Positions 1 through 64,000 of a stretch of 64,000 nucleotides of DNA are shown one piece after another. How positions within the stretch are numbered: position 1 is the first letter of the stretch; each line of letters starts with the position of its first letter. Position numbers and translations under genes: made by a program. Under the pieces are notes generated by a model. The model had not been told where the DNA came from and did no database searches. It saw nothing but the letters and a program-made list of their open reading frames with translations. Location: NCBI GenBank assembly GCA_028704555.1, contig JAQWFD010000001.1, positions 69,401 through 133,400 of the forward strand. Reading direction: 5' to 3'. The DNA comes from Desulfobacterales bacterium (GTDB taxonomy: Bacteria > Desulfobacterota > Desulfobacteria > Desulfobacterales > JAQWFD01).

Positions 1-117
1 AACTGTCAAACTGCAGCCCCTCTCAAAATTTATTCAACAACCATTAGCTGATTTCGTAATTTTTCTTTCAACCTTGTTTTCAACCTATATGCTATTATTC
101 CCCGCTCCGAGGCAGTC

Positions 118-498
118 ATGGCAAATGGAATCAAGTTGCTGATTATTGATGATAACGAAGAAGTTCTTGATAGTCTCAGCCAATATTTCCATAAAAAAGG
201 GTATTGTGTCATTTCGGCATCAAACGGACTTGACGGAATAAAGCTTCTTGAATCGGAAAAACAAGGGTTTGATCTGATTATTACGGATTTGATCATGCCA
301 AATATCAGTGGCTTCGGTATTATTTCTATCGCCAAAAAAAACGCCCCGAATCTTCCTGTCATCGCCATAACAGGTTGGGGCGAACACCCCGAAGCGCTGG
401 CGGCTGAAGTTCATGCCGATTTAGTCCTGGAAAAGCCATTCGAACTTGCTGAGTTAGATAAATGTATCACAGCTCTTATTTCAAGGCGAAAATCCTGA
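118..498 (+). CDS. stand-alone response-regulator receiver (CheY-like REC) protein
   Basis: 126-aa ORF. KLLIIDDN...GFDLIITDLIMPNISG...PVIAITGWG...EKPF is the canonical REC pattern (acidic pair, phospho-acceptor Asp in IITD, T/S and K-P positions). No output domain follows. Confidence 0.85.
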   Translation: MANGIKLLIIDDNEEVLDSLSQYFHKKGYCVISASNGLDGIKLLESEKQGFDLIITDLIMPNISGFGIISIAKKNAPNLPVIAITGWGEHPEALAAEVHADLVLEKPFELAELDKCITALISRRKS

Positions 499-814
499 CA
501 GTGATATTACCGATCCACAAAGTCGGATAAAAACGCGATATACACCCCCTGCCAAAATTCAATACCAGGGGCCATAAACACCGGTTGGACGCCGTTTTGT
601 GGTGGCCTTTTATATCAGTTAGAAACACACTGCGAAATCGTTAAATTTATTCGATCCTGAGGCGCTTAAAGAGCGTTGCCGGAAACCGCTGCAAATTTCA
701 AAAACGCCCTGGCCATAGTTGCTCAAACAGGATCAGATTCATTTTGAGCTAAAGGCGTTATACTCTGAAACATTTTTCAATAACCCATAACTTATAAAAT
801 CAATCAGCTATGCT

Positions 815-1867
815 ATGGATTCTTACTCACCTCCTTTAATCGGTGTAAGCAAAAGCATCGAACGTGTACGAGATCTGATTCGACATGTTGCCGATACGGG
901 CCTAAATATCGTTATTACCGGAGAAAGTGGTGTCGGCAAGGAAGTGGTCGCACACGCCCTGTATTTTAATTCCTCCAGGCGGGGGAAAGCCTTTATAAAA
1001 ATCAATTGTGCGGCATTGCCGGAAGGATTATTGGAAAGTGAGCTTTTCGGATATGAACAAGGGGCCTTTACCGGAGCCGGACGTAAAAAAAGAGGCAAAT
1101 TTGAACTGGCCAACGACGGGATCTTATTCCTGGACGAAATCGGCGATATGTCCCTTCCGCTTCAGGCCAAACTGCTCCATGTGCTCCAGAACGGAGAGTT
1201 TTCCCCATTGGGCTCCGAAAAAGAAACCCGGACCGATAGCTGGGTCATCGCAGCTACGAATCATCGGCTTGACAAAAGCATCAAGGAGGGCACGTTCAGA
1301 GAAGATCTATATTATCGTCTGAATATCATCAATATACACATTCCCCCTCTTCGACAAAGGCCTGAAGATATTCCATCGCTAATAAAGTTTTATATGGAAA
1401 AGTATACCTCCCAGTTTGATAAAAAGGATATTGTCGTTCCTCCGGCTTACATTTTTGAAAAACTCGAGTCATACCCCTGGCCCGGCAATGTGAGAGAACT
1501 TCAGAATATTCTTAAAAGACTGATGGTCATACAAAACTGGGATGAAATTATCGATGAGCTGTTCTTACATGATACATCATCAAATCCGGAACCCGGTTGT
1601 GCTTCACCCAGAGGATCTTTTGAAAATTTTCTTCTGATGGACGACATGCTGCCATACGCCGAAGGAAATGATATCTCAGCCAACGGCTCATTTTCTCTAA
1701 AAAAAACCAAAAAAAAGGCCATGGATAAAATCGAAAAGAAAATTATCGCCCATGTTCTTTCCCAAACCGGCTGGAATCGCAGCAAGGCCTCCAGGATACT
1801 GAAAATAAGTTACAAAACATTGCTTTATAAAATCAGTGAGTTGAACATCATCCCGCCGCCGGATTGA
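815..1867 (+). CDS. sigma-54-dependent transcriptional activator (AAA+ plus Fis-type HTH, no N-terminal sensor domain)
   Basis: 350-aa ORF. Walker A GESGVGKE, sigma-54 contact loop GAFTGA (ESELFGYEQGAFTGA), Walker B LFLDEIGD, C-terminal HTH NRSKASRILKISYKTLLYKI. The protein begins directly at the AAA+ module. Confidence 0.9.
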   Translation: MDSYSPPLIGVSKSIERVRDLIRHVADTGLNIVITGESGVGKEVVAHALYFNSSRRGKAFIKINCAALPEGLLESELFGYEQGAFTGAGRKKRGKFELANDGILFLDEIGDMSLPLQAKLLHVLQNGEFSPLGSEKETRTDSWVIAATNHRLDKSIKEGTFREDLYYRLNIINIHIPPLRQRPEDIPSLIKFYMEKYTSQFDKKDIVVPPAYIFEKLESYPWPGNVRELQNILKRLMVIQNWDEIIDELFLHDTSSNPEPGCASPRGSFENFLLMDDMLPYAEGNDISANGSFSLKKTKKKAMDKIEKKIIAHVLSQTGWNRSKASRILKISYKTLLYKISELNIIPPPD

Positions 1868-1902
1868 TCAACCAGTTTTTCGACAAGTCAGTCCCCGACT
1901 TA

Positions 1903-3198
1903 TCATCGCCCGATGCCTAAATAGGTGAACCCGAGTTTTTTTAATTCTTCTGGACCATAAATATTTCTTCCATCCACTATAATCGGTTTTCTGAGCAGCA
2001 CTTTAACCGCCCGCATATCAAGGCTTCTGAACTCATCCCATTCAGTACCGACGATCAATGCGTCACATCCTTGAATCGTTTCATATGGATTCTCGAAAAA
2101 AACCACGTCTCTTAGCACTTTGCGGGCATTATCCATGGCAATCGGATCATATGCGTGAATTGTTGCGCCAAGCGCCTGCAGATTGTTTATAATTTCAATG
2201 GAAGGCGCTTCACGGATATCATCGGTTTTAGGCTTAAAAGAAATGCCCCATACGGCAATTTTGCTTTGATCAATTTCCAATACCGATTTGATTTTTTCTA
2301 CCACGACGGTTTTTTGTTTTTCGTTAATCCGATGGACGGCCTCAAACAGATCACTATCGCAATCAAAATGTTTCAGCGTCGAAATCAGCGCTTGCACATC
2401 TTTAGGAAAGCAGCTGCCACCATAGCCAATGCCGGCCTGAAGAAATCGGGGACCGATTCGACTGTCCAGTCCAAGGCCTTTAGCCACCTCTTTAATGTCT
2501 GCACCTGTTTTTTCACATAACAGCGCCAACTGATTCATAAAACTGATTCGGGTTGCGAGCATGGCATTGCTGGCATATTTAATCAACTCAGCACTGGCGA
2601 TGCTGGTAACCATAATCGGCCTGCCTATCCTGACGACGGAGGCATATAATGAAATCATTAACTCCTCAGCACGTTTGCTGTCAGTGCCGATTACAATTCG
2701 ATCCGGATTCTCAAAATCCTTTACAGCCGCTCCTTCTCTCAAAAATTCAGGATTTGACACCACATCAAATGTGGTATCTGATTTAAGATTCTCGAGAATA
2801 ATCTGTCGGACCAGGTCGGCTGTTCCCACCGGCACGGTACTTTTATTGACGATAACTTTATAAGTTTTCATAAACAGACCGATATTACGGGCAGCAGCCT
2901 TTACCGCCGTCAAATCGGCATTGAGAAAATGATCGGTCGGAGTCCCCACACAGATAAAAATAACATCGGATTCCTCAATGGCTTTCATTGGATCCGTTGT
3001 GAACCGGAGCCGTCCCCCTTTCACATTCCGTTGAAATATCTCTTCAAGGCCGGGCTCATATATGGTCAACTCCCCGTCTGCCAGGTGTTGAATTTTTTCC
3101 CTGTCTACATCAAGACAGATTACATCATTTCCGAGATTAGCAAATCCTGTACCGGTAACGATACCCACATATCCTGTACCTATGATGGTAAGTTTCAT
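1903..3198 (-). CDS. ugd: UDP-glucose 6-dehydrogenase
   Basis: 431-aa ORF. Rossmann N-terminus MKLTIIGTGYVGIVTG and catalytic-Cys motif GYGGSCFPKD of the UDP-glucose/GDP-mannose dehydrogenase family. Confidence 0.9.
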   Translation of the reverse strand: MKLTIIGTGYVGIVTGTGFANLGNDVICLDVDREKIQHLADGELTIYEPGLEEIFQRNVKGGRLRFTTDPMKAIEESDVIFICVGTPTDHFLNADLTAVKAAARNIGLFMKTYKVIVNKSTVPVGTADLVRQIILENLKSDTTFDVVSNPEFLREGAAVKDFENPDRIVIGTDSKRAEELMISLYASVVRIGRPIMVTSIASAELIKYASNAMLATRISFMNQLALLCEKTGADIKEVAKGLGLDSRIGPRFLQAGIGYGGSCFPKDVQALISTLKHFDCDSDLFEAVHRINEKQKTVVVEKIKSVLEIDQSKIAVWGISFKPKTDDIREAPSIEIINNLQALGATIHAYDPIAMDNARKVLRDVVFFENPYETIQGCDALIVGTEWDEFRSLDMRAVKVLLRKPIIVDGRNIYGPEELKKLGFTYLGIGR

Positions 3199-3722
3199 TT
3201 AATTCTCCTTGTACTTTCCTGACATGAAATTTATGGGCCTATGGATAAGGGACTCTGGCTTTTCAAAAGTACCATTTATCGTTATCGTCATGGCCGAATG
3301 TTTTTATCGTGAATCGAGCAAAGATCCTGGATTCCCGCTCAACAGCATTGCGGGAATAACAGCACGTTGAGACTCGACAACCGGCATCGCCTTCACATTT
3401 TCATGCGACATTGAATCAAACCAGACAACCCGTCAGGCAAAATAATCAATCATGTTATAAACCTTTGGGCATCGGGTTCAATCGAAACCATTATTGAGCA
3501 GATCCCGGGCCCTCCGGAAAAATCATGGGATGTATTTATCCGCATCGCTTCAATAGCCACCAGCTGCCGGCCAGCAGACATCACTCGCTTTGGGATACAA
3601 CGGCAGCAAGCATGATTACGAATGCATGCCACCCATCAGTACCCGGCCATAAATTCGGCTTTAAAAAGATGGATACACCCTGTTTCCAGACTTTGAAAAG
3701 GCCATTTACGGATACAAGCCAA

Positions 3723-4745
3723 TCAATATCCATAATAGCTTTTATACCAGTCGACAAAACGGCTGATCCCGGTTTCAATAGGTGTTTCGGGCTTAAATCC
3801 GATATCGCGCACAAAATCATCTATCTCAGCATATGTGTCTATAACATCCCCGGGCTGAAGATCGAGAAACTCTTTTCGGGCCTGTTTTCCCAACGCGTTT
3901 TCAATGACTTCAATAAATCGAATCAGCTGAACCGGCCTATTATTACCTATATTGTAAATTCGATATGGCACATAGGATGTTCCTGGATCGGGTTCATTAC
4001 TGTCCCACATTGTATCGGGCTGAGGGATATGATCCATGGTTTTGACGACCCCCCCGATGATATCGTCGATATAGGTAAAATCCCGTTTCATTTTCCCATA
4101 ATTAAATACCTTGATCGGTTTTTCTTCCAATATGGCCCGCGTAAACATGAAAAGAGCCATATCCGGCCGGCCCCATGGGCCGTAAACGGTAAAAAACCTT
4201 AGCCCGGTGCAGGGGAGGCCAAAAAGATGGCTGTACGTATGAGCCATAAGTTCATTGGCTTTTTTGGTCGCAGCATAGAGGGATACCGGATGATCCACAT
4301 TATCATGCACCGAAAACGGCATTCTGGTATTGGCACCATACACAGAGCTTGAAGAGGCAAACACCAGATGCTTTATATGACTGTATCGACAGCATTCAAG
4401 CAGGTTAACAAACCCCGTGATGTTTGAATCGACATAGGCATATGGATTTTCCAACGAATATCTAACCCCTGCCTGAGCAGCCAGATTGACCACCACATCA
4501 AATTGATGCTGCTCAAACAGACGGCGCAAAGCTTCCCGATTGGTCAAATCGATTTGATGAAATGAAAACAACGAAAAAGGTTCAAGAAACGCCAGCCTGT
4601 CTTTTTTAAGAGCCACGTCATAGTAGGCGTTAAGATTATCAATTCCCGTTACCTGAAAGCCCTTTTCCAACAGCTTTTTTGACAGATGGGAACCGATAAA
4701 TCCGGCTGCGCCCGTCACTAAAACGGTTTGATAATTCAATGACAT
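3723..4745 (-). CDS. NAD-dependent sugar-nucleotide epimerase (UDP-glucuronate 4-epimerase-like)
   Basis: 340-aa ORF. Extended SDR with [11 protein letters not shown] and YxxxK (YAATKKANE). Sits next to ugd; the substrate assignment is inference. Confidence 0.75.
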
Positions 4746-4994
4746 ATCATATTACCTCTAAGGGTTCGCACAAAAACAAGTTCACAATTTTAAGTGTCGA
4801 GGCGACATCTATCCTGACACAGAGGGATATCCAGCAGATGCAGCGCTTTCGGAACAAAGCCCATACAAGAGGCATCGGCGCTTATTATGCGGAGTCATTT
4901 TTGCGCGAGACCTGACTATTTGTTTGATACCCTCCGAACGTTGCCTCGGAGCCAGCCTTCGTATAACGCTTCAAACCGGGATTTTCCAGTTCGT

Positions 4995-5951
4995 TCATAT
5001 TTTTCTCTGGGCACTGTTGTACCATTGCCATGTCAAGCGAAGCCCGTCTTCAAATGAATAAGCGGGCACAAATTTAAGTATATTTTTAGATCGGGAAATA
5101 TCTGCAACTGATTCATTAATATCACCGGATCTCCAGGATCGGTAATCGGCACTTATATTAACATGCGATAACCGGGCGATCATCTCCCATAACCGGTTAA
5201 TCCGTACATTTTTTCCGGTGCCAACATTAAATGGTTGCGCAATGATTCCGGTGCAGGATGCCGCCAGGATATTGGCATGAACCACATCCCCAACAAAAAC
5301 GAAATCCCGGGATTGATTTCCGTCCCCATAAATAACCGGGCCTTGATTTAAAACCGCTTTGTTCAAAAATATGGATATCACTCCGGAATAAGGAGAGGTT
5401 GGGTCCTGCCGAGGGCCATACACGTTAAAATAACGGAGGCACACCGTTTCCAGACCGTACAATTGATGGTAAAGACGAGCGTAATATTCTCCGGTAAGCT
5501 TTTGTACTGCATACGGACTCAGCGGGTTGGGGATCATGGATTCATGTTTGGGAAGTTCCGGACTGTCGCCGTAAACAGCGCACGAACTGGCAATAATCAC
5601 CCGTTTAACACCGGCGTTCCGGGCAGCTTCTAAAATATTCAACGTTCCCAGTTCATTCACCATAGCGGATCCAACCGGTTGTTCAACTGTCTGAGGCACG
5701 GAAACGACGGCTGCCTGATGAAAGATCACTTCGCATTTATCAACGGCTCTGAGAACCATTTCACTGTCCCGGATATCCCCATGCAGAAAATTGATATGAG
5801 AATGAACTTTGCACAAATTTGAAAGCTTTCCGGTAGAAAGATTATCCAAAACGCGGACCTCACAGCCTGCTGAAAGAAGCGCATCAACAAGATGAGACCC
5901 GATAAATCCGGCGCCACCGGTAACCAATACTTTTTGAAAATCAGGTTTCAT
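4995..5951 (-). CDS. NAD-dependent epimerase/dehydratase (UDP-glucose 4-epimerase family)
   Basis: The ORF track gives 4995..6029. I trim to the ATG at 5951 (MKPDFQKVLVTGGAGFIGSH) because the Rossmann motif normally lies within ~10 aa of the N-terminus. YxxxK is YAVQKLTGE. Confidence 0.8.
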   Translation of the reverse strand: MKPDFQKVLVTGGAGFIGSHLVDALLSAGCEVRVLDNLSTGKLSNLCKVHSHINFLHGDIRDSEMVLRAVDKCEVIFHQAAVVSVPQTVEQPVGSAMVNELGTLNILEAARNAGVKRVIIASSCAVYGDSPELPKHESMIPNPLSPYAVQKLTGEYYARLYHQLYGLETVCLRYFNVYGPRQDPTSPYSGVISIFLNKAVLNQGPVIYGDGNQSRDFVFVGDVVHANILAASCTGIIAQPFNVGTGKNVRINRLWEMIARLSHVNISADYRSWRSGDINESVADISRSKNILKFVPAYSFEDGLRLTWQWYNSAQRKI

Positions 5952-6568
5952 AAGAATTAACCATCGTAATTGCCAATTGGCATCAAAATTTCTCACAACC
6001 CATAAGCGCAACGGGGTCGAGCACTGCAAAATGATTATTCTTTCGTATAGCTTAACTTAATTTAAAAATCTGACTTACAGCTTCACGTAATTTCATTTCT
6101 CCTCGAAAACAAGCATTAATTGCTATTTCTGGCAGTTGCAACGACTATAAATTCAATTAATTTTCGTTCGAAAAAAAATCAAAGATTATTTTCTATCTTC
6201 AGTCAGTATAAGCCATATGAATTGATAAGATATAAAATGCAGATTATCTATCAGGAGCGGGTATAACTCAAAAACAGGATATCATTGATAACGATATTGC
6301 AAAAATATATTGGAATTTATTTTATTCTCATTATATAAGATTTAAGAAAATCGTTCATTCAATACCCGTATCATCATTCTATCTATTGTGCTGAATCCGC
6401 TATCAATAAACCCCGGCGGAAAAAACAAAATGAGAAACTCAAGGCATAGTGAATCGAGTAAGGCACCCTGCCCTTGCATTGACTTATAGTCAATGATGCG
6501 CAAAGACAAAACATGGGATAGGGAAAACGTAAAATATTACCATATTAATTATATATATTCCGGCAATC

Positions 6569-6766
6569 ATGACAGTGCAAGCACATATTAATTGTTATAA
6601 TTGTAAATTTTATTATGTAACCTGGCAACAGCATTTCCCCCACGGGTGCAAAGCCATGAAGTTCAAAAGCAAACGATTGCCTTCAATTGAGGTCGCCATC
6701 AGTTCCGGCGCAAAATGCCGTTTATTTTCACCCAGAGGCAATCGTAACACAAATTCAAAATCATAA
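6569..6766 (+). CDS. small Cys-rich conserved hypothetical protein
   Basis: 65-aa ORF, HINCYNCKFYYVTWQQHFPHGCKAMKFKSKRLPS...GAKCRLF. From memory, this CxxC...W...FPxGCxAMxFKS pattern is a recurring small bacterial family of unknown function. Isolated in an AT-rich ~1 kb gap. Confidence 0.4.
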   Translation: MTVQAHINCYNCKFYYVTWQQHFPHGCKAMKFKSKRLPSIEVAISSGAKCRLFSPRGNRNTNSKS

Positions 6767-7011
6767 TTTTGTAAAGCAAAAGTAGTGTAAATTCCTCTTA
6801 AGATGAGAAAGCCCCTTTAACTTTCCGACGTTCATCAGAACCTGAAAACGAACTGGCGGATACCCATCGTGAAAAATCTTCTGAGGAAGTGATCTGAATT
6901 AATAAAAAAATTACCGTAAGAACGCACAACTATAAATTTTGGAAACAGCGCCAATAATTTCAAAAAAACCTTGCAACACAAACAGGGAGTTATAGCACGT
7001 GGTTTTTCTCT

Positions 7012-7046
7012 AAAAAAAAATCCTGCCATATCAGGACAGGACTTTT
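7012..7046 (-). terminator. rho-independent terminator downstream of rplQ
   Basis: The minus strand reads ...tcctg-atatgg-cagga followed by a T9 run (plus-strand aaaaaaaaatcctgccatatcagga). Lies ~30 nt after the rplQ stop. Confidence 0.5.
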
Positions 7047-7075
7047 TTATCATCAGGTAAATATCGAGTCAGTAT

Positions 7076-7546
7076 CTACTCATTTTGTTCAGGCCCGGAC
7101 TCAGAAAGAGCAGCCGATGATTCCTGATCTTGAGTTTTATCTTTCTCGACCAATTTTTCTGTCTTTTTTAAAACTTTTTTCACTTTTACGGACTCACCGA
7201 CCAATTCGATCAACGACATACTGGCGGCATCACCAGGTCTCTTACCAATTTTTATGATACGCGTATACCCACCGGAATTTGTTCCAAACCGTTCGCCCGC
7301 TTCATCGAAAAGTTTATACACAACTTGTTTTTCCCTTACAATCGACAACGCCTGACGTATAGCATGAAGATCGCCCCGTTTTGCCAGCGTAATCAGATGA
7401 TCCGCCCAACGTCTCAACTCTTTAGCCTTGGGATCGGTTGTCCGGATTCGATCATATTTAAACAATGATGTAACCATATTTCGGAACATGGCATTTCTGT
7501 GACTGCCAGTTCTATTTAATTTGACTCCAGCTTTACGATGTCTCAT
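7076..7546 (-). CDS. rplQ: 50S ribosomal protein L17
   Basis: 156-aa ORF with L17 N-terminus [17 protein letters not shown]. Last gene of the alpha operon, after rpoA. Confidence 0.95.
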
Positions 7547-7554
7547 AGGATCGC

Positions 7555-8574
7555 TTACTCTCCTTCCTCTATATCCTCAACAGGAGGTATGAAACCTTCA
7601 ATCTTCATTCCAAGAGAAAGTCCCATTTCGGTAAGTACTTCTTTAATCTCATTCAATGATTTTCTTCCGAAATTCTTAGTCTTGAGCATTTCTGATTCAG
7701 TTTTACTTACCAGTTGATAGATTTTGTGTATATCAGCATTCTTAAGACAGTTTGCACTCCGAACCGAAAGTTCCAATTCATCTACACTTCGGTATAAGTT
7801 CTCATTGAACTTTGGTTTTTGTTCGTCATCTAATTTTCTTTCAAGTTCGGGCTCAGATTTTTCATCAAAATTGATGAAAATTGTCAGGTGTTCCTTTAAA
7901 ATTTTTGCCGCATAAGCGACAGCATCCTCAGGCATAATGCTGCCATCAGTCCAAACCTCCAGTGTCAGCTTATCGTAATCGGTCCGCTGTCCCACCCGGG
8001 CATTGCCCACTACGTAATTGACACGTTTAATGGGAGAAAAAACTGCATCGATCGGTATTGTTCCAATGGATGCATTATCATCTTTATTTGCCTCAGCCAG
8101 TGAATATCCTTTACCGAGTTTAACTGTCATGGACATTTTAAGGGTCCCGTTACCCGTCACCGTGGCAATATACTGATCAGGATTCAAGACTTCGACTTTA
8201 CCGTCTTCACTGAAAATATCTGCTGCAAGGACTTTTCTTTCCTCTAAAACATCAATATAAATGGTTTTAGGATCTGGATCTGAAATTTTCAACCTAACGT
8301 CTTTTAAATTCAATATGATTTCTGTAACATCTTCGATAACGCCAGGAATAGAGTTGAATTCATGCATGACAGAATCAAATTTAACTGAGACAATCGCGGC
8401 GCCGTGCAATGATGACAGAATGCTTCGTCTTAAGGAATTTCCAATAGTTATGCCGAATCCTCTTTCAAGAGGTTCACAAACGAACTTGCCGTAGTTCGGG
8501 TTGCTCTCAACTTGAACCTTTTCTGGCTTAATCATTTGTTGCCAGTTAATATACATAAGTTCATTTGATGACAT
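7555..8574 (-). CDS. rpoA: DNA-directed RNA polymerase subunit alpha
   Basis: 339-aa ORF with alpha NTD and a C-terminal alpha-CTD motif ([17 protein letters not shown]). Sits at the rpsD-rpoA-rplQ position. Confidence 0.95.
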
Positions 8575-8667
8575 TATAGAATCTCCAGATATTTACAAAA
8601 AAAACGTAAATATACTTCTGAATAATTATTTTTATGTGGTTTGAACATTCAGAAACGTTTTTCAAAA

Positions 8668-9297
8668 TTATTTAGAATAAAGCTCAACAATTTGCTGTTC
8701 CTGAATTGGCGTGGTGATATCTTCCCGCACAGGATAAGCTTTAACGATACCCTTATAATTTTGTTTTTCCAATTCCAACCACTGCGGCAAACCTCTTCTT
8801 ACCACAGCGTCAAGGGCTTCATTAAACGCCTGAATATTCCGGCTTTTTTCTCTGATTTCAACCACATCGCCTTGCTTAATTAAGTATGAAGGAATGTTAA
8901 CTTTTTTCCCATTGACTGTAATATGATTGTGTCTGGCAAGTTGTCTGCCCTGACTGCGTGAACTAACAAATCCAAGACGATAAAGGACATTGTCCAGGCG
9001 TCGTTCCAAAAGTATCAGCAGATGAGTTCCTGTAATACCTTTCTGTTGCTCAGCCCGTCTAAAAAAAAGTCTGAACTGCTTTTCCGAAAGGCCATACATT
9101 CGCTTCACTTTCTGCTTTTCGCGCAACTGTATTCCATAATCAGAGTCTTTTCCCTTTCGGCGCTGCCCCTGCTCGCCCGGTGCATAACTGCGCCGATCAA
9201 AACCGCACTTATCGGAATAACACCGATCCCCTTTAAGAAAGAGCTTCTCATTTTCACGTCGGCATATACGGCATACCGAACCAATATATCGTGCCAA
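8668..9297 (-). CDS. rpsD: 30S ribosomal protein S4
   Basis: 209-aa [30 protein letters not shown]-terminus plus S4 RNA-binding domain. Confidence 0.95.
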
Positions 9298-9363
9298 ATT
9301 TTCCTCCTTTAATCCCCCTTTGAACGCAACTCGATAAGGACCACTAACAGAATATTTTAAATA

Positions 9364-9750
9364 TTAAACTCTGCGTTTTTTGGGTGGCCGGCATCCGTTA
9401 TGCGGTATAGGAGTTACATCCTTAATCATGACCACGTTAAAACCGGCGGCCTGAAGGGATCTTAATGCCGATTCTCTGCCTCCGCCCGGTCCCTTGACAT
9501 ATATTTCGACATTTTTCATCCCATGTTCCATTGCCTTTTTAGCAGCATCCTGAGCTGTCATCTGCGCAGCGAATGGCGTACTTTTCCGGGATCCTTTGAA
9601 CCCCTGAACTCCGGAACTGGACCAGGAAACTACATTTCCTGCCGGATCAGTAATGGTTACAATCGTATTGTTGAATGTAGATTGAATATGAACGACACCA
9701 TTTGATATATTTTTTTTCTCTTTTCGTTTAACTCGCGTTTTTTTTGGCAT
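9364..9750 (-). CDS. rpsK: 30S ribosomal protein S11
   Basis: 128-aa ORF with [18 protein letters not shown] and the C-terminal [14 protein letters not shown]11 signature. Confidence 0.95.
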
Positions 9751-9775
9751 ATTTAACGTTCCTGTTTTTCCTTAA

Positions 9776-10159
9776 TTATTTCTTTGCAGCTCCGACTTTT
9801 TTCTTTACAGCCGAACGTTTAGGACCTTTGCGAGTTCTGGCATTCGTGCTGGTTCTTTGTCCATGAACAGGCAGAGATTTTCTGTGCCGGAGGCCACGAT
9901 AGCAACCAAGGTCCATTAACCGTTTAATATTCATCGAAACTTCACTGCGAAGCTCACCTTCAACTTTGTATTCATCATCTATTATTTTACGAATATCATT
10001 GATCTCATCCTGCGTTAAATCATCGGTTTTGGTATCAGGATTTATTTTCAGTTGATCAAGTATTCGCTTGGAAGCCGTAGAGCCAATACCATATATATAG
10101 GTAAGCCCAACCTCAATCCGTTTATTTTTAGGTAAATCAACGCCCGCAATTCTTGCCAA
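9776..10159 (-). CDS. rpsM: 30S ribosomal protein S13
   Basis: 127-aa [29 protein letters not shown]. Confidence 0.95.
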
Positions 10160-10173
10160 CGGTATGTCCTCCT

Positions 10174-10287
10174 CTATCCTTGCCTCTGTTTATGTCGTTT
10201 ATTATCACAGATAACTCTAACTACACCTTTTCTTCGGATAATTTTGCATTTGCTGCATATCTTTTTAACAGATGATCTGACTTTCAT
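10174..10287 (-). CDS. rpmJ: 50S ribosomal protein L36 (Zn-binding form)
   Basis: Below the ORF-track size cutoff. Hand translation of the minus strand from ATG 10287 gives [37 protein letters not shown] then TAG (C-x2-C-x12-C-x4-H). Sits between infA and rpsM as expected. Confidence 0.9.
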
Positions 10288-10356
10288 TGTAAATGCTCCT
10301 GATGAATCGTGTCTGTTCGGATTAAATAATGATTTGGCAATTTATGTGTCCGGATT

Positions 10357-10575
10357 TTATTTGGATCGATATGTTATCCTGCCACGAGAAAGATCATACG
10401 GGGACAACTCAACCGTCACCTTATCACCGGGGAGTATTTTTATAAAATGCATCCTCATTTTTCCAGATATATGGGCAAGTATTTGATGTTTATTTTCCAG
10501 TTCTACTTTAAACATTGCATTGGGCAATGTTTCAGCTACTACGCCCTGCACTATAATCGGCTCTTCTTTAGCCAT
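10357..10575 (-). CDS. infA: translation initiation factor IF-1
   Basis: 72-aa [44 protein letters not shown]. Confidence 0.95.
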
Positions 10576-10653
10576 TTATTTAATGTCTCCATTATTTTTT
10601 TCCATTCAACCGTCCGGGAATATTCTGGCGGCGTTATAAATTTGAGTCGAATG

Positions 10654-11979
10654 TCAGCGGCCTCTAAGTCTTCCCGATCCGCCTTTTTTCAAAAATCCAT
10701 CATAATGTCTGGTAAGCATATGGGATTCTATCTGTGACATCGTGTCCAACGCAACGCCTACAACAATCAATAATGCGGTACCGCCAAAATAAAAAGGAAC
10801 GCTGAATTTGCTGATCAGAACAGAGGGCAGTACACAGACGGCTGAAACATAAATGGCACCACCTAATGTAATTCGGGTCAACACTCTATCAATATAATCT
10901 GCTGTTCGTTTGCCCGGACGAATCCCAGGAATGTAGCCGCCGTATTTCTTCATGTTGTCAGCGACATCAGTGGGATTAAACGTGACAGCTGTATAAAAAT
11001 AACAGAAGAAGAAAATAAAGCCGACAAATAATAATTCATAAAAGAATTTTCCGGGCATCATCTGAGCAGCGATACTCTGCATCCACGGTATTTTTATAAA
11101 ACTTGCCACCGTAGCAGGAAACATTATAATAGATGAAGCAAAAATAGGTGGTATGACCCCGGAAGTATTTATTTTTAAAGGCAGATGCGTACTTTGTCCG
11201 CCATACATTCGGCGGCCGACAACCCGCTTTGCATATTGCACCTGTATACGTCGTTGTCCCTGTTCTACAAAAATGATGGCCCCAATGACAGCTACCATCA
11301 TTATTCCTATTACGATCAGAAGGAAAATTGATATTTCGCCAGTGGATACCAGCTGAAACGAATTCCCGATAGCATTGGGCATTCTGGCAACAATGCCGGC
11401 AAATATAATCAGTGATATTCCGTTGCCAATTCCTCTCTCGGTGATTTGTTCACCAAGCCACATGATAAAAGCAGTACCTGCGGTAAGCGTAATAACGGTC
11501 ATTATACGAAAGGACCATCCGGGAACCATTACAATCGCAGCCCCTCCGGGCGATGTCATGCTTTCAAGCCCGACACTGATTCCAAGCCCTTGTATAATAC
11601 TGAGGATAACCGTTCCATATCGCGTATACTGGGTTATTTTCTTTCTTCCCTGTTCGCCCTCTTTTGAAAGTCTTTCCAGATATGGGATAACAACCGTCAG
11701 CAACTGCAGGATAATGGAAGCACTGATGTAGGGCATGATACCCAAGGCAAAAACAGACAATTGCGTCAGGGCCCCCCCGGAAAACATGTCGAACAATCCC
11801 AGAAGCGTACCCTTTGCCTTAGCAAAAAAGGAAGCCAACGCCATAGCATCAATACCGGGAGTAGGTACATGAACACCAACTCTGTATACAGCCAACAATA
11901 CACACGTTACGATGATACGTTTTTTTAATTCAGGTATTTTGAATAAATTCTGAATCCCGGTACCGGCCATATTAGGCAA
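10654..11979 (-). CDS. secY: preprotein translocase subunit SecY
   Basis: 441-aa polytopic ORF with typical SecY blocks ([33 protein letters not shown]). Follows rplO. Confidence 0.95.
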
Positions 11980-12412
11980 CCTCTATTTTACCACCGGCAA
12001 GTTCTATCTTTTTTCTTGCATTTTCACTGACCTGGTGGATTTGGATAGTGAGCGGGTGTTGGATTTCTCCTTCGGACAGTAATTTAATACCATCTCTTCG
12101 GCTTTTAACCAGTCCTTTTCGGACGAGTTCAGCTTCTGTGATAACCGACCCGATTTCGAAAATTGACAAATCACGAATATTAATGACAGCCATCTGTTTT
12201 TTGAATATATTCGTAAACCCTCGTTTCGGGAGCCGACGATGGATTGGCATCTGACCGCCTTCATAACCGGGTCTGACACCACCGCCGGAACGGGCATTAT
12301 AACCTTTCGATCCTTTTCCTGCGGTTTTTCCGGTACCCGAGCCTACCCCGCGTCCTAAACGTTTTCTGGACTTTCGTGATCCTAAAGCTGGAGACAAATC
12401 ATTAAGCTTCAT
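11972..12412 (-). CDS. rplO: 50S ribosomal protein L15
   Basis: The ORF track starts at a TTG (12427). I prefer ATG 12412 (MKLNDLSP...), preceded by GAGGAG 7 nt upstream. Gly/Arg-rich L15 N-terminal region. Confidence 0.9.
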
Positions 12413-12596
12413 AAAGGTTCTCCTCAATCTTAACTAAATGGGATACCGTATGAATCATCCCCCGAATTGAGGGTGTATTTTCAAGTTCGACCGTTCTGTT
12501 CATCTTTGTCAGGCCCATCCCTCTGAGCACCTTACGATGTTTCTCAGGTCTTCCAATCATGCTTTTTACTAATGTTACTTTCAATTTCTCAGACAT
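12402..12596 (-). CDS. rpmD: 50S ribosomal protein L30
   Basis: Trimmed from ORF 12402..12701 to ATG 12596 (MSEKLKVTLVKSMIGRPEKHRKVLRGMGL), the typical L30 sequence and length (64 aa). Confidence 0.9.
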   Translation of the reverse strand: MSEKLKVTLVKSMIGRPEKHRKVLRGMGLTKMNRTVELENTPSIRGMIHTVSHLVKIEENLYEA

Positions 12597-12609
12597 ATGT
12601 ATAACCCCA

Positions 12610-13104
12610 TTAAAGGTCTTCAGGTCTTTTCCCACGACGTAACGCAACCGCTTCACGGCTCTGAAGTTGTTGCAATCCCGATATTGTTGCCTTAACCACA
12701 TTGTGCGGATTATGTGATCCCATGCATTTGGTTAAAATATTCTGAACCCCCGCTGCCTCAAGCACCGCGCGGACAGCACCACCGGCTATGAGTCCGGTTC
12801 CCTCGGATGCCGGTTTAAGCAGTACTTTTCCAGCTCCATACTTTCCGAGGACCTGGTAGGGGATAGTTCCTGAATTTAAAGCAATATTTACCATATTTTT
12901 TTTGGCTTTTTCCACCCCTTTACGGATGGCTTCAGGTACTTCACCTGCTTTTCCCAATCCACATCCAATTGCACCGTTTCCGTCTCCGACAACAACAATT
13001 GCACTAAAGCTGAATCGTCGACCCCCTTTGACCACTTTGGCGACACGGTTAATGTGCACGACTTTGTCAATTAATTGACTTTCGTCTGTATCATACTTGA
13101 ACAA
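12610..13104 (-). CDS. rpsE: 30S ribosomal protein S5
   Basis: 164-aa [33 protein letters not shown]. Confidence 0.95.
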
Positions 13105-13130
13105 AGGTTATCCTCCATGTTTTGAATGTC

Positions 13131-13499
13131 TCAAAATAACAAACCGCCTTCACGTGCACCATCTGAAAGTGCTTTAACACGTCCGTGATATAAAAAACCA
13201 TTACGGTCAAAAACTACTTTGGTGATACCCTTTTCAACAGCTCGCTGGGCAACAAGTTTACCGATTGCAACAGCATCGACTATTTTCCCGCTTTGCGTAA
13301 GCTGGCCTTTAATTTCCGGCTCGGTCGTCGATGCAGCAACCAGTGTATTGCCCTTTACATCGTCTATTATCTGGGCATAGATATGCTTTGAGCTTCTAAA
13401 TACAGATAAACGAGGGCGTTGCTGTGTTCCAAGAAGTCTTTTTCGAATTCGTATTTTCCGTTTTAAACGCGCTTGCGCTTTTGGATTTGTCGATGCCAT
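13131..13499 (-). CDS. rplR: 50S ribosomal protein L18
   Basis: Trimmed from 13526 to ATG 13499 ([22 protein letters not shown]...[16 protein letters not shown]), 122 aa. Confidence 0.9.
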
Positions 13500-13543
13500 T
13501 GATTCAACATCCTTATATGTTTTCACATTTTTTTAAAATATGA

Positions 13544-14083
13544 CTATTTTGTACCAGTTTTTCCTGCTTTTCGCTGTATAAATTCTTCAGCGAACTTTAT
13601 CCCTTTTCCCTTGTAGGGTTCCGGGGGTCTCAGCCGACGAATTGATGCAGCGGTCTGACCGAGCAACTCTTTATCAATACCTGCCAATTTGATAATCGTA
13701 TTTCTATCAATTGTTGCCGTAATCCCTTCAGGAATTGAAAAGGTCACCGGATTTGAATACCCTATATTAAATACAATGGAATTGCCACTGATTTCAGCAC
13801 GATATCCAATTCCATTAATCTGGAGTATACGCTCAAACCCCTTACTGACACCGTTAATCATGTTAAATACCAAAGATCGCGTCAATCCCTGCATCGCATT
13901 ATTGATTCGATCCTTTTTCTCCATAACGACCAACAATACATCTTGATTAATATTTAAATCTATAAACGGATGTATTGTTCGGGACATTTTTCCCTTTTCC
14001 CCCTGAACAGTCAAAAACCTGTCCTTGTAGGATATTTTTACATTATCTGGAATAGATATCGGTTTTTTGCCTATCCGAGACAT
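13544..14083 (-). CDS. rplF: 50S ribosomal protein L6
   Basis: 179-aa ORF, MSRIGKKPISIPDNVKI. Confidence 0.95.
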   Translation of the reverse strand: MSRIGKKPISIPDNVKISYKDRFLTVQGEKGKMSRTIHPFIDLNINQDVLLVVMEKKDRINNAMQGLTRSLVFNMINGVSKGFERILQINGIGYRAEISGNSIVFNIGYSNPVTFSIPEGITATIDRNTIIKLAGIDKELLGQTAASIRRLRPPEPYKGKGIKFAEEFIQRKAGKTGTK

Positions 14084-14098
14084 GGGTTTCTCCTCATG

Positions 14099-14497
14099 CT
14101 ACCATACATTACACAGAATCTCACCACCGATATTAGTTTTCCTGGCTTCTGTATCGGTTATAATACCTGCTGAAGTAGATAAAATTGCAATGCCCATCCC
14201 GTTTAAAACGGATTTTATTTTTTTACTTTTAAAATATTGCCTTCGGCTGGGCTTGCTCATTCGTTTCATTCCAATAAATGCGCTGTTGTTGTTCTTATCG
14301 TATTTTAAATAGACCCGTAATATTCCCTGTTTATCATCTTTCACAAACTTAAAGTTTTTTATGTAGCCCTCGTTTTTTAAAACTTTGGCCAGATTAACCT
14401 TAAGATTTGATCCCGGAATATCGACACTGGCATGTTTTGCCTTAGCTGCATTTCTTATACGAGTCAACAAGTCCGCAATTGGATCACTCATAGCCAT
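14099..14497 (-). CDS. rpsH: 30S ribosomal protein S8
   Basis: 132-aa ORF, MAMSDPIADLLTRIRNA. Confidence 0.95.
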   Translation of the reverse strand: MAMSDPIADLLTRIRNAAKAKHASVDIPGSNLKVNLAKVLKNEGYIKNFKFVKDDKQGILRVYLKYDKNNNSAFIGMKRMSKPSRRQYFKSKKIKSVLNGMGIAILSTSAGIITDTEARKTNIGGEILCNVW

Positions 14498-14564
14498 GTT
14501 GTCTTCTCCATTAACTTAATTGAGTTTTCGACTTTATAAATATGAATCTCATCAGAGGATTTTG

Positions 14565-14750
14565 TTACCAGCTTGATTTTATTACACCGGGAAGCTTACC
14601 TTCTGACGCAAGTGTTCGAAAACAAATTCGACAAATCCCAAATTTTCTTATAAATGCTCTGGGCCTTCCGCACATGGGACATCGATTATATGCTCTGACT
14701 TTAAACTTTGGCGTACTGTTGGCCTTCATTCGAAGCGCTGTCTTTGCCAA
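14565..14750 (-). CDS. rpsN: 30S ribosomal protein S14 type Z (Zn-binding)
   Basis: 61-aa ORF with [20 protein letters not shown] (C-x2-C...C-x2-C). Confidence 0.95.
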
Positions 14751-14850
14751 AAGATCCTCCTTATTTGTGTTGCCAATCGACTGGACTAAACCGTTTTATC
14801 TGGTTAGCGTTATTTCTTTAATATTTAAATAATTTTATAAAATAACACTT

Positions 14851-15390
14851 TTAATTTCTATAGGGCATCCCCAACAATTTCAGGAGCTCTTTGCCTTCTT
14901 CATCTGTTCTGGCAGTGGTTACAATGGTAATATTTAACCCTTTAATTTTATCGAGCTGATCATAATCTATTTCAGGGAATATAATTTCTTCTTTAATTCC
15001 CAGAGAATAGTTCCCGTGCCCATCAAATGCTTTTCCAGAAACGCCCTTAAAATCTCTAACTCGCGGAAGAGCAATATTAACCAGTTTATTATAAAAATCA
15101 TACATCCGGTTACGTCTGAGGGTTACACAACAGCCGATAGGCATACCTTCCCTGAGCTTGAATGCGGCAATCGATTTTTTTGCCCGCGTGATGACAGGTT
15201 TCTGACCTGAAATCATTTTGAGCTCTTCAGAAGCCGAATCAAGCAATTTGATATTGTGAATTGCTTCACCCAAGCCCATATTCAACACGATTTTCTCAAG
15301 CTTAGGGACCTGATGTAGGTTTTTATAATGAAACCTTTCGATAAGCTTAGGAATAATTTCGCTCTCGTAAATGGCTTTATATTGAGACAT
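14851..15390 (-). CDS. rplE: 50S ribosomal protein L5
   Basis: 179-aa ORF at the L5 position of the spc operon. [16 protein letters not shown]-type block present as [16 protein letters not shown]. Confidence 0.95.
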
Positions 15391-15412
15391 TCCTTTTCTC
15401 CTTCACAAAACC

Positions 15413-15742
15413 CTACGCATCTATTGGTTCGTTGCACTTACTGCACATACGAATTTTTTTTCCGTCATCCAGGATCTGCATTTTGATGCGAACAGGGGTC
15501 ATGCATTTATTACACATCAACATGATATTTGATCTATGAATAGGAGCCTCTTTTTCGATAATTCCACCCTGCCTATTTTGCGCATTAGGTTTCATGTGCT
15601 TTTTAACCAAATTTATTTTTTCAACGACGATACGTTTGGTTTTATTATCAATTTTTAATATTTTACCGATTTTTCCGCTGTCTTTACCGGTAATTACTTT
15701 AACTTTATCTTCTTTTTTTATCAAACACTTTTCTCTAGCCAT
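15413..15742 (-). CDS. rplX: 50S ribosomal protein L24 (four-Cys C-terminal variant)
   Basis: Trimmed to ATG 15742, with GGAGA ~8 nt upstream. KOW motif [20 protein letters not shown]. The C-terminal part carries CNKC...CSKC. Confidence 0.9.
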
Positions 15743-15772
15743 GTACCGTTTCTCCACAGGGCAGACGTTTAT

Positions 15773-16141
15773 TTATAATACTTCAGGAGCCAAAGATACG
15801 ATTTTCATGAATCGTTTTGCTCTAAGCTCCCTGGCTACAGGTCCAAATATACGGGTACCAATAGGTTCTTTCTGCGCATTAATTAATACCGCTGAATTAT
15901 CATCAAACCGGATATATGATCCATCAGGCCTTCTGAGTTCTTTCTTGGTTCGAACTACTACGGCCTTTAAGACATCACCTTTTTTAACCTTGGCATTCGG
16001 TATTACTTCTTTAACGGTAACGACAACTATATCGCCGACGCTAGCATACCGTCTTCTGGAGCCGCCAAGAACTTTAATACAATAAAGCACTTTAGCTCCT
16101 GAATTGTCTGCCACAGTCATTCTTGTTTCTGCCTGAATCAT
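15773..16141 (-). CDS. rplN: 50S ribosomal protein L14
   Basis: 122-aa [20 protein letters not shown]. Confidence 0.95.
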
Positions 16142-16157
16142 CGTTCGCTTCCTTTAT

Positions 16158-16415
16158 TTACACCGCTTTTTCAACTATTTTACTGACTCGCCAATTTTTC
16201 GTTTTACTGATAGGCCGGGATTCAGAAATGATAACCTTATCCCCAATTTGGCATTCATTGATGGTATCATGAGCCGCAAATTTTGAACGTCGCCGGACGT
16301 ACTTTTGATAAAGCGGATGTTTAACTATCCTCTCTACGAGGACAGTTACTGATTTATCCATTTTATTACTGACTACTATTCCGAGCAGCTGTCGTTTCAT
16401 TCCTCTTTTTTTCAT
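16158..16415 (-). CDS. rpsQ: 30S ribosomal protein S17
   Basis: 85-aa [33 protein letters not shown]. Confidence 0.95.
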
Positions 16416-16615
16416 AACTGTCTCAATTCTATATTTTTTTCATTAATAACAGTTTGAATACGTGCTATATCCCGTTTTGTATGCATCAGTCTGCTGCTGT
16501 TTTCAAGCTGACCAACTTCATGCTGAAAGCGGAGATTAAACAATTCCTCTTTCATCTCTTTATGTTTCAAATTCAATTCATCGACACTCAGCTGTCTGAA
16601 TTCGCTTGCTTTCAT
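16412..16615 (-). CDS. rpmC: 50S ribosomal protein L29
   Basis: 67-aa [34 protein letters not shown]. Confidence 0.95.
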
Positions 16616-17028
16616 TATATCTCACTCCTCTCAATAAAGCGTGTTTTAATCGAAAGTTTGTGAGAAGCAAGCCGTAACGCTTCTAAGGCCAACTCTCTAG
16701 AGACACCTTCCATCTCATATAGAATTCTTCCAGGTCGTATGATGGCAACCCATCCCTCTGGAGCGCCTTTTCCCTTACCCATTCTGACTTCTGCCGGTTT
16801 TTTCGTATAAGGGGTGTCCGGGAAAATACGTATCCACATTTTCCCGCCTCTTTTTACATGACGGGTCATGGCAATACGAGCTGCCTCAATTTCTTTATTA
16901 GTGATTCGCCCGCATGCGACTGCCTGTAGCCCGTATTCTCCAAAATTCAGGGCCGTTCCCCGTTTTGAGGCCCCTTTCATTCTTCCTTTTTGTTGTTTAC
17001 GATATTTGACCTTCTTTGGACTCAGCAT
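16615..17028 (-). CDS. rplP: 50S ribosomal protein L16
   Basis: 137-aa [22 protein letters not shown]. Confidence 0.95.
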
Positions 17029-17051
17029 GTCCTGTCTCTCCTGTCGGGTGA

Positions 17052-17702
17052 TTAACTTCCGATTCCAATTGGTTCAGACTTTAAAATTTCGCCGTTAAAT
17101 ATAAACACTTTAACACCGATGAGACCGTATGTCGTATGGGCTTCAATAAAACCGTAATCTATATCAGCCCGCAGGGTGTGTAGCGGAACTCTGCCTTCAT
17201 GATACCATTCTGTTCTAGCCATCTCTGCGCCGCCCAGTCTGCCTGAGCAGATTATTTTTATTCCCTTGGCACCAAACCGCATTGCTGAAGTTACACCACG
17301 CTTCATTGCTCTTCTGAAGGCTACCCGTCGTACGATCTGCAACGCAACATTTTCAGCAACCAGTTGAGCGTCGACCTCAGGTTTTCTGACTTCCTGAATG
17401 TCGATCATTACTTCATGTGAAATCATTTTTACAAGCTCTTTTTTAAGCTGCGCTATTTCAGCACCTTTTTTCCCAATAATGATTCCCGGTCTGGCGGTAA
17501 AAATTCGGAGCCTTATTCGCTTGGCCGATCGTTCTATTTCTATCTTAGAGATCCCGGCATGATAAAATTTCTTTTTTATGAATTTTCGGATATTAAAATC
17601 TTCCAAAATATAATCGGCATATTTCTTACCTGCGTACCAGCGAGATTCCCAGGTTTTTACAATTCTCAATCTCAATCCTATCGGATTTACTTTCTGGCCC
17701 AA
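17052..17702 (-). CDS. rpsC: 30S ribosomal protein S3
   Basis: 216-aa [27 protein letters not shown]. Confidence 0.95.
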
Positions 17703-17718
17703 ACTTTTACCTCCTTTG

Positions 17719-18057
17719 CTACAACGTATCTTCAGCCAAAATGACGGTTATATGAGCACTTCTCTTTAAAATTCGGGTACCTCTGCCTCTTGCTCTTGCT
17801 CTAAACCTTTTCAAGGTAGGCCCCTGGTCGACAAAAATATTTTTTATCACGAGAGTGTCTACATCAATGTCTGCCTTCTGATCTGCATTGGCTACCGCCG
17901 AGTGAATCAGTTTATTCATCATCCCCGCAGCCTTTTGCGGCATAAACTTGAGTGTATTGATACCGACTCCTACAGGCTTACCCTTCACGGCTTGAACGAG
18001 CTTTTGAACTTTTTGAGGAGAAATGCGTTGGTATTTGGATACTGCTTTGATCTCCAT
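17719..18057 (-). CDS. rplV: 50S ribosomal protein L22
   Basis: 112-aa ORF at the L22 position, [19 protein letters not shown]. Confidence 0.95.
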
Positions 18058-18082
18058 TTTAGGTTTCCCTTTTATTCTTTAA

Positions 18083-18361
18083 TCACTTCTTTTTAAGTTT
18101 TTTATCTCCGGCATGGCCATAAAATGTCCGCGTGGGTGAAAACTCACCGAGTTTATGCCCAACCATGTTTTCGGACACGAATACCGGTATAAACTTTTTT
18201 CCGTTATGAACTGCCAGTGTTATCCCCACCATCTCAGGAACTATTGTCGAACGTCTGGACCAGGTTTTTATAACTCTGTTCAAACGCTTTTCCTGAGTTT
18301 CTATTACTTTGTTCATTAATTTGGGTTCAATATATGGACCTTTTTTTAACGACCGTGGCAT
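18083..18361 (-). CDS. rpsS: 30S ribosomal protein S19
   Basis: 92-aa [18 protein letters not shown]. Confidence 0.95.
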
Positions 18362-18415
18362 ATCTTCTCCTGCATCTTAAAGTCACCTTGCCAAGTTTAT
18401 CGAACGCATGCGCTA

Positions 18416-19240
18416 TTATGCTGTCCTTTTTTTGACAATGTATCGATCACTTCGTTTGTTTTTGCGAGTCCTGTATCCTTTACTCGGCATACCCCATGGC
18501 GAGCATGGATGCCGGCCGCCAGATGACCTTCCTTCACCACCGCCCATCGGGTGATCGACCGGATTCATCGCAACGCCTCTTACTTTCGGTCGTTTACCCA
18601 ACCATCTTTTACGTCCGGCCTTTCCAAGAGAAATGTTTTCATGGATAACATTTCCCAGCTGCCCGATCGTTGCTTTGCAATTGAGCAATATCATTCTGAC
18701 CTCACCTGAGGGCAGTTTTATTAAAGCATAGCGATCTTCTTTGGCCATAAGCTGTGCAAACGTGCCGGCACTTCTGACAATCTGAGCGCCCTTTCCGACT
18801 CTAAGCTCAACATTATGAATATAGGTTCCCAGCGGAATATTTCTTAACGGCAATGCATTTCCGGGCTTAATATCCGCATCAGGTCCAGACATAATGATAT
18901 CATTTACCGAAAGATTCATTGGCGCCAGAATATATCTCTTCTCTCCATCTGCATAATGCACAAGGGCAATTCGCGCGGATCGATTCGGATCATATTCTAT
19001 GGTTGCGACTGTTGCCGCTATCCCGATCTTATCCCGCTTAAAATCGATCAGTCTGTAATGGCGCTTATTTCCACCACCGCGATGCCGACAGGTAATTCGC
19101 CCATTCGCATTACGTCCACCGGTCTTTTTTATTGTCCTCAATAAACTTTTTTCCGGCTTATCTGTTGTTATCTCCTGGAAATCCGAAAAAGTTTGAAATC
19201 TTCGCCCAGAAGATGTAGCATTTACTCTTTTAACAGCCAT
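18416..19240 (-). CDS. rplB: 50S ribosomal protein L2
   Basis: 274-aa ORF with the [22 protein letters not shown] and [18 protein letters not shown] blocks. Confidence 0.95.
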
Positions 19241-19258
19241 TATCTATGCCCCCAGTGC

Positions 19259-19546
19259 TTATACGCCTTCAAAAAAATCGATACGTTCTCCAGGCATTAA
19301 TGTCACGATTGCTTTTTTCCAATCTCTTCGCTTACCGAGAATTCGACCTCTACTTTTCACCTTGCCCTTAACTTGGATCGTTCTTACATTTTTAACCCTT
19401 ACATTAAATATGCCTTCAATGGCACGATGGATATCCACTCTATTGGCTCGGCGGTCTACTTCAAATGAAAGCTGATTAAATGTTTCTTTTTGAATACTGG
19501 TCTTTTCGGTAATCAAAGGCCTCTTAATAACATCAAACTGCATCAT
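19259..19546 (-). CDS. rplW: 50S ribosomal protein L23
   Basis: 95-aa [19 protein letters not shown]. Confidence 0.95.
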
Positions 19547-20166
19547 GCGAGAAGCCTCCCTTCAATATCTTTAATAGATGGCTCAACCAGAATTAATTTT
19601 TCATATTTCAAAAGATCATATACATTTAACCCTTCACTCCTGAGCACTTTAACATCAGGAACATTTCGTGAAGACAATTCGAGGTTTTCGTTCTTTTTAT
19701 CCGTGACTATCAACACTTTTTCCAGGCTCAGGGCATTGAGTACATCAAGGAATTCTTTGGTCTTGATTTTATCAAGATCAAAATTATCCAGAATCGATAT
19801 CTGTTTTTCCTGCAATTTAGTACTTAAAGCCATCTTAAGCGCTAGTCTTCGTACTTTCTTTGGAATATTAAACGCATAGGATCTGGGTGTGGGACCAAAC
19901 ACGACGCCCCCGCCTCTTAACCCGGGTGCTTTTATATCACCTCTTCTGGCCCGCCCTGTTCCCTTCTGACGAAACAATTTCCGTGTGCTGCCCTTAACGT
20001 CCGAACGTCCTTTTACTGAAGCTGTTCCGGAACGTCTTTTTGCCAACTGCATCCTGACAACCTCATGCAGAATGCTCTGTCTCACGAGCACATTGAAAAT
20101 GTCATCAGACAACTCGACCTGTGAAACCTTTTCGCCTGCTTTATTATGCACATCTACGACAGCCAT
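19543..20166 (-). CDS. rplD: 50S ribosomal protein L4
   Basis: Trimmed to ATG 20166 ([14 protein letters not shown]), with GAGGA 5 nt upstream. [25 protein letters not shown] block. Confidence 0.9.
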
Positions 20167-20229
20167 AATTATCCTCAAATATTTTCTCTGATCTCAAAAT
20201 AGATATCTCTAAAATTATCCCATACTCTA

Positions 20230-20850
20230 CTATTTTTTCAAAATGGAAAGGATTCCAGAGCGGGCTCCCGGGACAGCACCTTTAAGCAGAATAAGATTTT
20301 GATCTGATCTGATATCTACTATTTCCAAATTTCGAATCGTATTCTTACTTTGACCATAATGACCAGGCATCTTTTTCCCTTTGAGAATTTTCGCCGGCCA
20401 CGCGCACATACCAACCGATCCGGGTGTACGTTTACTGTGCCCGCCGTGCCCCATTGGTCCGCGATGAAATCCATGGCGCTTGATGACACCTGAAAAACCG
20501 CGGCCCTTAGATATGCCTGCTACATCGACAAAATCACCAATTTTGAAGATATCAAGAGAAATCTCTTGTCCCAGGCTGTACTCATCCGGGTTCTCAACCG
20601 ACATCTCTCGAAGCACTTTGGCGGATTTTAAACCGCTTTTTTCCAGATGCCCTTTTGTCGGCTTGTTGGTTCTTGATTCTTTTTTCTCTCCAAATCCCAA
20701 TTGTAACGCATTGTACCCGTCTGTTAATTCCGTTTTTATCTGGGTGACAACACATGGCCCGACCTGGACCACAGTTACGGGTAAACATATTCCATCCGGG
20801 GTGAATATTCGAGTCATCCCCCTTTTTTTTGCTATCAGTCCTTTACACAT
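20230..20850 (-). CDS. rplC: 50S ribosomal protein L3
   Basis: 206-aa ORF, GLIAKKRGMTRIFTPDG...GKGFSGVIKRHGF. Confidence 0.95.
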   Translation of the reverse strand: MCKGLIAKKRGMTRIFTPDGICLPVTVVQVGPCVVTQIKTELTDGYNALQLGFGEKKESRTNKPTKGHLEKSGLKSAKVLREMSVENPDEYSLGQEISLDIFKIGDFVDVAGISKGRGFSGVIKRHGFHRGPMGHGGHSKRTPGSVGMCAWPAKILKGKKMPGHYGQSKNTIRNLEIVDIRSDQNLILLKGAVPGARSGILSILKK

Positions 20851-20870
20851 GATATTCTCTTTTCCCCATC

Positions 20871-21182
20871 TTACAGTTTAATTTCCACATCCACTCCAGG
20901 AGAAAGATCCAATTTCATTAATGCATCGACAGTCTGCTGAGTTGGATCCAAAATATCCAAAAGCCGTTTATGTGTTCTTACTTCAAACTGTTCTCTGGAT
21001 TTCTTGTCAACATGGGGAGATCGTAAGACACAAAACTTATTTATCTTCGTAGGCAGAGGTATCGGCCCAACTACCTTTGCTCCACTTTTACTTGCCGTAT
21101 CATAGATATCTACAGCAGACTGATCCAGCAGTTTATTATCATATGCTCTCAGCCTTATTCTGATTTTTGAATTCATTATCAT
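20871..21182 (-). CDS. rpsJ: 30S ribosomal protein S10
   Basis: 103-aa [20 protein letters not shown]...[14 protein letters not shown]. Confidence 0.95.
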
Positions 21183-21199
21183 GACTTCAATCTTTCCTA

Positions 21200-22393
21200 T
21201 TACTCAAGGATTTCACTTACAACACCAGCACCGACGGTCCGGCCACCTTCTCTGATTGCAAACCGAAGTTCTTTTTCCATTGCAATCGGAGTAATGAGCT
21301 CAGCCAAAATCGATACATTATCACCAGGCATTACCATCTCAACCCCATCCGGCAACGTGATCACTCCGGTTACATCCGTTGTACGGAAATAAAACTGCGG
21401 ACGGTATCCATTGAAAAACGGCGTGTGGCGTCCGCCCTCTTCTTTACTCAAAATATATGTCTCTGCCTTGAACCTCGTGTGAGGTGTAATCGATCCGGGC
21501 TTGGCTACTACCTGCCCGCGCTCAACCTCTTCTCTCTTGGTCCCCCGAAGCAGGACACCAATGTTGTCTCCGGCCTGTCCCTCATCCAGAAGTTTGCGGA
21601 ACATCTCCACTCCGGTACATACCGTCTTGACAGTCGGCCTGATTCCAACGATCTCCACATCTTCTCCGACCTTGATAATCCCCCGATCAACACGGCCGGT
21701 GACCACTGTCCCTCGTCCGGATATGCTGAACACATCTTCAATCGGCATCAAAAAAGGTTTGTCAACATCGCGTTCCGGCGCAGGAATATAGTTGTCGATT
21801 GCATCCATCAACTGGAATATGCATTTGGCCGCATCGCTGTCGGCATCATCGCTCTCCAGTGCCTTCAATGCGCTGCCGCGAATAATCGGAGTATCATCTC
21901 CCGGAAAATCATACTTGTCCAGAAGCTCTCGCATCTCAAGCTCAACCAGCTCAATCAACTCTTCATCATCGACCATATCGCATTTGTTCAAAAACACAAC
22001 GATCCGGGGAACACCGACCTGGCGAGCCAGCAATATATGCTCCCGGGTCTGCGGCATCGGTCCGTCATCAGCGCCAACCACCAGTATGGCTCCGTCCATC
22101 TGAGCGGCTCCGGTGATCATATTCTTGATATAGTCAGCATGGCCCGGACAGTCGACGTGCGCATAGTGCCGTTTTTCAGTTTCATATTCAACATGCGCGG
22201 TCGCAATCGTTATGCCCCGGGCTCTTTCTTCAGGCGCCTTATCAATCTGATCAAACGAAATAAAATCCGCCATCCCCTTCAAGCCCATATGCTTTGTAAT
22301 TGCTGCCGTCAAGGTCGTCTTCCCATGATCGATATGACCGATGGTACCCACATTCACATGAGGCTTTTTCCGCTCATACTTTGCCTTCGCCAT
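21200..22393 (-). CDS. tuf: elongation factor Tu (copy 1, str-operon position)
   Basis: 397-aa [34 protein letters not shown], with DCPGH and NKCD G-motifs. Lies directly downstream of rpsG with no fusA between. Confidence 0.97.
21205..22393 (-). repeat. ~1.19 kb direct repeat (tuf copy 1; partner at 36099..37287)
   Basis: The two tuf coding sequences read identically wherever I compared them. Their antisense ORF-track translations are also identical. Divergence begins only at the last sense codon (GAG TAA vs GAA TGA) and immediately upstream of the ATG. Confidence 0.85.
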
Positions 22394-22544
22394 TTTTCTT
22401 CCCTCCCCTTATCGCGGGATCTATACCTATCTTTCTTCATCCGAAGCTGTCAATAGACACTGTAAACTCCAGCCTCCGGAATAGAAATATAACTATGAGT
22501 TTTGCCGCACCTGCTTAAAACAAATTACACACAGGACCGTATCG

Positions 22545-23015
22545 TTACCATCTGAAATGAGCAAATGCCTTGTTCGCATCAGCCATTTTGTGGGTATCTT
22601 CTTTCTTTTTAACAGAAGCCCCTCTGCTGTTTGCCGCATCCATGAATTCACCCGCCAGTTTCTGCGCCATGGTTTTTTCCGAACGCTTGCGCGCAAAGCC
22701 AATGATCCACCTTATGGCAAGCGCCGTTCTGCGGGATGTTCGAATTTCTGTTGGAACCTGATACGTAGATCCGCCAACTCGACGCGACTTAACCTCAATC
22801 AACGGCCTCACGTTGTCCACGGCAGTCTCAAAAAGTTTGACAACCGATTCTTTTGTCTTGTTCTCCATTATGTCAAAAGACTCGTATATTATCGATTCTG
22901 CAAGACTTTTCTTGCCATCCCGCATTATACATTTAACAAATCTCGTGACCATCTTGCTGTTATATTTGGCATCAGGCGCTATCGGTCGCTCAGTGATTTC
23001 TCTTCTTCTTGGCAT
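22545..23015 (-). CDS. rpsG: 30S ribosomal protein S7
   Basis: 156-aa ORF, MPRRREITERPIAPDAKYNS. Confidence 0.95.
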   Translation of the reverse strand: MPRRREITERPIAPDAKYNSKMVTRFVKCIMRDGKKSLAESIIYESFDIMENKTKESVVKLFETAVDNVRPLIEVKSRRVGGSTYQVPTEIRTSRRTALAIRWIIGFARKRSEKTMAQKLAGEFMDAANSRGASVKKKEDTHKMADANKAFAHFRW

Positions 23016-23084
23016 AGCTTACACCATTTCCCCGTTTTTATTCGTTCTACTCCTGATTTTATATTCTATCTGAGTACATACAGG

Positions 23085-23456
23085 TTATTTAGGCTTTTTG
23101 GACCCGTACTTGGATCTGCTCTGCTTACGGTCTTCAACCCCCAAGGTATCCAATGTCCCCCTGACGATATGATATCTGACACCCGGCAAATCCTTAACTC
23201 GACCACCTCTTACCATTACAACCGAATGCTCCTGAAGATTATGTCCAATCCCTGGAATATAAGCTGCAACCTCGACGCCGGATGTCAGCCTGACCCTGGC
23301 AACCTTGCGCAATGCCGAGTTCGGTTTTTTAGGAGTCGTCGTATAAACCCTGGTACACACGCCTCTTTTTTGCGGTGCGCCTTTCAGCGCTGGCGTATTA
23401 CTTTTCTTCTCGATTTGTTTCCTACCGTTCCTGACTAACTGGTTTATGGTCGGCAT
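23085..23456 (-). CDS. rpsL: 30S ribosomal protein S12
   Basis: 123-aa [17 protein letters not shown]...[16 protein letters not shown]. Confidence 0.95.
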
Positions 23457-23750
23457 ATTATCCTCTTAATCCTGTGTTAATCCAAATCGCCATTAAATGT
23501 TAAAGTGTCGGCAAAAGACATGATTATTTATACATCTATAAGAACGTTGTCAAGCGATTTATGAAAAATTAATTAACTTCCACAATATCTCATACTTCAA
23601 ATTGATATTTTTATTGCCCTGTGTATTATCATGCAAAATATATTTTTTATTAAGCTATTCGTTCGAATTCAATGGGTTAGCCAATAAACATTTACACAGA
23701 GGCAATCATCTCCCGAAGGCAAAATCAGCCGGCTCTGTCGCCAGAGATGC

Positions 23751-26700
23751 CTAAGGCATCTGAATCGACACATCATTGTACTGGGCCATCCCTGTTCCAG
23801 CCGGAATAAGCCTGCCCATAATCACATTTTCCTTTAAGCCCCTCAAGGTATCTAAAGCCCCTTCGATACTAGCATCTGTTAAAACCTTGGTTGTCTCCTG
23901 AAACGAAGCTGCAGAAATAAAGCTGTCTGTACTCAGCGATGCTTTGGTTATACCGAGGATCAGAGGCTCTGCGGAAGCCGGTTTACCACCTTTTGCTATA
24001 ACCTCGCTGTTAACTTCTTCGAATGTGGTTTTATCTACCTGCTCATCAACTATAAAATCCGTATCACCCGCATCACGAACCTTTACTCTCCTCATCATCT
24101 GACGAACAATAACCTCAATATGTTTATCGTTGATGCGGACGCCCTGAAGCCGATAGACTTCCTGAACTTCATCAACCAGGTACTTGGCCAGAGACACCTC
24201 TCCTTTTATATTGAGGATGTCCTGCGGATTGGCGGCCCCCCCAATCAATGGATCACCCGCCCGGACATAGTCCCCTTCATAAACATTAATATGTTTGCCG
24301 CGAGGTATAAGATATTCTTTCTTTTCTCCGACCTCTGCAGGGGTAATCGTAACCTTTTGCTTACCTTTTTTAGTACTCTTCATAATAGAGACATACCCGT
24401 CAATCTCACTTAAAACGGTTGCCTCTTTCGGTTTTCTGATCTCGAACAGTTCAGCGACACGTGGCAAACCACCCGTAATATCCTTTGTTTTAGTAGTTGC
24501 CCTAGGAATCTTTGCAATGACATCTCCCGCCTTAACATCACTTCCATCTTCCACCATCAAAATAGCGTCCGTCGGAAGGATATAACGTGCCATCCCCGAT
24601 GAAGTTGGAAGTTTAAGCGTTTTACCATCAGCGCCCTTAATGGAGATTCTCGGCCTCACATCCGTACTTTTCGACTCGATTACCGTTCGACTTGACTTTC
24701 CGGTAACCGGATCCACTTTCTCCTGAATTGTTTTACCAAGGGAAATATCTCCAAATTTAACTATTCCACCGACCTCGGTAACAATAGGCGTCGTAAAGGG
24801 ATCCCACGTCGCCAGAAGGTCTCCTGACGAAACTTTCTGACCATCGGCGACATTCAGCCGGGCTCCGTAAATGACTGGAAACCGTTCACGTTCCCTGCCC
24901 GCCTCGCCAACAACGGCGAACTCCCCTCCACGACGATTCATGACCACAATCTGATTTTCCGCATTTTTGACGGTATTAAGATCTATATATTTTATGATTC
25001 CGTCAACACGGGCTTTAATATCAGCCTGCTCAACTCTCCGACTGGCGGTTCCTCCGATATGAAATGTCCGCATGGTCAACTGCGTACCCGGCTCACCAAT
25101 CGATTGAGCGGCCAATATGCCCACGGCCTGACCGATTTCCACCCGAGCCCCGTGAGACAAATCACGTCCGTAACATTTAGTACATACGCCATATTTCGAT
25201 TTACATGTCAGTACAGAACGTATCTTAACGGTTGAGATTCCGAGTTCTTCAATTTTTTCGGCAAGGTTCTCATCAATTTCCTGACCGGCTCTGACAAGAA
25301 TTTCATCGGTAAATGGATCGAGTATATCTTCAACGGACACTCGACCGAGAATTCTTTCTCCTATCCGCTGAATAATTTCTCCACCCTCCATCAGAGGCTC
25401 AACCTCAACACCGAGCATGGTTCCGCAATCTTTTTCCATTACGATACAATCCTGAGCCACATCGGCAAGCCGTCGCGTCAGATAACCTGAGTTGGCTGTT
25501 TTTAAAGCGGTATCCGCCAGACCCTTTCTGGCACCGTGCGTGGAAATGAAATACTGCAAAACGGAAAGACCTTCCCGGAAATTCGCCGTAATCGGCGTTT
25601 CGATGATTTCACCGGAAGGTTTGGCCATCAACCCCCTCATTCCGGCCAGCTGCCGCATCTGATCTTTGCTCCCCCTGGCTCCGGAATCCGCCATCATATA
25701 GATGGAATTCAGATTACCTTTAAGCGGCGATCCGGATGCCGCTGTTTTATCATCGCCTTCGGAAGCCGGAGTCATCTTCATGGCCTCCATCATTTCATTT
25801 GCCACATCATCTGTTGCTTTTGCCCAGATATCGACAACTTTGTTATATTTTTCTCCCTGGGTAATCAGACCCTCGGTATACTGCCGGTTGATCTCGGTTA
25901 CCTGCTTTTCGGCGGTCGCCAGTATTTCAGTCTTGGCCTCCGGAATAATCATCGCGTCAATGGATATAGACAACCCACCGATAGTGGAATACTTATATCC
26001 GATATCTTTTAACCGATCCGCCAGTATGACCGTTGCCTTGGCCCCTAAATTCCGGTAAGCATAGTCCACAAGATCGCGTAATGCTTTTTTATCCATTAAG
26101 TTATTAATAATGTGAAACGGAATTTCCGGACGTTTGTTGACCACCTCAAACAAATGATACCCTTCATCAGCAACAAGGATACCGCTGACCTGATTCTTTT
26201 TCAGAGAAAAAACGCTGTCCGTCTCCTCCCCTGAAAAATCGAAAATTCTCTGGAACTCATCTTTTCTCAACAAACCGAGTTTACCGCCAAATTCTTTATC
26301 CGGGCTGATAGAATATTTATCCACAAGATCTTTAAAAGCGATACCGGATTCCAGCTCATCAAGCAGCGCCTCGGCCTCTTTACGGGTTCCTGTCTGAACA
26401 TGGCGCATTTCTATAACCGTATCTTTAGGAATAATTTCCCATAAAATAATACGGCCAACTGTGGTTTGAACCCTTTCACCGTATATTCGGACTATAATTT
26501 TGGCATGTAAATCAACAGCTTCTGCATCATATGCGGATCTGACCTCTCCTACATTGGAAAATATTTTTCCTTCACCAGTTAGGCCTTCAACCTCTCGGGT
26601 CATGTAATATATCCCCAGCACGATATCCTGTGTCGGCACTATAATAGGAGACCCATTCGCTGGGGACAGAATGTTGTTGCTTGACAGCATCAGGACGCGG

Positions 26701-28139
26701 GCTTCGATCTGAGACTCAACAGACAATGGGATATGAACCGCCATCTGGTCACCATCAAAGTCGGCATTAAAAGCCGTACACACCAGTGGATGAAGCTGAA
26801 TGGCTTTTCCTTCAATCAGCGTCGGTTCAAACGCCTGAATACCCAGGCGATGAAGCGTGGGAGCCCGGTTGAGAAGGACAGGGTATTCTCTAACCACTTC
26901 ATCCAGAGTATCCCACACTTCCGGTGTTTCACGCTCTACAAGCTTTTTTGCACTTTTTACGGTTGATACAAGCCCTTTTTGCTCCAGCCGGTAATATAAA
27001 AAAGGCTTGAACAATTCGAGTGCCATCTTTTTCGGAAGCCCGCATTGATGCAGCCTGAGATTTGGCCCGACCGTAATAACCGTTCGTCCGGAATAATCAA
27101 CTCGTTTACCCAGCAAGTTCTGGCGAAATCGCCCCTGCTTTCCTTTCAATGTATCACTCAGAGATTTCAGGGGACGTTTGTTGGTCCCGGTAATAACTCT
27201 TCCATGCCTGCCATTATCAAACAGCACATCAACCGATTCCTGAAGCATCCGTTTTTCATTTCGAACGATGATATCGGGTGCTTTTAAATCCATCAATCGT
27301 TTAAGTCTGTTATTCCGATTAATAACCCGGCGATAAAGATCATTGAGATCAGAGGTGGCAAACCGGCCGCCTTCAAGCGGAACCAACGGACGTAAATCCG
27401 GGGGCAATACGGGAATGACATCCATGATCATCCATACGGGATTGACTCCGGACCGGCACAATGCATCAACAATTTTCAATCGTTTTGCAAGTTTTTTACG
27501 TTTGGTCTCAGATGACGTTGTATTGATATCTTCCCTGAGTTCTTTATAAATCTCTTTCAGGTCCAGATTTTCGAGCATGCTTTTGACAGCTTCTGCTCCG
27601 ATGCCAACCTCGAATTTCGGCCCATAGAGTTCCAGCGCCTCGTGATATTTTTCATCGGACAAAAGCTGGAATTTCGCCAGGGGCGTATCTTTTGGATCCA
27701 AAACGACATAGCAGTCGAAATAAAGAATTTTCTCCATGCTCTTGAGCGTCATATCGAGCAGGTTGCCAATTTTACTTGGCAGACTTTTCAAAAACCATAT
27801 ATGAGCAGCGGGAGTGGCAAGTTCGATATGCCCCATCCGTTCCCTTCGAACCTTTGACTGTATGACTTCAACACCGCATTTTTCGCAGATTACTCCACGG
27901 TGTTTCATCCGTTTATATTTTCCGCAATTACATTCGTAATCCTTCGTTGGTCCGAAAATCTTGGCGCAAAACAGCCCATCACGCTCCGGCTTGAAGGTTC
28001 TGTAGTTAATCGTCTCCGGTTTTTTTATCTCCCCATGAGACCATTCCAGAATCTTCTCAGATGATGCCAAAGCAATCTTAACAGCCTTATAAAGTTTTGG
28101 GTCAATAGGTTTGGCGAAGAAATCGTATAATGTTTCCAA
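23751..28139 (-). CDS. rpoC: DNA-directed RNA polymerase subunit beta-prime, with extra parvulin-like segment
   Basis: 1462-aa ORF. N-terminal Zn site [20 protein letters not shown], catalytic NADFDGDQM at aa 458-466, SI3-like trigger-loop insert. About 100 additional residues (aa ~574-672) are absent from the E. coli alignment as I recall it. Confidence 0.97.
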
Positions 28140-28153
28140 GTTCTTCTCCTTAA

Positions 28154-31100
28154 TTATTTATCACCTTCAATGAGGGTTAAATCCAATCCTAGGCTCTGCA
28201 ATTCTTTTGTCAAAACTCTAAATGACTCAGGCATACCGGGTTCGAGCACATTTTGGCCTTTTACAATTTTTTCATACATACGGGTTCTTCCGACCATATC
28301 ATCGGATTTTACCGTCAAAAATTCCTGAAGCGCATGAGCAGCCCCATAAGCTTCCATAGCCCAGACTTCCATTTCTCCAAGTCGCTGGCCGCCGAATTGT
28401 GCTTTCCCTCCAAGAGGCTGCTGGGTTACGAGAGAATACGGTCCAATTGATCTGGCATGAATTTTATCGTCAACCAGATGATGCAGTTTTAGCATATACA
28501 TCGTACCAACCGTAATCTTTCCCTTAAAAGGCTCACCCGTTCGCCCGTCATACAATGTGGTTTGTCCTGAGGTATCTAGCCCTGCTTCTTTTAAAAGGGC
28601 CTTAATTTCAGATTCTTTGGCTCCATCAAAAACCGGAGTAGCCATAACAACGCCGTTTTTATAATTGCCGGCAAATCTGCTAAGTTGTTCATCATCCATA
28701 TTTCCAAGGGACAAATCCGTATCGGAAAATATTTTATTAAGCTTTTCGCGAAGCAGGGTCGTATTGTGTTCTTCAAGAAGGGTGGTGATCTGATCACCAA
28801 GTACTTTTGCCGCTCTTCCCAAATGGATTTCAAGCACCTGGCCGACATTCATTCGGGACGGGACTCCAAGCGGATTGAGAACCATGTCAACCGGTTTACC
28901 ATCTCCGAAATACGGCAGATCTTCGACAGGCAGAATCCTGGAAACAACCCCTTTATTTCCGTGTCGACCGGCCATCTTATCACCCACAGAAAGTTTTCTT
29001 TTCATGGCGACATATACTTTGACCATTTTTATAACGCCGGGAGGAAGATCATCTCCTTTTTCATAACGACTGACCTGATGTTCAAACTCAATGCGGCATC
29101 GATCCCGCTGCTCTTTAAAAAAATCAAGAATCTCGTACAATTTTTCATTTATTTGAGAATCTTTCAACACAACAGCTTCAAATTGAACCAGCGGAACTGC
29201 ATCGATGGCTTCGGCGGTAAGCTCCTGCCCTTTGGTAATCAGAGTTGTTTTGCCCTTTTTCAAGGCGATGTTGCTTACCTGACCGAGAAGAAGTGATTTC
29301 AGACGAGTTCTTACCATCTCTTCGAGAATAGTTATCTCATCATCCCGATTCTTCTCAAATATGGCGATCTCTTCATCTTCTATATTTCTGGTTCGATCGT
29401 CCTTCTCAATTCCTCTGCGCGAAAACACTTTAGCATCAATGACGATTCCCTCAACCCCGGGGGGAACCCGAAGGGACGAATCTTTGACATCTCCTGCCTT
29501 TTCGCCAAAAATTGCCCTTAAAAGTTTTTCTTCCGGAGAAAGCTGCGTTTCGCCTTTGGGAGTTATTTTTCCGACAAGAACATCGCCTGGCCGAACTTCG
29601 GCGCCTAAGCGGATAATCCCGCTGTCATCTAAGTTTTTCAATGCCTCATCGCCGACGTTTGGAATATCGCGGGTAATCTCTTCCTTACCTAATTTTGTAT
29701 CCCGGGATACGACTTCAAATTCTTCGATATGAACTGATGTATAAACACCATCTCGGACAAGTCGTTCGCTGACAAGAATGGAATCTTCATAATTATACCC
29801 CCCCCATGGCATAAATGCAACTGTAACATTTTTACCCAGCGCAAGTTCCCCTTTTTCTGTTGCCGGACCGTCTGCGATGATCTCACCGGCTTTGACAAGT
29901 TGGCCTTTTTGAACGATAGGCCGCTGATTGAAACATGTATTCTGATTGGATCGTTTAAATTTTGACAGATTATAAATCGTAACATTTCGCCCGGATAATT
30001 CCTCAGTCGAATCGTGCTTCAACACAATTCGAGAGGCATCCACATCAACGATCGTTCCGTCAACGTCAGCGACAATCGTAACACCGGAGTCCTTTGCCAC
30101 AATGGACTCTATACCGGTACCAACTAACGGGGCTTCACTCATAATTAACGGAACCGCCTGCCGCTGCATGTTCGATCCCATCAATGCCCGGTTCGCATCA
30201 TCATTTTCAAGAAACGGAATCAATGATGCAGACACGCTCACCAGCTGATTCGGAGAAATATCCATCAATTCGATATTTTCCCGTTCAACCATCATAAACT
30301 CCCCTGCCACACGAGACGTAACCATTTCGTTTGTATAATGGCCTGCAGCATCAACCGGTGCATTTGCCTGTGCGATAGGATGCTGCTTTTCTTCAAACGC
30401 GCTGAGAAATTTCACCTCATTGGTCAGAACCGCATCTTTTACCACCCGGTATGGTGTTTCTATAAATCCGAAATCATTTACGCGGGCATATGTACTCAAA
30501 GATACAATAAGACCGATGTTAGGTCCTTCAGGGGTTTCAATAGGACAAATCCTTCCATAGTGGGATGGATGAACGTCCCGAACCTCAAAACCCGCCCGTT
30601 CGCGGGTAAGCCCGCCGGGTCCGAGCGCACTGAGCCGCCTTTTATGTGTTGTCTCTGAAAGCGGATTGGTCTGATCCATGAACTGGCTAAGCTGGCTGGT
30701 TCCAAAAAATTCTTTAACAACAGCAGAAACAGGTTTGGGATTAACCAGATCATGCGGCATTAACGCATCAACTTCCTGCAAACTCATCCGTTCTTTGATC
30801 GCACGTTCCATCCGTACCAGGCCAATTCGATAATGATTTTCAAGCAGCTCGCCAACCGCCCTCACACGCCGGTTACCCAGATGGTCGATATCGTCAACAG
30901 GGCCCTGAGTATCTTTCAGTACGACCAGTGTTTTGGCCGTCAGCAATATATCTTCTTTTCTTAAGGTGGTGACATTAACCGGCGTCTCGATACCGAGTCG
31001 AAGGTTGATCTTCAAACGCCCGACACCGGATAAATCATAATACGCCGTTTTAAAGAACAGGTGATCCAGAAATTCCTGCGCGACCTCAGGAGTTGCAGGA

Positions 31101-32245
31101 TTACCGGGCCTGAGTCGTCTATAGATATCCAGAAGGGCCTCTTCCTTCGTAGCAACCTTATCCAGCATCAAGGTTTTATGTATTGAATCGCTGCTGGATA
31201 CGTCATCAATGAAAATAATCTCAAACTCATTGATACCGTTTTTTTTCAATTTTCCGATTACTTCATCACTGACGATATCATTTGCATTGACTATTGGAGA
31301 GCCGGTTTCTGAATCAACGATCCTGTAGGCAAAAATGCAGTTGAACAAATCGATCTCATCGATGGGTATGAGGCGAATATCCAGTTCCCTCATCTGACGA
31401 ATTGACCGCTGGGTAAACATCCGACCTTTTTTTAAAATCACCTCACCCGTTTGAGGGTCACAAATATCCAACGAGGAACGTCGGCCCTTTAAAAGGTTTT
31501 CATCCAGCTGTCTGTAATAAGTACTGCCCTGAATAATAATTTTTTCGGTTTTATAGAAATAAGAAAGGATATCTTCAGTCGAATATCCGAAAGCTTTAAA
31601 CAGCAACGTCACAGGAAATTTCCGGCGTCTGTCTATCCGGATATATACGATCCCCTTTGGATCTATTTCCATATCTATCCACGAGCCGCGTACCGGTATA
31701 ATCCTTGACGTATAAATTATTTTTCCGCTTGAATGGGTTTTTCCTTTATCATGATCAAAAAAAACACCCGAAGAACGATGAAGCTGGCTAACCACTGCCC
31801 TTTCAGTACCATTGATAATAAAAGTTCCTCTTCGCGTCATCAAAGGAATCGTTCCAAAATATATTTCCTGCTCTTTAATATCACGAATATTGGAGGTTCC
31901 GGCCTCTTTATCTACATCGTACACAACCAGTCTGACAGTAATCCGTACTGGCAATTCATAGGTCATTCCACGACTTACACATTCTTCAACACTATGTTTA
32001 ACTTCACCGAATCGATAGGACACGAATTCCAGAGAAGCACTTCCTGTAAAATCCTTAATGGGAAATACAGATTTAAAAACGGTCTGCAGACCTATATCTT
32101 CCCGCTTCGCGGGTGGAACATCAATCTGAAGGAATCGCCTGTACGATTCGCGCTGTACTCCGATCAGGTTGGGAATTGCAACTATCTTTTCAATTTTGCC
32201 GAAGTTTTTTCTTATACGCTTATTTGCCAACGGCCTTATCGACAT
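28154..32245 (-). CDS. rpoB: DNA-directed RNA polymerase subunit beta
   Basis: 1363-aa ORF. Rif-cluster block [34 protein letters not shown] and C-terminal [21 protein letters not shown]. Confidence 0.97.
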
Positions 32246-32399
32246 GGCATCTCCAATTTACATTATATTTTACTATATCCGAGAAAACAGATTGAAGGGC
32301 ATAGCCCTTCAATCTGTTTTCTCGTCACAAAATATCAATAGATATTTGCTGTTTTCCATTTATTTCAGATCGTATTTCACATCATTTTGGTAAAACAAA

Positions 32400-32777
32400 C
32401 TATTTCAATTCGACCTGAGCACCGGCAGCTTCGAGCTGTGCCTTGAATTTTTCGGCTTCTTCTTTGGTTACAGCTTCCTTAACCGCTTTGGGTGCACCAT
32501 CAACCAGATCTTTAGCATCTTTCAATCCAAGGCCCGTAATCGCTCTGACTTCCTTAATGACCTGAATTTTTTTATCACCCGCTGCTGTCAGAACAACATC
32601 GAATTCAGTTTTCTCTTCTGCGGCTGCTGCCTCTGCCGGAGCAGCTGCCATCATAGCAACAGGAGCGGCTGCTGACACACCAAATTTATTTTCTAACTCC
32701 TTAACGAGTTCAGACAAGTCGAGTACTGACATATTTGCAATAAATTCAATCAAATCTTCTTTAGTTATATCTGCCAT
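32400..32777 (-). CDS. rplL: 50S ribosomal protein L7/L12
   Basis: ORF track 32400..32900 trimmed to ATG 32777 ([34 protein letters not shown], Ala-rich hinge, ...AGAQVELK), 125 aa. Confidence 0.93.
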
Positions 32778-32859
32778 TTTATTTATCCTCCAACGAAGTC
32801 CTTCGCGATGTTGAATTGCGCATTCGCAATACGATGTTGATTTTTTATAAACAAGTTTA

Positions 32860-33381
32860 TCAGGCCGCTTCTTTTTGATCCTTGATTGCCTGAAGTACAT
32901 TTAACAATTTTTGAGGAATAGCATTGAGGGTTCTTACGAATCCGGCGGGCACAGCATTCATGGTTGATAGTAACTGACCCAGCAAAACTTCTCTTGACGG
33001 CAATAAAGATAATGATTTAATCGCAACGGCATCAAGTACCTTGCCGTTCATAACACCCACCTTAACTTCCAGCTTTGCATTCTCTTTTGCGAAAGACATT
33101 AATATTTTAGCAGGTGCGACAGGATCATCATAGCTGAGAGCAATTCCACTTGGCCCCTTGAAATTATCTGATATAACAGCGACATCAGTGTTTTCAGCAG
33201 CTCTGACCATAAGCGTATTTTTTACGACCTTATAATCAATGCCAGATTCTCTGAGTTGACGGCGCATTTTAGTAATCGCGGATACATCAAGGCCCTTATA
33301 ATCTGTCAGGATTACTACCTTGGATCTTTTAAATTTTTCATGCAGATCCGTAACAATTTGTTGCTTTTCGGATAGAAACAT
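32860..33381 (-). CDS. rplJ: 50S ribosomal protein L10
   Basis: 173-aa ORF at the L10 position. The 222-nt untranslated gap upstream (33382-33603) is where an rplJ leader normally lies; I could not verify its structure. Confidence 0.93.
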
Positions 33382-33603
33382 ATATACACCTCCTTCCTTT
33401 TTTTCTGTAAAGACCCGGAGGCATCAACATACCAGAACCGCTGTCTCTTTAGGCAGGCAACGCCAATTAAACACGCAATCGTGCACCTAAGGTCTTTGAC
33501 AGGAATATGTATTAGACAATGGCTAAAATTGATTAGAAATCAGTTTTTTTTTTGATTTGATAACCAGAAGTTATTCAATAGAGAATTAATGGACAGCCCA
33601 TCT

Positions 33604-34308
33604 TTATTTTAGAAAATCCTTCACGTATGCCGGATCAATTTTTACGCCGGGCCCCATGGTTGTGGAGACAGCAATACTTTTAAAATAGGTCCCCTTGCTT
33701 GAAGCCGGCTTCAACTTCACAATGACTTCTAAAAAGGCGGTCATATTCTGTAAAATTTTTTCAACTCCGAATGACACTTTTCCCATGGGCACATGGACAA
33801 TGCCGGCTTTTTCCGCTCTGAAATCAATTTTTCCAGCCTTCAGTTCCTGAACGACTTTGGCGATATCGAAGGTAACTGTCCCTGTTTTGGCATTCGGCAT
33901 CAGGCCTCTAGGCCCCAGGAGACGTCCGATTTTGCCTACGGTACCCATCATATCAGGTGTAGCAACGGCTTTGTCAAAATCAAACCATCCGTCTTTTATC
34001 TTATCGACCAAGTCGTCATTTCCAACAAAATCAGCATTTGCATCAAGCGCTTCTTTTTCCTTCTCACCCTTTGCAAAAACAAGCACCCGCACTTCTTTTC
34101 CGAGACCGTTAGGCAATACAACGGTTCCCCGTACCATCTGATCAGCATGACGGGGGTCTACACCCAACCGCACAGCTACATCGACAGTCTCATCAAATTT
34201 TGCATAAGAAGCATCAATCGCTTTTTTCACACCCTCAGATAAATTAAGCTTTTCCTGGGCGTTTATATTTTTTGTAGCCTCTAAATATTTTTTACCCCGC
34301 TTAGGCAT
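33604..34308 (-). CDS. rplA: 50S ribosomal protein L1
   Basis: 234-aa [14 protein letters not shown]...[24 protein letters not shown]. Confidence 0.95.
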
Positions 34309-34333
34309 TTGCTTTACTCACTCCTTTTTTTCT

Positions 34334-34756
34334 TTAAACGACCTCGATCCCCATACTTCTTGCGGTTCCCGCAACGATTCTGCAGGCGGCTTCTATGTCA
34401 TTGGCGTTCAAATCAACCAATTTCAGTCTGGCAATTTCTTCAACCTGCTGCCGGGTTACTTTACCAACTTTATCACGTTTTGGATCCGAAGCACCCTTAG
34501 CAATTTTGGCCGTTTTTTTCAAAAGAACAGCGGCAGGTGGCGTTTTGGTAACAAATGTAAAGGTGCGGTCCTGATAAACCGTAATCACGACAGGAATAAT
34601 CATCCCTGCCTCATTTGCTGTCTTGGCATTAAATGCCTTGCAAAAATCCATTATATTGACGCCATGCTGGCCCAGGGCAGGTCCAATTGGAGGCGACGGA
34701 TTGGCTTTACCGGCCTCAACCTGCAATTTTATTTGTACAATTACTTTTTTTGCCAT
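34334..34756 (-). CDS. rplK: 50S ribosomal protein L11
   Basis: 140-aa [39 protein letters not shown]. Confidence 0.95.
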
Positions 34757-34774
34757 ATGAATATTCTCCCGAAA

Positions 34775-35305
34775 TTATAACTTTGTCACCTGTACAAAAT
34801 CTAATTCAACCGGTGTTGATCGGCCGAATATACTTACCAACACCTTAATTTTGCCTTTTTCCTGATTGACCTCTTCAACGGTTCCATTAAAATTTGTAAA
34901 GGGGCCGTCAATAACACGAATCTCATCGCCCGTCTCAAAAAAGAATTTCGGTTTGGGTTTGAGTTTCCCAGCCTCCATCCGCTTTAATATATGTTCTGCT
35001 TCTGAATCGGAAATAGGGGCAGGCTTATTCTTTCCGCCCAAAAAGCCTGTCACTTTTGCTGTATCGCTGACGATATGCCATGTTTCATCATCCAGATCCA
35101 TTCGTACCAGAATATATCCCGGATAAAATTTTCGAGACGAGGTTTTTCTTCTGCCCTTTACCAGCTCAACTATCTGCTCGGTTGGAACAATCACCTCACC
35201 GAATTTTTCAGGTTTTTTTGATAAAGCTATTCGCTCTTCCAGCGCGGCTTTCACCTTACCTTCATAGCCTGAATATACATGAACTATATACCACTTAAGA
35301 GGCAC
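34775..35305 (-). CDS. nusG: transcription termination/antitermination factor NusG
   Basis: 176-aa ORF. NGN domain ([12 protein letters not shown]) plus C-terminal KOW ([21 protein letters not shown]). Confidence 0.95.
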
Positions 35306-35323
35306 TTTCAGTTCTCCCTATTT

Positions 35324-35713
35324 CTATCTTAAAATCAGACGGATAAGATTCGTCAAGCTTATATCAACAAGACCCAGAAAAGCCGATACGATAATAACAA
35401 AGATAAGTACAACCACTGTGGAACCGATCGTCTGCTTTCGACTTGGCCATGTGACTTTTTTAAGCTCTATCTTTACTTCCCTTAAAAACTGAACCGTTTT
35501 ATCGAAAAAGTTCTTTTCCTGTTGGGAAGATTTTGCTCCGCTTGATATTTTTTTTGGAACTGTGCTCTTTTTTTTAATTTTAACAGGAGCGGGAACCGAC
35601 CCTGACTGAATTATCGGACTTTCGTTTTCGTTCTGTTCTGGAAGTTCGGCACCGGCGTCAGTTGTTTTTTTCTTTACTTTATCAGGATTTTTTTTTCGCT
35701 GTAACCGTCCCAT
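35324..35713 (-). CDS. secE: preprotein translocase subunit SecE (long basic N-terminal extension)
   Basis: 129-aa ORF. C-terminal part FLREVKIELKKVTWPSRKQTIGSTVVVLIFVIIVSAFLGLVD is the SecE core with a single TM. The first ~65 aa are Lys/Pro/Ser-rich. Confidence 0.9.
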   Translation of the reverse strand: MGRLQRKKNPDKVKKKTTDAGAELPEQNENESPIIQSGSVPAPVKIKKKSTVPKKISSGAKSSQQEKNFFDKTVQFLREVKIELKKVTWPSRKQTIGSTVVVLIFVIIVSAFLGLVDISLTNLIRLILR

Positions 35714-35808
35714 TGCTCTCCTAAAATGCTGAAAAGCTCAAAGATGACGTATACCGGATACCAACTAATATCCCTCAACTGTTACCTCTGAGCTTTATAC
35801 AAAAAAAT

Positions 35809-35884
35809 TGGCAGGCCAGGAGGGATTTGAACCCCCAACCCTCGGATTTGGAGTCCGACGCTCTGCCGTTAGAGCTACTGGCCT
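35809..35884 (-). tRNA. tRNA-Trp (anticodon CCA)
   Basis: Minus strand: AGGCCAG-TA-GCTC...GAGC-G-TCGGA-CTCCAAA-TCCGA...GGGGG-TTCAAAT-CCCTC-CTGGCCT-G-CCA, 76 nt. Cloverleaf folded by hand; sits between rpmG and secE as in E. coli. Confidence 0.9.
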
Positions 35885-35925
35885 GCATAACCCCATCACA
35901 AATGGGTGGTCTGACTCAGCATCAA

Positions 35926-36075
35926 CTATTTTGTCTCTTTATGCGGAGTATGTTTTCTGCAGAAACGGCAATACTTGTTAAACTCCAACTTGTCCGGTGT
36001 TGTCCGTTTATTTTTTGTCGTCGTATAATTTCGTCTTTTGCATTCCGTACATGCAAGCGTCACAATAATTCTCAC
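35926..36075 (-). CDS. rpmG: 50S ribosomal protein L33 (Zn-binding form)
   Basis: Below the ORF-track cutoff. Hand translation from GTG 36075 gives (M)[48 protein letters not shown] then TAG. CxxC...CxxC. Confidence 0.88.
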
Positions 36076-36093
36076 CTGAAAACTCCCTAATTA

Positions 36094-37287
36094 TCATTCA
36101 AGGATTTCACTTACAACACCAGCACCGACGGTCCGGCCACCTTCTCTGATTGCAAACCGAAGTTCTTTTTCCATTGCAATCGGAGTAATGAGCTCAGCCA
36201 AAATCGATACATTATCACCAGGCATTACCATCTCAACCCCATCCGGCAACGTGATCACTCCGGTTACATCCGTTGTACGGAAATAAAACTGCGGACGGTA
36301 TCCATTGAAAAACGGCGTGTGGCGTCCGCCCTCTTCTTTACTCAAAATATATGTCTCTGCCTTGAACCTCGTGTGAGGTGTAATCGATCCGGGCTTGGCT
36401 ACTACCTGCCCGCGCTCAACCTCTTCTCTCTTGGTCCCCCGAAGCAGGACACCAATGTTGTCTCCGGCCTGTCCCTCATCCAGAAGTTTGCGGAACATCT
36501 CCACTCCGGTACATACCGTCTTGACAGTCGGCCTGATTCCAACGATCTCCACATCTTCTCCGACCTTGATAATCCCCCGATCAACACGGCCGGTGACCAC
36601 TGTCCCTCGTCCGGATATGCTGAACACATCTTCAATCGGCATCAAAAAAGGTTTGTCAACATCGCGTTCCGGCGCAGGAATATAGTTGTCGATTGCATCC
36701 ATCAACTGGAATATGCATTTGGCCGCATCGCTGTCGGCATCATCGCTCTCCAGTGCCTTCAATGCGCTGCCGCGAATAATCGGAGTATCATCTCCCGGAA
36801 AATCATACTTGTCCAGAAGCTCTCGCATCTCAAGCTCAACCAGCTCAATCAACTCTTCATCATCGACCATATCGCATTTGTTCAAAAACACAACGATCCG
36901 GGGAACACCGACCTGGCGAGCCAGCAATATATGCTCCCGGGTCTGCGGCATCGGTCCGTCATCAGCGCCAACCACCAGTATGGCTCCGTCCATCTGAGCG
37001 GCTCCGGTGATCATATTCTTGATATAGTCAGCATGGCCCGGACAGTCGACGTGCGCATAGTGCCGTTTTTCAGTTTCATATTCAACATGCGCGGTCGCAA
37101 TCGTTATGCCCCGGGCTCTTTCTTCAGGCGCCTTATCAATCTGATCAAACGAAATAAAATCCGCCATCCCCTTCAAGCCCATATGCTTTGTAATTGCTGC
37201 CGTCAAGGTCGTCTTCCCATGATCGATATGACCGATGGTACCCACATTCACATGAGGCTTTTTCCGCTCATACTTTGCCTTCGCCAT
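36094..37287 (-). CDS. tuf: elongation factor Tu (copy 2, tufB-like position)
   Basis: ORF track 36094..37308 trimmed to the ATG matching copy 1 ([12 protein letters not shown]). Protein identical to copy 1. Preceded by four tRNAs. Confidence 0.97.
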
Positions 37288-37400
37288 ATTCAATTCCTCC
37301 CCTGTCATTATTATACAAGCTATTATTGTCTTTTTAAAAATCAGTGTCTTCCCTGGTCATCGCTCCGCAGGAAAGACAATCCAGAAAACAAAGATTAAAC

Positions 37401-37477
37401 TGGAGCCCACGACCGGGATTGAACCGGTGAACCTCTTCCTTACCAAGGAAGCGCTCTACCGACTGAGCTACGTGGGC
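37401..37477 (-). tRNA. tRNA-Thr (anticodon GGT)
   Basis: Minus strand GCCCACG...CTTCC-TTGGTAA-GGAAG...ACCGG-TTCAATC-CCGGT-CGTGGGC-T-CCA. Folded by hand. Confidence 0.9.
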
Positions 37478-37542
37478 TTTAATGGAGCGTCCACTTACTT
37501 TAATGTAAGCGCATTTTTTGAAGACATTCATCGCTTTTATTC

Positions 37543-37618
37543 TGGAGCGGGAGACGAGGCTCGAACTCGCGACATTCAGCTTGGAAGGCTGAAGCTCTAC
37601 CAACTGAGCTACTCCCGC
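37543..37618 (-). tRNA. tRNA-Gly (anticodon TCC)
   Basis: Minus strand GCGGGAG...TCAGC-CTTCCAA-GCTGA...GCGAG-TTCGAGC-CTCGT-CTCCCGC-T-CCA. Confidence 0.9.
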
Positions 37619-37775
37619 TTTTCAAAACGGCGTTAACTCGCCAAGTTATATCAGTTCGCGCGAATGCTCCTCAAAGCATAAAGAAAGCAGCATAATACTC
37701 GTGGGAAGCTATGCAGTATTACCGATTCCCTCCCAAAAAAAGAAATCTCCTGCATTCAACTTGCGATGAGGATAG

Positions 37776-37860
37776 TGGTGGTGGGGGGAGGATTCGAACC
37801 TCCGAAGGCTTTGCCGACAGATTTACAGTCTGTTCCCTTTGGCCGCTCGGGAACCCCACC
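37776..37860 (-). tRNA. tRNA-Tyr (anticodon GTA, long variable arm)
   Basis: Minus strand GGTGGGG...ACAGA-CTGTAAA-TCTGT, variable arm CGGCAAAGCCTTCG, then GGAGG-TTCGAAT-CCTCC-CCCCACC-A-CCA, 85 nt. Confidence 0.9.
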
Positions 37861-37876
37861 ATATATTTTTAAACCA

Positions 37877-37952
37877 TGGAGCCAGCGGAGGGACTCGAAC
37901 CCCCGACCCACTGATTACAAATCAGTAGCTCTACCAGCTGAGCTACGCTGGC
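37877..37952 (-). tRNA. tRNA-Thr (anticodon TGT)
   Basis: Minus strand GCCAGCG...ACTGA-TTTGTAA-TCAGT...GGGGG-TTCGAGT-CCCTC-CGCTGGC-T-CCA. The order Thr(UGU)-Tyr-Gly(UCC)-Thr(GGU)-tuf mirrors E. coli thrU-tyrU-glyT-thrT-tufB. Confidence 0.9.
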
Positions 37953-38262
37953 GCTCCATAATAAATGTGAAATAACCGTCGTCTCAAAATATTTACTACT
38001 ATCAAGGTTTTCTGAAAGTTTCAAGATAAATTTTCAGTCTGACTCAAAAAAACACGGTTATGAATTTATTTGTTCTAAAATGAATCATCTGCATTCATTC
38101 GTTTTATTTAACGACCTGCGGCTTATACACGATTTTTTTTAAAAGTTCAACCTTAATATATTCTATTTTTTCATCCGCAAACAAGTTTTTTTTCAATCTG
38201 CAGACCATGTCGATCCATTTAAATACACGTTGACCCCTTTTAGAACCTTCATCCAGCTTTTG

Positions 38263-38371
38263 GGGCTTGATCATAACTGCCGGTCATATTTTGCCGTGCG
38301 CAGGCTCGGAGTCCCGCCCGTTGCCGGCGTACGACAGGGTGGCCGCAGTTATGATCAGGCCCAACTTTTTT
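38263..38371 (+). ncRNA. candidate structured RNA or orphan terminator-like element
   Basis: An 18-bp closing stem (38263-38280 pairs with 38345-38362, one G-U) encloses a 64-nt GC-rich interior and is followed by AA-C-TTTTTT. No plus-strand gene lies upstream for it to terminate, and I found no clear promoter. Confidence 0.25.
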
Positions 38372-38926
38372 CATTGTTTTGTATACACTGTCGGCTCATC
38401 GACGGACACTCGATCGATCTTATCGACAAAAGATTTAATTTTATGCTATATGTTTTTATATGCTTATTTAATTGTATGCTTAGCCACCCGAACGCGGCTG
38501 CAACCGCGACATACCCGGTTATATAATATATTATTCAATAATTTCTAATCGTCATATTTTCTAAGGCTTATCTCTGATAATTTATCAGTACCACTGATAA
38601 GCATAAACATTTGCCTGTTGCCCGTGAATTTTATTTTCAAGTGATGGTCATTGACGGCCGTTTCGTATCCAAAAATTAAATTTTCAAGTCTGTGCCCGAC
38701 TGTAAAATGACCAATAAATCGAGGTATTGCACGAATTGTTGCTCAGGTACACCGTGCAAACCATTTTAAGAATTGACACAGAAGTTGGGGAAAAAGTCAA
38801 TTTATGGATAAAAATAAACTAATGATAAGGTCTTGACAAGATTCAAGACATCTGTTTAGTGTCACAGACAAAATATGGTTTTAACTAAATGAGATCTCAC
38901 CAACCCACTACAGGTAAGGAACCGTT

Positions 38927-40828
38927 TTGCATAAAAAATTCATGATATTCATAGCTACAGCCTTTATTCTGATATATCTTTGCAGCGCATGCGCAAAACA
39001 ATCCCACCGACCGACGGTAAATGGCAATGCCCAGGCACAGCCAAAAAATCAGATCGACGAGACAATTTCAGACGAGACAGTTTCAATTGATTCGACCACG
39101 GCATTCTGCCTTGCGACAAACGCAGCAGCACCAGATAAGGCTCAACGCATCCCTGCCGATTCAGATTCATCAGACCAGACAGTATCTGCAGGTACTCAGC
39201 CCTCATTCAATGATCAGGAAAAGGACTCAGACGGCTATGCAACCGAGGAAAACCCCTTCGAAAAATTCATTCAGCCCAAATTGGATGAGTCACTGGACTA
39301 CTGCAAAGAATCACAACATTACTGGCAAAAAGGTGATTTTGACAATGCGATAGAGTCACTGGATCAAGCCTATTCCTTAATTTTAGACGCCGATACAAAT
39401 GATGATCCAAAGCTGTTTCAACAAAAAGAAGATCTTCGTTTCATGATTTCAAAACGCATTCTTGAAATCTATGCGTCACGAAATATCGTCGTAACCGGAA
39501 ATCACAATGCCATCCCACTGGTTTTAAATAAACACATACAAAATGAAATCGATTGTTTTACCCATCAGGAGAAAAACTTTTTCATTCAGTCCTATAAACG
39601 TGCCGGTCAATTCCGCCCCTCGGTTCTCGCAGCGCTCAAAGAAGCCGGATTACCGGAAGAATTGTCATGGCTGCCACTGATTGAAAGTGGATTTAAAGTA
39701 ACCGCCCTGTCCAAAGCCAGAGCACTTGGACTATGGCAGTTTATCCCCTCAACCGGTTACAAATTCGGACTGACGCGGGATATGTTCACTGATGAACGGC
39801 TGGATCCGGTCAAATCAACCCATGCGGCAATTGCATATTTAAAAGAGCTGCATAACATGTTCGGGGACTGGACGACGGTGCTGGCCGCCTATAACTGCGG
39901 CGAAGGTCGGGTACTCAAATTGATACGGAATCAAAATATCAACTATCTGGATAATTTCTGGGATCTTTATGAAAAACTGCCGCAGGAAACGGCCAGATAT
40001 GTTCCAAGATTTCTTGCAACCCTCCATATCATCAAAAACCTCGAAAAGTATGGATTCAGCGATATAGAGTCGGACGATCCCTTAGAATATGATACCATAA
40101 CCGTCGCAAAGCAGATGCGCTTGAAAGATATTGCAGCTCATATTCAAGAACCCGAAAAACTGCTCGTTCAACTAAATCCGGAACTTCGATATAAAATTCT
40201 TCCACAAGAAACTTACACGTTAAAAGTCCCCAAAGGCAAAGCGGAAATCATACTTTCCGAGATTGACAATATTTCCATATCATCTCCCCCTGAAAAAGAG
40301 TTTGTGCACCATCGTGTTAAACACGGCGAGACGCTGTCTTCAATTGCCGGTCGATATCATACCAGTGTCAGAAAAATCATGCGTGTCAACCATCTTAAAA
40401 AAAGCAACCATATTGTTGCAGGGAAAAAACTTAAAATTCCTTTCAAAGGCACGATGGTATCTGAGCTGAACGCACCTTCCGATCGGAACAAGGCAATAAA
40501 ATCTTCCATTCCTTCGACTCATGTGGTGAAAAGAGGGGATTCTCTCTGGATTATTGCCAAACGATATGCTACTACAACACAAAAAATTCAACACCTCAAT
40601 AAATTGAACACAACCCGGCTTTATATCGGTCAGGTTTTAAATATTCCCGGATCAGCTGATCAAAAAACGGCCGATAAAGGCAACCTTAAAACTTATTGTG
40701 TTAAAAACGGTGACAACCCTTTTGGCATATGCCAATACAATAACATGTCACTGGAACGTTTTTTGCGTATTAACAATCTGACTTCAAACAGTAAGATTTA
40801 TCCGGGACAGACCGTTTTTGTTGATTAA
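38927..40828 (+). CDS. membrane-bound lytic murein transglycosylase D-like protein (SLT domain plus 3 LysM)
   Basis: 633-aa ORF. Hydrophobic signal-like N-terminus, SLT catalytic block ELSWLPLIESGFK...ALGLWQFIPSTG, three C-terminal LysM repeats (HRVKHGETLSSIAGRY.., HVVKRGDSLWIIAKRY.., YCVKNGDNPFGICQYN..). Start is TTG 38927 or ATG 38942. Confidence 0.88.
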   Translation: MHKKFMIFIATAFILIYLCSACAKQSHRPTVNGNAQAQPKNQIDETISDETVSIDSTTAFCLATNAAAPDKAQRIPADSDSSDQTVSAGTQPSFNDQEKDSDGYATEENPFEKFIQPKLDESLDYCKESQHYWQKGDFDNAIESLDQAYSLILDADTNDDPKLFQQKEDLRFMISKRILEIYASRNIVVTGNHNAIPLVLNKHIQNEIDCFTHQEKNFFIQSYKRAGQFRPSVLAALKEAGLPEELSWLPLIESGFKVTALSKARALGLWQFIPSTGYKFGLTRDMFTDERLDPVKSTHAAIAYLKELHNMFGDWTTVLAAYNCGEGRVLKLIRNQNINYLDNFWDLYEKLPQETARYVPRFLATLHIIKNLEKYGFSDIESDDPLEYDTITVAKQMRLKDIAAHIQEPEKLLVQLNPELRYKILPQETYTLKVPKGKAEIILSEIDNISISSPPEKEFVHHRVKHGETLSSIAGRYHTSVRKIMRVNHLKKSNHIVAGKKLKIPFKGTMVSELNAPSDRNKAIKSSIPSTHVVKRGDSLWIIAKRYATTTQKIQHLNKLNTTRLYIGQVLNIPGSADQKTADKGNLKTYCVKNGDNPFGICQYNNMSLERFLRINNLTSNSKIYPGQTVFVD

Positions 40829-40843
40829 AAGCTGACAATATCC

Positions 40844-40919
40844 GCCCCCGTAGCTCAGTGGATAGAGCAATGGATTCCTAATCCATGTGCCGCAGGTCCG
40901 ATTCCTGCCGGGGGCACCA
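40844..40919 (+). tRNA. tRNA-Arg (anticodon CCT), atypical T-loop
   Basis: GCCCCCG-TA-GCTC-AGTGGATA-GAGC-A-ATGGA-TTCCTAA-TCCAT-GTGCC-GCAGG-TCCGATT-CCTGC-CGGGGGC-A-CCA. The T-loop reads TCCGATT, with C where the near-invariant U55 is expected. Confidence 0.8.
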
Positions 40920-40929
40920 CAATTTTAAA

Positions 40930-41112
40930 ATGGTGCCATCAAGGGCTTAAAAGGGAATTCCGTGTAAACCGGAAGCGGTCCCGCCGCTGTAATCGGGGAC
41001 GAACGCTGCATCAGGCCACTGCATGGTCTCAACCTTGCGGGAAGGCGCAGTCAGTAGATTGATCCGATAGCCAGAAGACCTGCCATAGACAACCGCTACT
41101 TGTGGAAATGGT
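40930..41112 (+). promoter_or_regulatory. cobalamin (AdoCbl) riboswitch
   Basis: Conserved core elements are visible: AAAAGGGAA, GTGTAAACCGGAAGCGGTCCCGCCGCTGTAA, GCCACTG, GGGAAGGC, and a B12-box-like AGCCAGAAGACCTGCC. Lies directly upstream of cobT and is followed by a terminator hairpin. Confidence 0.85.
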
Positions 41113-41147
41113 AAATCCCCAAGCGTATATACGCTTGGGGATTTTTT
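41113..41147 (+). terminator. riboswitch expression-platform terminator
   Basis: AAATCCCCAAGCG-TATATA-CGCTTGGGGATTTTTTT. Perfect 13-bp stem plus a T7 run, 43 nt before the cobT ATG. Confidence 0.85.
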
Positions 41148-41189
41148 TATATTTAAGGTCTGTATTTCCAAAAAAAAGGAGGACATACG

Positions 41190-42272
41190 ATGGACAGATC
41201 CATTATTGAATTGGAAGACATCATTATCGGGATCAAACCGGTAGACGGGCAATGGATTGAAAAAGCCAGGACGCGAACATCCCGACTGGTGATGCCCACA
41301 CGTGCACTGGGACGGCTTCACGATATATCCGAACGGATGTGCGGAATCTCCCGGACCCTTCAGCCGTCGGTCCGGAACAAAGCCGTCCTGATCATGGCGG
41401 CAGACCACGGAATCGTTGATGAAGGCGTCAGCGCCTATCCGCAGGAAGTCACAGGGGAAATGATAAAAACCTTCCTGAAAGACGGGGCAGGCATCAACGT
41501 CATTTCATCGTATGTCGGGGTTCAGGTCCAGGTGGTTGATGTCGGCATCATCCCTGAACTTGATCCGAATTCCCTTTCCGGTGGAGAAAAGCTCCATATT
41601 GAAAAAATCAGAAAAGGAACCTCGAATTTTGCCAAGGGCCCGGCCATGAACCTCCATGACGCGCGGCAGTCTCTGATGACCGGCTTTACACATGCCTCCC
41701 GTCTTTTTAAAAACGGGACAGACATTATCGGCACCGGAGATATGGGAATCGGAAACACAACCCCGTCTGCCGCAATCGGATCCGTCATTACCGGAAAGCG
41801 TCTGGATGAAATGGTGGGACCGGGTACCGGGCTCGATGACAAGGGAATCATCAAAAAAAAGAACGCTATTTTACGCGGGATTGAGCTGAATCAGCCGGAC
41901 CCTGAAAACGGACTCGATATTCTGGCCAAAATCGGCGGTTTTGAAATCGGGGCCATTGCCGGGACCATCCTTGCAGCAGCCTTCCATCAAAAACCTGTGG
42001 TAGTAGACGGCCTGATTTCAACCGCCGGCGCCCTTATCGCCCACTGCCTCTGTCCGGCTTCCGCAGGCTATATGTTCGCCGGGCACTGTTCGGAAGAACC
42101 CGGTCACAAGGCAATGCTGGCCTGGCTGGGGCTTGATCCCATTCTGGATCTGGGCATGCGGCTGGGCGAAGGCAGCGGTGGCGCCCTTTCCATGACAATC
42201 ATCGAAGCGGCGATCCGGGTCCTTTGTGACATGATGACATTTGACGAAGCGAGCGTAAGCAATAAGGAATAG
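41190..42272 (+). CDS. cobT: nicotinate-nucleotide--dimethylbenzimidazole phosphoribosyltransferase
   Basis: 360-aa ORF with RBS AAGGAGGA. Contains the CobT blocks VLIMAADHGIVDEGVSAYPQEVT and GTGDMGIGNTTPSAAI. Confidence 0.92.
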   Translation: MDRSIIELEDIIIGIKPVDGQWIEKARTRTSRLVMPTRALGRLHDISERMCGISRTLQPSVRNKAVLIMAADHGIVDEGVSAYPQEVTGEMIKTFLKDGAGINVISSYVGVQVQVVDVGIIPELDPNSLSGGEKLHIEKIRKGTSNFAKGPAMNLHDARQSLMTGFTHASRLFKNGTDIIGTGDMGIGNTTPSAAIGSVITGKRLDEMVGPGTGLDDKGIIKKKNAILRGIELNQPDPENGLDILAKIGGFEIGAIAGTILAAAFHQKPVVVDGLISTAGALIAHCLCPASAGYMFAGHCSEEPGHKAMLAWLGLDPILDLGMRLGEGSGGALSMTIIEAAIRVLCDMMTFDEASVSNKE

Positions 42273-42550
42273 CAATCAGAGGGCGGAGGGCAAAATCACC
42301 TCTCTTTTTTAAATCAATGACAAAGGCCCGGTGAAAAGCAAGCGGCAGACTACCCTTTTCAGCTTTACGGATTCAGCTTTTTTTAATTTCTATTTTATTT
42401 TTGCCCCTGATCTGTTAGAAAAAAAGTTCAATCCCTGTTAAATTTGCAAAAAGGCCCTGTTCGAGCATTTTTTAATGTTTAAATAGATACGATCTGTTGG
42501 ATAGCCAAGGACATAGAGGAGTCAGCGGGCCAGTGCCCTCAACATTGCTA

Positions 42551-43792
42551 ATGAGTCATACACCGAAAAAAGTCGAGCTTCTGGCGCCGGCCGGAAATCT
42601 GGAAAAGCTTGAAATTGCCGTTCATTATGGGGCAGATGCCATTTACCTTTCCGGAAAAGAATTCAGTCTGAGAAGCTATTCAGGCAATTTTTCCCGGGAT
42701 GAAATCAGACAGGCGGTCTCCCTGGCTCACGACCACGACGTCCGGGTTTATGTGGCCTGTAACGTCTACTCAAGAAATAACGAACAAGACGCCATCACTG
42801 ACTATCTTCACGCACTCAGAGACATCAGCCCCGATGCGGTCATCATTTCGGACCCCGGCATCCTGATGGAAGCCTTTAAAATCATGTCCGGCATCCCGGT
42901 TCACCTGAGTACCCAAGCCAATACCACCAATTACCGGACAGCGCTGTTCTGGAAGCAGCTCGGAGTCTCGCGGGTCAACGTTGCCAGAGAACTGACCCTG
43001 AAAGAAATCCGTGAAATCGCTGACCGGAGTGCCATGGAAGTTGAGGCATTTGTCCATGGCGCCATGTGCATTTCCTATTCCGGCCGTTGTCTTCTGAGCA
43101 GTTTCATGGCAAAACGTGACAGCAACCGCGGTCTGTGCTGTCATCCATGCCGCTGGAACTACGCCGTAGTCGAGGCCCTGCGTCCCGGCGAATATATGCC
43201 GATCACAGAGGATGACCGCGGCAGTTATATCTTTAATTCAAAAGATCTTTGCATGATCGACCACATTCCCGAACTGATAGCTGCCGGCATCCATTCGTTC
43301 AAAATTGAAGGCCGCATGAAGGGAATCAATTATCTGGCATCGGTCGTAAAGGTTTACCGCGAAGCCATAGATGCCTGGTACCGCAGTCCATCCCGCTATC
43401 AGGTTCAGCCCTACTGGCGAGAGGAACTTTTAAAAATAAATAACCGGCACTACTGCACCGGATTTTATTTTGGAGACCCGGACCAGATAATGCCCAATTA
43501 TGATCTTGGCCAGTCAGCATCGCCATATATATTCTGCGGCAAAATAACCGGGGCCACCTGTGACGGTCTGACCCCCGTTGAGGTAAGAAACAAGATTTTC
43601 AACGGCGACCCCATAGAAATTCTTGAGACTTCCGGTCCGGCAAAAACTGACAAAATCATTGATATATACGATAACGATGGGCTATCTGTTCCGTTTGCAC
43701 AACCGGGCAGCCGGGTTTTTCTTAAATTGGGGAAAAATTACAGGCCAAGTGATCTGATCCGAAAACTGACACAGCAGACTGAACCGGCATAA
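42551..43792 (+). CDS. peptidase U32 family protein (4Fe-4S / O2-independent hydroxylase-type family)
   Basis: The ORF track starts at TTG 42497. I prefer ATG 42551 (MSHTPKKVELLAPAGNLEKL, the usual U32 N-terminus). Four-Cys motif C-x6-C-x15-C-x3-C in HGAMCISYSGRCLLSSFMAKRDSNRGLCCHPC. Confidence 0.85.
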   Translation: MSHTPKKVELLAPAGNLEKLEIAVHYGADAIYLSGKEFSLRSYSGNFSRDEIRQAVSLAHDHDVRVYVACNVYSRNNEQDAITDYLHALRDISPDAVIISDPGILMEAFKIMSGIPVHLSTQANTTNYRTALFWKQLGVSRVNVARELTLKEIREIADRSAMEVEAFVHGAMCISYSGRCLLSSFMAKRDSNRGLCCHPCRWNYAVVEALRPGEYMPITEDDRGSYIFNSKDLCMIDHIPELIAAGIHSFKIEGRMKGINYLASVVKVYREAIDAWYRSPSRYQVQPYWREELLKINNRHYCTGFYFGDPDQIMPNYDLGQSASPYIFCGKITGATCDGLTPVEVRNKIFNGDPIEILETSGPAKTDKIIDIYDNDGLSVPFAQPGSRVFLKLGKNYRPSDLIRKLTQQTEPA

Positions 43793-43864
43793 TCCGACGG
43801 TGTTGCCATTTGACACCTCCTGAACAACCTTTAATGCAACTTACAGACCTGAGGAGGAAAGATT

Positions 43865-44380
43865 ATGAAAGGTTATGTGCAGATCTATACGGGTAACGGC
43901 AAGGGGAAAACAACCGCATCTCTGGGACTGTCCATACGGGCGGCCGGCGCCGGACTCAAGGTCTATATCGCTCAGTTCCTCAAAATGGGCGACTACAGCG
44001 AAATCAAGGCGCTTCAACGTTTTTCGGACCTTATCACCATAGAGCAGTTCGGCTTGGGCGAATTTATCAAAGGCAAACCCTCACCGAAAGAAATCAAATC
44101 CGCCCTTGCCGGCCTTGAAAAAATCAAATCGATCATTGCCGCCGACGAGCATGATGTGGTGATCATGGAAGAAGGAAATGTGGCGGTCATGTGCGGTTTG
44201 TTTCCCGTCGAAGAGCTGCTGAACATCATTGACGCAAAGCCGGAACATATGGAGCTTGTCATCACCGGGCGGGGCGCGGATCCAAAGGTAATCGAAAAAG
44301 CAGACCTGGTAACCGAAATGAAAGAGATCAAGCACTATTACCAGAAAGGGGTCCAGGCCAGAGTTGGAATCGAAAAATAA
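43865..44380 (+). CDS. cobO: cob(I)yrinic acid a,c-diamide adenosyltransferase
   Basis: 171-aa ORF, MKGYVQIYTGNGKGKTTASLGLSIRAAGAG (CobA/CobO/BtuR P-loop). Confidence 0.92.
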   Translation: MKGYVQIYTGNGKGKTTASLGLSIRAAGAGLKVYIAQFLKMGDYSEIKALQRFSDLITIEQFGLGEFIKGKPSPKEIKSALAGLEKIKSIIAADEHDVVIMEEGNVAVMCGLFPVEELLNIIDAKPEHMELVITGRGADPKVIEKADLVTEMKEIKHYYQKGVQARVGIEK

Positions 44381-45896
44381 TCCATCTGCCAAAGCGCCTT
44401 GCATCGCCGTATTCGGAACCGGTTCCGATGTGGGCAAAAGCATTGTCGTAACCGCTTTGTGCCGGCTTTTTGTCAACAATGGCATGCGCGTTGCGCCGTT
44501 CAAGGCCCAGAACATGTCCAATAATTCCGGGGTAACGCCTGAAGGACTTGAGATGGGCCGGGCCCAGATCGTCCAGGCCGAAGCGGCCCGGATTGCCCCT
44601 CACGTGGACATGAATCCAATTCTGCTCAAGCCCACCAGCGATGTGGGCGCACAGGTGATCCTGATGGGCCAGGCCCTCAACAACCGTACCGCCAGAGAGT
44701 ATCACCAATACAAGACGCATCTGATTAATGCTGCCTGCGATGCGCTGGATCGGCTTCGCCGCCAGTATGACATGGTCATTCTGGAAGGTGCCGGCTCGTG
44801 TGCCGAAGTCAACCTGATGTCCCATGACATCGTAAATTTTAAAATGGCTGAATATGCCGAAGCGCCGGTAATTCTGGTGGGAGACATCCACCGGGGCGGA
44901 ATTTTCGCCCAGCTCATCGGCACCCTGGCGTGCCTTCCGGAGCATTGCCGGGATCGGATAAAAGGCTTTATTATTAACCGGTTCCGGGGTGATCTCACCC
45001 TGTTTGAAGACGGCACCCGCTGGATCGAACAGACATCGAAAAAGCCTGTTCTGGGAGTTTTGCCCTGGTACCGGCATATCACGATCGAGGCCGAGGATTC
45101 GGTTATTATTGAAAATCCTGAAAAAGTATCCCGCGCAGCGATCATCCGGCCGGCAATCGCCATTGTCCGCATCCCACATATATCTAATTTCACCGATTTT
45201 GATCCGCTTTTCAGCATCCCGGCTCTTCACGTTCATTTCATCGAGAAGGTACAGGAGCTTTCACTGTTTGACGCAGTCATCCTGCCCGGGTCAAAAAATA
45301 CATGTCATGATCTCCGGTGGCTGCATCAAACCGGATGGGCATGTGAACTGAACGCTTATGCTGAACAAGGGGGCCATATTCTGGGAATATGCGGCGGATA
45401 TCAAATGATGGGCAGCAACGTAATTGACCCCGAAGGACTCGAAGGCTCTCCGGGGACAACCCGGGGGCTCGCGCTGCTTCCAATTGAAACCATCCTGAAA
45501 GCACCCAAGACCACTACCCTCTCCCGATTTTCATGGGACGGGTTTGAGGGCACCGGATATGAAATTCACATGGGACAAACCCAGCGATTTGACGGCCGCG
45601 TCATGTTTCAGGTGAAGGAGCGGAACGGAGCTTCCGTCTTGATGGAAGACGGCTGTATTTCTCCGAATGAAAACATCATGGGCACCTACATGCACGGGCT
45701 GTTTGATTCTCCGGATATTACCCGGCAATGGCTGACCCGAATCGGTCTGTCAGATGTTCCGGTATCGGCCGCTTATGGCCCTGCAGCCAGGGATACCCAG
45801 TACGATCTTCTTGCCGCACATTTTAAAACGCACATTGACACCCGGCGCATCATGAATGAACTGACTCACGGCTATCACAACGGAGAAGCGCAGTGA
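44364..45896 (+). CDS. cobQ: cobyric acid synthase
   Basis: 510-aa ORF. N-terminal VFGTGSDVGKS ATPase block and a C-terminal GATase-like domain (ICGGYQMMG). Start (TTG, overlapping the cobO end) is uncertain. Confidence 0.92.
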   Translation: MESKNNPSAKAPCIAVFGTGSDVGKSIVVTALCRLFVNNGMRVAPFKAQNMSNNSGVTPEGLEMGRAQIVQAEAARIAPHVDMNPILLKPTSDVGAQVILMGQALNNRTAREYHQYKTHLINAACDALDRLRRQYDMVILEGAGSCAEVNLMSHDIVNFKMAEYAEAPVILVGDIHRGGIFAQLIGTLACLPEHCRDRIKGFIINRFRGDLTLFEDGTRWIEQTSKKPVLGVLPWYRHITIEAEDSVIIENPEKVSRAAIIRPAIAIVRIPHISNFTDFDPLFSIPALHVHFIEKVQELSLFDAVILPGSKNTCHDLRWLHQTGWACELNAYAEQGGHILGICGGYQMMGSNVIDPEGLEGSPGTTRGLALLPIETILKAPKTTTLSRFSWDGFEGTGYEIHMGQTQRFDGRVMFQVKERNGASVLMEDGCISPNENIMGTYMHGLFDSPDITRQWLTRIGLSDVPVSAAYGPAARDTQYDLLAAHFKTHIDTRRIMNELTHGYHNGEAQ

Positions 45897-46417
45897 AAGA
45901 CATTATTTTTGTAATCGGCGGATGTCGCAGCGGCAAAAGCCGCCATGCACTGGAACTGGCCGAACAGATTTCGGCAGATCAGCGTTGCTATGTGGCCACA
46001 TGCGTCCCTCATGATGATGAAATGAAACAGCGTGTCACCCGCCATCAGCAGGAAAGAAGCAACAGCTGGATTACTGTGGAGGAACCGGTCAGACTGCCCG
46101 AGATCATCGGCACCCATGGCCATCCGGGGAATCTTCTGCTAATCGACTGCCTGACCCTGTGGATCAGCAACCTGATGATGGAAACCCGCGACCTGGATGA
46201 GATCATGATCCGCATCGACCGCCTCACCAAAGCACTGGATCAGGCCCGGTGCCCGGTCATTCTGGTGTCCAATGAAGTCGGCGCCGGAATAGTGCCTGAA
46301 AACCCGCTGGCACGACTGTTCCGGGATGCCGCAGGCTTTACCAACCAGAAAGTGGCCGCCTGCGCCGACAGGGTCATCTGGACCGTTGCCGGAATTCCGG
46401 TGAAGATAAAGGGATAG
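45893..46417 (+). CDS. cobU: adenosylcobinamide kinase / adenosylcobinamide-phosphate guanylyltransferase
   Basis: 174-aa ORF, IIFVIGGCRSGKSRHALELAE P-loop. GTG start overlapping the cobQ stop. Confidence 0.9.
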   Translation: MKDIIFVIGGCRSGKSRHALELAEQISADQRCYVATCVPHDDEMKQRVTRHQQERSNSWITVEEPVRLPEIIGTHGHPGNLLLIDCLTLWISNLMMETRDLDEIMIRIDRLTKALDQARCPVILVSNEVGAGIVPENPLARLFRDAAGFTNQKVAACADRVIWTVAGIPVKIKG

Positions 46418-46423
46418 GGGACG

Positions 46424-46491
46424 AAGGACTGAGGACTGAGGACTGAAGGCAGATGACTCACGACTCACGACTCAAGACTCAAGAGACTGAC
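46424..46491 (+). repeat. two short tandem-heptamer blocks in the cobU-cobS spacer
   Basis: AAGGACTGAGGACTGAGGACTGAAGG (GGACTGA x3), then GACTCACGACTCACGACTCAAGACTCAAGAGACTGAC (GACTCAM x4). Confidence 0.7.
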
Positions 46492-46495
46492 TATT

Positions 46496-47221
46496 ATGAA
46501 CTCACTGATTTCCGCCATACAGTTTATCACGATACTGCCCATCGGCAAGCAGGTGCCGTTCAATCCCCGGGCCATGATTCCGTTTTTCCCGGTGGCAGGG
46601 ATCATCCTTGGAATTGCCGTTACCGGTTTTGACCATATTGCATCTGCCTTCTGGCCCGCACCGGTCACTTCGCTCCTCGATGTCATTTTCCTGATTGTGC
46701 TGACCGGTGCATTTCACATGGATGGTCTGGGAGATACCGCAGACGGGCTGTATAATTATCGAAACCGGGAAAAGGCACTGGCGATCATGAAAGACAGCCG
46801 CATCGGAGTGATGGGGCTGGTCGCCATTGTCTGCGCGCTGCTGACCAAATGGGCCGGCATTTACAGTATTCAGGAGCACCGGTGGCTTCTGCTCCTGATC
46901 ATACCGTCCTATGCCAGGGCCAGCATGATTTTCGGCATCCGGTTCCTGCCCTACGGCAGGCCCGAAGGCACCGGCCACGATTTTTTCAACACCCCCCTGC
47001 CGTTTTCCGCATTTTGGGCCTTGCTGATACCCGTATGCCTGTCATTGTTTCTGGGCTGGCAAGCACTGTGGCTCAATTTCCTGTTCATAGCCATCACGGG
47101 GCTGACCCTTCTCTATTACAAAAACCGTATGGACTGTATTACCGGCGACATGCTGGGGGCAATGTCGGAAATCACCGAATCCTTGCTTTTTCTACTGATT
47201 TCAGCGGGAGGAATATCATGA
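46496..47221 (+). CDS. cobS: adenosylcobinamide-GDP ribazoletransferase (cobalamin synthase)
   Basis: 241-aa polytopic ORF, AIQFITILPIG...GAFHMDGLGDTADG. Confidence 0.92.
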   Translation: MNSLISAIQFITILPIGKQVPFNPRAMIPFFPVAGIILGIAVTGFDHIASAFWPAPVTSLLDVIFLIVLTGAFHMDGLGDTADGLYNYRNREKALAIMKDSRIGVMGLVAIVCALLTKWAGIYSIQEHRWLLLLIIPSYARASMIFGIRFLPYGRPEGTGHDFFNTPLPFSAFWALLIPVCLSLFLGWQALWLNFLFIAITGLTLLYYKNRMDCITGDMLGAMSEITESLLFLLISAGGIS

Positions 47222-48333
47222 TTAACGGCCACGGCGGAAATATTTACGCACTGGCAGCCTCGCTGGGCTGCGAGCCGTCAGACATTATCGATATGAGCAG
47301 CAATGTCAACCCCATAGGCCCTCCGCCCGGGCTGATTGACTGTCTCAAAGCGCATCTGGACACCATCACCGCCCTTCCCGAAGTTGACGCTGAAGGTGCG
47401 GTCGCCGCATTTGCGATCCGTCACGGAATCGATCCGGACCGGGTGCTTGCCGGAAATGGTACCACCCAGTTCATCTATACACTGCCCCGGGCGCTTTCTG
47501 CCCGAAAGGCGCTGATTCTCGGACCGACCTATGCGGACTATGCCGATGCCTGCCACCTGAATCAGGTGCCCTGCGACTTTATCCTTGCCGACGATAGTCG
47601 GGACCTGATTCACGATGCTGACGCGATCTCATCTTCGATCGGGGACGCTGATCTGGTATTTATCTGCAATCCCAACAACCCAACCGGCACGCTGATCCCC
47701 GCACCTGACCTTGAACAGCTTTGCCGGTCACACCCGGACACGCGCTTTGTCATTGATGAATCCTACCTGCCCTTTGTAAAAAAGCCTGAAATGCACTCAA
47801 TGATTCATTCACCCTTTTCGAATGCGATCATTCTCAACTCCATGTCAAAAATATTCCGACTGCCGGGACTGAGAATCGGTTTTTTGATTGCCCGGCCTGA
47901 GATCATCAGCACGTTAGCCCCCTATGCACTCCCATGGAGCGCCAACAGCCTGGCTCAGGACGCCGTCAGATATCTGATGGCACAAACCGGATCCATCGAT
48001 GCGTTTATCTGCAACACCCGGCAGCTGATCGAGGCCGAAAAGCAGATGTTTCTGGACACGTTTCAAAACGTATCCGGGATCCATTTTTTTCCAAGCGTCA
48101 CCTCGTTTCTGCTGGCAAGGCTTTCCGGCAGTTTTACCGCAGAAGATGTCTGCACGGCGCTGGCCCGCCACAAACTGCTGATCCGAAACTGCTCCAATTT
48201 CAGGGGTCTGACAAACCGTTACATCCGGATTTCCATGAAAACACCGGAAATTAACCGCATGGCAGCGGAAAGGCTCATGGCCTTACTAAAGAGCAAGCAG
48301 CACACAGAAGGAAACAAAGCTGCTCACCAATAA
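47218..48333 (+). CDS. cobD: threonine-phosphate decarboxylase (CobD, Salmonella nomenclature)
   Basis: The ORF track starts at 46849, inside cobS. I use ATG 47218 (MINGHGGNIYALA..., the typical HGGN start), overlapping the cobS stop by 4 nt. Class I/II aminotransferase fold (SMSKIFRLPGLRIGF). Confidence 0.88.
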   Translation: MINGHGGNIYALAASLGCEPSDIIDMSSNVNPIGPPPGLIDCLKAHLDTITALPEVDAEGAVAAFAIRHGIDPDRVLAGNGTTQFIYTLPRALSARKALILGPTYADYADACHLNQVPCDFILADDSRDLIHDADAISSSIGDADLVFICNPNNPTGTLIPAPDLEQLCRSHPDTRFVIDESYLPFVKKPEMHSMIHSPFSNAIILNSMSKIFRLPGLRIGFLIARPEIISTLAPYALPWSANSLAQDAVRYLMAQTGSIDAFICNTRQLIEAEKQMFLDTFQNVSGIHFFPSVTSFLLARLSGSFTAEDVCTALARHKLLIRNCSNFRGLTNRYIRISMKTPEINRMAAERLMALLKSKQHTEGNKAAHQ

Positions 48334-48369
48334 CAGATAACAATTAACACCCAACCAGGGAGAAGCGGT

Positions 48370-49332
48370 ATGGATTATTATCATTTTTTGTATGTACTTC
48401 CGGCTGTGTTTGTTCTTGATCTTCTTCTGGGGGACCCTCCCGAATGGCCCCATCCGGTCAGATGGATGGGAAGAGCGATCAGTGCGGTTGAGCCGGATTT
48501 CAGGGGAATTCCGATCAAGCCCACCATCTCAGGAGGACTTTTTGCCCTGTTTCTGATTCTCTGCACCTGGGTGGCTACGTATCTCATCCTCAAGGTTGCG
48601 TATCTTATTCATCCGGTACTGAAAATAATGATCGAAATGGTGCTGATCTATTTTTGCATTTCAATCCGATCTTTAGAAAAGGCAGCCATGGTCGTGTCAG
48701 CCGCTCTCAGCCAGAACAAGCTGGACGATGCCAGGCAGAAAGTATCTCTGATTGTCGGCCGGGATGTCAAATCGCTTGATGAAAACGGTGTGGCAAGGGC
48801 TTCTGTTGAAACCGTTGCTGAAAATCTTGTCGACGGGATCATCTCTCCCCTCTTTTTTGCCGCCATTGGCGGGGCGCCGCTGGCAATGGCCTACAAGATG
48901 GTCAACACCCTGGATTCCATGGTCGGCTATAAAAATGAAACCTACCGGGAATTTGGAACCGTATCGGCCAGAATTGACGACATTCTGAACTATCTCCCGG
49001 CACGCCTTTCCGTTCCGCTAATTGCACTGGCCGCCCAGCTGATCAATCGCAAGGGCGCGGTCTCGTTTAAAACTGCATGGAAAGAAGGCGCAAACCATTC
49101 CAGTCCCAATTCCGGATATTCGGAGGCGGCATTTGCCGGCGCACTGGGCGTTAAACTCGGTGGCCCCAATTTTTATCATGGAATACTGGTTACCAAGCCG
49201 TTCATCGGAGAGGATTTTGGAGAAACCGGAACCGCCCATATCAAAAGGGCATGCGATCTGATGCTTCTGTCTTCCATATTCTGGGGAGCAGCCTTGTGGC
49301 TGATCATTGCCGGTGTTATATACTTTGCATAA
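48370..49332 (+). CDS. cbiB: adenosylcobinamide-phosphate synthase
   Basis: 320-aa membrane ORF, LLGDPPEWPHPVRWMGRAI... and the MVNTLDSMVGYKNETY block. Confidence 0.9.
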   Translation: MDYYHFLYVLPAVFVLDLLLGDPPEWPHPVRWMGRAISAVEPDFRGIPIKPTISGGLFALFLILCTWVATYLILKVAYLIHPVLKIMIEMVLIYFCISIRSLEKAAMVVSAALSQNKLDDARQKVSLIVGRDVKSLDENGVARASVETVAENLVDGIISPLFFAAIGGAPLAMAYKMVNTLDSMVGYKNETYREFGTVSARIDDILNYLPARLSVPLIALAAQLINRKGAVSFKTAWKEGANHSSPNSGYSEAAFAGALGVKLGGPNFYHGILVTKPFIGEDFGETGTAHIKRACDLMLLSSIFWGAALWLIIAGVIYFA

Positions 49333-49505
49333 ATTATTCTTCAAAAAAACCATCGGCAGGAAACTTTCTGTACTGTCAAAAAGTTATGACAAGCTCAGAT
49401 ATAGCTGAAGGCGGAGGTGCCAAAGCTCAATATCAATAAATACGACAGACTTGATTTTTTAAACCGGCCAACAGCTTTATCTTATCAACTATAGCGGAGT
49501 ATCAT

Positions 49506-50351
49506 TTGAAAACCAGGTTGCCCTATCCGGCACTGTCCGAATCGTACAGGAATCTGTTCCCGTTCAGGCTGGCCACCACGTCATTTATTTATCCGGACAC
49601 GTATGCCAATAATGTCAGAATGCTGGCCCCTTACGTGGATGAAATCGAATTGCTCATGTTTGAAAGCGCCGCGGCCAGTCTGCCATCGAAAAAAGACATC
49701 TCTGAGCTTTGCCTTCTTGCTGACGATTTTGATATCACCTTCAATGTCCACCTGCCCTATGATGTTCCACTGGATGATACTGATCCGACAAAGCGCGCTC
49801 ATGCCGCTGATGCCATCCGCCACGTCATCGAACTGACCGCCCCGCTGTGGCCGAGCACCCTGACCCTTCATCTTCCATACAATGAGGCCGGCTGTGAATC
49901 CGGTCATATTAAGGCATGGCAGGAAAACATCTGTGAAGGGATGAATCATATACTGACATCAGGCATTGACAGCAGAAAGATTTCAATCGAAACCCTGGCG
50001 TATCCGTTTAAATGGGCAGAACCGGTCGTAAAAGAGCTGAACCTGTCCGTATGCCTTGACATCGGGCATCTGATGCGCTTCGGCTACAATGTAAATGACG
50101 CATTCAACCGGTATGCGGATATCACCACCATCATTCATCTCCACGGAATTGAAAACCGGCAGGATCACGTGGCGTTAAATAACCTGTCTGAAAACGAACT
50201 AAATTTAATATGGAATATATTAAACCGGTACAAGGGGATCATGTCCGTGGAGGTGTTTTCATTCAAACATCTGGAAACATCGTTGAAACTCCTGAAAAAA
50301 GAACTGGCCCTGCCTCACGTCACACATACACAAGACCTGCAAGAACCTTGA
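49506..50351 (+). CDS. xylose-isomerase-like TIM-barrel (AP endonuclease 2 superfamily) protein, possible cobamide-remodeling CbiR
   Basis: 281-aa ORF with a TTG start. His/Asp/Glu-rich beta-strand ends (FNVHLPYD, TLHLPYNE, IIHLHGIE, SVEVF) resemble sugar-phosphate isomerase/epimerase-type TIM barrels. Last gene of the cobamide cluster. The CbiR call rests on context and family memory only. Confidence 0.55.
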   Translation: MKTRLPYPALSESYRNLFPFRLATTSFIYPDTYANNVRMLAPYVDEIELLMFESAAASLPSKKDISELCLLADDFDITFNVHLPYDVPLDDTDPTKRAHAADAIRHVIELTAPLWPSTLTLHLPYNEAGCESGHIKAWQENICEGMNHILTSGIDSRKISIETLAYPFKWAEPVVKELNLSVCLDIGHLMRFGYNVNDAFNRYADITTIIHLHGIENRQDHVALNNLSENELNLIWNILNRYKGIMSVEVFSFKHLETSLKLLKKELALPHVTHTQDLQEP

Positions 50352-50448
50352 AGGTATTTTTATATTCGTTATTATAGACCCTCTGCCCCAGAAATATTTC
50401 TCTGCCTTTAATTTGAGCCCGGATTCTCATCAGATAATTTTTCATATT

Positions 50449-50485
50449 AAAAAGGCCGTCTGCAGCTGCAGACGGCCTTTTTTAA
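50449..50485. terminator. bidirectional rho-independent terminator
   Basis: AAAAAGGCCGTCTGCAGCTGCAGACGGCCTTTTTTAA. Perfect GC-rich palindrome flanked by A and T runs, between the convergent genes 49506..50351(+) and 50528..54028(-). Confidence 0.85.
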
Positions 50486-50527
50486 TCAATCATCGCACAT
50501 AAAGACAAATAAGGGCTCAGAACTGCC

Positions 50528-54040
<3,513 letters not shown>

Positions 54041-54233
54041 TTATTGTTAGGTCTTAAAGTTCATCGCCTCAAACACATATGATTTGCGGCAAACTAATGA
54101 TAAACGCCAACAAAAATTAATTTCTGATAATTCTGTTTGTATCAGTATCAGTTAAATTTTATTTCCTTAGCGTTTTTCAAGAATAACTATAACCTATTGA
54201 TTTGATAATTCTCAACGGCTTCCAGCTCCGGTA

Positions 54234-55841
54234 TCACAGCAGATTTTCAAAAAAGTCATTTCCTTTGTCATCGACGAGAATGAATACCGGAAAATCTTTA
54301 ACCGTAATTTCGTAAATGGCTTCCATTCCCAGTTCAGGATATTCAAGCACTTTGACATCGGTAATGCATTCTTTCCCCAACCGAGCGGCAGGTCCTCCGA
54401 TGGAACCAAGATAGAATCCCCCGTATTTTTTGCAGGCATCGGTTACGACCTGTGATCGATTGCCCTTTGCGAGCATCACCATGGAGCCCCCTAAGGCTTG
54501 GAAAATAGGAACATAAGGATCCATCCGTGAAGCCGTGGTAGGTCCGAAAGATCCGGATGCGTAACCCGGCGGGGTCTTCGCTGGGCCGGCATAATAAATA
54601 ATATGGTCTTTTAAATACTGAGGAAGATCTTCGCCCCTGTCCAATCTTTCTTTGAGCTTCGCGTGGGCGATATCCCGACCAACAATAATTTTACCAGTCA
54701 GGGACAAACGCGTTGCCACAGGATATTTCGTCAATATGGCGCGTATCTGATCCATTGGCTGATTCAAATCGATTTTCACCGCATCGTCTTCACTTGTTGT
54801 GGGCTCAGGAAGGTATTTGGCAGGGTCTCTTTCCAGCTTTTCCAGAAAAATACCGTCCTTGGTTATTTTAGCCTTAATATTTCGGTCCGCGCTGCAACTG
54901 ACCCCCATTCCAATAGGACAGGAAGCACCATGCCTGGGCAACCGTACCACTCTGACATCATGGACAAAATACTTTCCTCCGAACTGAGCACCAATTCCAA
55001 GTTCCTGAGCTATTTTCAGAATCTTTTCTTCCAGTTCCAGATCTCTGAATGCTCGCCCGCCCTCATTTCCGGATGTGGGCAAACTGTCCAGATATTTTGT
55101 TGATGCGTACTTGACTATCTTCAGGTTTGTTTCAGCCGATGTTCCGCCAATAACAAATGCAAGATGATAAGGAGGACAAGCAGCGGTTCCCAACGTTTTC
55201 ATTTTATCCCGTACGAATTTTTCTAACGTCTCAGGATTCAGGACTGCCTTTGTTTCCTGATAGAGATATGTTTTATTGGCCGAGCCACCGCCTTTAGCCA
55301 CAAATAAAAATTTATACGCATCTCCTTTTACCGCATAAAGATCAATCTGAGCAGGCAGATTACATTTCGTATTGACTTCGTCATACATGTTCAGGGGAGC
55401 ATTCTGGGAATATCTAAGATTACATTGGGTATAAGTATTGAAAACGCCTCTTGACAGTGCCTCTTCTTCATCAAACCCTGTCCATACCTGCTGCCCTTTT
55501 TTACCAGCGATAATAGCCGTACCGGTATCCTGACACATCGGAAACTCAAATTCAGCTGAAATTACTGCATTTTTAACCATATCAAGCGCGACAAATTTAT
55601 CATTGTCTGAAGCTTCAGGATCATCCAGAATCTTTTTCAGTTGGACCATGTGAGCGGGTCTTAAAAGATGAGATACATCTCTGAATGCTTCCTCTGCGAG
55701 CATGGTAAGGCCTTCAGGCTCAATTTTTAATATTTCTTTACCCTCGAAGGTTGAGACTGAAATATAATCTTTTGTTAAAAGCCTGTACTCAGTAGTGTCC
55801 TCTGAAAGAGGAAACATCTCCTGATACGCAAATTCTACCAT
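54234..55841 (-). CDS. class I (Fe-S) fumarate hydratase, fused alpha/beta type
   Basis: 535-aa ORF with the blocks [43 protein letters not shown] and a C-terminal beta-type domain. Confidence 0.9.
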
Positions 55842-56575
55842 AGCAAGGTTCTCCTTTGTTGATTGGTTAACATCTCAAACCATCATCATAAAATATAATT
55901 ACGGATATCCGAATGGCGCTGGAATATCCGCTATCTTTCTATTCTCCGACAGTAATATTTTGAACTTTTTATGCTGAATAAGTTCTGGTCAGAAAAATTT
56001 GTAAAAATACCCTCAATAGTCTAATTGACAAAAATCGTAAAGTTTTCGTGCAATATTAGAAATATTATCAGTATGTTTTACTAATTTTAGTTACCACCGG
56101 GATCGTTTAACATTTTTTATTTCATGATTTTTCACAAATTGCAAGTCATTTATTCAGAGCGGTAGATCATTGCATAAATATTTCTGTAATCACTTGAGTA
56201 GTTATTTTAATGTAAATTATACAAAATTCTGTTGAGTGCCGGAAACGAAATTGTCGGCCTGAATATCGTTTACCATCGGCAGCCAATTCGGCATCGATGA
56301 TTCTTTTTCATAGCCATCCGAGCAACGAGCCGAGGCCATCCCCTGATGACCTGCCAGGAGAATCGTTCAGGCGTCAGAGATAAGAGACAGTGGGCATAAC
56401 AATTCACGAGCACATCATTATTTCGATGAACGATGAACCGGTATTACTCATTTACGGATAACGGTCTGATAAGAAAAATATAGCGCAGACAGGTTGAATC
56501 AGCCAATAGTTTTACCCTGGCCTTATTAACGCTTGCGGGAAAAGCAGGGGAGGAGCGGCGCTTTTCTATAAAAAC

Positions 56576-56600
56576 AAAAAAAGCCCGGCAATGCTGCCAG
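56576..56600 (-). terminator. putative terminator following the tRNA 3' fragment
   Basis: Minus strand CTGGCA-GCAT-TGCCGG (one G-U) followed by GCTTTTTTT, ~17 nt downstream of the CCA end at 56617. The pairing works only on the minus strand. Confidence 0.4.
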
Positions 56601-56616
56601 ACTTTTTATTTTCTTT

Positions 56617-56664
56617 TGGTGGTCCCAGCGGGGGTCGAACCCGCGTTACCGGCGTGAGAGGCCG
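56617..56664 (-). other. 3' 48 nt of a tRNA-Glu(CUC)-like gene (att-site copy / truncated tRNA)
   Basis: Minus strand CGGC-CTCTCAC-GCCGG-TAAC-GCGGG-TTCGACC-CCCGC-TGGGACC-A-CCA, i.e. anticodon arm, variable loop, T-arm, acceptor 3' strand and CCA. The sequence where the D-arm and 5' acceptor strand should be (56665-56695) is AT-rich and cannot pair with TGGGACC. Confidence 0.75.
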
Positions 56665-56768
56665 AAAAAATACTTTTACCTCTATTTATCTTTATAGCTG
56701 TAAAGCTATATAAATCAAGGACCTTAATCGTTTGTCGTTTATATTGGCTTATCAATATTTACCTTGAT

Positions 56769-56802
56769 TTGTGGGGTAGGTGTGGGGTATAGTGTGGGGT
56801 AG
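56769..56802 (+). repeat. three tandem GTGTGGGGTA-type repeats upstream of int
   Basis: tTGTGGGGTAG-GTGTGGGGTAT-AGTGTGGGGTAG, 26-59 nt upstream of the integrase ATG. The TGGGGTA core recurs (both orientations) in the block at 61019-61223. Confidence 0.75.
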
Positions 56803-56827
56803 AAAATCCAACCAAAGGAGGAACCCT

Positions 56828-57991
56828 ATGCCAGCAGCCAAACGATTTAAGACAAAATATCCTGGAGTCTTCTATACTATCGGCAAATCTGCCAGCGGAA
56901 AACCAGAACGGATTTACAATATTCGGTATCGAAAGCATGGAAAAATGATCGAGGAGAAGGCAGGACGGCAGCTTCAAGATGCGATGACACCCGCAGTGGC
57001 GGCGAGAATCCGAGCAAATAGAATTGAAGGCGACCTATCAAATCGTGAAAAACGAGAAGCTGAAGACGCAAAGAAAGCGGCTGAAGCTGGGAAATGGACC
57101 TTGGACAAATTGGCGGCTGAATATTTCAACGGTAGGCCGGACGGCAAATCTAAAGTTACCGACCTCAACAGGTTCGAAAAATATCTAAAAGCAAAATTCG
57201 GCAATCAAGAGCCTTCTGAAATCATCCCTTTAGAGGTTGACAGGCTTCGAATCAGGTTACTCAAAACCAAGTCCCCTCAAACCGTCAAGCACGTTCTGAA
57301 TTTACTGACCTGGATAGCCAACTTTGGATTCAAAAAAAACCTATGTGCCGGAATACCCTTTCATATCGAAAAACCAACAGTTGACAATCAAAAAACAGAA
57401 AATCTAACACAGGAGGAACTTTCAAAGCTTTTGCAAGTCCTTGATGAGCATGATGATATTCAAATCGCAAACCTTATGAAAATGGCTCTGTTTACCGGAA
57501 TGCGGCGCGGCGAGCTATTCAAACTAAAATGGAAGGATGTTGACCTTAACAGAGGCTTCATAAAAATCGTTGAACCCAAAGGCGGGAAAAGCCAAACTGT
57601 GCCGTTAAGTGAAGATGCTAAGCGGATTTTAGAAAAGCATCCCCGAACGGAAAGCGCGTTTGTGTTTCCGAACAAACACGGGGAACAGCGGGTTAGCGTC
57701 AGTCACTCGGTCAATAAGATCAAAAAAGCGGCCGGACTTCCTAAGGATTTCCGACCCCTTCACGGCTTGCGGCACACTTTCGCTTCTATTCTGGCGGGTT
57801 CTGGCGAAGTTGACTTGTATAAAATCCAGCGGTTACTCACACATAAAGATCCGCGAATGACACAAAGGTATGCACACCTCAGAGATGAGTCCCTCAAGCA
57901 AGCGTCTAATGTGGCCGGGGATATCATCAGCCAGGCAGCAGCTAAAAAGGATGTTGAGCAGGTCGTTAACATAGAGGAACATCGAAAATAA
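56828..57991 (+). CDS. int: tyrosine-type site-specific integrase
   Basis: The ORF track starts at GTG 56780. I prefer ATG 56828, with AAAGGAGG 6 nt upstream. Catalytic signature: R in FTGMRRGEL, HGLRHTFAS, and LLTHKDPRMTQRYAH (nucleophile Tyr). Confidence 0.92.
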   Translation: MPAAKRFKTKYPGVFYTIGKSASGKPERIYNIRYRKHGKMIEEKAGRQLQDAMTPAVAARIRANRIEGDLSNREKREAEDAKKAAEAGKWTLDKLAAEYFNGRPDGKSKVTDLNRFEKYLKAKFGNQEPSEIIPLEVDRLRIRLLKTKSPQTVKHVLNLLTWIANFGFKKNLCAGIPFHIEKPTVDNQKTENLTQEELSKLLQVLDEHDDIQIANLMKMALFTGMRRGELFKLKWKDVDLNRGFIKIVEPKGGKSQTVPLSEDAKRILEKHPRTESAFVFPNKHGEQRVSVSHSVNKIKKAAGLPKDFRPLHGLRHTFASILAGSGEVDLYKIQRLLTHKDPRMTQRYAHLRDESLKQASNVAGDIISQAAAKKDVEQVVNIEEHRK

Positions 57992-58100
57992 CACTTTTCA
58001 GGGGATAGGGTCCGGCTGATCACCGGAACCGACAAGACCGGATAACCTGGCCGGTTTTCCCCGGGGTCTAATACCAGGAGTGCCACAGGAGGCATAAAAA

Positions 58101-58853
58101 ATGGCTACACGTTCTATCTCAAATAATTACCCCCTTCTAAACATAGAGGCACTGAGTGCTTGCGCCGAAAGGTGGGCGCGATATTACCAGTTTATTCAAC
58201 GAATAACCATCCAGAGGACCTATTGCGTTTCCGAAGATATTCAATATGTAATAATTTTTGAAACACCGGAAATTGACGATAGCGACAGAGATTTGGCACC
58301 CTATTTTCATGATTTTCAAATGCAAGTGGCAGATCCCTTTGATGAATCATGCTTTCTCAGGGACTTGAAAACAGTTTACTCCGACGGCCAGGAGCATGCC
58401 GTTGCGGATGAGTGGTATTTTGACCGCATAGATATTGGAGAACAATGGAGTGCCGAGGTCGATGAGAATACCAAAATTATTCTTTATGAAAAATTAGATC
58501 CGCTTGATCTGCTGTTGAAAAGTATCCGTCCACAGGCTGATGAAATTTACCTCGGAATTAAAGAGCACGCGGGTATAGGCCTGAAGGCAGGAGGCGAACC
58601 GCAAATTAAGGAGAAGAGAAAGGAAGCCGCACTCGATATTTACAGAAAGGACAAGTCGCGGTTCCCGGATGTGCGGGAGAGCTTTCTATCAGAATTGGAC
58701 CTTTACGACTTTGGAGACAAGCCACATGAGGAGTTCATCGGCACGCTGCTAATGAAAATAGTGACGACAAGAGGCTTTTCGGAAGCAAAAAACAAACGCG
58801 ATCTTTTCAAGAGATCAAAGAAATGGAAGCCAGGTTCCGTGCCAAAAAAGTGA
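58101..58853 (+). CDS. hypothetical protein (no recognisable family)
   Basis: 250-aa ORF with a strong RBS (CAGGAGG, 7 nt spacer). Acidic N-terminal two-thirds and a Lys-rich C-terminal tail. I recognise no motif. Confidence 0.6.
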   Translation: MATRSISNNYPLLNIEALSACAERWARYYQFIQRITIQRTYCVSEDIQYVIIFETPEIDDSDRDLAPYFHDFQMQVADPFDESCFLRDLKTVYSDGQEHAVADEWYFDRIDIGEQWSAEVDENTKIILYEKLDPLDLLLKSIRPQADEIYLGIKEHAGIGLKAGGEPQIKEKRKEAALDIYRKDKSRFPDVRESFLSELDLYDFGDKPHEEFIGTLLMKIVTTRGFSEAKNKRDLFKRSKKWKPGSVPKK

Positions 58854-58938
58854 ACCTGTTAAATATTCATTAATTCAAGCATGTTATATATTTAGCAAGT
58901 TCACCTCGTGAGCTGTTAAAATTTCTTTACCTATGAGA

Positions 58939-58980
58939 CCCTGTAGTCATTCAGTTGATTATAGGGTTTTTTGTTTTTTT
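58939..58980 (+). terminator. rho-independent terminator after the int-orphan module
   Basis: CCCTGTA-(14 nt)-TATAGGG followed by TTTTTTGTTTTTTT. Confidence 0.55.
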
Positions 58981-59004
58981 ACCACTTAACACGGAGTTTT
59001 AACG

Positions 59005-59202
59005 ATGGATGAGAAATTTGCCAAGTATTTACACGAAAGGGAAGTGTCAGAAATCACAGGCCGGGCGCTTCCAACTCTGAGAAACGACAGACATAATCGG
59101 CGAGGCATTCCCTATTGCAAAATTGGGAGGTCTGTTCGCTACCTACATGACGACGTGATTGAATTCATGGAGAGCAGAAAAATCCAAACCGAAAGCCTGT
59201 AA
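59005..59202 (+). CDS. AlpA/excisionase-family helix-turn-helix DNA-binding protein
   Basis: 65-aa ORF. YLHEREVSEITGRALPTLRNDRHNRRGIPYCKIGRSVRYLHDDVIEFMESR matches the MerR-superfamily excisionase/AlpA pattern (HTH, then K/R-I/V-G-R-x-V/I-R-Y). Stop lies 2 nt before the primase ATG. Confidence 0.8.
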   Translation: MDEKFAKYLHEREVSEITGRALPTLRNDRHNRRGIPYCKIGRSVRYLHDDVIEFMESRKIQTESL

Positions 59203-59204
59203 AT

Positions 59205-61238
59205 ATGCAAGACACTATTGAAGCCTTACGGGCGGCGATGCTGGAAAACGGGATCAGCTGCCAAACTGAAATCATACCGGATGACGAACTCCACAGGTTC
59301 AAGCCAGAGGACCGAAATAATCCTGATGCCTGGTATGTGCTTCACTTGGACGGAATCCCGGCGGGAAGCTACGGGGATTGGAAAACCGGGGCGTCGTTTA
59401 CTTGGTGTGAAAAAAACCAAAGTGAAATGACACAGCCTGAACGGGCCGAGTACACCCGGCATATCGAAGCGCAGAAGCAACGGCGCGATGCCGAGCAAAA
59501 AAAGATCCACGGGAAAGCCCGACAGGAAGCCTTGAAGATATGGGAGGCAGCGTCACCGGCAACGCAGGAGCACCCCTATCTCAAACGAAAACAGGTTCAG
59601 CCTTATGGTGTCAAAGTCGATGAGCAAGGGCGGCTTGTGGTCCCTGCCAGGGATGCGGACGGCAAGATTCACACGATAGAACGGATCACGCCAGACGGAG
59701 AAAAGCGATTTTTGAAAAACGGCGCGAAGCAGGGCTTTTTCTTTGAGATCCCTGGCAGCACCGAAACCGTTTATATCTGCGAAGGATTCTCGACCAGCGC
59801 AAGCATCCACCAGGCAACAGGAAGGCATACCGTTTGTTCATTCGATTGTGGCAATCTGAAACCAGTGGCCGCGGCGATCCGTAAAAAATATCCTAATTCA
59901 AAAATTGTTATCGCGGCAGACAACGACCAAACGAAACCCGGTAATCCGGGATTGACAGCGGCACGAGCAGCAGCAAAGGCAACCGGGGCGGAAGTTGCCG
60001 TTCCTGAATTTAAGAAGGGAAAAGCCAAATTGAGTGACTTCAACGATCTTGCAACTGAGGAGGGGGTTGAGGAAGTCAAGAGACAGCTGGAAAAATCAGC
60101 AAAAGGACCGGATGTGCCAAAAGGTTACAACGCCTCAGAGTTGATGGATATTGTCTTTCCAGAAATCAAGTGGGCCATACCCGATATCTTACCGGAGGGG
60201 TTGAACATCCTGGGCGGCAAACCCAAACAAGGCAAATCTATTTTTGCACTGAACACAGGCATTGCCGTTTCATCCGGGGGCAAGGCATTGGGAAAAATCG
60301 ACGTTGAAATGGGATCGGTTATCTATCTTGCATTAGAGGATACCCCGCGACGCCTTCAGCAACGCTTACGGCAAATGTTACGGCACGGCGGAAAAGCATC
60401 AAATAAACTGCATTTGTTTACGGAGTGGCCGAGGGCGGATAAAGGCGGCCTTGAACTCCTGGAAACGGAAATCAAAAAACATGGAGACACAAGGCTTGTC
60501 ATTATTGACACCCTGGCAAAATTCAGACCGACTGACCGCGGAGCGAATAAAAGCTTGTATGATGTGGACTATCAGCATGTGGCGGAAATCAAGAGCCTTG
60601 CCGACAGATACACCGTCACCATTCTATTGATCCACCATTTAAGGAAAATGGAAGCCGATGACATAATGGATACCTTCAGCGGGAGCCTGGGACTTACAGG
60701 CGCGGCCGATGGCCTGCTCGCATTGGCAAGGAAAACCGGACAAGCGGATGCCGTTCTTCATATCAACGGGCGGGACGTTGAGGCGGCGGAATTTGCTTTA
60801 AAATTTGATCCCGAGTTCATGTCATGGCAGTTGCTGGGCGATGCCGGAGAAGTCCAGGACACGCAAAAACAACAAGCACTTTTCGACGCTTTGAAGGATG
60901 CCGAAGAAGCACTCACGCCAAAGGAACTATCTGAAATTACAGGATTAAATTACAAATATATCACCAAGACATTACCCAAGCTGTTAAAGCTCAACGCCAT
61001 AAGTAAGATAGAGAGAGGAAAATATATATATATGGTGGAGGGTTTAGGGGGGTTAGGGGGTAAAGGGGACATTGGGGGTTTAGGGGGTAAACGTCAATAC
61101 AGCTTCGATTCACCCCGCTTAACCCCCTGGGGGGTAAAAGGTAGGGGCATTTCCAAAGCCAGTAATGACAATGGTCTTCAGCTGAAAACCCCCATTATCC
61201 CCATTGTCCCCTATACCCCAAACGAGGTGACAATTTGA
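59205..61238 (+). CDS. bifunctional DNA primase (Toprim) / RepA-DnaB-like helicase ATPase, C-terminal wHTH-like region
   Basis: 677-aa ORF. Toprim Glu in VYICEGFSTSASI and DxD in VIAADND. Walker A GGKPKQGKS, Walker B LVIIDTLAKF, and the LLIHHLRK block typical of AAA_25/RepA-type proteins. The last ~70 codons run through a G-rich repeat block (peptide GLGGLGGKGDIGGLGGK). Confidence 0.88.
   Translation: MQDTIEALRAAMLENGISCQTEIIPDDELHRFKPEDRNNPDAWYVLHLDGIPAGSYGDWKTGASFTWCEKNQSEMTQPERAEYTRHIEAQKQRRDAEQKKIHGKARQEALKIWEAASPATQEHPYLKRKQVQPYGVKVDEQGRLVVPARDADGKIHTIERITPDGEKRFLKNGAKQGFFFEIPGSTETVYICEGFSTSASIHQATGRHTVCSFDCGNLKPVAAAIRKKYPNSKIVIAADNDQTKPGNPGLTAARAAAKATGAEVAVPEFKKGKAKLSDFNDLATEEGVEEVKRQLEKSAKGPDVPKGYNASELMDIVFPEIKWAIPDILPEGLNILGGKPKQGKSIFALNTGIAVSSGGKALGKIDVEMGSVIYLALEDTPRRLQQRLRQMLRHGGKASNKLHLFTEWPRADKGGLELLETEIKKHGDTRLVIIDTLAKFRPTDRGANKSLYDVDYQHVAEIKSLADRYTVTILLIHHLRKMEADDIMDTFSGSLGLTGAADGLLALARKTGQADAVLHINGRDVEAAEFALKFDPEFMSWQLLGDAGEVQDTQKQQALFDALKDAEEALTPKELSEITGLNYKYITKTLPKLLKLNAISKIERGKYIYMVEGLGGLGGKGDIGGLGGKRQYSFDSPRLTPWGVKGRGISKASNDNGLQLKTPIIPIVPYTPNEVTI
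61019..61223 (+). repeat. origin-like block: (AT)n tract plus G-run iterons and inverted C-run copies
   Basis: AAATATATATATATGG, then GGTTTAGGGGGG-TTAGGGGGTAAA-GGGGAC-ATTGGGGG-TTTAGGGGGTAAA. The exact 12-mer TTAGGGGGTAAA occurs at 61053 and 61080. Then the palindrome AACCCCCTGGGGGGT, GGTAGGGG, and ~40 nt later AAAACCCCCATTATCCCCATTGTCCCCTATACCCCAAA. Confidence 0.7.
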
Positions 61239-61612
61239 AAAATTCGGTCAATTTTTTATCCCGTATGGGGCTATACGTTTCAAATGGCGCAGGGGGCAAA
61301 GGGGACAAAATCAAAATATGGGGCCTGAACCGACTTTCAGCGGATCAGCGGGAAAATGTCGTTGAATATGCGAAGGAACACAAGACAGAGATCATAGAAA
61401 CCTTGAACAGGAAGAACCCCCGTTGTCTGGGCATTGTCTGCGACTACGCTCAATACAAAGAAATTGATGAAATGCCGTTTTGCCTATGGTGTAACCGGGT
61501 TGACAAGCTGGGGCTTAACCTGGCGGAATGCCCTGAAGGCTATTGGGAGAAGGATGAATTGGGATTCCCTAAAAACGCGTTAATGGAAGCCCATAGCCGA
61601 GGGCACCCATAG
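61235..61612 (+). CDS. hypothetical Cys-rich protein
   Basis: 125-aa ORF. TTG start with GAGGTG 5 nt upstream, overlapping the primase stop (ATTTGA). C-terminal half has C-x4-C...C-x2-C...C spacing. Confidence 0.5.
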   Translation: MKNSVNFLSRMGLYVSNGAGGKGDKIKIWGLNRLSADQRENVVEYAKEHKTEIIETLNRKNPRCLGIVCDYAQYKEIDEMPFCLWCNRVDKLGLNLAECPEGYWEKDELGFPKNALMEAHSRGHP

Positions 61613-61702
61613 AATGGCCAATAACCACCGAATCAGACAATTGACAAGCGGTCATACTGAAGGCCGAGTACAATTTATTTAATTTCAACAGGAGATACCG
61701 CA

Positions 61703-62467
61703 ATGAGTAACGTTATTCCATTCAACTACAATTCAAAAGAGGTAAGAGTAATCAAGGATGAATCGGGAAATCCATGGTGGGTTGCAAAGGATGTTTGTGA
61801 CGTCCTTGATATCAAAAACGCGACACAGGCAATAAGCATTCTTGACGATGATGAACGGTCTATGCAAAACATAGGTCGTCAAGGTGAGGCAAATATTATC
61901 AATGAATCAGGGCTTTATGCTTTAATCATCCGCAGCAACAAACCCCAATCAAAACCATTTCGCAAATGGGTAACATCTGAAGTTCTTACATCTATTCGCA
62001 AAACAGGAAGCTATAAAGCGCCAAATCAGAAACCAGCCACTCTCCTACCGATTGACCGGGAATTCCGGGCTGCCGTCAGAATGGCGAAAGCTGCTGGGCT
62101 AAAGGGCAATCAGGCAGTACTCTCAGCAAACCGTCTCACCAGAGAAATGACAGGTTCGGCACCGCTACAATTACTGGAGATCACCCATCTTGAATCAGCT
62201 ACCAAAGAAGCCCACCTGACCCCGTCCGACATCGGCAAACAGCTTGGCCTATCCGGACGAAAAGTTAACAAGACACTTGCTGCGAATGGGCTCCAGACAG
62301 CCTACAGGGATCATAAAGACAGGCTGAGATGGAAACCCACACCGAAGGGCGCGGCATATTCTGTCGCCAAGGACACAGGGAAAAAGCACAGCGACGGAAC
62401 GCCGGTTGTCCAACTGTTCTGGCTCGATTCGGTGCTTGACTCGCTGAAAATGTTGGCTGCTGCATAA
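61703..62467 (+). CDS. BRO-N domain protein (prophage antirepressor-like)
   Basis: 254-aa ORF with RBS AGGAGA. N-terminus VIPFNYNSKEVRVIKDESGNPWWVAKDVCDVLDIKN...ESGLYALIIRSNKPQSKPFRKWVTSEVLTSIRKTG is the classic BRO-N pattern. Confidence 0.85.
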   Translation: MSNVIPFNYNSKEVRVIKDESGNPWWVAKDVCDVLDIKNATQAISILDDDERSMQNIGRQGEANIINESGLYALIIRSNKPQSKPFRKWVTSEVLTSIRKTGSYKAPNQKPATLLPIDREFRAAVRMAKAAGLKGNQAVLSANRLTREMTGSAPLQLLEITHLESATKEAHLTPSDIGKQLGLSGRKVNKTLAANGLQTAYRDHKDRLRWKPTPKGAAYSVAKDTGKKHSDGTPVVQLFWLDSVLDSLKMLAAA

Positions 62468-62522
62468 TATCACACTTAACGAACCAGAACTTTACGCCAC
62501 AATCGAAAGGCGGTTACGACAG

Positions 62523-62888
62523 ATGAGCACAGATGATCTTCGAAAACGATACCGGCAATACCATAAAGAGCGTGACCGCCTTTGGAGAGAATACGAACGG
62601 GCTATGGATGCCTTCTGCGCTGAAATGCGAAAACTGCCTGTTCTTGTACGGCTGAAACACTACCACCAGAAACCAGCACCCCCACGTCTCCCCTTCCCCG
62701 ACGAACTGCGGGGCCTTACCTGAGGGGCTAAGACGAGGCGCGGGACGCCTTGTAAAAGAATAGATCTTTTCAGCAACGGACGATGTAAATTTCATGGTGG
62801 CATGAGTACAGGTCCGACATCGGCAGAGGGAAAGCGAAAGGCCGCCTTAAATGGGCAGAAACCGAAACGAAATAAGCGGAGTCCATGA
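62523..62888 (+). CDS. HGGxSTG-type zinc-knuckle protein interrupted by an in-frame TGA (candidate Sec codon, or pseudogene)
   Basis: The 66-aa ORF ends ...ELRGLT-TGA. The same frame continues GAKTRRGTPCKRIDLFSNGRCKFHGGMSTGPTSAEGKRKAALNGQKPKRNKRSP-TGA (62886-62888). The downstream part has no start codon of its own near its beginning. The TGA occupies the position of the first Cys in the CGAxTRxGxxC...NGRCxxHGGxSTGP pattern. Confidence 0.55.
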
Positions 62889-63049
62889 AGGGTTAACAAT
62901 AGTTAACATTTCAGGAGGCCGTACCCGAGGGTCGAGCGGTTATCTGAGGGCATGGTATAGCCGAATGATCTGAGCTACATCTGATGGTTTACGGACAATA
63001 AAAGGGTTACTTTTCTTTGATGATTTCGATTAAAAAAAAGGAGTTGATT

Positions 63050-63649
63050 ATGGGCGGCAGGGGTTCAGGCGCTTATATACGAATCAGCACAAAGCGTACA
63101 ACTGATGATTGTTTGAGTCTGGATATTCGTTGGCTTAAGCGAAACCATTTCCTCACACCGGGGCAGCAATACCCCCTTCAGTGGTCAGTCCGGGGAAGAC
63201 AAATCGGGGGAGTGACGCTTCAGGCCCATGAGAATCACGCCGTTTTGCTGTATCGCTATCGAAGGAACGGTGTGGGCGATTGGGAGGACGTTCAGCAGCG
63301 GATCAACTTCACATGGACACATTGCCACTATGGAGGGCAGCGGCGGTGGTTTATCTGCCCCTTCTGTTCGAGGCGCGTAGCGATCCTGTACGGTCCGGGA
63401 AGGCATTTTGCTTGCCGGGATTGTTATAATTTATCGTACGAATCGCAGAGGGAAACCCGCCCTTCCAGGATGTACCGAAAAGCCAGCAAGATTCGGGAGC
63501 GGCTGGGAGCGAGTCCTGCCCCCATAGACCCGATTTTTTCAAAACCAAAAGGGATGCACTATAAAACATTCAGATGGCTCAAGCTTCACGCAGAATTGCT
63601 GGAAGAACGTGCATTGCTGGATGGATACAGGATGCTGAAGCTTAGATAA
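63050..63649 (+). CDS. hypothetical Zn-ribbon protein
   Basis: The ORF track starts at TTG 63017. I prefer ATG 63050, with AAGGAG 7 nt upstream. Contains CPFCSRRVAILYGPGRHFACRDCYNLSYESQRE (C-x2-C...C-x2-C). From memory, the pattern recurs in mobile-element proteins of unknown function. Confidence 0.6.
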   Translation: MGGRGSGAYIRISTKRTTDDCLSLDIRWLKRNHFLTPGQQYPLQWSVRGRQIGGVTLQAHENHAVLLYRYRRNGVGDWEDVQQRINFTWTHCHYGGQRRWFICPFCSRRVAILYGPGRHFACRDCYNLSYESQRETRPSRMYRKASKIRERLGASPAPIDPIFSKPKGMHYKTFRWLKLHAELLEERALLDGYRMLKLR

Positions 63650-63797
63650 GGCATATGATAGGTTTAAAGCATTTGAAGAGCCTGGCGGCACCCTGATTCA
63701 ACAAACCGGAAACCGATCGCTCAAGATTTACCGACTATGTAAAAACGGCACTGCGAGCTTCCTCGAGGGATCTGCGTTGATGGTGTTTTTGTATCGA

Positions 63798-64000
63798 CTA
63801 AATTTCGTTTTCAGTCGATATTATTTTTAATGATAAAAATTCGTTTCCTCTTTTTGTATTTACGGTAAAATTCATAACTGATTTTGGCATACTATTAATA
63901 GAACCATCACGGATCATATACCCTTCACAAACAACCGTCGCTTCCCTTTCACTGATTTTGGTATTGCCTGAGCCTCTCACTTCCAACACTGCGTATTTGC
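63798..64000 (-). CDS. C-terminal part of an unknown gene running off the window edge
   Basis: The minus-strand frame is open from the window edge (…KYAVLEVRGSGNTKISEREATVV...STENEI-stop at 63798). AT-rich compared with its neighbours. No recognisable motif. Confidence 0.3.
   Translation of the reverse strand, partial: KYAVLEVRGSGNTKISEREATVVCEGYMIRDGSINSMPKSVMNFTVNTKRGNEFLSLKIISTENEI

Follow-up and report, generated by a model that had tools for sequence, protein, structure and literature searches.

A parvulin-type fold inserted within the RNA polymerase β′ subunit of a Desulfosarcina-centred clade

Results

An additional segment in RpoC

The window, a stretch of 64,000 nucleotides from contig JAQWFD010000001.1 of a Desulfobacterales bacterium, encodes on its minus strand the RNA polymerase β′ subunit, within which we delimited a segment having a parvulin fold (Table 1). 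In a pairwise alignment this RpoC is 59% identical to that of E. coli and, the parvulin insert excepted, collinear with it, including SI3; apart from the +99 of the window, the only indels of six or more residues are two on the E. coli side, of +7 and +6. Alignment to the solved β′ chains and to E. coli rpoC places 98–99 additional residues between E. coli β′ G586 and L587. The solved β′ chains all align as two blocks flanking the insert, which is absent from every solved RNA polymerase.

The host loop lies in the pore-1 domain (Pfam RNA_pol_Rpb1_3), at the boundary of β′-bD4 and β′-uD3: the N-side junction corresponds to the end of β′-bD4, or the first half of the pore-1 domain, and on the C side I673-P674-F675 align with E. 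coli L587-P588-Y589. In relatives that lack the insert, YEIIPE is followed directly by VIPF, so that the sequence runs uninterrupted across the insertion site. The segment is thus an extra domain in an otherwise collinear β′, as are other lineage-specific β′ insertions.

An earlier note on this DNA, made from the letters alone, had reported about 100 extra residues at 26124-26420. This range (minus strand) corresponds to RpoC aa 574–672 and the sequence quoted was exact; we refined the boundaries to aa 573–670 and the number of extra residues to 98–99. The alignment also bears out the E. coli numbering that it had given for the NADFDGD motif (aa 458–464).

Table 1. Coordinates of rpoC, the insertion and its main elements in the window
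Feature	RpoC residues	Position in window	Strand	Basis
rpoC (RNA polymerase β′, 1462 aa, TTG start)		23751..28139	-	ORF list; Pfam Rpb1 domains 1-5
N-side junction WEIIPK (= E. coli W580-K585)	567-572	26424..26441	-	Alignment
Parvulin-fold insertion (98 aa)	573-670	26130..26423	-	Pfam, AlphaFold, Foldseek, boundary alignments
First parvulin histidine (Par10 H8 / Pin1 H59)	His580	26400..26402	-	MAFFT alignment
Serine at catalytic Cys/Asp position (Par10 C40, Pin1 C113, PrsA Asp)	Ser612	26304..26306	-	Alignment
Start of helix α3, two positions past lost catalytic site	Asp614	26298..26300	-	Counts; model
KDEFQRIF, best-conserved element of the insert family	626-633	26241..26264	-	Alignments, family counts
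DFSGEETD, acidic family-specific extra segment (7-8 residues)	634-641	26217..26240	-	MAFFT with Par10, PrsA, Pin1
Alanine at H-bond-network Thr position (Par10 T79 / Pin1 T152)	Ala657	26169..26171	-	Alignment
Second parvulin histidine (Par10 H84 / Pin1 H157), in GYHLFEV	His662	26154..26156	-	Alignment
C-side junction PEIPF, where the pore-1 domain picks up again	671-675	26115..26129	-	Alignment

The insert has a complete parvulin fold

Three lines of evidence, namely Pfam scores, a confident AlphaFold model and a fold search that returned parvulins only, confirm that a complete parvulin (PpiC-type) fold is inserted within β′. For PF13616 (Rotamase_3; cut-off 22.5), the full RpoC reaches 34.4 bits and the segment taken by itself 40.1 bits (E 6e-10); PF00639 (Rotamase) scores 34.1 and 39.6 bits, respectively (cut-off 21.7); and PF13145 reaches 28.9 bits on the isolated segment (cut-off 27). 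In a profile search of the PDB, a profile from 16 insert copies matched B. subtilis PrsA at E 2e-11; the copies were trimmed to the insert for this search, an alignment bearing the flanks having been swamped by β′ chains.

The AlphaFold model of the insert (pLDDT 93.9, pTM 0.85) has the element order β1-α1-α2-α3-β2-α4a-α4b-β3-β4, and this predicted structure contains the four-stranded antiparallel sheet and helices (β-α3-β-α-β2) of the parvulin superfamily. Foldseek was run with the insert-only model, a 281-residue fragment model having given mostly β′ matches. Its top 50 matches were all parvulins, with TM scores of 0.73–0.84 for the top matches; the predicted model superposes on PrsA with TM 0.75–0.84 and an rmsd of 2.0–2.6 Å, followed by SurA, PpiD, Par14 and Pin1. 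Folds of the SBHM/HABAS, BEAN (BBM2) or sLC type were not among the matches of this fold search. Hence the earlier note had rightly set the insert apart from SBHM-type insertions, and the rotamase HMM search that it proposed gave scores above the cut-offs for all three families. The motif-by-motif match that it drew with E. coli PpiC/Par10 reappears in our alignment, for which the Par10 sequence was checked against 1JNS, including the two histidines, H580 and H662, and the serine, Ser612, in place of Cys40.

Sequence searches differed in what they could reveal. With the insert alone as query, a word-indexed protein search gave no match, and with the insert plus flanks it returned gene fragments only; it was the full-length RpoC query that revealed the family. 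An exhaustive search of 50% clusters, which informs on fragments and free parvulins only since full-length RpoCs are merged there with insert-less ones, found the nearest free parvulins to be 29–46% identical to the insert.

The insert is fixed in a Desulfosarcina-centred clade

An RpoC identical over all 1462 residues occurs in three independent assemblies. The insert is present at the identical site in all 120 closest full-length RpoCs, with a length of 98–106 aa (98–99 aa in 117 of them), and in 47 further metagenome loci; nested length changes were seen in L003 (+26 aa) and P0006 (-13 aa). A scan of GTDB genomes by exact 8-mer peptide matches to the window identified at least five carriers, a count that is not a measure of rarity. 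Cultured carriers are Desulfosarcina ovata, D. cetonica and Desulfatitalea alkaliphila, and the complete genomes of D. ovata (7.6 and 8.3 Mb) have the insert at the same site. All named carriers are Desulfobacterales/Desulfosarcinaceae or symbiont relatives of these, and none of the 120 closest RpoCs shows a secondary loss. Across these 120 RpoCs and 47 metagenome loci, the insert is fixed and vertically inherited in a Desulfosarcina-centred clade.

The metagenome scan used a six-sequence alignment that selects on the DEFxRIF motif, and the conservation of this motif in L011–L058 is therefore partly due to ascertainment; the unbiased conservation figures, given below, are those from the 120 closest full-length RpoCs. 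An intein, a mobile element, a repeat and a compositional anomaly were considered and dropped, as the segment is a plain parvulin of normal GC and ancient divergence.

Active-site residues are replaced while the scaffold and pocket persist

Both parvulin histidines are present in the window and in 111 of the 120 RpoCs, and are lost in some lineages. The His580 position is occupied by histidine in 112 of the 120 (Q or R in the remainder) and by R or C in lineage L047–L055; the His662 position is histidine in 118 of the 120, asparagine in lineage L047–L055 and serine in L038. Together with Gly619 and Gly622, these histidines make up the scaffold that is kept. The hydrophobic proline pocket (L49, M57 and F61 in Par10; L122, M130 and F134 in Pin1) is likewise present: the L621 position is I or L in 112 of the 120, and F629 and F633 fall at the M57 and F61 positions of Par10 in the MAFFT alignment, HMMER and MAFFT placing this region differently. 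F629 is found in 106 of the 120, and the F633 position holds an aromatic residue in 115 (F in 100, Y in 15).

Conversely, the catalytic residue of an active PPIase (Cys in Par10 and Pin1, Asp in PrsA and Par14) is replaced by serine in the window, and across the 120 RpoCs this position is S (70), A (35), G (8) or D (4) but never C, with Ser, Ala or Gly accounting for 113. The H-bond-network threonine is absent from the window, its position being A in 52, S in 28 and T in 20 family members. At the position of Par10 F81 the window has Glu659, and the family D, G, E or S, in place of an aromatic residue; in E. coli, the F81A replacement removes the PPIase activity of PpiC (PMC7353009). Variable residues also stand in place of the Asp of the GGDLG motif.

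The conserved residues that are particular to the insert family are largely charged. Asp614 is nearly invariant (110 of 120), and in KDEFQRIF the conserved charged residues E628 (113 of 120) and R631 adjoin the cleft; with R579 they form a charged rim that clusters at the former active-site cleft. The acidic segment that follows divides parvulin helix α4 in two (H56-63 and H67-74 in the model), and the HMMER alignment shows a five-residue insertion in this region. The net charge of the insert copies has a median of -8 (range -14 to +1). As the linkers by which the insert is attached comprise three residues or fewer, and H580 and H662 sit in the model 7–8 residues along β1 and β4 from the attachment points, the cleft likely points away from the core.

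The insert is under purifying selection

The rate of evolution of the insert is about twice that of the core; median identity is 41–43% in the insert compared to 72–83% in the flanks. We estimated dN/dS from close pairs, deep pairs being saturated. For L004/L005, it was 0.12 in the insert versus 0.04 in the remaining RpoC. The strongest purifying selection (insert dN/dS 0.03–0.09) was found in the lineage that lacks both histidines, and values of 0.2–0.85 (from small counts) in the histidine-bearing lineage L019–L036 indicate that constraint is uneven. The insert is thus under purifying selection, even in the sub-lineage without both histidines.

Discussion

A docking module on the secondary-channel face

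The reading that we prefer, and hold with evenly divided confidence, is that the insert serves for peptide docking on the pore-1 (secondary-channel) domain and has no catalytic activity, or a weak one at most. Judging from the residues at the former active site, its canonical prolyl isomerase function appears to be no longer present. Most likely, a chaperone of the PrsA/SurA type donated its insertable parvulin domain, which would have been acquired once in an ancestor of the Desulfosarcina-centred Desulfobacterales clade and inherited vertically from then on. The insert no longer has the catalytic Cys/Asp, the Thr of the network or a counterpart of Par10 F81, but it has kept the scaffold and the hydrophobic pocket (I/L621, F629, F633), and next to the former active-site cleft it has gained the conserved charged rim (R579, D614, E628, R631) and an additional acidic helix; it is from these losses, retentions and gains that the docking reading is drawn. 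The outcome would be a rigidly tethered acidic module, displayed on what the domain assignment suggests is the secondary-channel face of the enzyme, that may bind a putative partner protein by a segment which is hydrophobic or contains proline and is probably basic. Such a partner may be an elongation factor, a factor acting at the secondary channel or some other component of the transcription machinery, and the module would adjust the access of factors to the polymerase in the Desulfosarcina-centred clade.

The same domain assignment serves to estimate where the insert lies with respect to the secondary channel, ω, SI3 and the rim helices, and textual sources hint at a possible analogy with Rpb8/pore-1 for this placement. 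Gre, DksA and other secondary-channel factors act on the pore-1 side. Moreover, there is precedent for docking: in PrsA, SurA and PpiD, too, the parvulin domain is an insertion, and SurA P1 and the PpiD domain are reported to bind peptides while being inactive as PPIases; the insert resembles the parvulin domains of SurA and PpiD in fold (Foldseek). Two observations count against docking: (i) both histidines in 111 of the 120 RpoCs and an intact pocket are equally expected of an active enzyme; and (ii) constraint is uneven, given the high dN/dS, from small counts, in L019–L036. In addition, some activity may persist with serine in place of Cys, and Asp614 might make up for the lost catalytic residue.

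Alternative readings

The insert may instead be a structural passenger, a stable domain that is tolerated in a permissive surface loop and retained only since its misfolding or deletion harms β′, or else a cis brace on the core, in either case with no ligand in trans. We regard this as possible but doubtful. It would account for an insert that diverges much faster than the core, for the nested changes tolerated in L003 and P0006 and for a dN/dS of up to 0.85 in one lineage; moreover, lineage-specific insertions, an archaeal-specific domain and the cyanobacterial β′ split are all known from the region of the site. However, a tolerated passenger is difficult to reconcile with a length held at 98–99 aa in nearly all copies, with dN/dS values as low as 0.03–0.09, with the lack of secondary loss among the 120 closest RpoCs and with conserved charged surface residues that cluster around the former cleft, conservation not being confined to the core of the domain.

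It seems unlikely to us that the insert is a functional built-in prolyl isomerase. Its substrates would be prolines of RNA polymerase itself, of σ or elongation factors, or of peptides being made while transcription and translation are coupled, and it would correspond, in cis and in bacteria, to Pin1/Ess1 acting on the Pol II CTD. In favour of this reading, the fold is complete by AlphaFold and Foldseek, the histidines and pocket residues are conserved, and serine is chemically nearer to cysteine than alanine is. Furthermore, parvulin clients do exist in the transcription machinery, since the free parvulin PpiC of E. coli pulls down NusG, Rho, SuhB and RpoA (PMC7353009). The isomerase reading is nevertheless weakened because neither the Cys/Asp position (never Cys), nor the network Thr (mostly Ala or Ser), nor the equivalent of Par10 F81 (D, G or E, at a position where F81A inactivates PpiC; PMC7353009) is conserved, and because the sub-lineage that lacks both histidines is under the strongest purifying selection; the GGDLG Asp has also given way to variable residues, and the substrate-site region in α4 has been remodelled by the acidic extra segment. 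The more specific proposal of a working or substrate-trapping prolyl-isomerase module beside the secondary channel, which would couple a proline switch, located in a transcription factor or in the polymerase itself, to factor cycling, we consider quite improbable.

A nucleic-acid-binding role, such as has been suggested for eukaryotic Par14, in which the insert would contact DNA or RNA close to the polymerase, is very improbable: the parvulins Par14/Par17 do bind DNA (PMC1420321), but the insert has no basic extension, its copies are net acidic, which makes RNA docking unlikely, and by its domain assignment the pore-1 periphery would lie off the path of DNA and exiting RNA. The earlier note had offered a built-in isomerase or a protein/RNA docking module as possible functions; of these, protein or peptide docking is now the best reading.

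An artefact of assembly, which the earlier note had named as a concern, or one of annotation, or a contig that is a chimera of a parvulin gene and rpoC, is of negligible probability, being refuted by a continuous, uninterrupted reading frame, the identical protein in three independent assemblies, the same site in complete D. ovata genomes of cultured origin and in more than 150 other sequences, and a GC content of 0.439 for the insert versus 0.461 for the gene.

Comparison with known systems

The carriers, Desulfosarcina and its relatives, play a major part in marine sulfate reduction, act as partners in the anaerobic oxidation of hydrocarbons and methane, and live as symbionts of gutless worms; we know of no study of their transcription apparatus. 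The insert is a clean synapomorphy for its clade, and the cultured, fully sequenced carriers make it open to direct biochemistry and cryo-EM.

Lineage-specific inserts such as E. coli SI3 are regulatory handles on RNA polymerase and, to our knowledge, the well-characterised β′ inserts are all made from a few β-rich modules (SBHM/HABAS, BEAN). Like SI3/β′In6 of E. coli and β′In2 of Thermus, the parvulin insert forms an entire folded domain within a surface loop of a collinear, highly conserved β′, and it shares with lineage-specific β′ insertions the restriction to one lineage, the faster evolution relative to the core and the short linkers. The β′-bD4 region is one of seven insertion locations in the 2024 β′ catalogue, which lists HABAS, BEAN and sLC folds only. 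Unlike these, the present insert is an α/β parvulin of the PPIase superfamily and originates from an enzyme/chaperone family. A parvulin or rotamase insert is absent from the 2024 catalogue and its supplements, and we found no published description of a β′ parvulin insert in the literature searched; it is a variant of the lineage-specific RNA polymerase insertion. Thus the expectation that a rotamase fold in the core enzyme would be unusual, and not already catalogued, holds as far as the fold is concerned, which is new to the 2024 catalogue, but not as regards rarity, given its fixation across the clade. It follows that core RNA polymerase can also take up a domain that belongs to the machinery of protein folding.

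PrsA, SurA (P1, P2) and PpiD, which match the insert best in both sequence and structure, likewise carry a parvulin cassette between other domains. Their hosts are periplasmic or extracytoplasmic folding factors, whereas the host of the insert is a cytoplasmic polymerase. Unlike these parvulins, the insert has lost both the GGDLG Asp and the catalytic Asp, and it has a family-specific (K/R)xDEFxRIF motif followed by the acidic addition of 7–8 residues. E. coli PpiC/Par10, a cytoplasmic single-domain parvulin, has the same size and fold; however, its C40, T79 and F81 are S, A and E in the insert, and Par10 is free and active, whereas the insert is covalently part of β′. If our preferred docking reading is correct, the insert would be a natural case of a PPIase fold moving from catalysis toward binding.

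Pin1 and Ess1 are separate proteins that are recruited by a WW domain to phospho-Ser-Pro repeats. In concept only, the insert resembles their association with the Pol II CTD, in that a parvulin-fold module is tied to a multisubunit RNA polymerase (PMC7994582, PMC4350670). Unlike Pol II, bacterial β′ has no CTD, and the insert lacks both the basic phosphate-binding loop and the catalytic Cys of Pin1. Should the isomerase or substrate-trapping reading prove true, the insert would represent a cis-encoded bacterial analogue of the relationship between Pin1/Ess1 and Pol II, and the first enzyme-derived regulatory domain within a bacterial core enzyme.

Boundaries and predicted fold of the insert

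On the minus strand of the window, rpoC lies in the usual gene block rpoB-rpoC-rpsL-rpsG-tuf. Its product is 59% identical to E. coli RpoC, and in the pairwise alignment a 99-residue block falls between E. coli G586 and L587; the only two other indels of at least six residues are E. coli-specific (7 and 6 aa). HMMER likewise aligned the solved β′ chains as two blocks either side of this segment. Translation and both alignments thus confirm the extra segment described in the earlier note, which had placed it at RpoC aa 574-672, quoted a translation identical to ours, and correctly gave NADFDGD its E. coli position, aa 458-464. Just ahead of the insertion point, the β′-bD4 hairpin is 13 residues shorter than E. 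coli β′ 554-571, a difference that we consider unrelated to the insert since insert-less Desulfobacterota fragments are likewise short there.

Within the gene block, tuf directly follows rpsL-rpsG (21200-23438) and, unlike in the classical str operon, no fusA (EF-G) lies between S7 and EF-Tu. The S12-S7-EF-Tu order was likewise called in three assemblies with an identical RpoC. A second tuf copy follows a tRNA Thr-Tyr-Gly-Thr cluster.

Coordinates of the features, and insert residues aligned with parvulin active-site positions (counts among 120 RpoCs)
Feature	Window nt or RpoC residue	Strand	Description
rpoC	23751-28139	minus	1462 aa, TTG start
Insert proper	26130-26423	minus	RpoC aa 573-670; flanks WEIIPK and PEIPF
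β′-bD4 hairpin	26442-26520		RpoC aa 541-566
tuf	21200-22393	minus	first copy
tuf	36094-37308		second copy
Par10 H8	H580		H 112/120
Par10 H84	H662		H 118/120
Par10 L49	L621		I/L 112/120
Par10 M57	F629		F 106/120 (equivalence less certain)
Par10 F61	F633		F/Y 115/120 (equivalence less certain)
GxxG motif Gly	G619, G622		G 120/120 each
Par10 C40 / PrsA Asp	S612		S 70, A 35, G 8, D 4, C 0
Asp of GGDLG	K620		variable
Par10 T79 / Pin1 T152	A657		A 52, S 28, T 20
Par10 F81	E659		D/G/E/S

The Pfam rotamase models scored above their curated cut-offs: PF13616 gave 34.4 bits in full RpoC, and for the segment by itself the scores were 40.1 bits (PF13616, E 6e-10), 39.6 bits (PF00639) and 28.9 bits (PF13145). 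The single insert sequence matched B. subtilis PrsA and E. coli Par10 (PpiC) in the PDB, and with a profile of 16 insert copies the PrsA match rose to E 2e-11. AlphaFold models, for which the input alignment consisted of metagenomic homologues, reached a pLDDT of 84-96 for the insert within a 281-residue fragment, and a mean pLDDT of 93.9 (pTM 0.85) for the insert alone; in the latter model, strands span residues 4-13, 50-55, 85-87 and 90-101, with helices between them. Foldseek matched the insert model only to parvulin domains in the PDB (PrsA, SurA, PpiD, NmPin, Par14, Par10 and Pin1; best TM 0.73-0.84), and neither an SBHM-like nor any other non-parvulin fold was among these matches. By HMM score and predicted fold, the insert is therefore a member of the parvulin superfamily, as the earlier note had proposed.

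The best free-standing matches (P0026, P0029, P0030 and P0035) look like secreted proteins or lipoproteins and contain 2-5 canonical parvulin domains in tandem, in which GGDLG and the catalytic Cys are intact; they are ~29-34% identical to the insert, and their family is a possible donor.

Occurrence among genomes and metagenomes

The same 1462-aa RpoC is present in three independent assemblies: GCA_028701075.1 (121-kb contig), GCA_028684125.1 and ENA ERZ27250894. A genome scan requiring exact 8-mer matches, and hence yielding a lower bound, located the insert, always at this position, in at least five GTDB species representatives, including the cultured Desulfatitalea alkaliphila (Desulfosarcinaceae). 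Scanning metagenomes with one motif gave 50 loci, 47 of which are rpoC genes carrying the insert at its usual position. A full-length query returned 120 RpoCs of 1457-1483 aa, and all 120 matches listed have a 98-106 aa insert at the site. Among the carriers are two subspecies of Desulfosarcina ovata (ovata and sediminis; complete genomes, UniRef100_A0A5K8AIR0), D. cetonica, uncultured Desulfosarcina and an Olavius algarvensis δ-symbiont. In the same searches, insert-less relatives, in which YEIIPE runs uninterrupted into VIPF, were clearly more distant.

Active-site residues

All copies were aligned with Par10 (sequence identical to PDB 1JNS), B. subtilis PrsA and Pin1, and residues were counted in the unbiased set of 120 RpoCs. 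The equivalence of M57 and F61 is less certain than the other assignments because HMMER and MAFFT place an acidic segment slightly differently; this stretch of 7-8 residues after F633 splits helix α4 in two. Newly conserved in the insert are R579 (107/120), D614 (110/120), E628 (113/120) and R631 (79/120), and all copies are acidic (median net charge -8).

The parvulin catalytic core is a Cys/Asp-His-His-Thr network, for whose two histidines a structural role has been argued, and SurA P1 and PpiD are reported to be binders without PPIase activity. Together with the pattern of conserved residues, this suggests that the scaffold and pocket are retained and the chemistry lost. As the insert departs from active PPIases at three positions (Cys/Asp, Thr and F81), we do not class it as an enzyme. 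In PpiC, F81A abolishes PPIase activity (PMC7353009).

Sequence evolution and selection

The insert evolves much faster than its surroundings: it is 33-45% identical among six full-length genes, compared with 79-83% for the remaining RpoC; median identities are 43% vs 83% for the flanks among 34 non-redundant copies, and 41% vs 72% for 100 flanking residues in the unbiased set. Despite this rapid change, its length is 98-99 aa in 117 of 120 RpoCs. Nei-Gojobori dN/dS, restricted to pairs with unsaturated dS, indicated purifying selection throughout, albeit of uneven strength: 0.10-0.12 in several pairs, 0.2-0.85 in the lineage of loci L019-L036 (small counts), and 0.03-0.09 in that of L047-L055 (0.015-0.04 for flanking β′). 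Selection is thus strongest in L047-L055, where both histidines are replaced (His1 by R/C, His2 by N), so that it cannot be preserving canonical parvulin catalysis there; the insert's function may be more important, or altered, in this sub-lineage. L047 and L049-L055 are JGI metagenome contigs (match at ~2501-2791) with LRRIMV/LCRIMV and YNIF at the histidine sites.

In a Desulfobacterales MAG (L003:6001-6435), a 26-residue addition, RYREWKKEFDSRNVDEDGSAGTVFVP, is nested in the α1-α2 loop, indicating that this loop is solvent-exposed and permissive. Three metagenomic RpoC fragments have strongly eroded inserts: in P0005 both histidines and the GxxG motif are missing, P0006 is ~13 residues short in the α2 region and has no His2, and P0014 has Tyr at His1. 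Judging from these sequences, the domain may be decaying or repurposed in such lineages. Overall, the insert is a real, clade-wide and selected feature.

Position on the polymerase and putative function

The insert interrupts the match to Pfam RNA_pol_Rpb1_3 (pore-1), which therefore comes in two parts. The helix that follows it (E. coli ~588-612) presumably leads to the ppGpp site-1 residues K615, I619, D622 and Y626, a numbering that agrees with our pairwise E. coli alignment, and we take the rim helices to start ~60 residues beyond. In yeast Rpb1, a eukaryote/archaea-specific β-rich segment presumably starts directly after the homologous IPNG; Pol II pore 1 may form one rigid module together with Rpb8. 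With linkers of at most three residues, and each histidine 7-8 residues away from its attachment point along β1 or β4, the former active-site cleft of the modelled fold should face away from the core. In the domain scheme of Alvarez-Carreño et al. (2024), the insertion site lies where the bacteria-specific β′-bD4 adjoins the universal β′-uD3 (its second half), in a region that accepts lineage-specific insertions and also holds the archaeal-specific β′-aD2 domain and the cyanobacterial β′ split.

In the best-supported reading, to which we give roughly even chances, the insert is an acidic module, rigidly attached, that binds peptides. With its retained hydrophobic pocket and new charged rim, it would dock a partner segment that is hydrophobic or contains proline, and is probably basic, on the polymerase's secondary-channel side. 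Docking is also the most likely of the functions suggested in the earlier note. A structural passenger or brace without ligand would fit the fast evolution and the permissive site, but the fixed length, the low dN/dS and a surface conservation centred on the cleft make this rather improbable. That the domain is a genuinely active isomerase, as the note had also suggested, is doubtful: histidines, pocket and Ser are retained and E. coli PpiC has transcription-related clients (PMC7353009), but the catalytic residues (Cys/Asp, Thr and F81) are lost and a His-less lineage exists. Nucleic-acid binding, including the RNA docking considered in the note, is very unlikely given the acidic charge. An artefact is refuted by the recurrence of the protein in three independent assemblies and of the same-site insert in the complete D. 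ovata genomes.

Relation to known insertions

Full-text literature searches found no paper in which rpoC or the RNA polymerase of Desulfobacterales is tied to a domain of the parvulin, rotamase or PpiC kind, and none of these terms occurs in the 2024 catalogue of Alvarez-Carreño et al. or its supplements. Automatic Pfam annotation of public sequences already displays the parvulin-in-RpoC architecture, so the data are public although the insert, going by these searches and this catalogue, appears not to have been described previously. A precomputed rotamase match exists for only about half of the RpoCs that carry the insert (P0175-P0294), although it is full-length in them; it is thus often too diverged for automatic annotation, and Pfam-based domain-architecture surveys would undercount it.

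By the defining features examined, the insert is a lineage-specific β′ insertion. It differs from the catalogued β′ inserts in fold, which is SBHM/HABAS, BEAN or sLC in each of them. In its logic, the proposed docking would be comparable to that of SI3, the lineage-specific insertion of E. coli β′, which modulates factor action.

Follow-up and report, generated by a model that had tools for sequence, protein, structure and literature searches.

The U32-family gene found in the 64,000-nucleotide stretch of Desulfobacterales DNA analyzed here (the window) most likely encodes a prephenate-dependent hydroxylase of tRNA uridine 34 that is a passenger in a cobamide operon, a reading to which we give a probability of about 0.6. 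As a single-copy TIM-barrel enzyme of the PepU32#1 subfamily, the protein would bind a [4Fe-4S] cluster through four cysteines, C173, C180, C196 and C200. Its analogs TrhP, RlhA and UbiU/V lead one to expect that it would hydroxylate an aromatic ring independently of O2, using prephenate. The substrate is most likely uridine 34 of tRNA, which would be converted to ho5U, from which mo5U and cmo5U are made, and tRNA binding may fall to the C-terminal beta-barrel, a domain also present in TrhP and TrhP1.

The U32 gene and its product

The gene is physically located inside an operon for the salvage, assembly and remodelling of cobamides (Table 1). That it lies between cobT and cobO on the same strand, 3' of a cobalamin riboswitch, had been proposed from the sequence alone, and the Pfam and RF00174 coordinates agree. 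Neither a methyltransferase gene nor a partner U32 gene neighbours it in the window.

Table 1. Features of the window around the U32 gene.
Feature	Position	Strand	Support
Lytic transglycosylase (SLT domain and three LysM)	38927..40828	+	Pfam
tRNA-Arg(CCT)	40844..40919	+	ARAGORN
Cobalamin riboswitch aptamer, directly adjoining the tRNA 3' CCA	40914..41101	+	Rfam RF00174, 107 bits, E 8e-26
Riboswitch expression platform: 14-bp hairpin (41113-41144), then T-run (intrinsic terminator)	41113..41154	+	
cobT, nicotinate-nucleotide:dimethylbenzimidazole phosphoribosyltransferase	41190..42272	+	Pfam DBI_PRT, E 2e-122; TIGR03160, 401 bits (cutoff 319)
AT-rich cobT–U32 spacer with weak hairpin (42278-42312)	42273..42550	+	
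U32-family protein (PepU32#1 subfamily), putatively Fe-S-binding, TrhP-like architecture (U32 TIM barrel and U32_C beta-barrel)	42551..43792	+	
C173-x6-C180-x15-C196-x3-C200, predicted [4Fe-4S] ligands	43067..43150	+	Sequence; invariant in alignment; family-wide motif (PMC6747719)
U32 C-terminal beta-barrel domain, residues 326-404	43526..43762	+	Pfam PF16325; pLDDT >90; PDB 4HE5 match
cobO, ATP:corrinoid adenosyltransferase	43865..44380	+	Pfam, E 4e-59
cobQ/cbiP, cobyric acid synthase	44364..45896	+	Pfam
cobU, cobinamide kinase and guanylyltransferase	45893..46417	+	Pfam
cobS, cobalamin-5'-phosphate synthase	46496..47221	+	Pfam
cobD, threonine-phosphate decarboxylase; ATG overlaps cobS stop	47218..48333	+	TIGR01140, 276 bits, just below cutoff 290.55
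cbiB, adenosylcobinamide-phosphate synthase	48370..49332	+	Pfam
CbiR, cobamide-remodelling phosphodiesterase	49506..50351	+	NF041277, 260 bits (cutoff 105)

The U32 gene is contained in an open reading frame on the plus strand at 42497-43792, which begins with TTG. Alignment with homologs places the start at the ATG at 42551, giving a protein of 413 residues; a GTG at 42533 (419 residues), the start called in a 99%-identical protein (P0001), is a possible alternative. The Pfam Peptidase_U32 profile (PF01136) matched with 321 bits (cutoff 22.4; E 4e-96) over positions 2–232 of 233, and Peptidase_U32_C matched with an E-value of 2e-12. The C-x6-C-x15-C-x3-C motif sits exactly where the original prediction had put it. 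Its cysteines, C191, C198, C214 and C218 when counted from the TTG, correspond to C173, C180, C196 and C200 from the ATG and are invariant among the 18 aligned homologs; a fifth cysteine, C197, is not conserved. The original prediction had assigned this spacing to UbiU and UbiV. The pattern C-x6-C-x15-C-x3/4-C does recur in most U32 subfamilies, but UbiU has C-x6-C-x16-C-x38-C and UbiV has C-xn-C-x12-C-x3-C (PMC6747719).

A structure model of the protein had a pTM of 0.79, with low confidence in the surroundings of the cysteine motif. Its top Foldseek match was 5D88 (Mk0906, a U32 TIM barrel; E 4e-8), and the U32_C domain matched the corresponding C-terminal domain from a Geobacillus U32 protein (PDB entry 4HE5; target-normalised TM-score 0.86, rmsd 1.7 Å). 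A sequence search of the PDB with the protein returned no match. The domain score, the four cysteines and the TIM barrel place the protein in the Peptidase U32 family, and its sequence is consistent with the earlier suggestion of an Fe-S protein of the O2-independent hydroxylase type.

The gap after cobT had been given as 225 bp, which is close to the 224 nt between the cobT stop and the TTG, whereas 278 nt separate that stop from the ATG start. The hairpin in this spacer, already described as weak, has a folding energy of -9 kcal/mol (z = -1.1), and 35 of 200 shuffled sequences folded at least as well. Since it was also missed by the terminator scan, it was rejected as a convincing terminator. 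No match to the sigma-70 consensus was found by a promoter scan of the spacer, and a relaxed Rfam search of this spacer and of the tRNA–U32 spacer of a related locus (L174) gave only sub-threshold matches to unrelated families. The spacer is ≈90% conserved in the related locus L169, so a U32 promoter or 5' UTR possibly lies there, and the U32 gene may not share a transcription unit with cobT.

Placement in the U32 family

Among the characterized homologs, E. coli TrhP comes nearest, with 37% identity and 242 bits over 397 columns, compared with 29% identity and 151 bits for RlhA and 30% and 146 bits for UbiU. In a neighbor-joining tree, a type of comparison that the original prediction had proposed, the clade of the U32 protein is sister to TrhP. 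TrhP also provided the top NCBIfam model (NF011996), but the score of 350.5 bits is below the equivalog cutoff of 534. It scored 203 bits against a UbiU/UbiV cutoff of 440, and its cysteine spacing and the lack of a nearby partner U32 gene likewise set it apart from that pair. RlhA membership is contradicted by the 29% identity and by a Pfam domain search, in which DUF3656 was absent. E165, C173 and C180 align with E162, C170 and C177 of TrhP, which were examined as conserved motif residues by Sakai et al. (PMC6599085).

By elimination and clustering, the sequence is assigned to PepU32#1 (Kimura 2017/Sakai 2019). The supplementary table of Sakai et al. lists chiefly PepU32#1 and RlhA1 for the Desulfobacterales, and the protein is not RlhA-like; it clusters with a Finegoldia magna protein that is PepU32#1 by the same elimination. 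According to that table, on which the description of the gene as single-copy rests, Desulfobacterales genomes have one PepU32#1 and RlhA1 and no yegQ-type TrhP; further entries are a PepU32#6 and, in Desulfobacula, an RlhA2 domain. Most of the 12 U32 subfamilies were uncharacterised as of 2024 (PMC10990095).

The data of Sakai et al. also include genomes that have cmoA/B or trmR and none of the known ho5U hydroxylases, namely D. autotrophicum, Geobacter, C. tetani and Alkaliphilus. Such genomes need a hydroxylase, and apart from RlhA1 the only candidate is PepU32#1. The survey of gene neighbourhoods described below is strong comparative evidence for PepU32#1 as a candidate for the tRNA ho5U34 hydroxylase that is missing in Clostridia and Desulfobacterota, lineages with trmR or cmoAB but none of the known hydroxylases. 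A point against the tRNA reading is that, in the table of Sakai et al., PepU32#1 occurs in Desulfatibacillum and Desulfococcus with no cmoA, cmoB or trmR; a tRNA role in these genera would stop at ho5U or need a further partner.

Gene neighbourhoods and alternative functions

Homologous loci were collected by a profile search of genome contigs with the 18-sequence alignment, and the matches listed were mostly from Firmicutes, with five Desulfobacterales loci. Outside the Desulfobacterales, the matches listed comprised 138 loci, with homologs 43–51% identical to the U32 protein. A TrmR-type O-methyltransferase (PF01596) was encoded immediately 5' on the same strand in 114 of these 138, in the arrangement ruvX-mltG-methyltransferase-U32, like the B. 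subtilis tRNA mo5U locus yrrK-L-M-N-O. This adjacency points to the formation of ho5U and then mo5U.

The same adjacency weighs against the likeliest alternative, that the protein is an O2-independent hydroxylase of a substrate other than tRNA U34 or cobamides, for example another RNA position (such as a pyrimidine of rRNA) or a small metabolite with an aromatic ring, as do the match to the TrhP/TrhP1 architecture, including U32_C, and the position of PepU32#1 as the sole candidate besides RlhA1 in genomes with cmoAB or trmR. We consider another substrate unlikely, although PepU32#1 is formally uncharacterised by experiment, some genomes that have it encode none of CmoA, CmoB and TrmR, and the protein scores below the TrhP cutoff. 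In addition, P0084, one of the close homologs, carries a fused methyltransferase outside the TrmR type. This fused domain, and another methyltransferase encoded upstream of rmlA in locus L003, were searched for likeness to TrmR, CmoA/B and BzaC and gave generic class I SAM methyltransferase matches only, which do not discriminate between the hypotheses.

Within the Desulfobacterales, ≈32 loci were sampled by genome and metagenome searches and 12 exact-protein look-ups, a set that is neither exhaustive nor phylogenetically independent. In six relatives (L004, L005, L007, L094, L095 and L098), tRNA-Arg(CCT) lies directly 5' of U32. L174 also has a tRNA in the corresponding place before U32, and a tRNA-Arg lies upstream of rmlCD-U32 in L165. 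The lytic transglycosylase (cluster c36) is found 5' of U32 in five of the six (all but L005), and an SLT-LysM protein is found there in L174; this gene belongs to the ancestral backbone and not to the cob genes. The ancestral order in the Desulfobacterales was probably lytic transglycosylase, tRNA-Arg(CCT), (rmlACD), U32, (cobO), PBP1A. The riboswitch and cobT would then have been inserted between the tRNA and U32 in the lineage of the window, and the genes from cobQ to cbiR would have accreted beside cobO. In the window, the riboswitch and cobT do separate tRNA-Arg(CCT) from U32, which indicates that cobT came to adjoin U32 through a recent local insertion; among the loci sampled, this adjacency was seen only in the window and in L169, which is 87% identical. 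The original prediction had taken the adjacency to suggest hydroxylation of a lower ligand, and the comparison does not support that argument.

Genes for B12 nevertheless adjoin U32 in 11 of the ≈32 loci, mostly cobO, in at least five architectures. Besides cobT-U32-cobO in the window and L169, these are U32-TP_methylase-cobO-to-cbiR (L174), cobO-to-cbiR-U32-pterin-binding protein (L006), cbi genes-rmlACD-U32-cbiG (D. limicola), U32-cobO-btuF-like (L085), and U32-cobO with divergently oriented btuFCD and riboswitch (L090). U32 is thus first in L174, internal in the window and last in L006 with respect to one and the same cobO-to-cbiR block. The stop of U32 overlaps the start of cobO by 4 nt in three loci (L084, L090 and L097). 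There is more linkage between U32 and B12 genes in the Desulfobacterales than pure chance predicts. The recurrent U32–cobO coupling is a leftover signal if the gene is a passenger.

The rhamnose genes rmlACD are linked to U32 as frequently as the cob genes, in 11 loci each, suggesting that the operon is a functional mosaic. A single pathway joining rmlACD with U32 and cobO was considered, and no rationale for one was found. In the neighbor-joining tree, cob-linked and unlinked U32 copies interleave, and their identities to Clostridial copies are 45.4% and 46.2%, respectively. No clade-specific fixed substitutions or rate shift were found in the cob-linked copies.

These comparisons bear on the proposal that the Desulfobacterales protein has a cobamide role, either by hydroxylating a lower-ligand base, or a precursor of one, under anaerobic conditions or through a redox or functional partnership with CobO, with selection keeping the linkage. 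The differing architectures of the 11 loci, the overlapping frames and the position of the window gene downstream of a B12 riboswitch would fit such a role. However, no cobamide genes adjoin U32 in any of the 138 outside loci among the matches listed, so the linkage expected of the subfamily appears only in the Desulfobacterales, and even there it is absent from two thirds of the loci. D. magnum lacks cob genes at its U32 locus while D. limicola has them; a B12 riboswitch 5' of U32 was found in none of 20 related loci and occurs only in the window, with cobT intervening. The gene is a single-copy ortholog at an ancestral tRNA-Arg position, and the recent arrival of cobT, the equally frequent rmlACD linkage and the uniform substitution pattern all count against selection for a cobamide function. 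The anaerobic benzimidazole route through BzaAB/BzaF, as Hazra et al. reportedly found in 2015, gives 5-hydroxybenzimidazole directly, which leaves no hydroxylation step missing. We therefore regard a cobamide role as quite improbable.

The strongest form of this idea takes U32-cobO as a real functional unit of the Desulfobacterales, in which PepU32#1 acts in corrinoid metabolism. The pair has persisted between lineages as divergent as families, its translation would be coupled in three loci, and cob, cbi and btu genes recur around it. We think a role of this kind a distant prospect. The enzyme could then add a hydroxyl group to a precursor of the lower ligand (benzimidazole, purine or phenolic), or it could take part in electron exchange with Co(II)/Co(I) adenosylation, and such a role might be additional to one in tRNA modification. 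Literature searches did not connect any U32 protein with cobamide synthesis, in line with the original prediction. A cobamide role would give B12 chemistry a hydroxylation step that runs anaerobically and an enzyme class new to it, a prospect that the evidence mostly removes.

A true peptidase or collagenase, as in the Pfam name and in the collagenases reported as PrtC of P. gingivalis and HP0169 of H. pylori, is scarcely credible, given that those two fall in subfamilies #4 and #2, that the four-cysteine motif is invariant, that the TIM-barrel model has no peptidase catalytic signature and the ORF translation no N-terminal signal peptide, and that the characterized relatives are hydroxylases.

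The tRNA hydroxylase encoded by a passenger gene is thus our preferred reading, and the caveat in the original prediction, that the linkage could be fortuitous, has proved the sounder interpretation. The locus is a caution for guilt by association: cob genes have apparently accreted around an older housekeeping gene beside a tRNA, and position alone would mislead.

Comparison with known U32 systems

RlhA, the hydroxylase of 23S rRNA C2501, shares the U32 domain and the cysteine motif with the window protein but carries DUF3656, and the Desulfobacterales have separate RlhA1 genes. UbiU and UbiV resemble it in their U32 TIM barrel, cysteine-held 4Fe-4S cluster and use of prephenate as oxygen donor, the latter two being predictions for the window protein. 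However, they form a heterodimer that needs UbiT, differ in cysteine spacing and gave no U32_C match in the alignment. UbiT, UbiU and UbiV have been reported from alpha-, beta- and gammaproteobacterial clades (PMC6747719).

The B. subtilis proteins TrhP1 and TrhP2 (YrrO and YrrN) are tRNA ho5U hydroxylases encoded beside trmR, and the U32_C fold in common with the window protein is that of PDB 4HE5 from Geobacillus. TrhP1, of subfamily #5, lacks the conserved cysteines and requires TrhP2, of subfamily #3, whereas the window protein has all four cysteines and no partner gene nearby. The Clostridial and Geobacter PepU32#1 proteins (e.g., Finegoldia magna B0S112) are 43–51% identical to it, with the same length, domains and motif and a single copy per genome. 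They are encoded in a ruvX-mltG-trmR-U32 locus, whereas cobamide genes flank the window gene.

E. coli TrhP (YegQ) differs in an insertion of ≈39 residues after the cysteine motif, and Kimura and Sakai set the Desulfobacterales proteins in PepU32#1, separate from this yegQ type. The two nevertheless share the U32 and U32_C architecture, the cysteine motif, the conserved glutamate and 37% identity over nearly their full length, and neither has a gene for a paralogous partner close by, each being a single protein.

Affiliation and structure of the U32 protein

We consider the U32 protein to be a PepU32#1 hydroxylase that carries a [4Fe-4S] cluster, depends on prephenate but not on O2, most probably makes ho5U34 in tRNA and is a passenger in the cobamide operon (probability about 0.6). 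Counted from the ATG at 42551, which is favored by the homolog alignment, the protein comprises 413 residues; an alternative GTG start at 42533 is possible and is used for the 99% identical protein P0001. Pfam matches comprised a U32 domain (E = 4e-96) and a U32_C domain (E = 2e-12). The four cysteines previously noted at nt 43067–43150 were found at those positions and are invariant in 18 homologs. Their spacing had been attributed to UbiU and UbiV, but C-x6-C-x15-C-x3/4-C recurs in most U32 subfamilies, and UbiU (C-x6-C-x16-C-x38-C) and UbiV (C-xn-C-x12-C-x3-C) differ from it (PMC6747719). An AlphaFold model showed a TIM barrel (pTM 0.79), with U32 protein 5D88 as the top PDB match, and a confidently modeled C-terminal beta-barrel that superposed on the C-terminal domain of the Geobacillus U32 protein 4HE5 (target-normalized TM-score 0.86).

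When the protein was compared with the four E. coli U32 paralogs, identity was 37% over nearly the full length with TrhP (242 bits), 29% with RlhA (151 bits) and 30% with UbiU (146 bits). The top NCBIfam model was TrhP at 350 bits, under its equivalog cutoff of 534, and the UbiU model scored 203 bits, below its cutoff of 440. In a neighbor-joining tree, the clade containing the window protein (Clostridia, Desulfuromonadales, Syntrophobacteraceae and Desulfobacterales) was sister to E. coli TrhP and apart from UbiU, UbiV and RlhA. As for the close clustering with the rRNA and tRNA hydroxylases contemplated in the original prediction, the tree gave this sister relationship to TrhP.

The U32 family has been divided into 12 subfamilies (Kimura et al. 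2017; Sakai et al. 2019, PMC6599085). In the tables of these authors, Desulfobacterium, Desulfatibacillum, Desulfococcus and Desulfobacter each have a single PepU32#1 protein and one or two of the RlhA1 type, and Desulfobacula additionally has a PepU32#6 protein and a domain of the RlhA2 type; yegQ-type TrhP is absent from all these Desulfobacterales genomes. Since the window protein is not RlhA-like, this content makes it a PepU32#1 member; it clusters with a Finegoldia magna protein assigned to PepU32#1 by the same elimination. The gene therefore adds a member to a known, experimentally uncharacterized subfamily, on which we found no experiments in the literature.

Organization and history of the window locus

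As originally described, the U32 gene lies between cobT and cobO, downstream of a cobalamin riboswitch and on the same strand, with 72 nt separating it from cobO. The presence of CbiR at the operon end indicates that the cluster serves salvage and remodeling, not de novo synthesis of the corrin.

Features of the window around the U32 gene
Feature	Position	Strand	Remarks
Lytic transglycosylase	38927-40828	+	SLT and LysM domains
tRNA-Arg(CCT)	40844-40919	+	
Cobalamin riboswitch	40914-41101	+	107 bits
Terminator hairpin of riboswitch	41113-41144	+	14 bp
cobT	41190-42272	+	
cobT-U32 spacer		+	AT-rich, 278 nt
U32 gene	42551-43792	+	
cobO	43865-44380	+	Followed by cobQ, cobU, cobS, cobD, cbiB
CbiR	49506-50351	+	Cobamide-remodeling phosphodiesterase, last gene of operon; 260 bits vs cutoff 105

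The riboswitch aptamer begins within about 5–10 nt of the 3' CCA end of tRNA-Arg(CCT) (40844–41101), leaving no room for a promoter between them, so transcription of the riboswitch and cobT presumably starts either ahead of the tRNA or within the tRNA gene itself. Transcription of the riboswitch and the tRNA as one unit is probable, and the riboswitch terminator would control cobT. U32 in turn may be reached by read-through or be served by a promoter of its own in the conserved spacer. The spacer between cobT and U32, about 90% identical to that of the homologous locus L169, yielded no consensus promoter in a promoter scan and no RNA family match in Rfam; the weak hairpin noted earlier after cobT was recovered at -9 kcal/mol (z = -1.1). 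The rest of the window is a core translation and transcription locus, with two tuf (EF-Tu) genes (21200–22393 and 36094–37308) on either side of an rpoBC and ribosomal protein region. Positions 56780–64000, with a phage-type integrase, a Toprim and AAA_25 primase/helicase-like protein, a Bro-N protein and ORFs without a Pfam match, are probably an integrated mobile element.

In several homologous loci (L004, L005, L007, L094, L095 and L098), tRNA-Arg(CCT) is followed directly by U32, and L174 has a tRNA in the equivalent place upstream of U32. The same lytic transglycosylase cluster lies upstream of that tRNA in L004, L007, L094, L095 and L098, with an SLT-LysM protein in its place in L174, and a tuf, nusG, rplK region is found further upstream in several of these loci. 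The window keeps this same backbone throughout, except that the riboswitch and cobT stand between the tRNA and U32, which argues that the adjacency to cobT is a recent insertion; among the loci surveyed, only L169 (87% identity) shares it. The proposal that the protein hydroxylates a cobamide lower-ligand base, which had been drawn from this adjacency, thereby loses its footing. The variable segment is next to the tRNA gene and is empty or holds either rmlACD or the riboswitch and cobT. A DUF8180 gene and PBP1A are recurrent downstream neighbors of U32, whether or not cobO lies between. Together, the conserved flanks and variable B12 neighbors suggest that U32 stays in its ancestral position while the B12 genes around it change, and the cobamide operon would have assembled around an older U32–cobO neighborhood.

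Neighbors of U32 within Desulfobacterales

About 32 informative Desulfobacterales loci (52–87% identity) were among the matches listed, and B12 genes adjoin U32 in 11 of them, so that inside this order the picture of the anticipated cobamide linkage is mixed.

Gene order at Desulfobacterales loci
Locus	Gene order
Window, L169	cobT-U32-cobO
L174	tRNA-U32-TP_methylase-cobO-cobQ-cobU-cobS-cobD-cbiB-cbiR
L006	cbiET-cbiG-cobO...cbiR-U32-pterin-binding protein
L001 (D. limicola)	cbiA...cbiET-rmlACD-U32-cbiG
L003, L084, L097	rml genes-U32-cobO
L100	U32-cobO
L085	U32-cobO-btuF-like
L090	U32-cobO, divergent from btuFCD, riboswitch, DUF4465, TonB-dependent receptor

The U32 stop and cobO start overlap by 4 nt in L084, L090 and L097. 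The divergent genes of L090 (4001–9943, strand opposite to U32-cobO) comprise btuF-, btuC- and btuD-like genes, a cobalamin riboswitch (82.7 bits), a DUF4465 protein and the TonB-dependent receptor. In L174 (63% identical; 7447–8000), U32 opens the cob operon, ahead of all its other genes; the 555-nt leader has no Rfam riboswitch, and some 40 nt upstream of the U32 ATG it ends in a strong GC hairpin with a T9 run, a possible unrecognized attenuator.

The remaining loci among the matches listed (about 21), including Desulfonema magnum (L164) and, at 67% identity, L170 and L172, the closest after L169 among these matches, have no B12 gene nearby. Linkage of U32 to the dTDP-rhamnose genes rmlA, rmlC and rmlD is as frequent as linkage to B12 genes: among the matches listed, 11 Desulfobacterales loci show it as an apparent operon with abutting or overlapping reading frames, for example L001 (7657–11230), L165 (8563–11215), L084 (2884–5186) and the P0117 locus. 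No functional rationale for this linkage was found across the 11 rml-linked loci. That the protein acts on another substrate, neither tRNA U34 nor a cobamide, is unlikely.

In the neighbor-joining tree, U32 proteins from cob-linked loci are intermixed with those from unlinked loci, and the mean identities of the two groups to trmR-linked Clostridial proteins are 45.4% and 46.2%, respectively (46.0% for Desulfuromonadales). Of the positions conserved to at least 90% in each group, none differed between cob-linked and unlinked copies, and no cobalamin riboswitch was found upstream of U32 in the other loci examined. By these sequence comparisons, there is no sign that the window protein is a specialized cobamide paralog. 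A cobamide-linked function is quite improbable: within Desulfobacterales the U32–cobO coupling persists beyond what chance alone suggests, but the anaerobic benzimidazole pathway, BzaAB/BzaF, already makes 5-hydroxybenzimidazole directly, and we know of no hydroxylation step that is missing from it.

A probable link to tRNA modification outside Desulfobacterales

The neighborhood survey covered about 170 loci among the matches listed, scored by tblastn with the window cob proteins and by clustering of neighboring ORFs. In the 138 non-Desulfobacterales loci (within L008–L163; 43–51% identity, mostly Clostridia), cobamide genes were absent from the roughly 10 kb around U32 in every case (0/138), and the expected recurrence beside cobamide genes therefore failed outside the order. 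Instead, 114 of these 138 have a PF01596 O-methyltransferase (~215 aa) directly upstream on the same strand, with a single PepU32#1 gene behind it (for example, L013, 9342–11212). Separately, the 62% identical homolog P0084 (L173, 2966–4807) carries a C-terminal fusion to a generic class I SAM methyltransferase (Methyltransf_23/25/11), which suggests methylation after hydroxylation, although the methyltransferase type does not point to a substrate.

According to the occurrence table of Sakai et al., some organisms (C. tetani, Alkaliphilus, Desulfitobacterium, Geobacter and D. autotrophicum) have trmR or cmoA/cmoB without TrhO, TrhP, TrhP1 or TrhP2 (PMC6599085), and the U32 list assigns PepU32#1 proteins to Alkaliphilus, Geobacter and D. 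autotrophicum. Read most simply, this subfamily would supply the ho5U34 hydroxylase of these organisms, and the methyltransferase adjacency among the matches listed provides comparative evidence that it is the missing enzyme of these lineages. The methyltransferase sits within a ruvX-mltG-MTase-U32 arrangement, the same organization as B. subtilis yrrK-L-M-N-O, where YrrM (TrmR) methylates the ho5U made by U32 proteins (PMC6599085).

Follow-up and report, generated by a model that had tools for sequence, protein, structure and literature searches.

A 13.2-kb integrative element with a satellite-like backbone in a Desulfobacterales tRNA-Glu gene

Gene content of the locus

The window analysed here is a 64,000-nt stretch of Desulfobacterales DNA, the right-hand end of which enters a mobile island (Table 1). 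The region to its right was read from contig JAQUGN010000008.1 of a public Desulfobacterales MAG (GCA_028684125.1), which has 0 mismatches to the window in 12,298 nt, and positions there are given as window-equivalents. All window genes from int to ORF210 lie on the plus strand, and the backbone ORFs are intact and translationally coupled. A first-pass annotation had recognized at this place an integrase, an orphan ORF, an AlpA-like HTH, a primase-helicase with an embedded repeat block and a BRO-N protein, all co-oriented, and each of these was confirmed; of the three small Zn/Cys proteins that it also listed, ORF125 and ORF210 are indeed Cys-rich, while the 66-aa ORF has a single Cys.

Table 1. 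Features of the island within the window
Feature	Position	Strand	Remarks
Intrinsic terminator of the host tRNA-Glu gene before insertion	56578..56607	-	13-pair hairpin then T-run; follows the displaced fragment since the insertion
attL core, displaced 3' part of tRNA-Glu(CUC)	56616..56665	-	spans anticodon stem through CCA and 1 further nt; perfect 50-nt direct copy of attR core
Three tandem (G)TGTGGGGTA copies	56769..56802	+	11-12 nt spacing; overlap promoter-like TTGATT/TATAGT upstream of int
Tyrosine integrase, 387 aa	56828..57991	+	PF00589 121 bits, 4.5e-35; phrog_1 integrase 1.3e-59
int-alpA RNA (RF02996), probable, divergent	57998..58079	+	directly 3' of int stop codon
ORF250, near-orphan	58101..58853	+	adjoins int; no family
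Strong intrinsic terminator	58935..58970	+	between ORF250 and AlpA-like gene; 15-pair hairpin plus T-run
AlpA-like HTH, 65 aa	59005..59202	+	MerR/excisionase-type HTH_17; PF12728 29.6 bits vs cutoff 27
Primase-helicase, 677 aa	59205..61238	+	Toprim_3 primase, AAA_25 RecA-type helicase, C-terminal winged-HTH-like region
Origin-like block	61020..61310	.	within 3' end of primase-helicase gene and beyond
ORF125, small Cys-rich protein	61235..61612	+	translationally coupled to replicase; CxxxxC and CxxC
BRO-N / Ant-like anti-repressor homolog, 254 aa	61703..62467	+	PF02498 87.7 bits; phrog_130 anti-repressor Ant 1.4e-55
ORF66, small basic protein, 66 aa	62523..62723	+	one Cys; gene called in all public copies
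ORF210, MGGxGSG plus Zn-ribbon protein	63017..63649	+	conserved; last backbone gene before cargo; CxxC...CxxC
First cargo gene (3' end), 429-aa AT-rich lipoprotein	63798..64000	-	runs on to window-equivalent 65087; convergent

The real start of int is the ATG at 56828, not the GTG at 56780, and its product is 53% identical to the integrase of a different island (L088) residing at the same tRNA in a related strain. The RF02996 alignment behind it reaches 23.6 bits, i.e. less than the Rfam gathering score of 35.8, in the position expected for this RNA; the motif occupies the same position in L088 (48.4 bits). Both RNAs fold as an outer stem around two hairpins and share the conserved blocks CGACAAG and GTTTTCCC. 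The RNA of our island is probably a divergent int-alpA homolog rather than a certified member of RF02996. A word-indexed search with ORF250 returned only the query itself, while among 1.84 billion representatives 24 weak relatives were found, and it is linked to the gene that follows int in L092; its AF2 model (pLDDT 86.7) matched no PDB fold.

The AlpA-like protein, 61% identical to its L088 equivalent, is a putative regulator of excision and of the operon; in L097 the same slot holds PF05930 Phage_AlpA. The terminator preceding this gene also gives a sub-threshold alignment to a 'trpB' terminator-like model. In the primase-helicase, weak hits at residues 521-609 suggest a C-terminal HTH, and the L107 homolog gives HTH_23/24 hits over the corresponding region. 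The block at the 3' end of this gene contains an (AT)6 run, six direct G-rich iterons of 9-nt period (61036-61091), an inverted set (61186-61219) and a further copy (61291-61308). The pattern (GGGG N5)x3 has four matches in 64 kb, all inside 61047-61211, against 0.01 expected, and both L088 and L097 carry iterons of their own, direct plus inverted, at the 3' ends of their replicase genes. By position and homology, the block is a candidate replication origin. In bacteriophage P4, the C-terminal DNA-binding part of the alpha primase-helicase acts on iterons.

Downstream of the replicase, the Cys-rich C-terminus of ORF125 shares 47-48% identity with the gene or domain that follows the primase in L092 and L102, while Pfam and PHROG searches gave no functional assignment for ORF66. 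ORF210 probably starts at 63050, giving 199 aa. It falls into no family of Pfam, PHROG or NCBIfam, and its AF2 model (pLDDT 83) has no fold match in PDB or BFVD; at least 659 homologs exist.

Boundaries and integration site

The tRNA-like sequence at the left boundary had been described as a 48-nt 3' fragment of tRNA-Glu. The fragment is real (the extended contig contains its 48-mer at precisely two places, against 0 expected by chance), although the perfect repeat extends to 50 nt (56616-56665). As had been assumed, no full-length tRNA lies at 56617-56695: ARAGORN detects none, and the Rfam tRNA model aligns only through its positions 7-64, with 21.9 bits vs a gathering score of 29. The hairpin and T-run noted on the host side are present on the minus strand, the hairpin having 13 pairs; the terminator portion also aligns to the Rfam MicC model. 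The intact tRNA and the other att copy had been expected to the right of position 64,000, and a minus-strand tRNA-Glu(CUC) was indeed found at window-equivalent 69786-69861 (contig L001, 18084-18159), enclosing the second, perfect copy of the repeat 13,169 bp from the first. Consequently only about 7.4 of the 13.2 kb lies in the window, whose end truncates the cargo; that just the first part would be visible had also been foreseen. Every testable prediction of that annotation was thus supported, and a reader of raw sequence can evidently call a tRNA-targeting island and anticipate where its far end lies.

The locus is thus bounded on one side by an intact tRNA and on the other by a direct repeat of that tRNA's 3' part, with a PF00589 integrase 163 nt from attL. 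The integrase recombined an attP bearing the 50 nt of the tRNA 3' end. This left at one end a rebuilt, intact tRNA gene, whose terminator (the hairpin plus T-run adjoining attR) is supplied by the element itself, and at the other, within the window, the 3' fragment displaced from the host gene, together with the terminator of the host. The motif GTGTGGGGTA is present in both element arms. The arm motif has 6 matches in 20.8 kb vs 0.57 expected, five of which fall in the two arms. The GTGTGGGGTA repeats and the three tandem (G)TGTGGGGTA copies may serve as arm-type integrase binding sites, and L088 has its own arm repeats at the same distance from the core. As a whole, the locus is best explained, with a probability of roughly 80%, as a complete, site-specific integrative element of 13,169 bp, inserted into a Desulfobacterales tRNA-Glu(CUC) gene. 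Elements of this kind are ordinary; like a phage satellite, the present one carries its own integrase, regulator, replicase and putative origin.

Cargo beyond ORF210

The cargo region has a GC content of about 30-39%, with one short stretch of 46%, and begins with the gene for the 429-aa lipoprotein. The last 350 nt of the window had been called markedly AT-rich; GC is in fact lower there, but the drop is modest (40.5% in the last 400 nt) and coincides with the 3' end of this gene. The cargo comprises two lipoproteins and, outside the window, a YhaV toxin (PF11663, 131.7 bits vs a cutoff of 35) accompanied by an unusually long antitoxin. The latter, a 316-aa protein encoded upstream of YhaV, matches only the C-terminal 45 residues of PrlF (17 bits vs cutoffs of 32 and 125). 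It has a TPR region instead of the AbrB-type DNA-binding domain that a typical PrlF antitoxin combines with its toxin-binding tail, and was not classified as such. Accessory or anti-phage cargo had been named as frequent at the distal end of such elements. This holds for relatives, which carry Type I RM systems, DarTG and parts of BREX, with an ORF210 homolog directly preceding the defence cargo, but the cargo of our island contains no catalogued system: a PADLOC-DB v2 search of the backbone unknowns and the cargo detected no defence system, its hits being limited to weak, unspecific ones (TPR, wHTH and BRO C-terminus).

Related islands and occupancy of the site

Several uncharacterised islands (L107, L089/L090, L097-L099, L095/L096, L093 and L088) share the order int, variable ORF, small HTH, large replicase, small ORFs, ORF210 homolog and cargo, as well as tRNA or tmRNA targets (tRNA-His in L089, which has the same design), arm repeats, and att repeats roughly 50 nt long. 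They differ in that modules are shuffled, the replicases are of four types (P4/D5-type in L088), the integrases are 23-59% identical, and the cargo varies between Type I RM, DarTG/BREX parts and lipoproteins. L107 is the closest relative with the full architecture.

Occupancy bears on whether the island is an immobilised remnant, i.e. a once-mobile island fixed in the lineage and now decaying. It is present on each of the six public contigs that have the identical flanking fumarase gene, no empty site (attB) was found in related genomes, synteny being lost in GTDB relatives, and the cargo has extended non-coding segments as well as a microsatellite and what may be a gene fragment. Set against these points, the 50-nt repeats are perfect, the backbone ORFs intact and coupled, and the arm sites preserved on both sides. 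The related strain harbouring L088, whose host flank is 96% identical, has a different island at the same site, which therefore turns over. We consider such a remnant improbable. Still less credible is a defective prophage that lost its structural genes: the integrase, the Ant-like gene and the phage-type primase would suit it, but nothing in the 13.2 kb corresponds to a structural, lysis or terminase gene or to a piece of one, and islands of the same compact architecture, 7.7-13 kb long, recur at several tRNAs.

Proposed life cycle and mode of transfer

From position and homology, the following cycle may be envisaged for the integrative element. The AlpA-like HTH would promote excision and drive the operon from alpA to ORF210, and the excised circle would replicate by means of its own primase-helicase, whose C-terminal wHTH might bind the iteron origin embedded near the end of the gene that encodes the enzyme, in the manner of P4 alpha. 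The BRO-N/Ant protein could act on a phage or host repressor, YhaV and its long antitoxin would stabilise the element, and the AT-rich distal third may represent exchangeable cargo. An excised circle was not found, and IMG/VR contains neither attP nor, in single-protein searches, a close relative of int or the primase.

The likeliest route between cells, to which we give slightly short of even odds, is transfer inside helper-phage particles, i.e. that of a minimalist satellite; we know of no P2-like helper for a Desulfobacterales island. The alternative is an integrative plasmid-like replicon that excises into a small episome, has no dedicated helper phage, and would move by mobilisation, transformation, vesicles or generalised transduction. 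We would bet against it, but it deserves serious attention, since no ORF210 homolog occurs in 50,697 phage genomes while one is found in each of 35 plasmids, which are mostly small and of which 31 are rated non-mobilizable. This distribution fits a plasmid-like life style equally with a satellite one. Moreover, the 10.5-kb plasmid pDCAR2 of Solidesulfovibrio encodes, in this order, an HTH, a large protein, X and an ORF210 homolog, with no tyrosine integrase, the primase domain has relatives in conjugative plasmids, and no packaging or capsid-interference gene was detected in the element. On the other hand, neither a relaxase, an oriT protein nor a partition gene was detected there. The element proteins likewise include no ICE/IME-type relaxase, type IV secretion or coupling protein, the sole TraI match being to the Toprim region (20 bits vs a cutoff of 930). 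The BRO-N/Ant protein belongs to a phage type of regulator, IMG/VR includes L107 among its entries, and ORF210-family genes occur there in circular PICI-like contigs of about 10 kb that carry int, a cI-like repressor, pri/rep and a late-activator homolog.

To our knowledge, no satellites have been described in this anaerobic sulfate-reducer lineage, from which the island is a complete and cleanly bounded example. It links the ORF210 Zn-ribbon family, the variable gene beside int and the int-alpA RNA in one recurring architecture, which in relatives carries restriction-modification, DarTG and BREX genes. A more speculative reading, which we regard as rather doubtful, is that this gene order defines an undescribed, widespread family of minimalist satellites or satellite-plasmid hybrids, extending from Desulfobacterota to Firmicutes. 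On this reading ORF210, a Zn-ribbon protein of presumably new fold, would serve the family as a signature factor for hijacking, packaging or mobilisation, the slot behind it would be a hotspot for cargo and defence genes, and the int-alpA RNA would be part of a switch.

Comparison with known element classes

Marine VEIMEs (PMC9618062) and PICMI (PMC10803314) resemble the island in lacking capsid genes and in having many genes without homologs; they were seen inside virions or are phage-induced, whereas our island is known from its genes and is compared with them by shared domains. The likeness to P4-like satellites includes a size of about 10-13 kb, a tyrosine integrase, insertion at a tRNA 3' end, an AlpA-type regulator, and a cargo hotspot that adjoins attP/int in the circular form (PMC10085698, PMC8628076). 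Both also have a gene of the anti-repressor type, namely epsilon in P4 and BRO-N/Ant in our island, and a single large primase-helicase with a C-terminal DNA-binding part, here predicted. The P4 pair of int and alpA is represented by the PF00589 integrase and an HTH that matches HTH_17 rather than PF05930. In contrast to P4, the integrase has no Arm-DNA-bind_3 domain, the host belongs to the Desulfobacterales, and an alpha-type primase with a D5/SF3 helicase was rejected, as the replicase combines Toprim_3 with a RecA-type AAA_25 helicase. Homologs of psu, delta and sid were absent among the element ORFs in Pfam and PHROG searches, which also gave no hit to terS, ppi or cpm. With the hijacking genes of both P4 and PICIs absent, satellite status is plausible but unproven, and the evidence reaches as far as a satellite-like backbone.

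This backbone had been likened to that of P4-like satellites and PICIs, rightly, since the trio of int, AlpA-like HTH and primase-helicase is common to both (PMC10085698). Under the PICI definition given there (int, a regulator of the alpA, stl or merR type, and pri-rep), the island has three of the five SatelliteFinder core components. It differs from PICIs in that it lacks the two components used for hijacking, i.e. those for packaging and for capsid morphogenesis, and in that all its genes are co-oriented, with no divergent repressor. The combination of int, AlpA-like and pri/rep corresponds to the 'Type C' PICI, which the authors excluded as ambiguous (PMC10085698). If the elements described here prove to be phage-borne, this 'Type C' grey zone of satellite catalogues would become a usable family.

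Boundaries of the integrated island

The DNA occupying a tRNA-Glu(CUC) gene at the right-hand side of the window is a complete, probably active 13.2-kb island that integrates and replicates itself and has a backbone like that of phage satellites. The left boundary is marked by a minus-strand tRNA fragment (56617-56664) comprising the anticodon stem with CUC, the T arm, the acceptor stem and CCA; the 5' half is missing. The first-pass annotation had described a tRNA-Glu-like 3' fragment with its own hairpin and T-run on the host side, and both are present. A full-length tRNA at 56617-56695, which would have contradicted that description, is ruled out: the six tRNAs that ARAGORN calls in the window all lie elsewhere, and the fragment scored 21.9 bits with the Rfam tRNA model (model positions 7-64), below the gathering score of 29.

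The intact minus-strand tRNA and the second att copy were predicted to lie to the right of position 64000, and both were found there. The far end is reached by L001 (contig JAQUGN010000008.1 of the Desulfobacterales MAG GCA_028684125.1), which is identical to the window across the 12,298 nt compared; the BRO protein of the element is also encoded on this contig and on five other public ones. The 48-mer of the fragment occurs exactly twice in the extended contig, and the perfect att repeat measures 50 nt, the starts of its two copies being 13,169 bp apart. This perfect repeat, together with the intact far tRNA, indicates that the 5' half of the host tRNA was joined at attR to a 3' part supplied by the element. 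The original host 3' part and the host terminator are displaced to attL, inside the window; a hairpin with a T-run behind it, on the strand of the tRNA, comes from the element and lies immediately within attR. The element fits the definition of a tRNA-integrated island.

Features of the island and its borders (window numbering, continued past 64000 as window-equivalent positions)
Feature	Position	Strand	Remarks
Host-side terminator	56578-56607	-	13-pair hairpin and T-run, left of tRNA fragment
GTGTGGGGTA, three copies	56769-56802		next to int, 11-12 nt spacing
Tyrosine integrase, int	56828-57991	+	PF00589, 4.5e-35
ORF250, 250 aa	right of int	+	no family
AlpA-like protein, 65 aa	after ORF250	+	HTH_17
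Primase-helicase, 677 aa	after HTH_17 gene	+	Toprim_3 and AAA_25
Six G-rich units	61036-61091		9-nt period, direct orientation
Inverted iteron set	61186-61219
GTGTGGGGTA, sixth copy	61214-61223	-	GTTTGGGGTA, one mismatch; within inverted iteron set
(AT)6 run	3' end of primase-helicase gene		part of origin-like block
Further iteron copy	just past primase-helicase stop codon		one copy
ORF, 125 aa	after primase-helicase	+	Cys-rich
BRO-N/Ant-like protein	after 125-aa ORF	+	phrog_130, 1.4e-55
ORF, 66 aa	after BRO-N/Ant gene	+
ORF210, 199-210 aa	63050-63649 (199-aa form), after 66-aa ORF	+	Zn ribbon
Lipoprotein, 429 aa	63798-64000 (3' end), rest beyond window		no family
TPR lipoprotein, 387 aa	beyond window		102-nt tandem repeats
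YhaV toxin	beyond window		131.7 bits
YhaV partner, 316 aa	beyond window		TPR region; matches only PrlF C-terminal tail
GTGTGGGGTA, two copies	about 63 nt inside attR
Intact tRNA-Glu(CUC)	69786-69861 (L001 18084-18159)	-	far end of element

Backbone genes, probable int-alpA RNA and putative origin

Pfam and PHROGs confirmed the gene row read from the sequence, i.e. int, an orphan ORF, an AlpA-like HTH gene, a primase-helicase, a BRO-N gene and small ORFs, all on the plus strand. The description of three small Zn/Cys proteins holds for two of them, which are Cys-rich, but not for the third; similarly, the window end is AT-rich, but modestly (40.5% GC) rather than markedly so. A very strong terminator (15 pairs, 58935-58970) lies between ORF250 and alpA, so the row looks like two transcription units, one of int and ORF250 and the other running from alpA to ORF210. 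Splitting an otherwise co-oriented row, this terminator may constitute a regulatory checkpoint.

The metagenome contig Ga0265294_10013574 (L088), with a different island at the same tRNA-Glu, has an int-alpA RNA (RF02996) directly after int (1234-1303; 48.4 bits, gathering score 35.8). At the same place in the window (57998-58079) a sub-threshold match to this family was obtained (23.6 bits versus 35.8). Its E-value of 0.19 comes from a search of both strands of 8.2 kb with 4,227 families; scaled down to a single family and a single 110-nt spacer, it becomes roughly 3e-7, a figure that is our arithmetic and not tool output. Each of the two RNAs folds as an outer stem around two hairpins, with sequence blocks in common. 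Folding energy lends the window RNA no support (z = +0.39); the case for it rests on position and homology, and it is probably a divergent int-alpA homolog. In each island the motif extends at its 3' end into the ribosome-binding region of the ORF that comes next.

The origin-like block at the 3' end of the primase-helicase gene contains all four matches to (GGGG N5)x3 in the 64-kb window, against 0.01 expected. Directly upstream of the iterons, residues 521-609 of the protein give weak matches to a winged-HTH-like region, and at the equivalent position the replicase homolog of an IMG/VR contig, L107, matches HTH_23/24. Two islands with unrelated replicases (L088 and the related island L097) have their own direct-plus-inverted iterons at the same relative position, the L088 unit being TAGTGACAYAT. 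P4 alpha and its origin have the same layout. We infer that the iteron block acts as an origin.

The replicase is modular across relatives: its Toprim_3 primase half shares 75% identity with a protein that has DUF3987 in place of AAA_25, and its AAA_25 half shares 50-65% identity with proteins that have a Prim-Pol, CHC2 zinc-finger or DnaB-N type primase part.

The motif GTGTGGGGTA has six matches in 20.8 kb (0.57 expected), and the five copies in the arms are putative arm-type Int sites. A GGGGTA core is common to the arm sites and the iterons, which may reflect coincidence or shared recognition.

Occupancy of the tRNA site

No empty site was found among GTDB representatives, fumarase-anchored loci or contigs with an identical fumarase. 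The exact 76-nt tRNA gave 0 matches in GTDB representative genomes. Wherever a contig has the identical fumarase, the island is there too, with its integrase as the neighbouring gene. When synteny was anchored on the fumarase in 80 genomes, the best fumarase was 79% identical (Desulfosarcina widdelii); all 10 of the closest Desulfobacterales-type loci checked lack a tRNA near it, so an empty site is unreadable there. Searches of IMG/VR gave 0 matches to the attP junction and no relatives with int or primase as single queries.

In L088 the tRNA-Glu is identical and the host flank 96% identical, but the island on the inner side, 8.5 kb or longer, is a different one. Its integrase and AlpA-like gene are 53% and 61% identical, respectively, to those of the window, its replicase is a P4/D5-type primase, and its arm repeats (GGTTGGAAAT, twice) lie at the same distance from the core as those of the window element. 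A different island at an identical tRNA indicates that the site is used by this integrase family and turns over. The L088 island also has lipoprotein cargo. The same design recurs at tRNA-His in another island (L089), where the copies of a 53-nt att repeat are separated by 8,440 bp and a 25-nt repeat is present in each arm.

Cargo of the distal part

The GC content of the cargo is about 0.30-0.39, with a single 0.46 stretch, compared with 0.43-0.53 in the backbone and about 0.50 in the host flank. Accessory or anti-phage cargo had been expected at this end; relatives do carry Type I RM, DarTG and BREX parts, but PADLOC returned zero defence systems for the proteins of the element itself. An NCBIfam search gave nothing specific, and six-frame reading of three long non-coding cargo stretches revealed no recognisable gene.

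The YhaV toxin and its 316-aa partner span L001 16118-17544 (window-equivalent 67820-69246). The partner keeps the toxin-binding C-terminal tail of PrlF, with a TPR region in place of the AbrB-type DNA-binding domain, and may be a sensor-type antitoxin. A GTAACGCC motif upstream of this operon was not significant.

A 51-nt direct repeat (76% identical; L001 13858-13908 and 15619-15669) flanks the TPR lipoprotein gene, whose 102-nt (34-aa) tandem units are 60-79% similar in DNA sequence, suggesting a cassette acquired separately or expanded recently. Also within the cargo are a GA/GT dinucleotide microsatellite (L001 about 13420-13480) and a 78-aa ORF (L001 13629-13865) that by eye resembles a piece of a ParB/KorB-type HTH protein, has no family match and may be a gene fragment.

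ORF250 and ORF210

ORF250 matched only itself in a word-indexed search; exhaustive HMMER retrieved 24 weak relatives, connecting it to the gene after int in L092, another related contig. Its predicted structure (pLDDT 86.7) had no Foldseek match in the PDB at E<=0.001.

ORF210 is part of a large uncharacterised family of at least 659 homologs, marked by an invariant MGGxGSG N-terminus and by two CxxC pairs that make up a Zn ribbon (CxxC...CxxC). The protein falls into no Pfam, PHROGs or NCBIfam family, and its model (pLDDT 83) matched nothing in the PDB or BFVD at E<=0.001. An HNH nuclease is ruled out, as the alignment has no His-His/Asn motif beside the CxxC pairs. Its context is consistent: in islands at tRNA-Met, tRNA-Val and tmRNA, an ORF210 gene closes an HTH-led backbone, and it has this final place again in small non-mobilizable plasmids and IMG/VR contigs. 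What comes after the homolog is a Type I RM system in L097-L099, DarTG, UvrD and BrxL/PglZ genes in L095/L096, and small ORFs and the integrase in L093. In L102 (ORF210 89% identical) the DNA after ORF210 is the sequence found about 2 kb further on in the window element, so that the 429-aa lipoprotein gene looks like an insertion in that slot.

Classification of the element

Both the observation and the interpretation of the first-pass annotation are supported, and the island is a known kind of element. The proposed P4-satellite/PICI-like int-alpA-primase/rep backbone is borne out by Pfam and PHROGs. Compared with satellite families, the element is limited to int, an AlpA-like regulator and a primase-helicase, a combination that De Sousa et al. 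(PMC10085698) term 'Type C PICI' and leave aside; in their view such elements may be defective, other mobile elements or new families. Of the features typical of P4, psu, delta, sid and D5-type alpha, as well as the packaging and capsid components of PICIs, are missing by the same searches. Since minimalist satellites without capsid genes exist (PMC10803314; PMC9618062), missing hijacking genes do not exclude a satellite. Transfer as a phage satellite has, in our estimate, slightly less than an even chance. A defective prophage is ruled out by the absence of virion genes.

Transfer as a plasmid-like element is, in our estimate, a little less likely. ORF210 homologs are absent among 50,697 phage genomes and occur in 35 plasmids, some of 7-18 kb and 31 of them rated non-mobilizable; the element encodes neither a relaxase nor a secretion protein. 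Phages as well as plasmids contain distant relatives of the primase-helicase, which therefore does not discriminate between satellite and plasmid.

The part worth following is the recurring ORF210-terminated architecture, whose cargo slot holds defence genes in relatives. Relatives of ORF210 occur on 28 IMG/VR contigs, among them L107, which preserves the order of integrase (59% identical), AlpA-like gene, Toprim_3+AAA_25 replicase and ORF210 homolog. A set of IMG/VR contigs of about 10 kb encodes an integrase together with a protein that shares the C-terminal domain of ORF210; three of them, low-GC contigs of 9.5-10.1 kb (L111, L126 and L127), have terminal repeats of 99-123 nt. Detailed annotation of one, L126, shows the classic layout of a Gram-positive PICI, with int, a cI-like repressor, an excisionase-type HTH gene, pri, rep and a late-activator homolog; its last gene encodes the protein with the C-terminal domain of ORF210.

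Follow-up and report, generated by a model that had tools for sequence, protein, structure and literature searches.

Gene content of the locus

The window analyzed here, the whole 64,000-nucleotide (nt) stretch of DNA from a Desulfobacterales metagenome-assembled genome (MAG), contains a block of seven co-oriented genes arranged in the order integrase, unknown ORF, HTH_17 protein, Toprim+AAA_25 protein, unknown ORF, Bro-N protein, and, as the seventh, a gene for a protein with an HGGxSTG domain. The features upstream of this last gene are as follows.

56617 to 56685, minus strand: tRNA-like 3′ fragment ending in ...GGTTCGACCCCCGCTGGGACCACCA, a candidate attachment-site remnant about 100 nt left of the integrase
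56780 to 57991, plus strand: tyrosine integrase (Phage_integrase, E value of 5e-35), at the left end of the predicted integrated element
59005 to 59202, plus strand: small DNA-binding protein (HTH_17), read as AlpA/excisionase-like
59205 to 61238, plus strand: Toprim + AAA_25 protein, the predicted primase/helicase-type replication gene of the element
61703 to 62467, plus strand: Bro-N domain protein, immediately upstream of the predicted selenoprotein gene

Judged by its predicted gene content, an integrase together with a replication and regulation module, the block starting at 56780 is an integrated mobile element, the right end of which lies beyond the window. The first-pass annotation had placed the HGGxSTG gene in a mobile element, and the co-oriented integrase, HTH_17, Toprim+AAA_25, and Bro-N genes upstream of it (56780 to 62467) bear this out. 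The tRNA-like fragment on the minus strand yielded a sub-threshold match to the Rfam tRNA family (21.9 bits) and no ARAGORN call, and it may represent the att-site remnant of the integrated element. Its sequence (...GCGGGTTCGACCCCCGCTGGGACCACCA), with a long variable-arm-like stretch and an A before the CCA, suggests a class II tRNA such as Leu. In other genomes, the gene was found downstream of a DUF927 protein (Desulfovibrio piger) and of a helicase (Desulfocicer). Just downstream of the gene in the window, an ORF of 200 residues (63047 to 63649, plus strand) carries CPFC...CRDC motifs and is zinc ribbon-like, with no Pfam or PHROG match. Elsewhere in the window, a cobalamin riboswitch (40914 to 41101, plus strand, 107 bits) directly follows tRNA-Arg(CCT) and lies upstream of an ORF at 41190 to 42272.

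The seventh gene was deposited in GenBank as a hypothetical protein (PHP23_02040), and only the 66 codons between the ATG at 62523 and the first in-frame TGA at 62721 to 62723 are annotated. The frame remains open for 54 codons beyond this TGA, up to a second TGA at 62886 to 62888, and encodes GAKTRRGTPCKRIDLFSNGRCKFHGGMSTGPTSAEGKRKAALNGQKPKRNKRSP. The parts of the extended gene are listed below.

62523 to 62888, plus strand: full predicted selenoprotein gene, 121 codons with selenocysteine (Sec) at codon 67, plus the true TGA stop
62721 to 62723, plus strand: candidate Sec codon, an in-frame TGA aligned to the first conserved Cys of the HGGxSTG domain (profile position 1)
62721 to 62834, plus strand: HGGxSTG domain (NF041373), U-x9-C-x10-C-x2-H-G-G-x-S-T-G, followed by a basic tail that extends to 62885
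62886 to 62888, plus strand: true stop, also TGA; homologues end at the same place

The only in-frame start codon 3′ of the first TGA is the ATG within HGGM. Because no in-frame start lies between the TGA and this methionine, the HGGxSTG domain cannot be expressed separately. The NCBI MAG assembly GCA_028684125.1 and the Logan assembly of SRR22315502 contain the DNA of the locus without any difference. All the coordinates of the first-pass annotation (a 66-codon ORF, the TGA, and 54 further open codons) therefore proved correct, as did its statement that the downstream half lacks a start codon of its own, the first one being located inside HGGM. It had also raised the possibility of a TGC or TGT codon at this site; at the level of the two assemblies, the codon is TGA.

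The HGGxSTG domain and its TGA-bearing relatives

The part of the gene downstream of the TGA, searched alone, matched the NCBIfam model NF041373 (HGG_STG) with an E value of 5e-16 and 58.1 bits, well beyond the curated cutoff of 29, over profile positions 2 to 38 of 38. When Cys was put at the TGA, the match rose to 59.2 bits and covered positions 1 to 38 of 38. Since the match thus extends to position 1, the TGA corresponds to the first conserved Cys. Alignments of 29 and 115 homologues agreed with this assignment, with Cys in the TGA column of all the Cys-type sequences. The pattern in the window gene is U-x9-C-x10-C-x2-HGGMSTG, and the residues C, C, C, H, G, G, S, and G are invariant among the 115 homologues. 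Both the proposal that the gene encodes an HGGxSTG-domain protein and the proposal that its TGA sits on the first conserved Cys were thereby upheld.

The C-x9-C-x10-C-x2-H pattern suggests that the invariant C, C, C, and H residues probably form a zinc knuckle and bind a metal. The AlphaFold (AF2) model of a Cys homologue (P0004), a confident one with a pLDDT of 91, shows a long helix at the N terminus and a short one at the C terminus, together with an irregular knuckle, and this homologue had no match in the PDB either by sequence or by Foldseek. The basic tail is predicted to bind nucleic acid. Considering this tail and the position beside replication genes, the protein is probably a small nucleic acid-binding factor of the element.

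Approximately 130 homologues share the whole architecture and carry Cys in the TGA column. The exception is the closest full-length homologue (P0002, 57 % identity), which was deposited with Trp at this position; its DNA (L001) contains TGA at the identical codon. In the ENA gene calls, the Sec-type TGA was translated as Trp in both P0002 (L001 421-960) and P0121, as in a code 4-type call, and the call for P0002 also read through the true TGA stop into about 55 nonhomologous residues. Such calls hide selenoprotein genes as 'W' variants. Downstream of the TGA, the window gene and L001 differ at saturated synonymous sites (pS of 0.78 to 0.84), with a low pN of 0.18 to 0.23; therefore, the downstream codons have been translated throughout a long divergence. 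Among 35 sequences that are distinct over 99 nt, pN/pS downstream of the TGA is 0.26.

Further relatives were collected with a TGA-specific nucleotide pattern, in which the TGA and the protein-determined bases were fixed and codons +5, +6, and +8 as well as all third positions were left free. In metagenome contigs, this pattern retrieved 47 loci, in each of which the TGA is in frame, the upstream ORF is open and carries the conserved motif, and the HGGxSTG domain is intact and ends at the usual position. Among species-representative genomes there were five matches, and 5/5 belong to Desulfobacterota: D. piger ATCC 29098, two Desulfovibrio MAGs, a Desulfobacterium MAG, and Desulfocicer vacuolatum DSM 3385. 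Among the named genomes matched, the TGA form is thus restricted to Desulfobacterota. The Cys forms are widespread and occur, for example, in Pseudomonas, Burkholderia, Crenobacter, and Pelobacter. Viral contigs yielded no TGA forms versus at least 157 Cys forms (at least 120 with TGC and 37 with TGT).

Altogether, TGA occupies the same codon in 27 distinct sequences, the domains of which are as little as 62 to 74 % identical, and many of these sequences come from human-gut metagenomes. In the window gene and in all 54 TGA loci, the TGA is at profile position 1 and Cys is kept at position 11. The N-terminal parts range from 13 residues (in Desulfocicer, MKQTREEIQQKDY-U-...) to more than 138, and the domain is constant. 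Sec and Cys forms are interleaved within subfamilies, as illustrated by L031 (Sec) and P0207 (Cys), which have domains of 93 % identity and the same 13-residue N terminus. Like the window gene, most of the relatives end at TGA.

Two contigs of the set deserve separate mention. In L216 (134-430, protein P0122), which belongs to the gut clade, CGA (Arg) replaces the TGA upstream of an intact AGG GCC GGG ACG CCC TGC hairpin; the T has either changed recently to C or been misread in the sequencing of this 1.6-kb contig. A TGA form from a human-gut contig with a coverage of 1.7 (L048) is frameshifted after ...HGGLSTGPK and represents either a low-coverage error or a decayed copy.

The hairpin downstream of the TGA

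A potential stem-loop structure begins 9 nt after the TGA of the window gene.

62733 to 62753, plus strand: SECIS-like hairpin; stem 62733-62740 / 62746-62753 of 8 bp with one G-U pair, loop CGGGA at 62741-62745

The two arms are ACGAGGCG (62733 to 62740) and CGCCTTGT (62746 to 62753), exactly the structure that the first-pass annotation had described. In a 45-nt context, the region folds with a minimum free energy (MFE) of −12.3 kcal/mol and a z score of −2.73 relative to dinucleotide shuffles, none of 200 shuffles being as good. The hairpin alone has −11.0 kcal/mol, its loop starts 17 nt after the UGA, and G occupies loop position 2. In the MFE fold, it is adjoined by a second small hairpin (62754 to 62770, plus strand; AAAAGA-AUAGA-UCUUUU), which is found in the window only and not in the relatives.

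The bacterial SECIS (bSECIS) model of Zhang and Gladyshev (2005), as quoted in PMC13188914, comprises a loop of 3 to 9 nt, an upper stem of 4 to 16 bp, a G in the first two loop positions, a UGA-to-loop distance of 16 to 37 nt, and an MFE of −7.5 kcal/mol or lower (PMC13188914). The window hairpin, with 8 bp, the 5-nt loop CGGGA, a spacing of 17 nt, and −11.0 kcal/mol, lies within all these limits, in line with the earlier suggestion that its loop falls within the bacterial SECIS range. In a strict test confined to the hairpin, 15/29 Sec forms passed the model as compared with 7/123 Cys forms (Fisher 3e-8). When flanking pairs were allowed, 27/29 TGA sequences passed, 23 of them with a spacing of 17 nt and a 6-nt loop; this permissive version discriminates weakly, as 48 % of the Cys controls pass it too. 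The consensus hairpin, present in 23/29 sequences, has a 6-bp stem and a 6-nt loop at a spacing of 17 nt. A hairpin recurs at the same place in the TGA-bearing relatives that the first-pass annotation had proposed to collect.

Codon usage in this region differs between the two types of genes. The string AGG GCC GGG ACG CCC TGC makes up codons +5 to +10 after the TGA in 21 to 24 of the 26 distinct TGA sequences; on either side, at codons +1 to +4 and from +11 on, synonymous positions vary freely. Among the Cys forms, all synonymous codons are used at +5 to +10, and the same nucleotide string occurs in 0/18 Cys forms that encode the identical peptide, RAGTPC. Among the TGA forms, pS falls from 0.54 in the spacer to 0.15 in the hairpin codons and is back at 0.58 over the remainder of the domain. 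The diversity of codons for the same residue at +5 to +9 is 0 to 0.27 in the TGA forms versus 0.69 to 0.80 in the Cys forms.

The consensus folds as C-AGGGC / CGGGAC / GCCCU-G, with the stem and the loop starting 11 and 17 nt, respectively, after the UGA. The window gene departs from this consensus at several positions (ACG AGG CGC GGG ACG CCU UGU); combined, the changes yield the 8-bp stem, shifted in register by one but with its loop starting at the same point. Further stem variants, with several changes each that again restore a hairpin, were observed in L017 and L053, in which the loops are 19 and 18 nt from the UGA, respectively. Strict two-sided counting detected no covariation in the main-register helix because the stem is nearly invariant; therefore, the argument for an RNA element rests on synonymous-site conservation and on the register-shifted variants. 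When compared with dinucleotide shuffles of its GC-rich context, the consensus hairpin exhibited no extra stability (z scores of −0.49 and +0.16), and neither the window region nor the D. piger locus, scanned against Rfam, matched a SECIS or any other credible family.

Of three matched Cys genes, two lack the hairpin and one, L214, keeps a related structure. This Cys-type gene (L214 1444-1839, P0135) comes from the same JGI sample as the Sec-type L039 and has a domain that is 93 % identical to it. Its hairpin after the TGC (ACAAGG...CCUUGU, −10.1 kcal/mol) may reflect a recent intermediate, either Sec-to-Cys or Cys-to-Sec.

Decoding of the TGA and relation to known systems

Collectively, we consider it likely, with a probability of roughly 0.85, that the region from 62523 to 62888 encodes one protein of 121 residues in which the UGA at codon 67 is decoded as Sec. 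Sec insertion is by far the likeliest reading because UGA and Cys correspond at the site, because the loop has the expected position and G content, because the TGA form is restricted to Sec-using Desulfobacterota, and because D. piger possesses selA-D and a [NiFeSe] hydrogenase. Indeed, D. piger ATCC 29098, one of the carriers of the TGA form, encodes selA-D together with a Sec-containing [NiFeSe] hydrogenase (PMC4730141), and according to the literature Desulfobacterales are among the most selenoprotein-rich bacteria. We infer the identity of the inserted residue, the dependence on SelB, and the incorporation of selenium from these comparisons of sequences. In the proposed mechanism, once the UGA reaches the ribosomal A site, the hairpin starting 9 to 11 nt downstream would present its G-rich apical loop (from 17 nt), and the Sec-specific elongation factor SelB would bind this loop and bring Sec-tRNA(Sec). 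The product would contain a U-x9-C-x10-C-x2-H knuckle in which one of the four probable metal ligands, the first, is Sec; if selenium or SelB were lacking, translation would yield no more than the N-terminal fragment of 66 residues.

The only serious rival, which we nevertheless regard as improbable, is recoding independent of a SECIS element, in which a near-cognate or suppressor tRNA (Trp, Cys, Arg, or Gly) would read the UGA and the hairpin would act as a generic stimulator of readthrough, with no involvement of selenium. The selection on the downstream codons and the conserved hairpin prove that translation continues past the UGA but do not prove which residue is inserted, a single contig carries CGA (Arg) in place of the TGA next to an intact hairpin, and the 64-kb window of this MAG holds no Sec machinery: neither sel genes nor tRNA-Sec (ARAGORN), nor any other selenoprotein or TGA-split gene, was found within it. 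Yet such recoding leaves several regularities aside. The five named genomes with the TGA form are all Sec-using Desulfobacterota and none comes from the many Proteobacteria with Cys forms, the UGA replaces Cys in the classic Sec/Cys pairing, the position and G content of the loop match the criteria for a SelB-type SECIS, and Sec has been predicted independently at another Cys of this family. The option of Sec insertion or readthrough given in the first-pass annotation is thus supported by the TGA in the Cys column, by TGA-bearing relatives with the hairpin, and by purifying selection downstream, and within this option Sec insertion is preferred.

The same purifying selection 3′ of the TGA contradicts the other possibility that the annotation had offered, namely, that a recent TGY-to-TGA nonsense mutation turned a Cys-type HGGxSTG gene into a pseudogene, the frame of which is still open pending decay. 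Such a change requires a single transversion, GenBank annotates just the 66-codon ORF, and one gut-clade copy is frameshifted; nevertheless, a pseudogene is the least credible of the readings considered, as the TGA recurs at the same codon in 27 distinct sequences with saturated synonymous sites and a downstream pN/pS of about 0.26, a TGA-specific nucleotide element follows the codon, and in Desulfocicer and related forms, with 13 codons before the TGA, the whole domain depends on decoding it. Only marginally more credible, and still very improbable, is the view that the locus makes two products, a functional 66-residue peptide and an HGGxSTG part that is reinitiated or not made at all, or that TGA is a sense codon in the genetic code of the host. 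The rendering of TGA as Trp by the ENA callers in P0002 and P0121 might favor a sense codon, but the same callers overran a true TGA stop into nonhomologous sequence, and TGA terminates 15/39 long ORFs in the window, the window gene itself, and most of its relatives. Two products are difficult to reconcile with the lack of a start codon between the TGA and the HGGM methionine and with a constant domain preceded by N-terminal parts of anything from 13 to more than 138 residues. Like the pseudogene, an alternative genetic code, TGA being a common stop here, and a sequencing error, given two identical assemblies and 53 other loci with the same codon, are excluded to the extent that sequence analysis permits. 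The reading as Sec therefore remains the preferred one, and under it the annotation is corrected: the database entry is a hypothetical protein of just 66 residues, and the relatives were truncated, wholly missed, or mistranslated with Trp.

The canonical example of SelB/SECIS-dependent recoding in bacteria is fdhF of Escherichia coli. As in the canonical system, the stem-loop described here lies in the coding sequence just 3′ of the UGA and has G at loop positions 2 and 3; the stem of the minimal fdhF element begins 11 nt after the UGA, the same distance as in our consensus. The spacing of 17 nt is within the 16 to 37 nt of the canonical bSECIS model, and the MFE is below its limit of −7.5 kcal/mol. 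In contrast to fdhF, the stem is short (5 to 8 bp), there is no bulged U, the sequence is unrelated, and the SECIS role is a predicted one. Sec is an unusual ligand for a structural metal site. A precedent for Sec at a Cys of a small CxxC_CxxC-type protein, rather than in a classical redox enzyme, is provided by the FmdB-family selenoproteins (TIGR02605, U/CxxU), which we read as zinc ribbons; their fold and motif are unrelated to those of the HGGxSTG domain, and the passages that describe them mention no mobile-element context.

The HGGxSTG family itself is not new as a selenoprotein family, as GOS_A, a 'Hypothetical protein' family, was predicted earlier from Global Ocean Sampling data (Zhang and Gladyshev 2008, PLoS Genet, PMC2398784, Dataset S2). 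The GOS_A read ...NRCGAKTRSGEPUAKFLIEGKRRCRLHGGLSTGPKT... matched NF041373 with an E value of 5.2e-18 over profile positions 1 to 38. GOS_A resembles the present form in having the HGGxSTG domain and a Sec/Cys pair at a conserved Cys, with 155 Cys homologues in GOS, but its Sec is at the second Cys (position 11, ...GEPU...), whereas that of the window gene is at the first (position 1). Since the UGA and the SECIS are consequently placed differently, the two must have separate origins. No Sec at the second Cys, as in GOS_A, was found in viral contigs. GOS_A was based on two marine reads from one station, compared with 27 distinct sequences, cultured hosts, and a mobile-element context for the present form; a 2022 review lists it with no domain, motif, or accession, and it is absent from a 2026 family table that includes the models NF041372 and NF041374. 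Both these models represent published selenoprotein families, and NF041373 is numbered between them; judged by this accession numbering, NF041373 was probably built from GOS_A. Neither its name nor the 2026 review table links the model to selenium.

A literature search for 'HGGxSTG' retrieved no mention, and a homology search with the D. piger sequence, in a database that may not hold U-containing entries, returned no full-length annotated product. Sec at the first Cys with a SECIS of its own, restricted to mobile elements of Desulfobacterota, looks undescribed. The GOS_A/HGGxSTG family, which had rested on two marine reads and was dropped from current catalogues, is thereby revived and extended. 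The Sec form occurs in two cultured strains, D. piger ATCC 29098, a sulfate reducer common in the human gut, and D. vacuolatum DSM 3385, so that selenium incorporation is directly testable; its UGA and SECIS would also serve as a compact natural cassette of just 33 nt. A tiny knuckle encoded by mobile elements, with Sec where a metal ligand is probable, falls outside the usual picture of redox enzymes. A broader view, speculative and as a whole rather unlikely, is that this mobile-element selenoprotein uses Sec as a ligand of a structural metal, that the host's Sec machinery and selenium gate the element, and that the knuckle was converted independently twice, at Cys1 here and at Cys2 in GOS_A. 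If this were true, the HGGxSTG factor of the element would depend on the Sec machinery and selenium of its host, which could serve as a gate on host range or selenium status.

Among the closest known counterparts are also the Cys-type HGGxSTG proteins (NF041373) themselves. They share with the predicted selenoprotein the domain sequence and length, the helical N-terminal part, the Pro-rich linker with the P-x-E-L-R-G-L-T motif, the knuckle, and the basic tail, and they too are located in mobile elements or prophages. What sets the two forms apart is the codon for the first ligand, which is UGY in the Cys-type genes and here UGA, accompanied by the conserved hairpin within codons +5 to +10.
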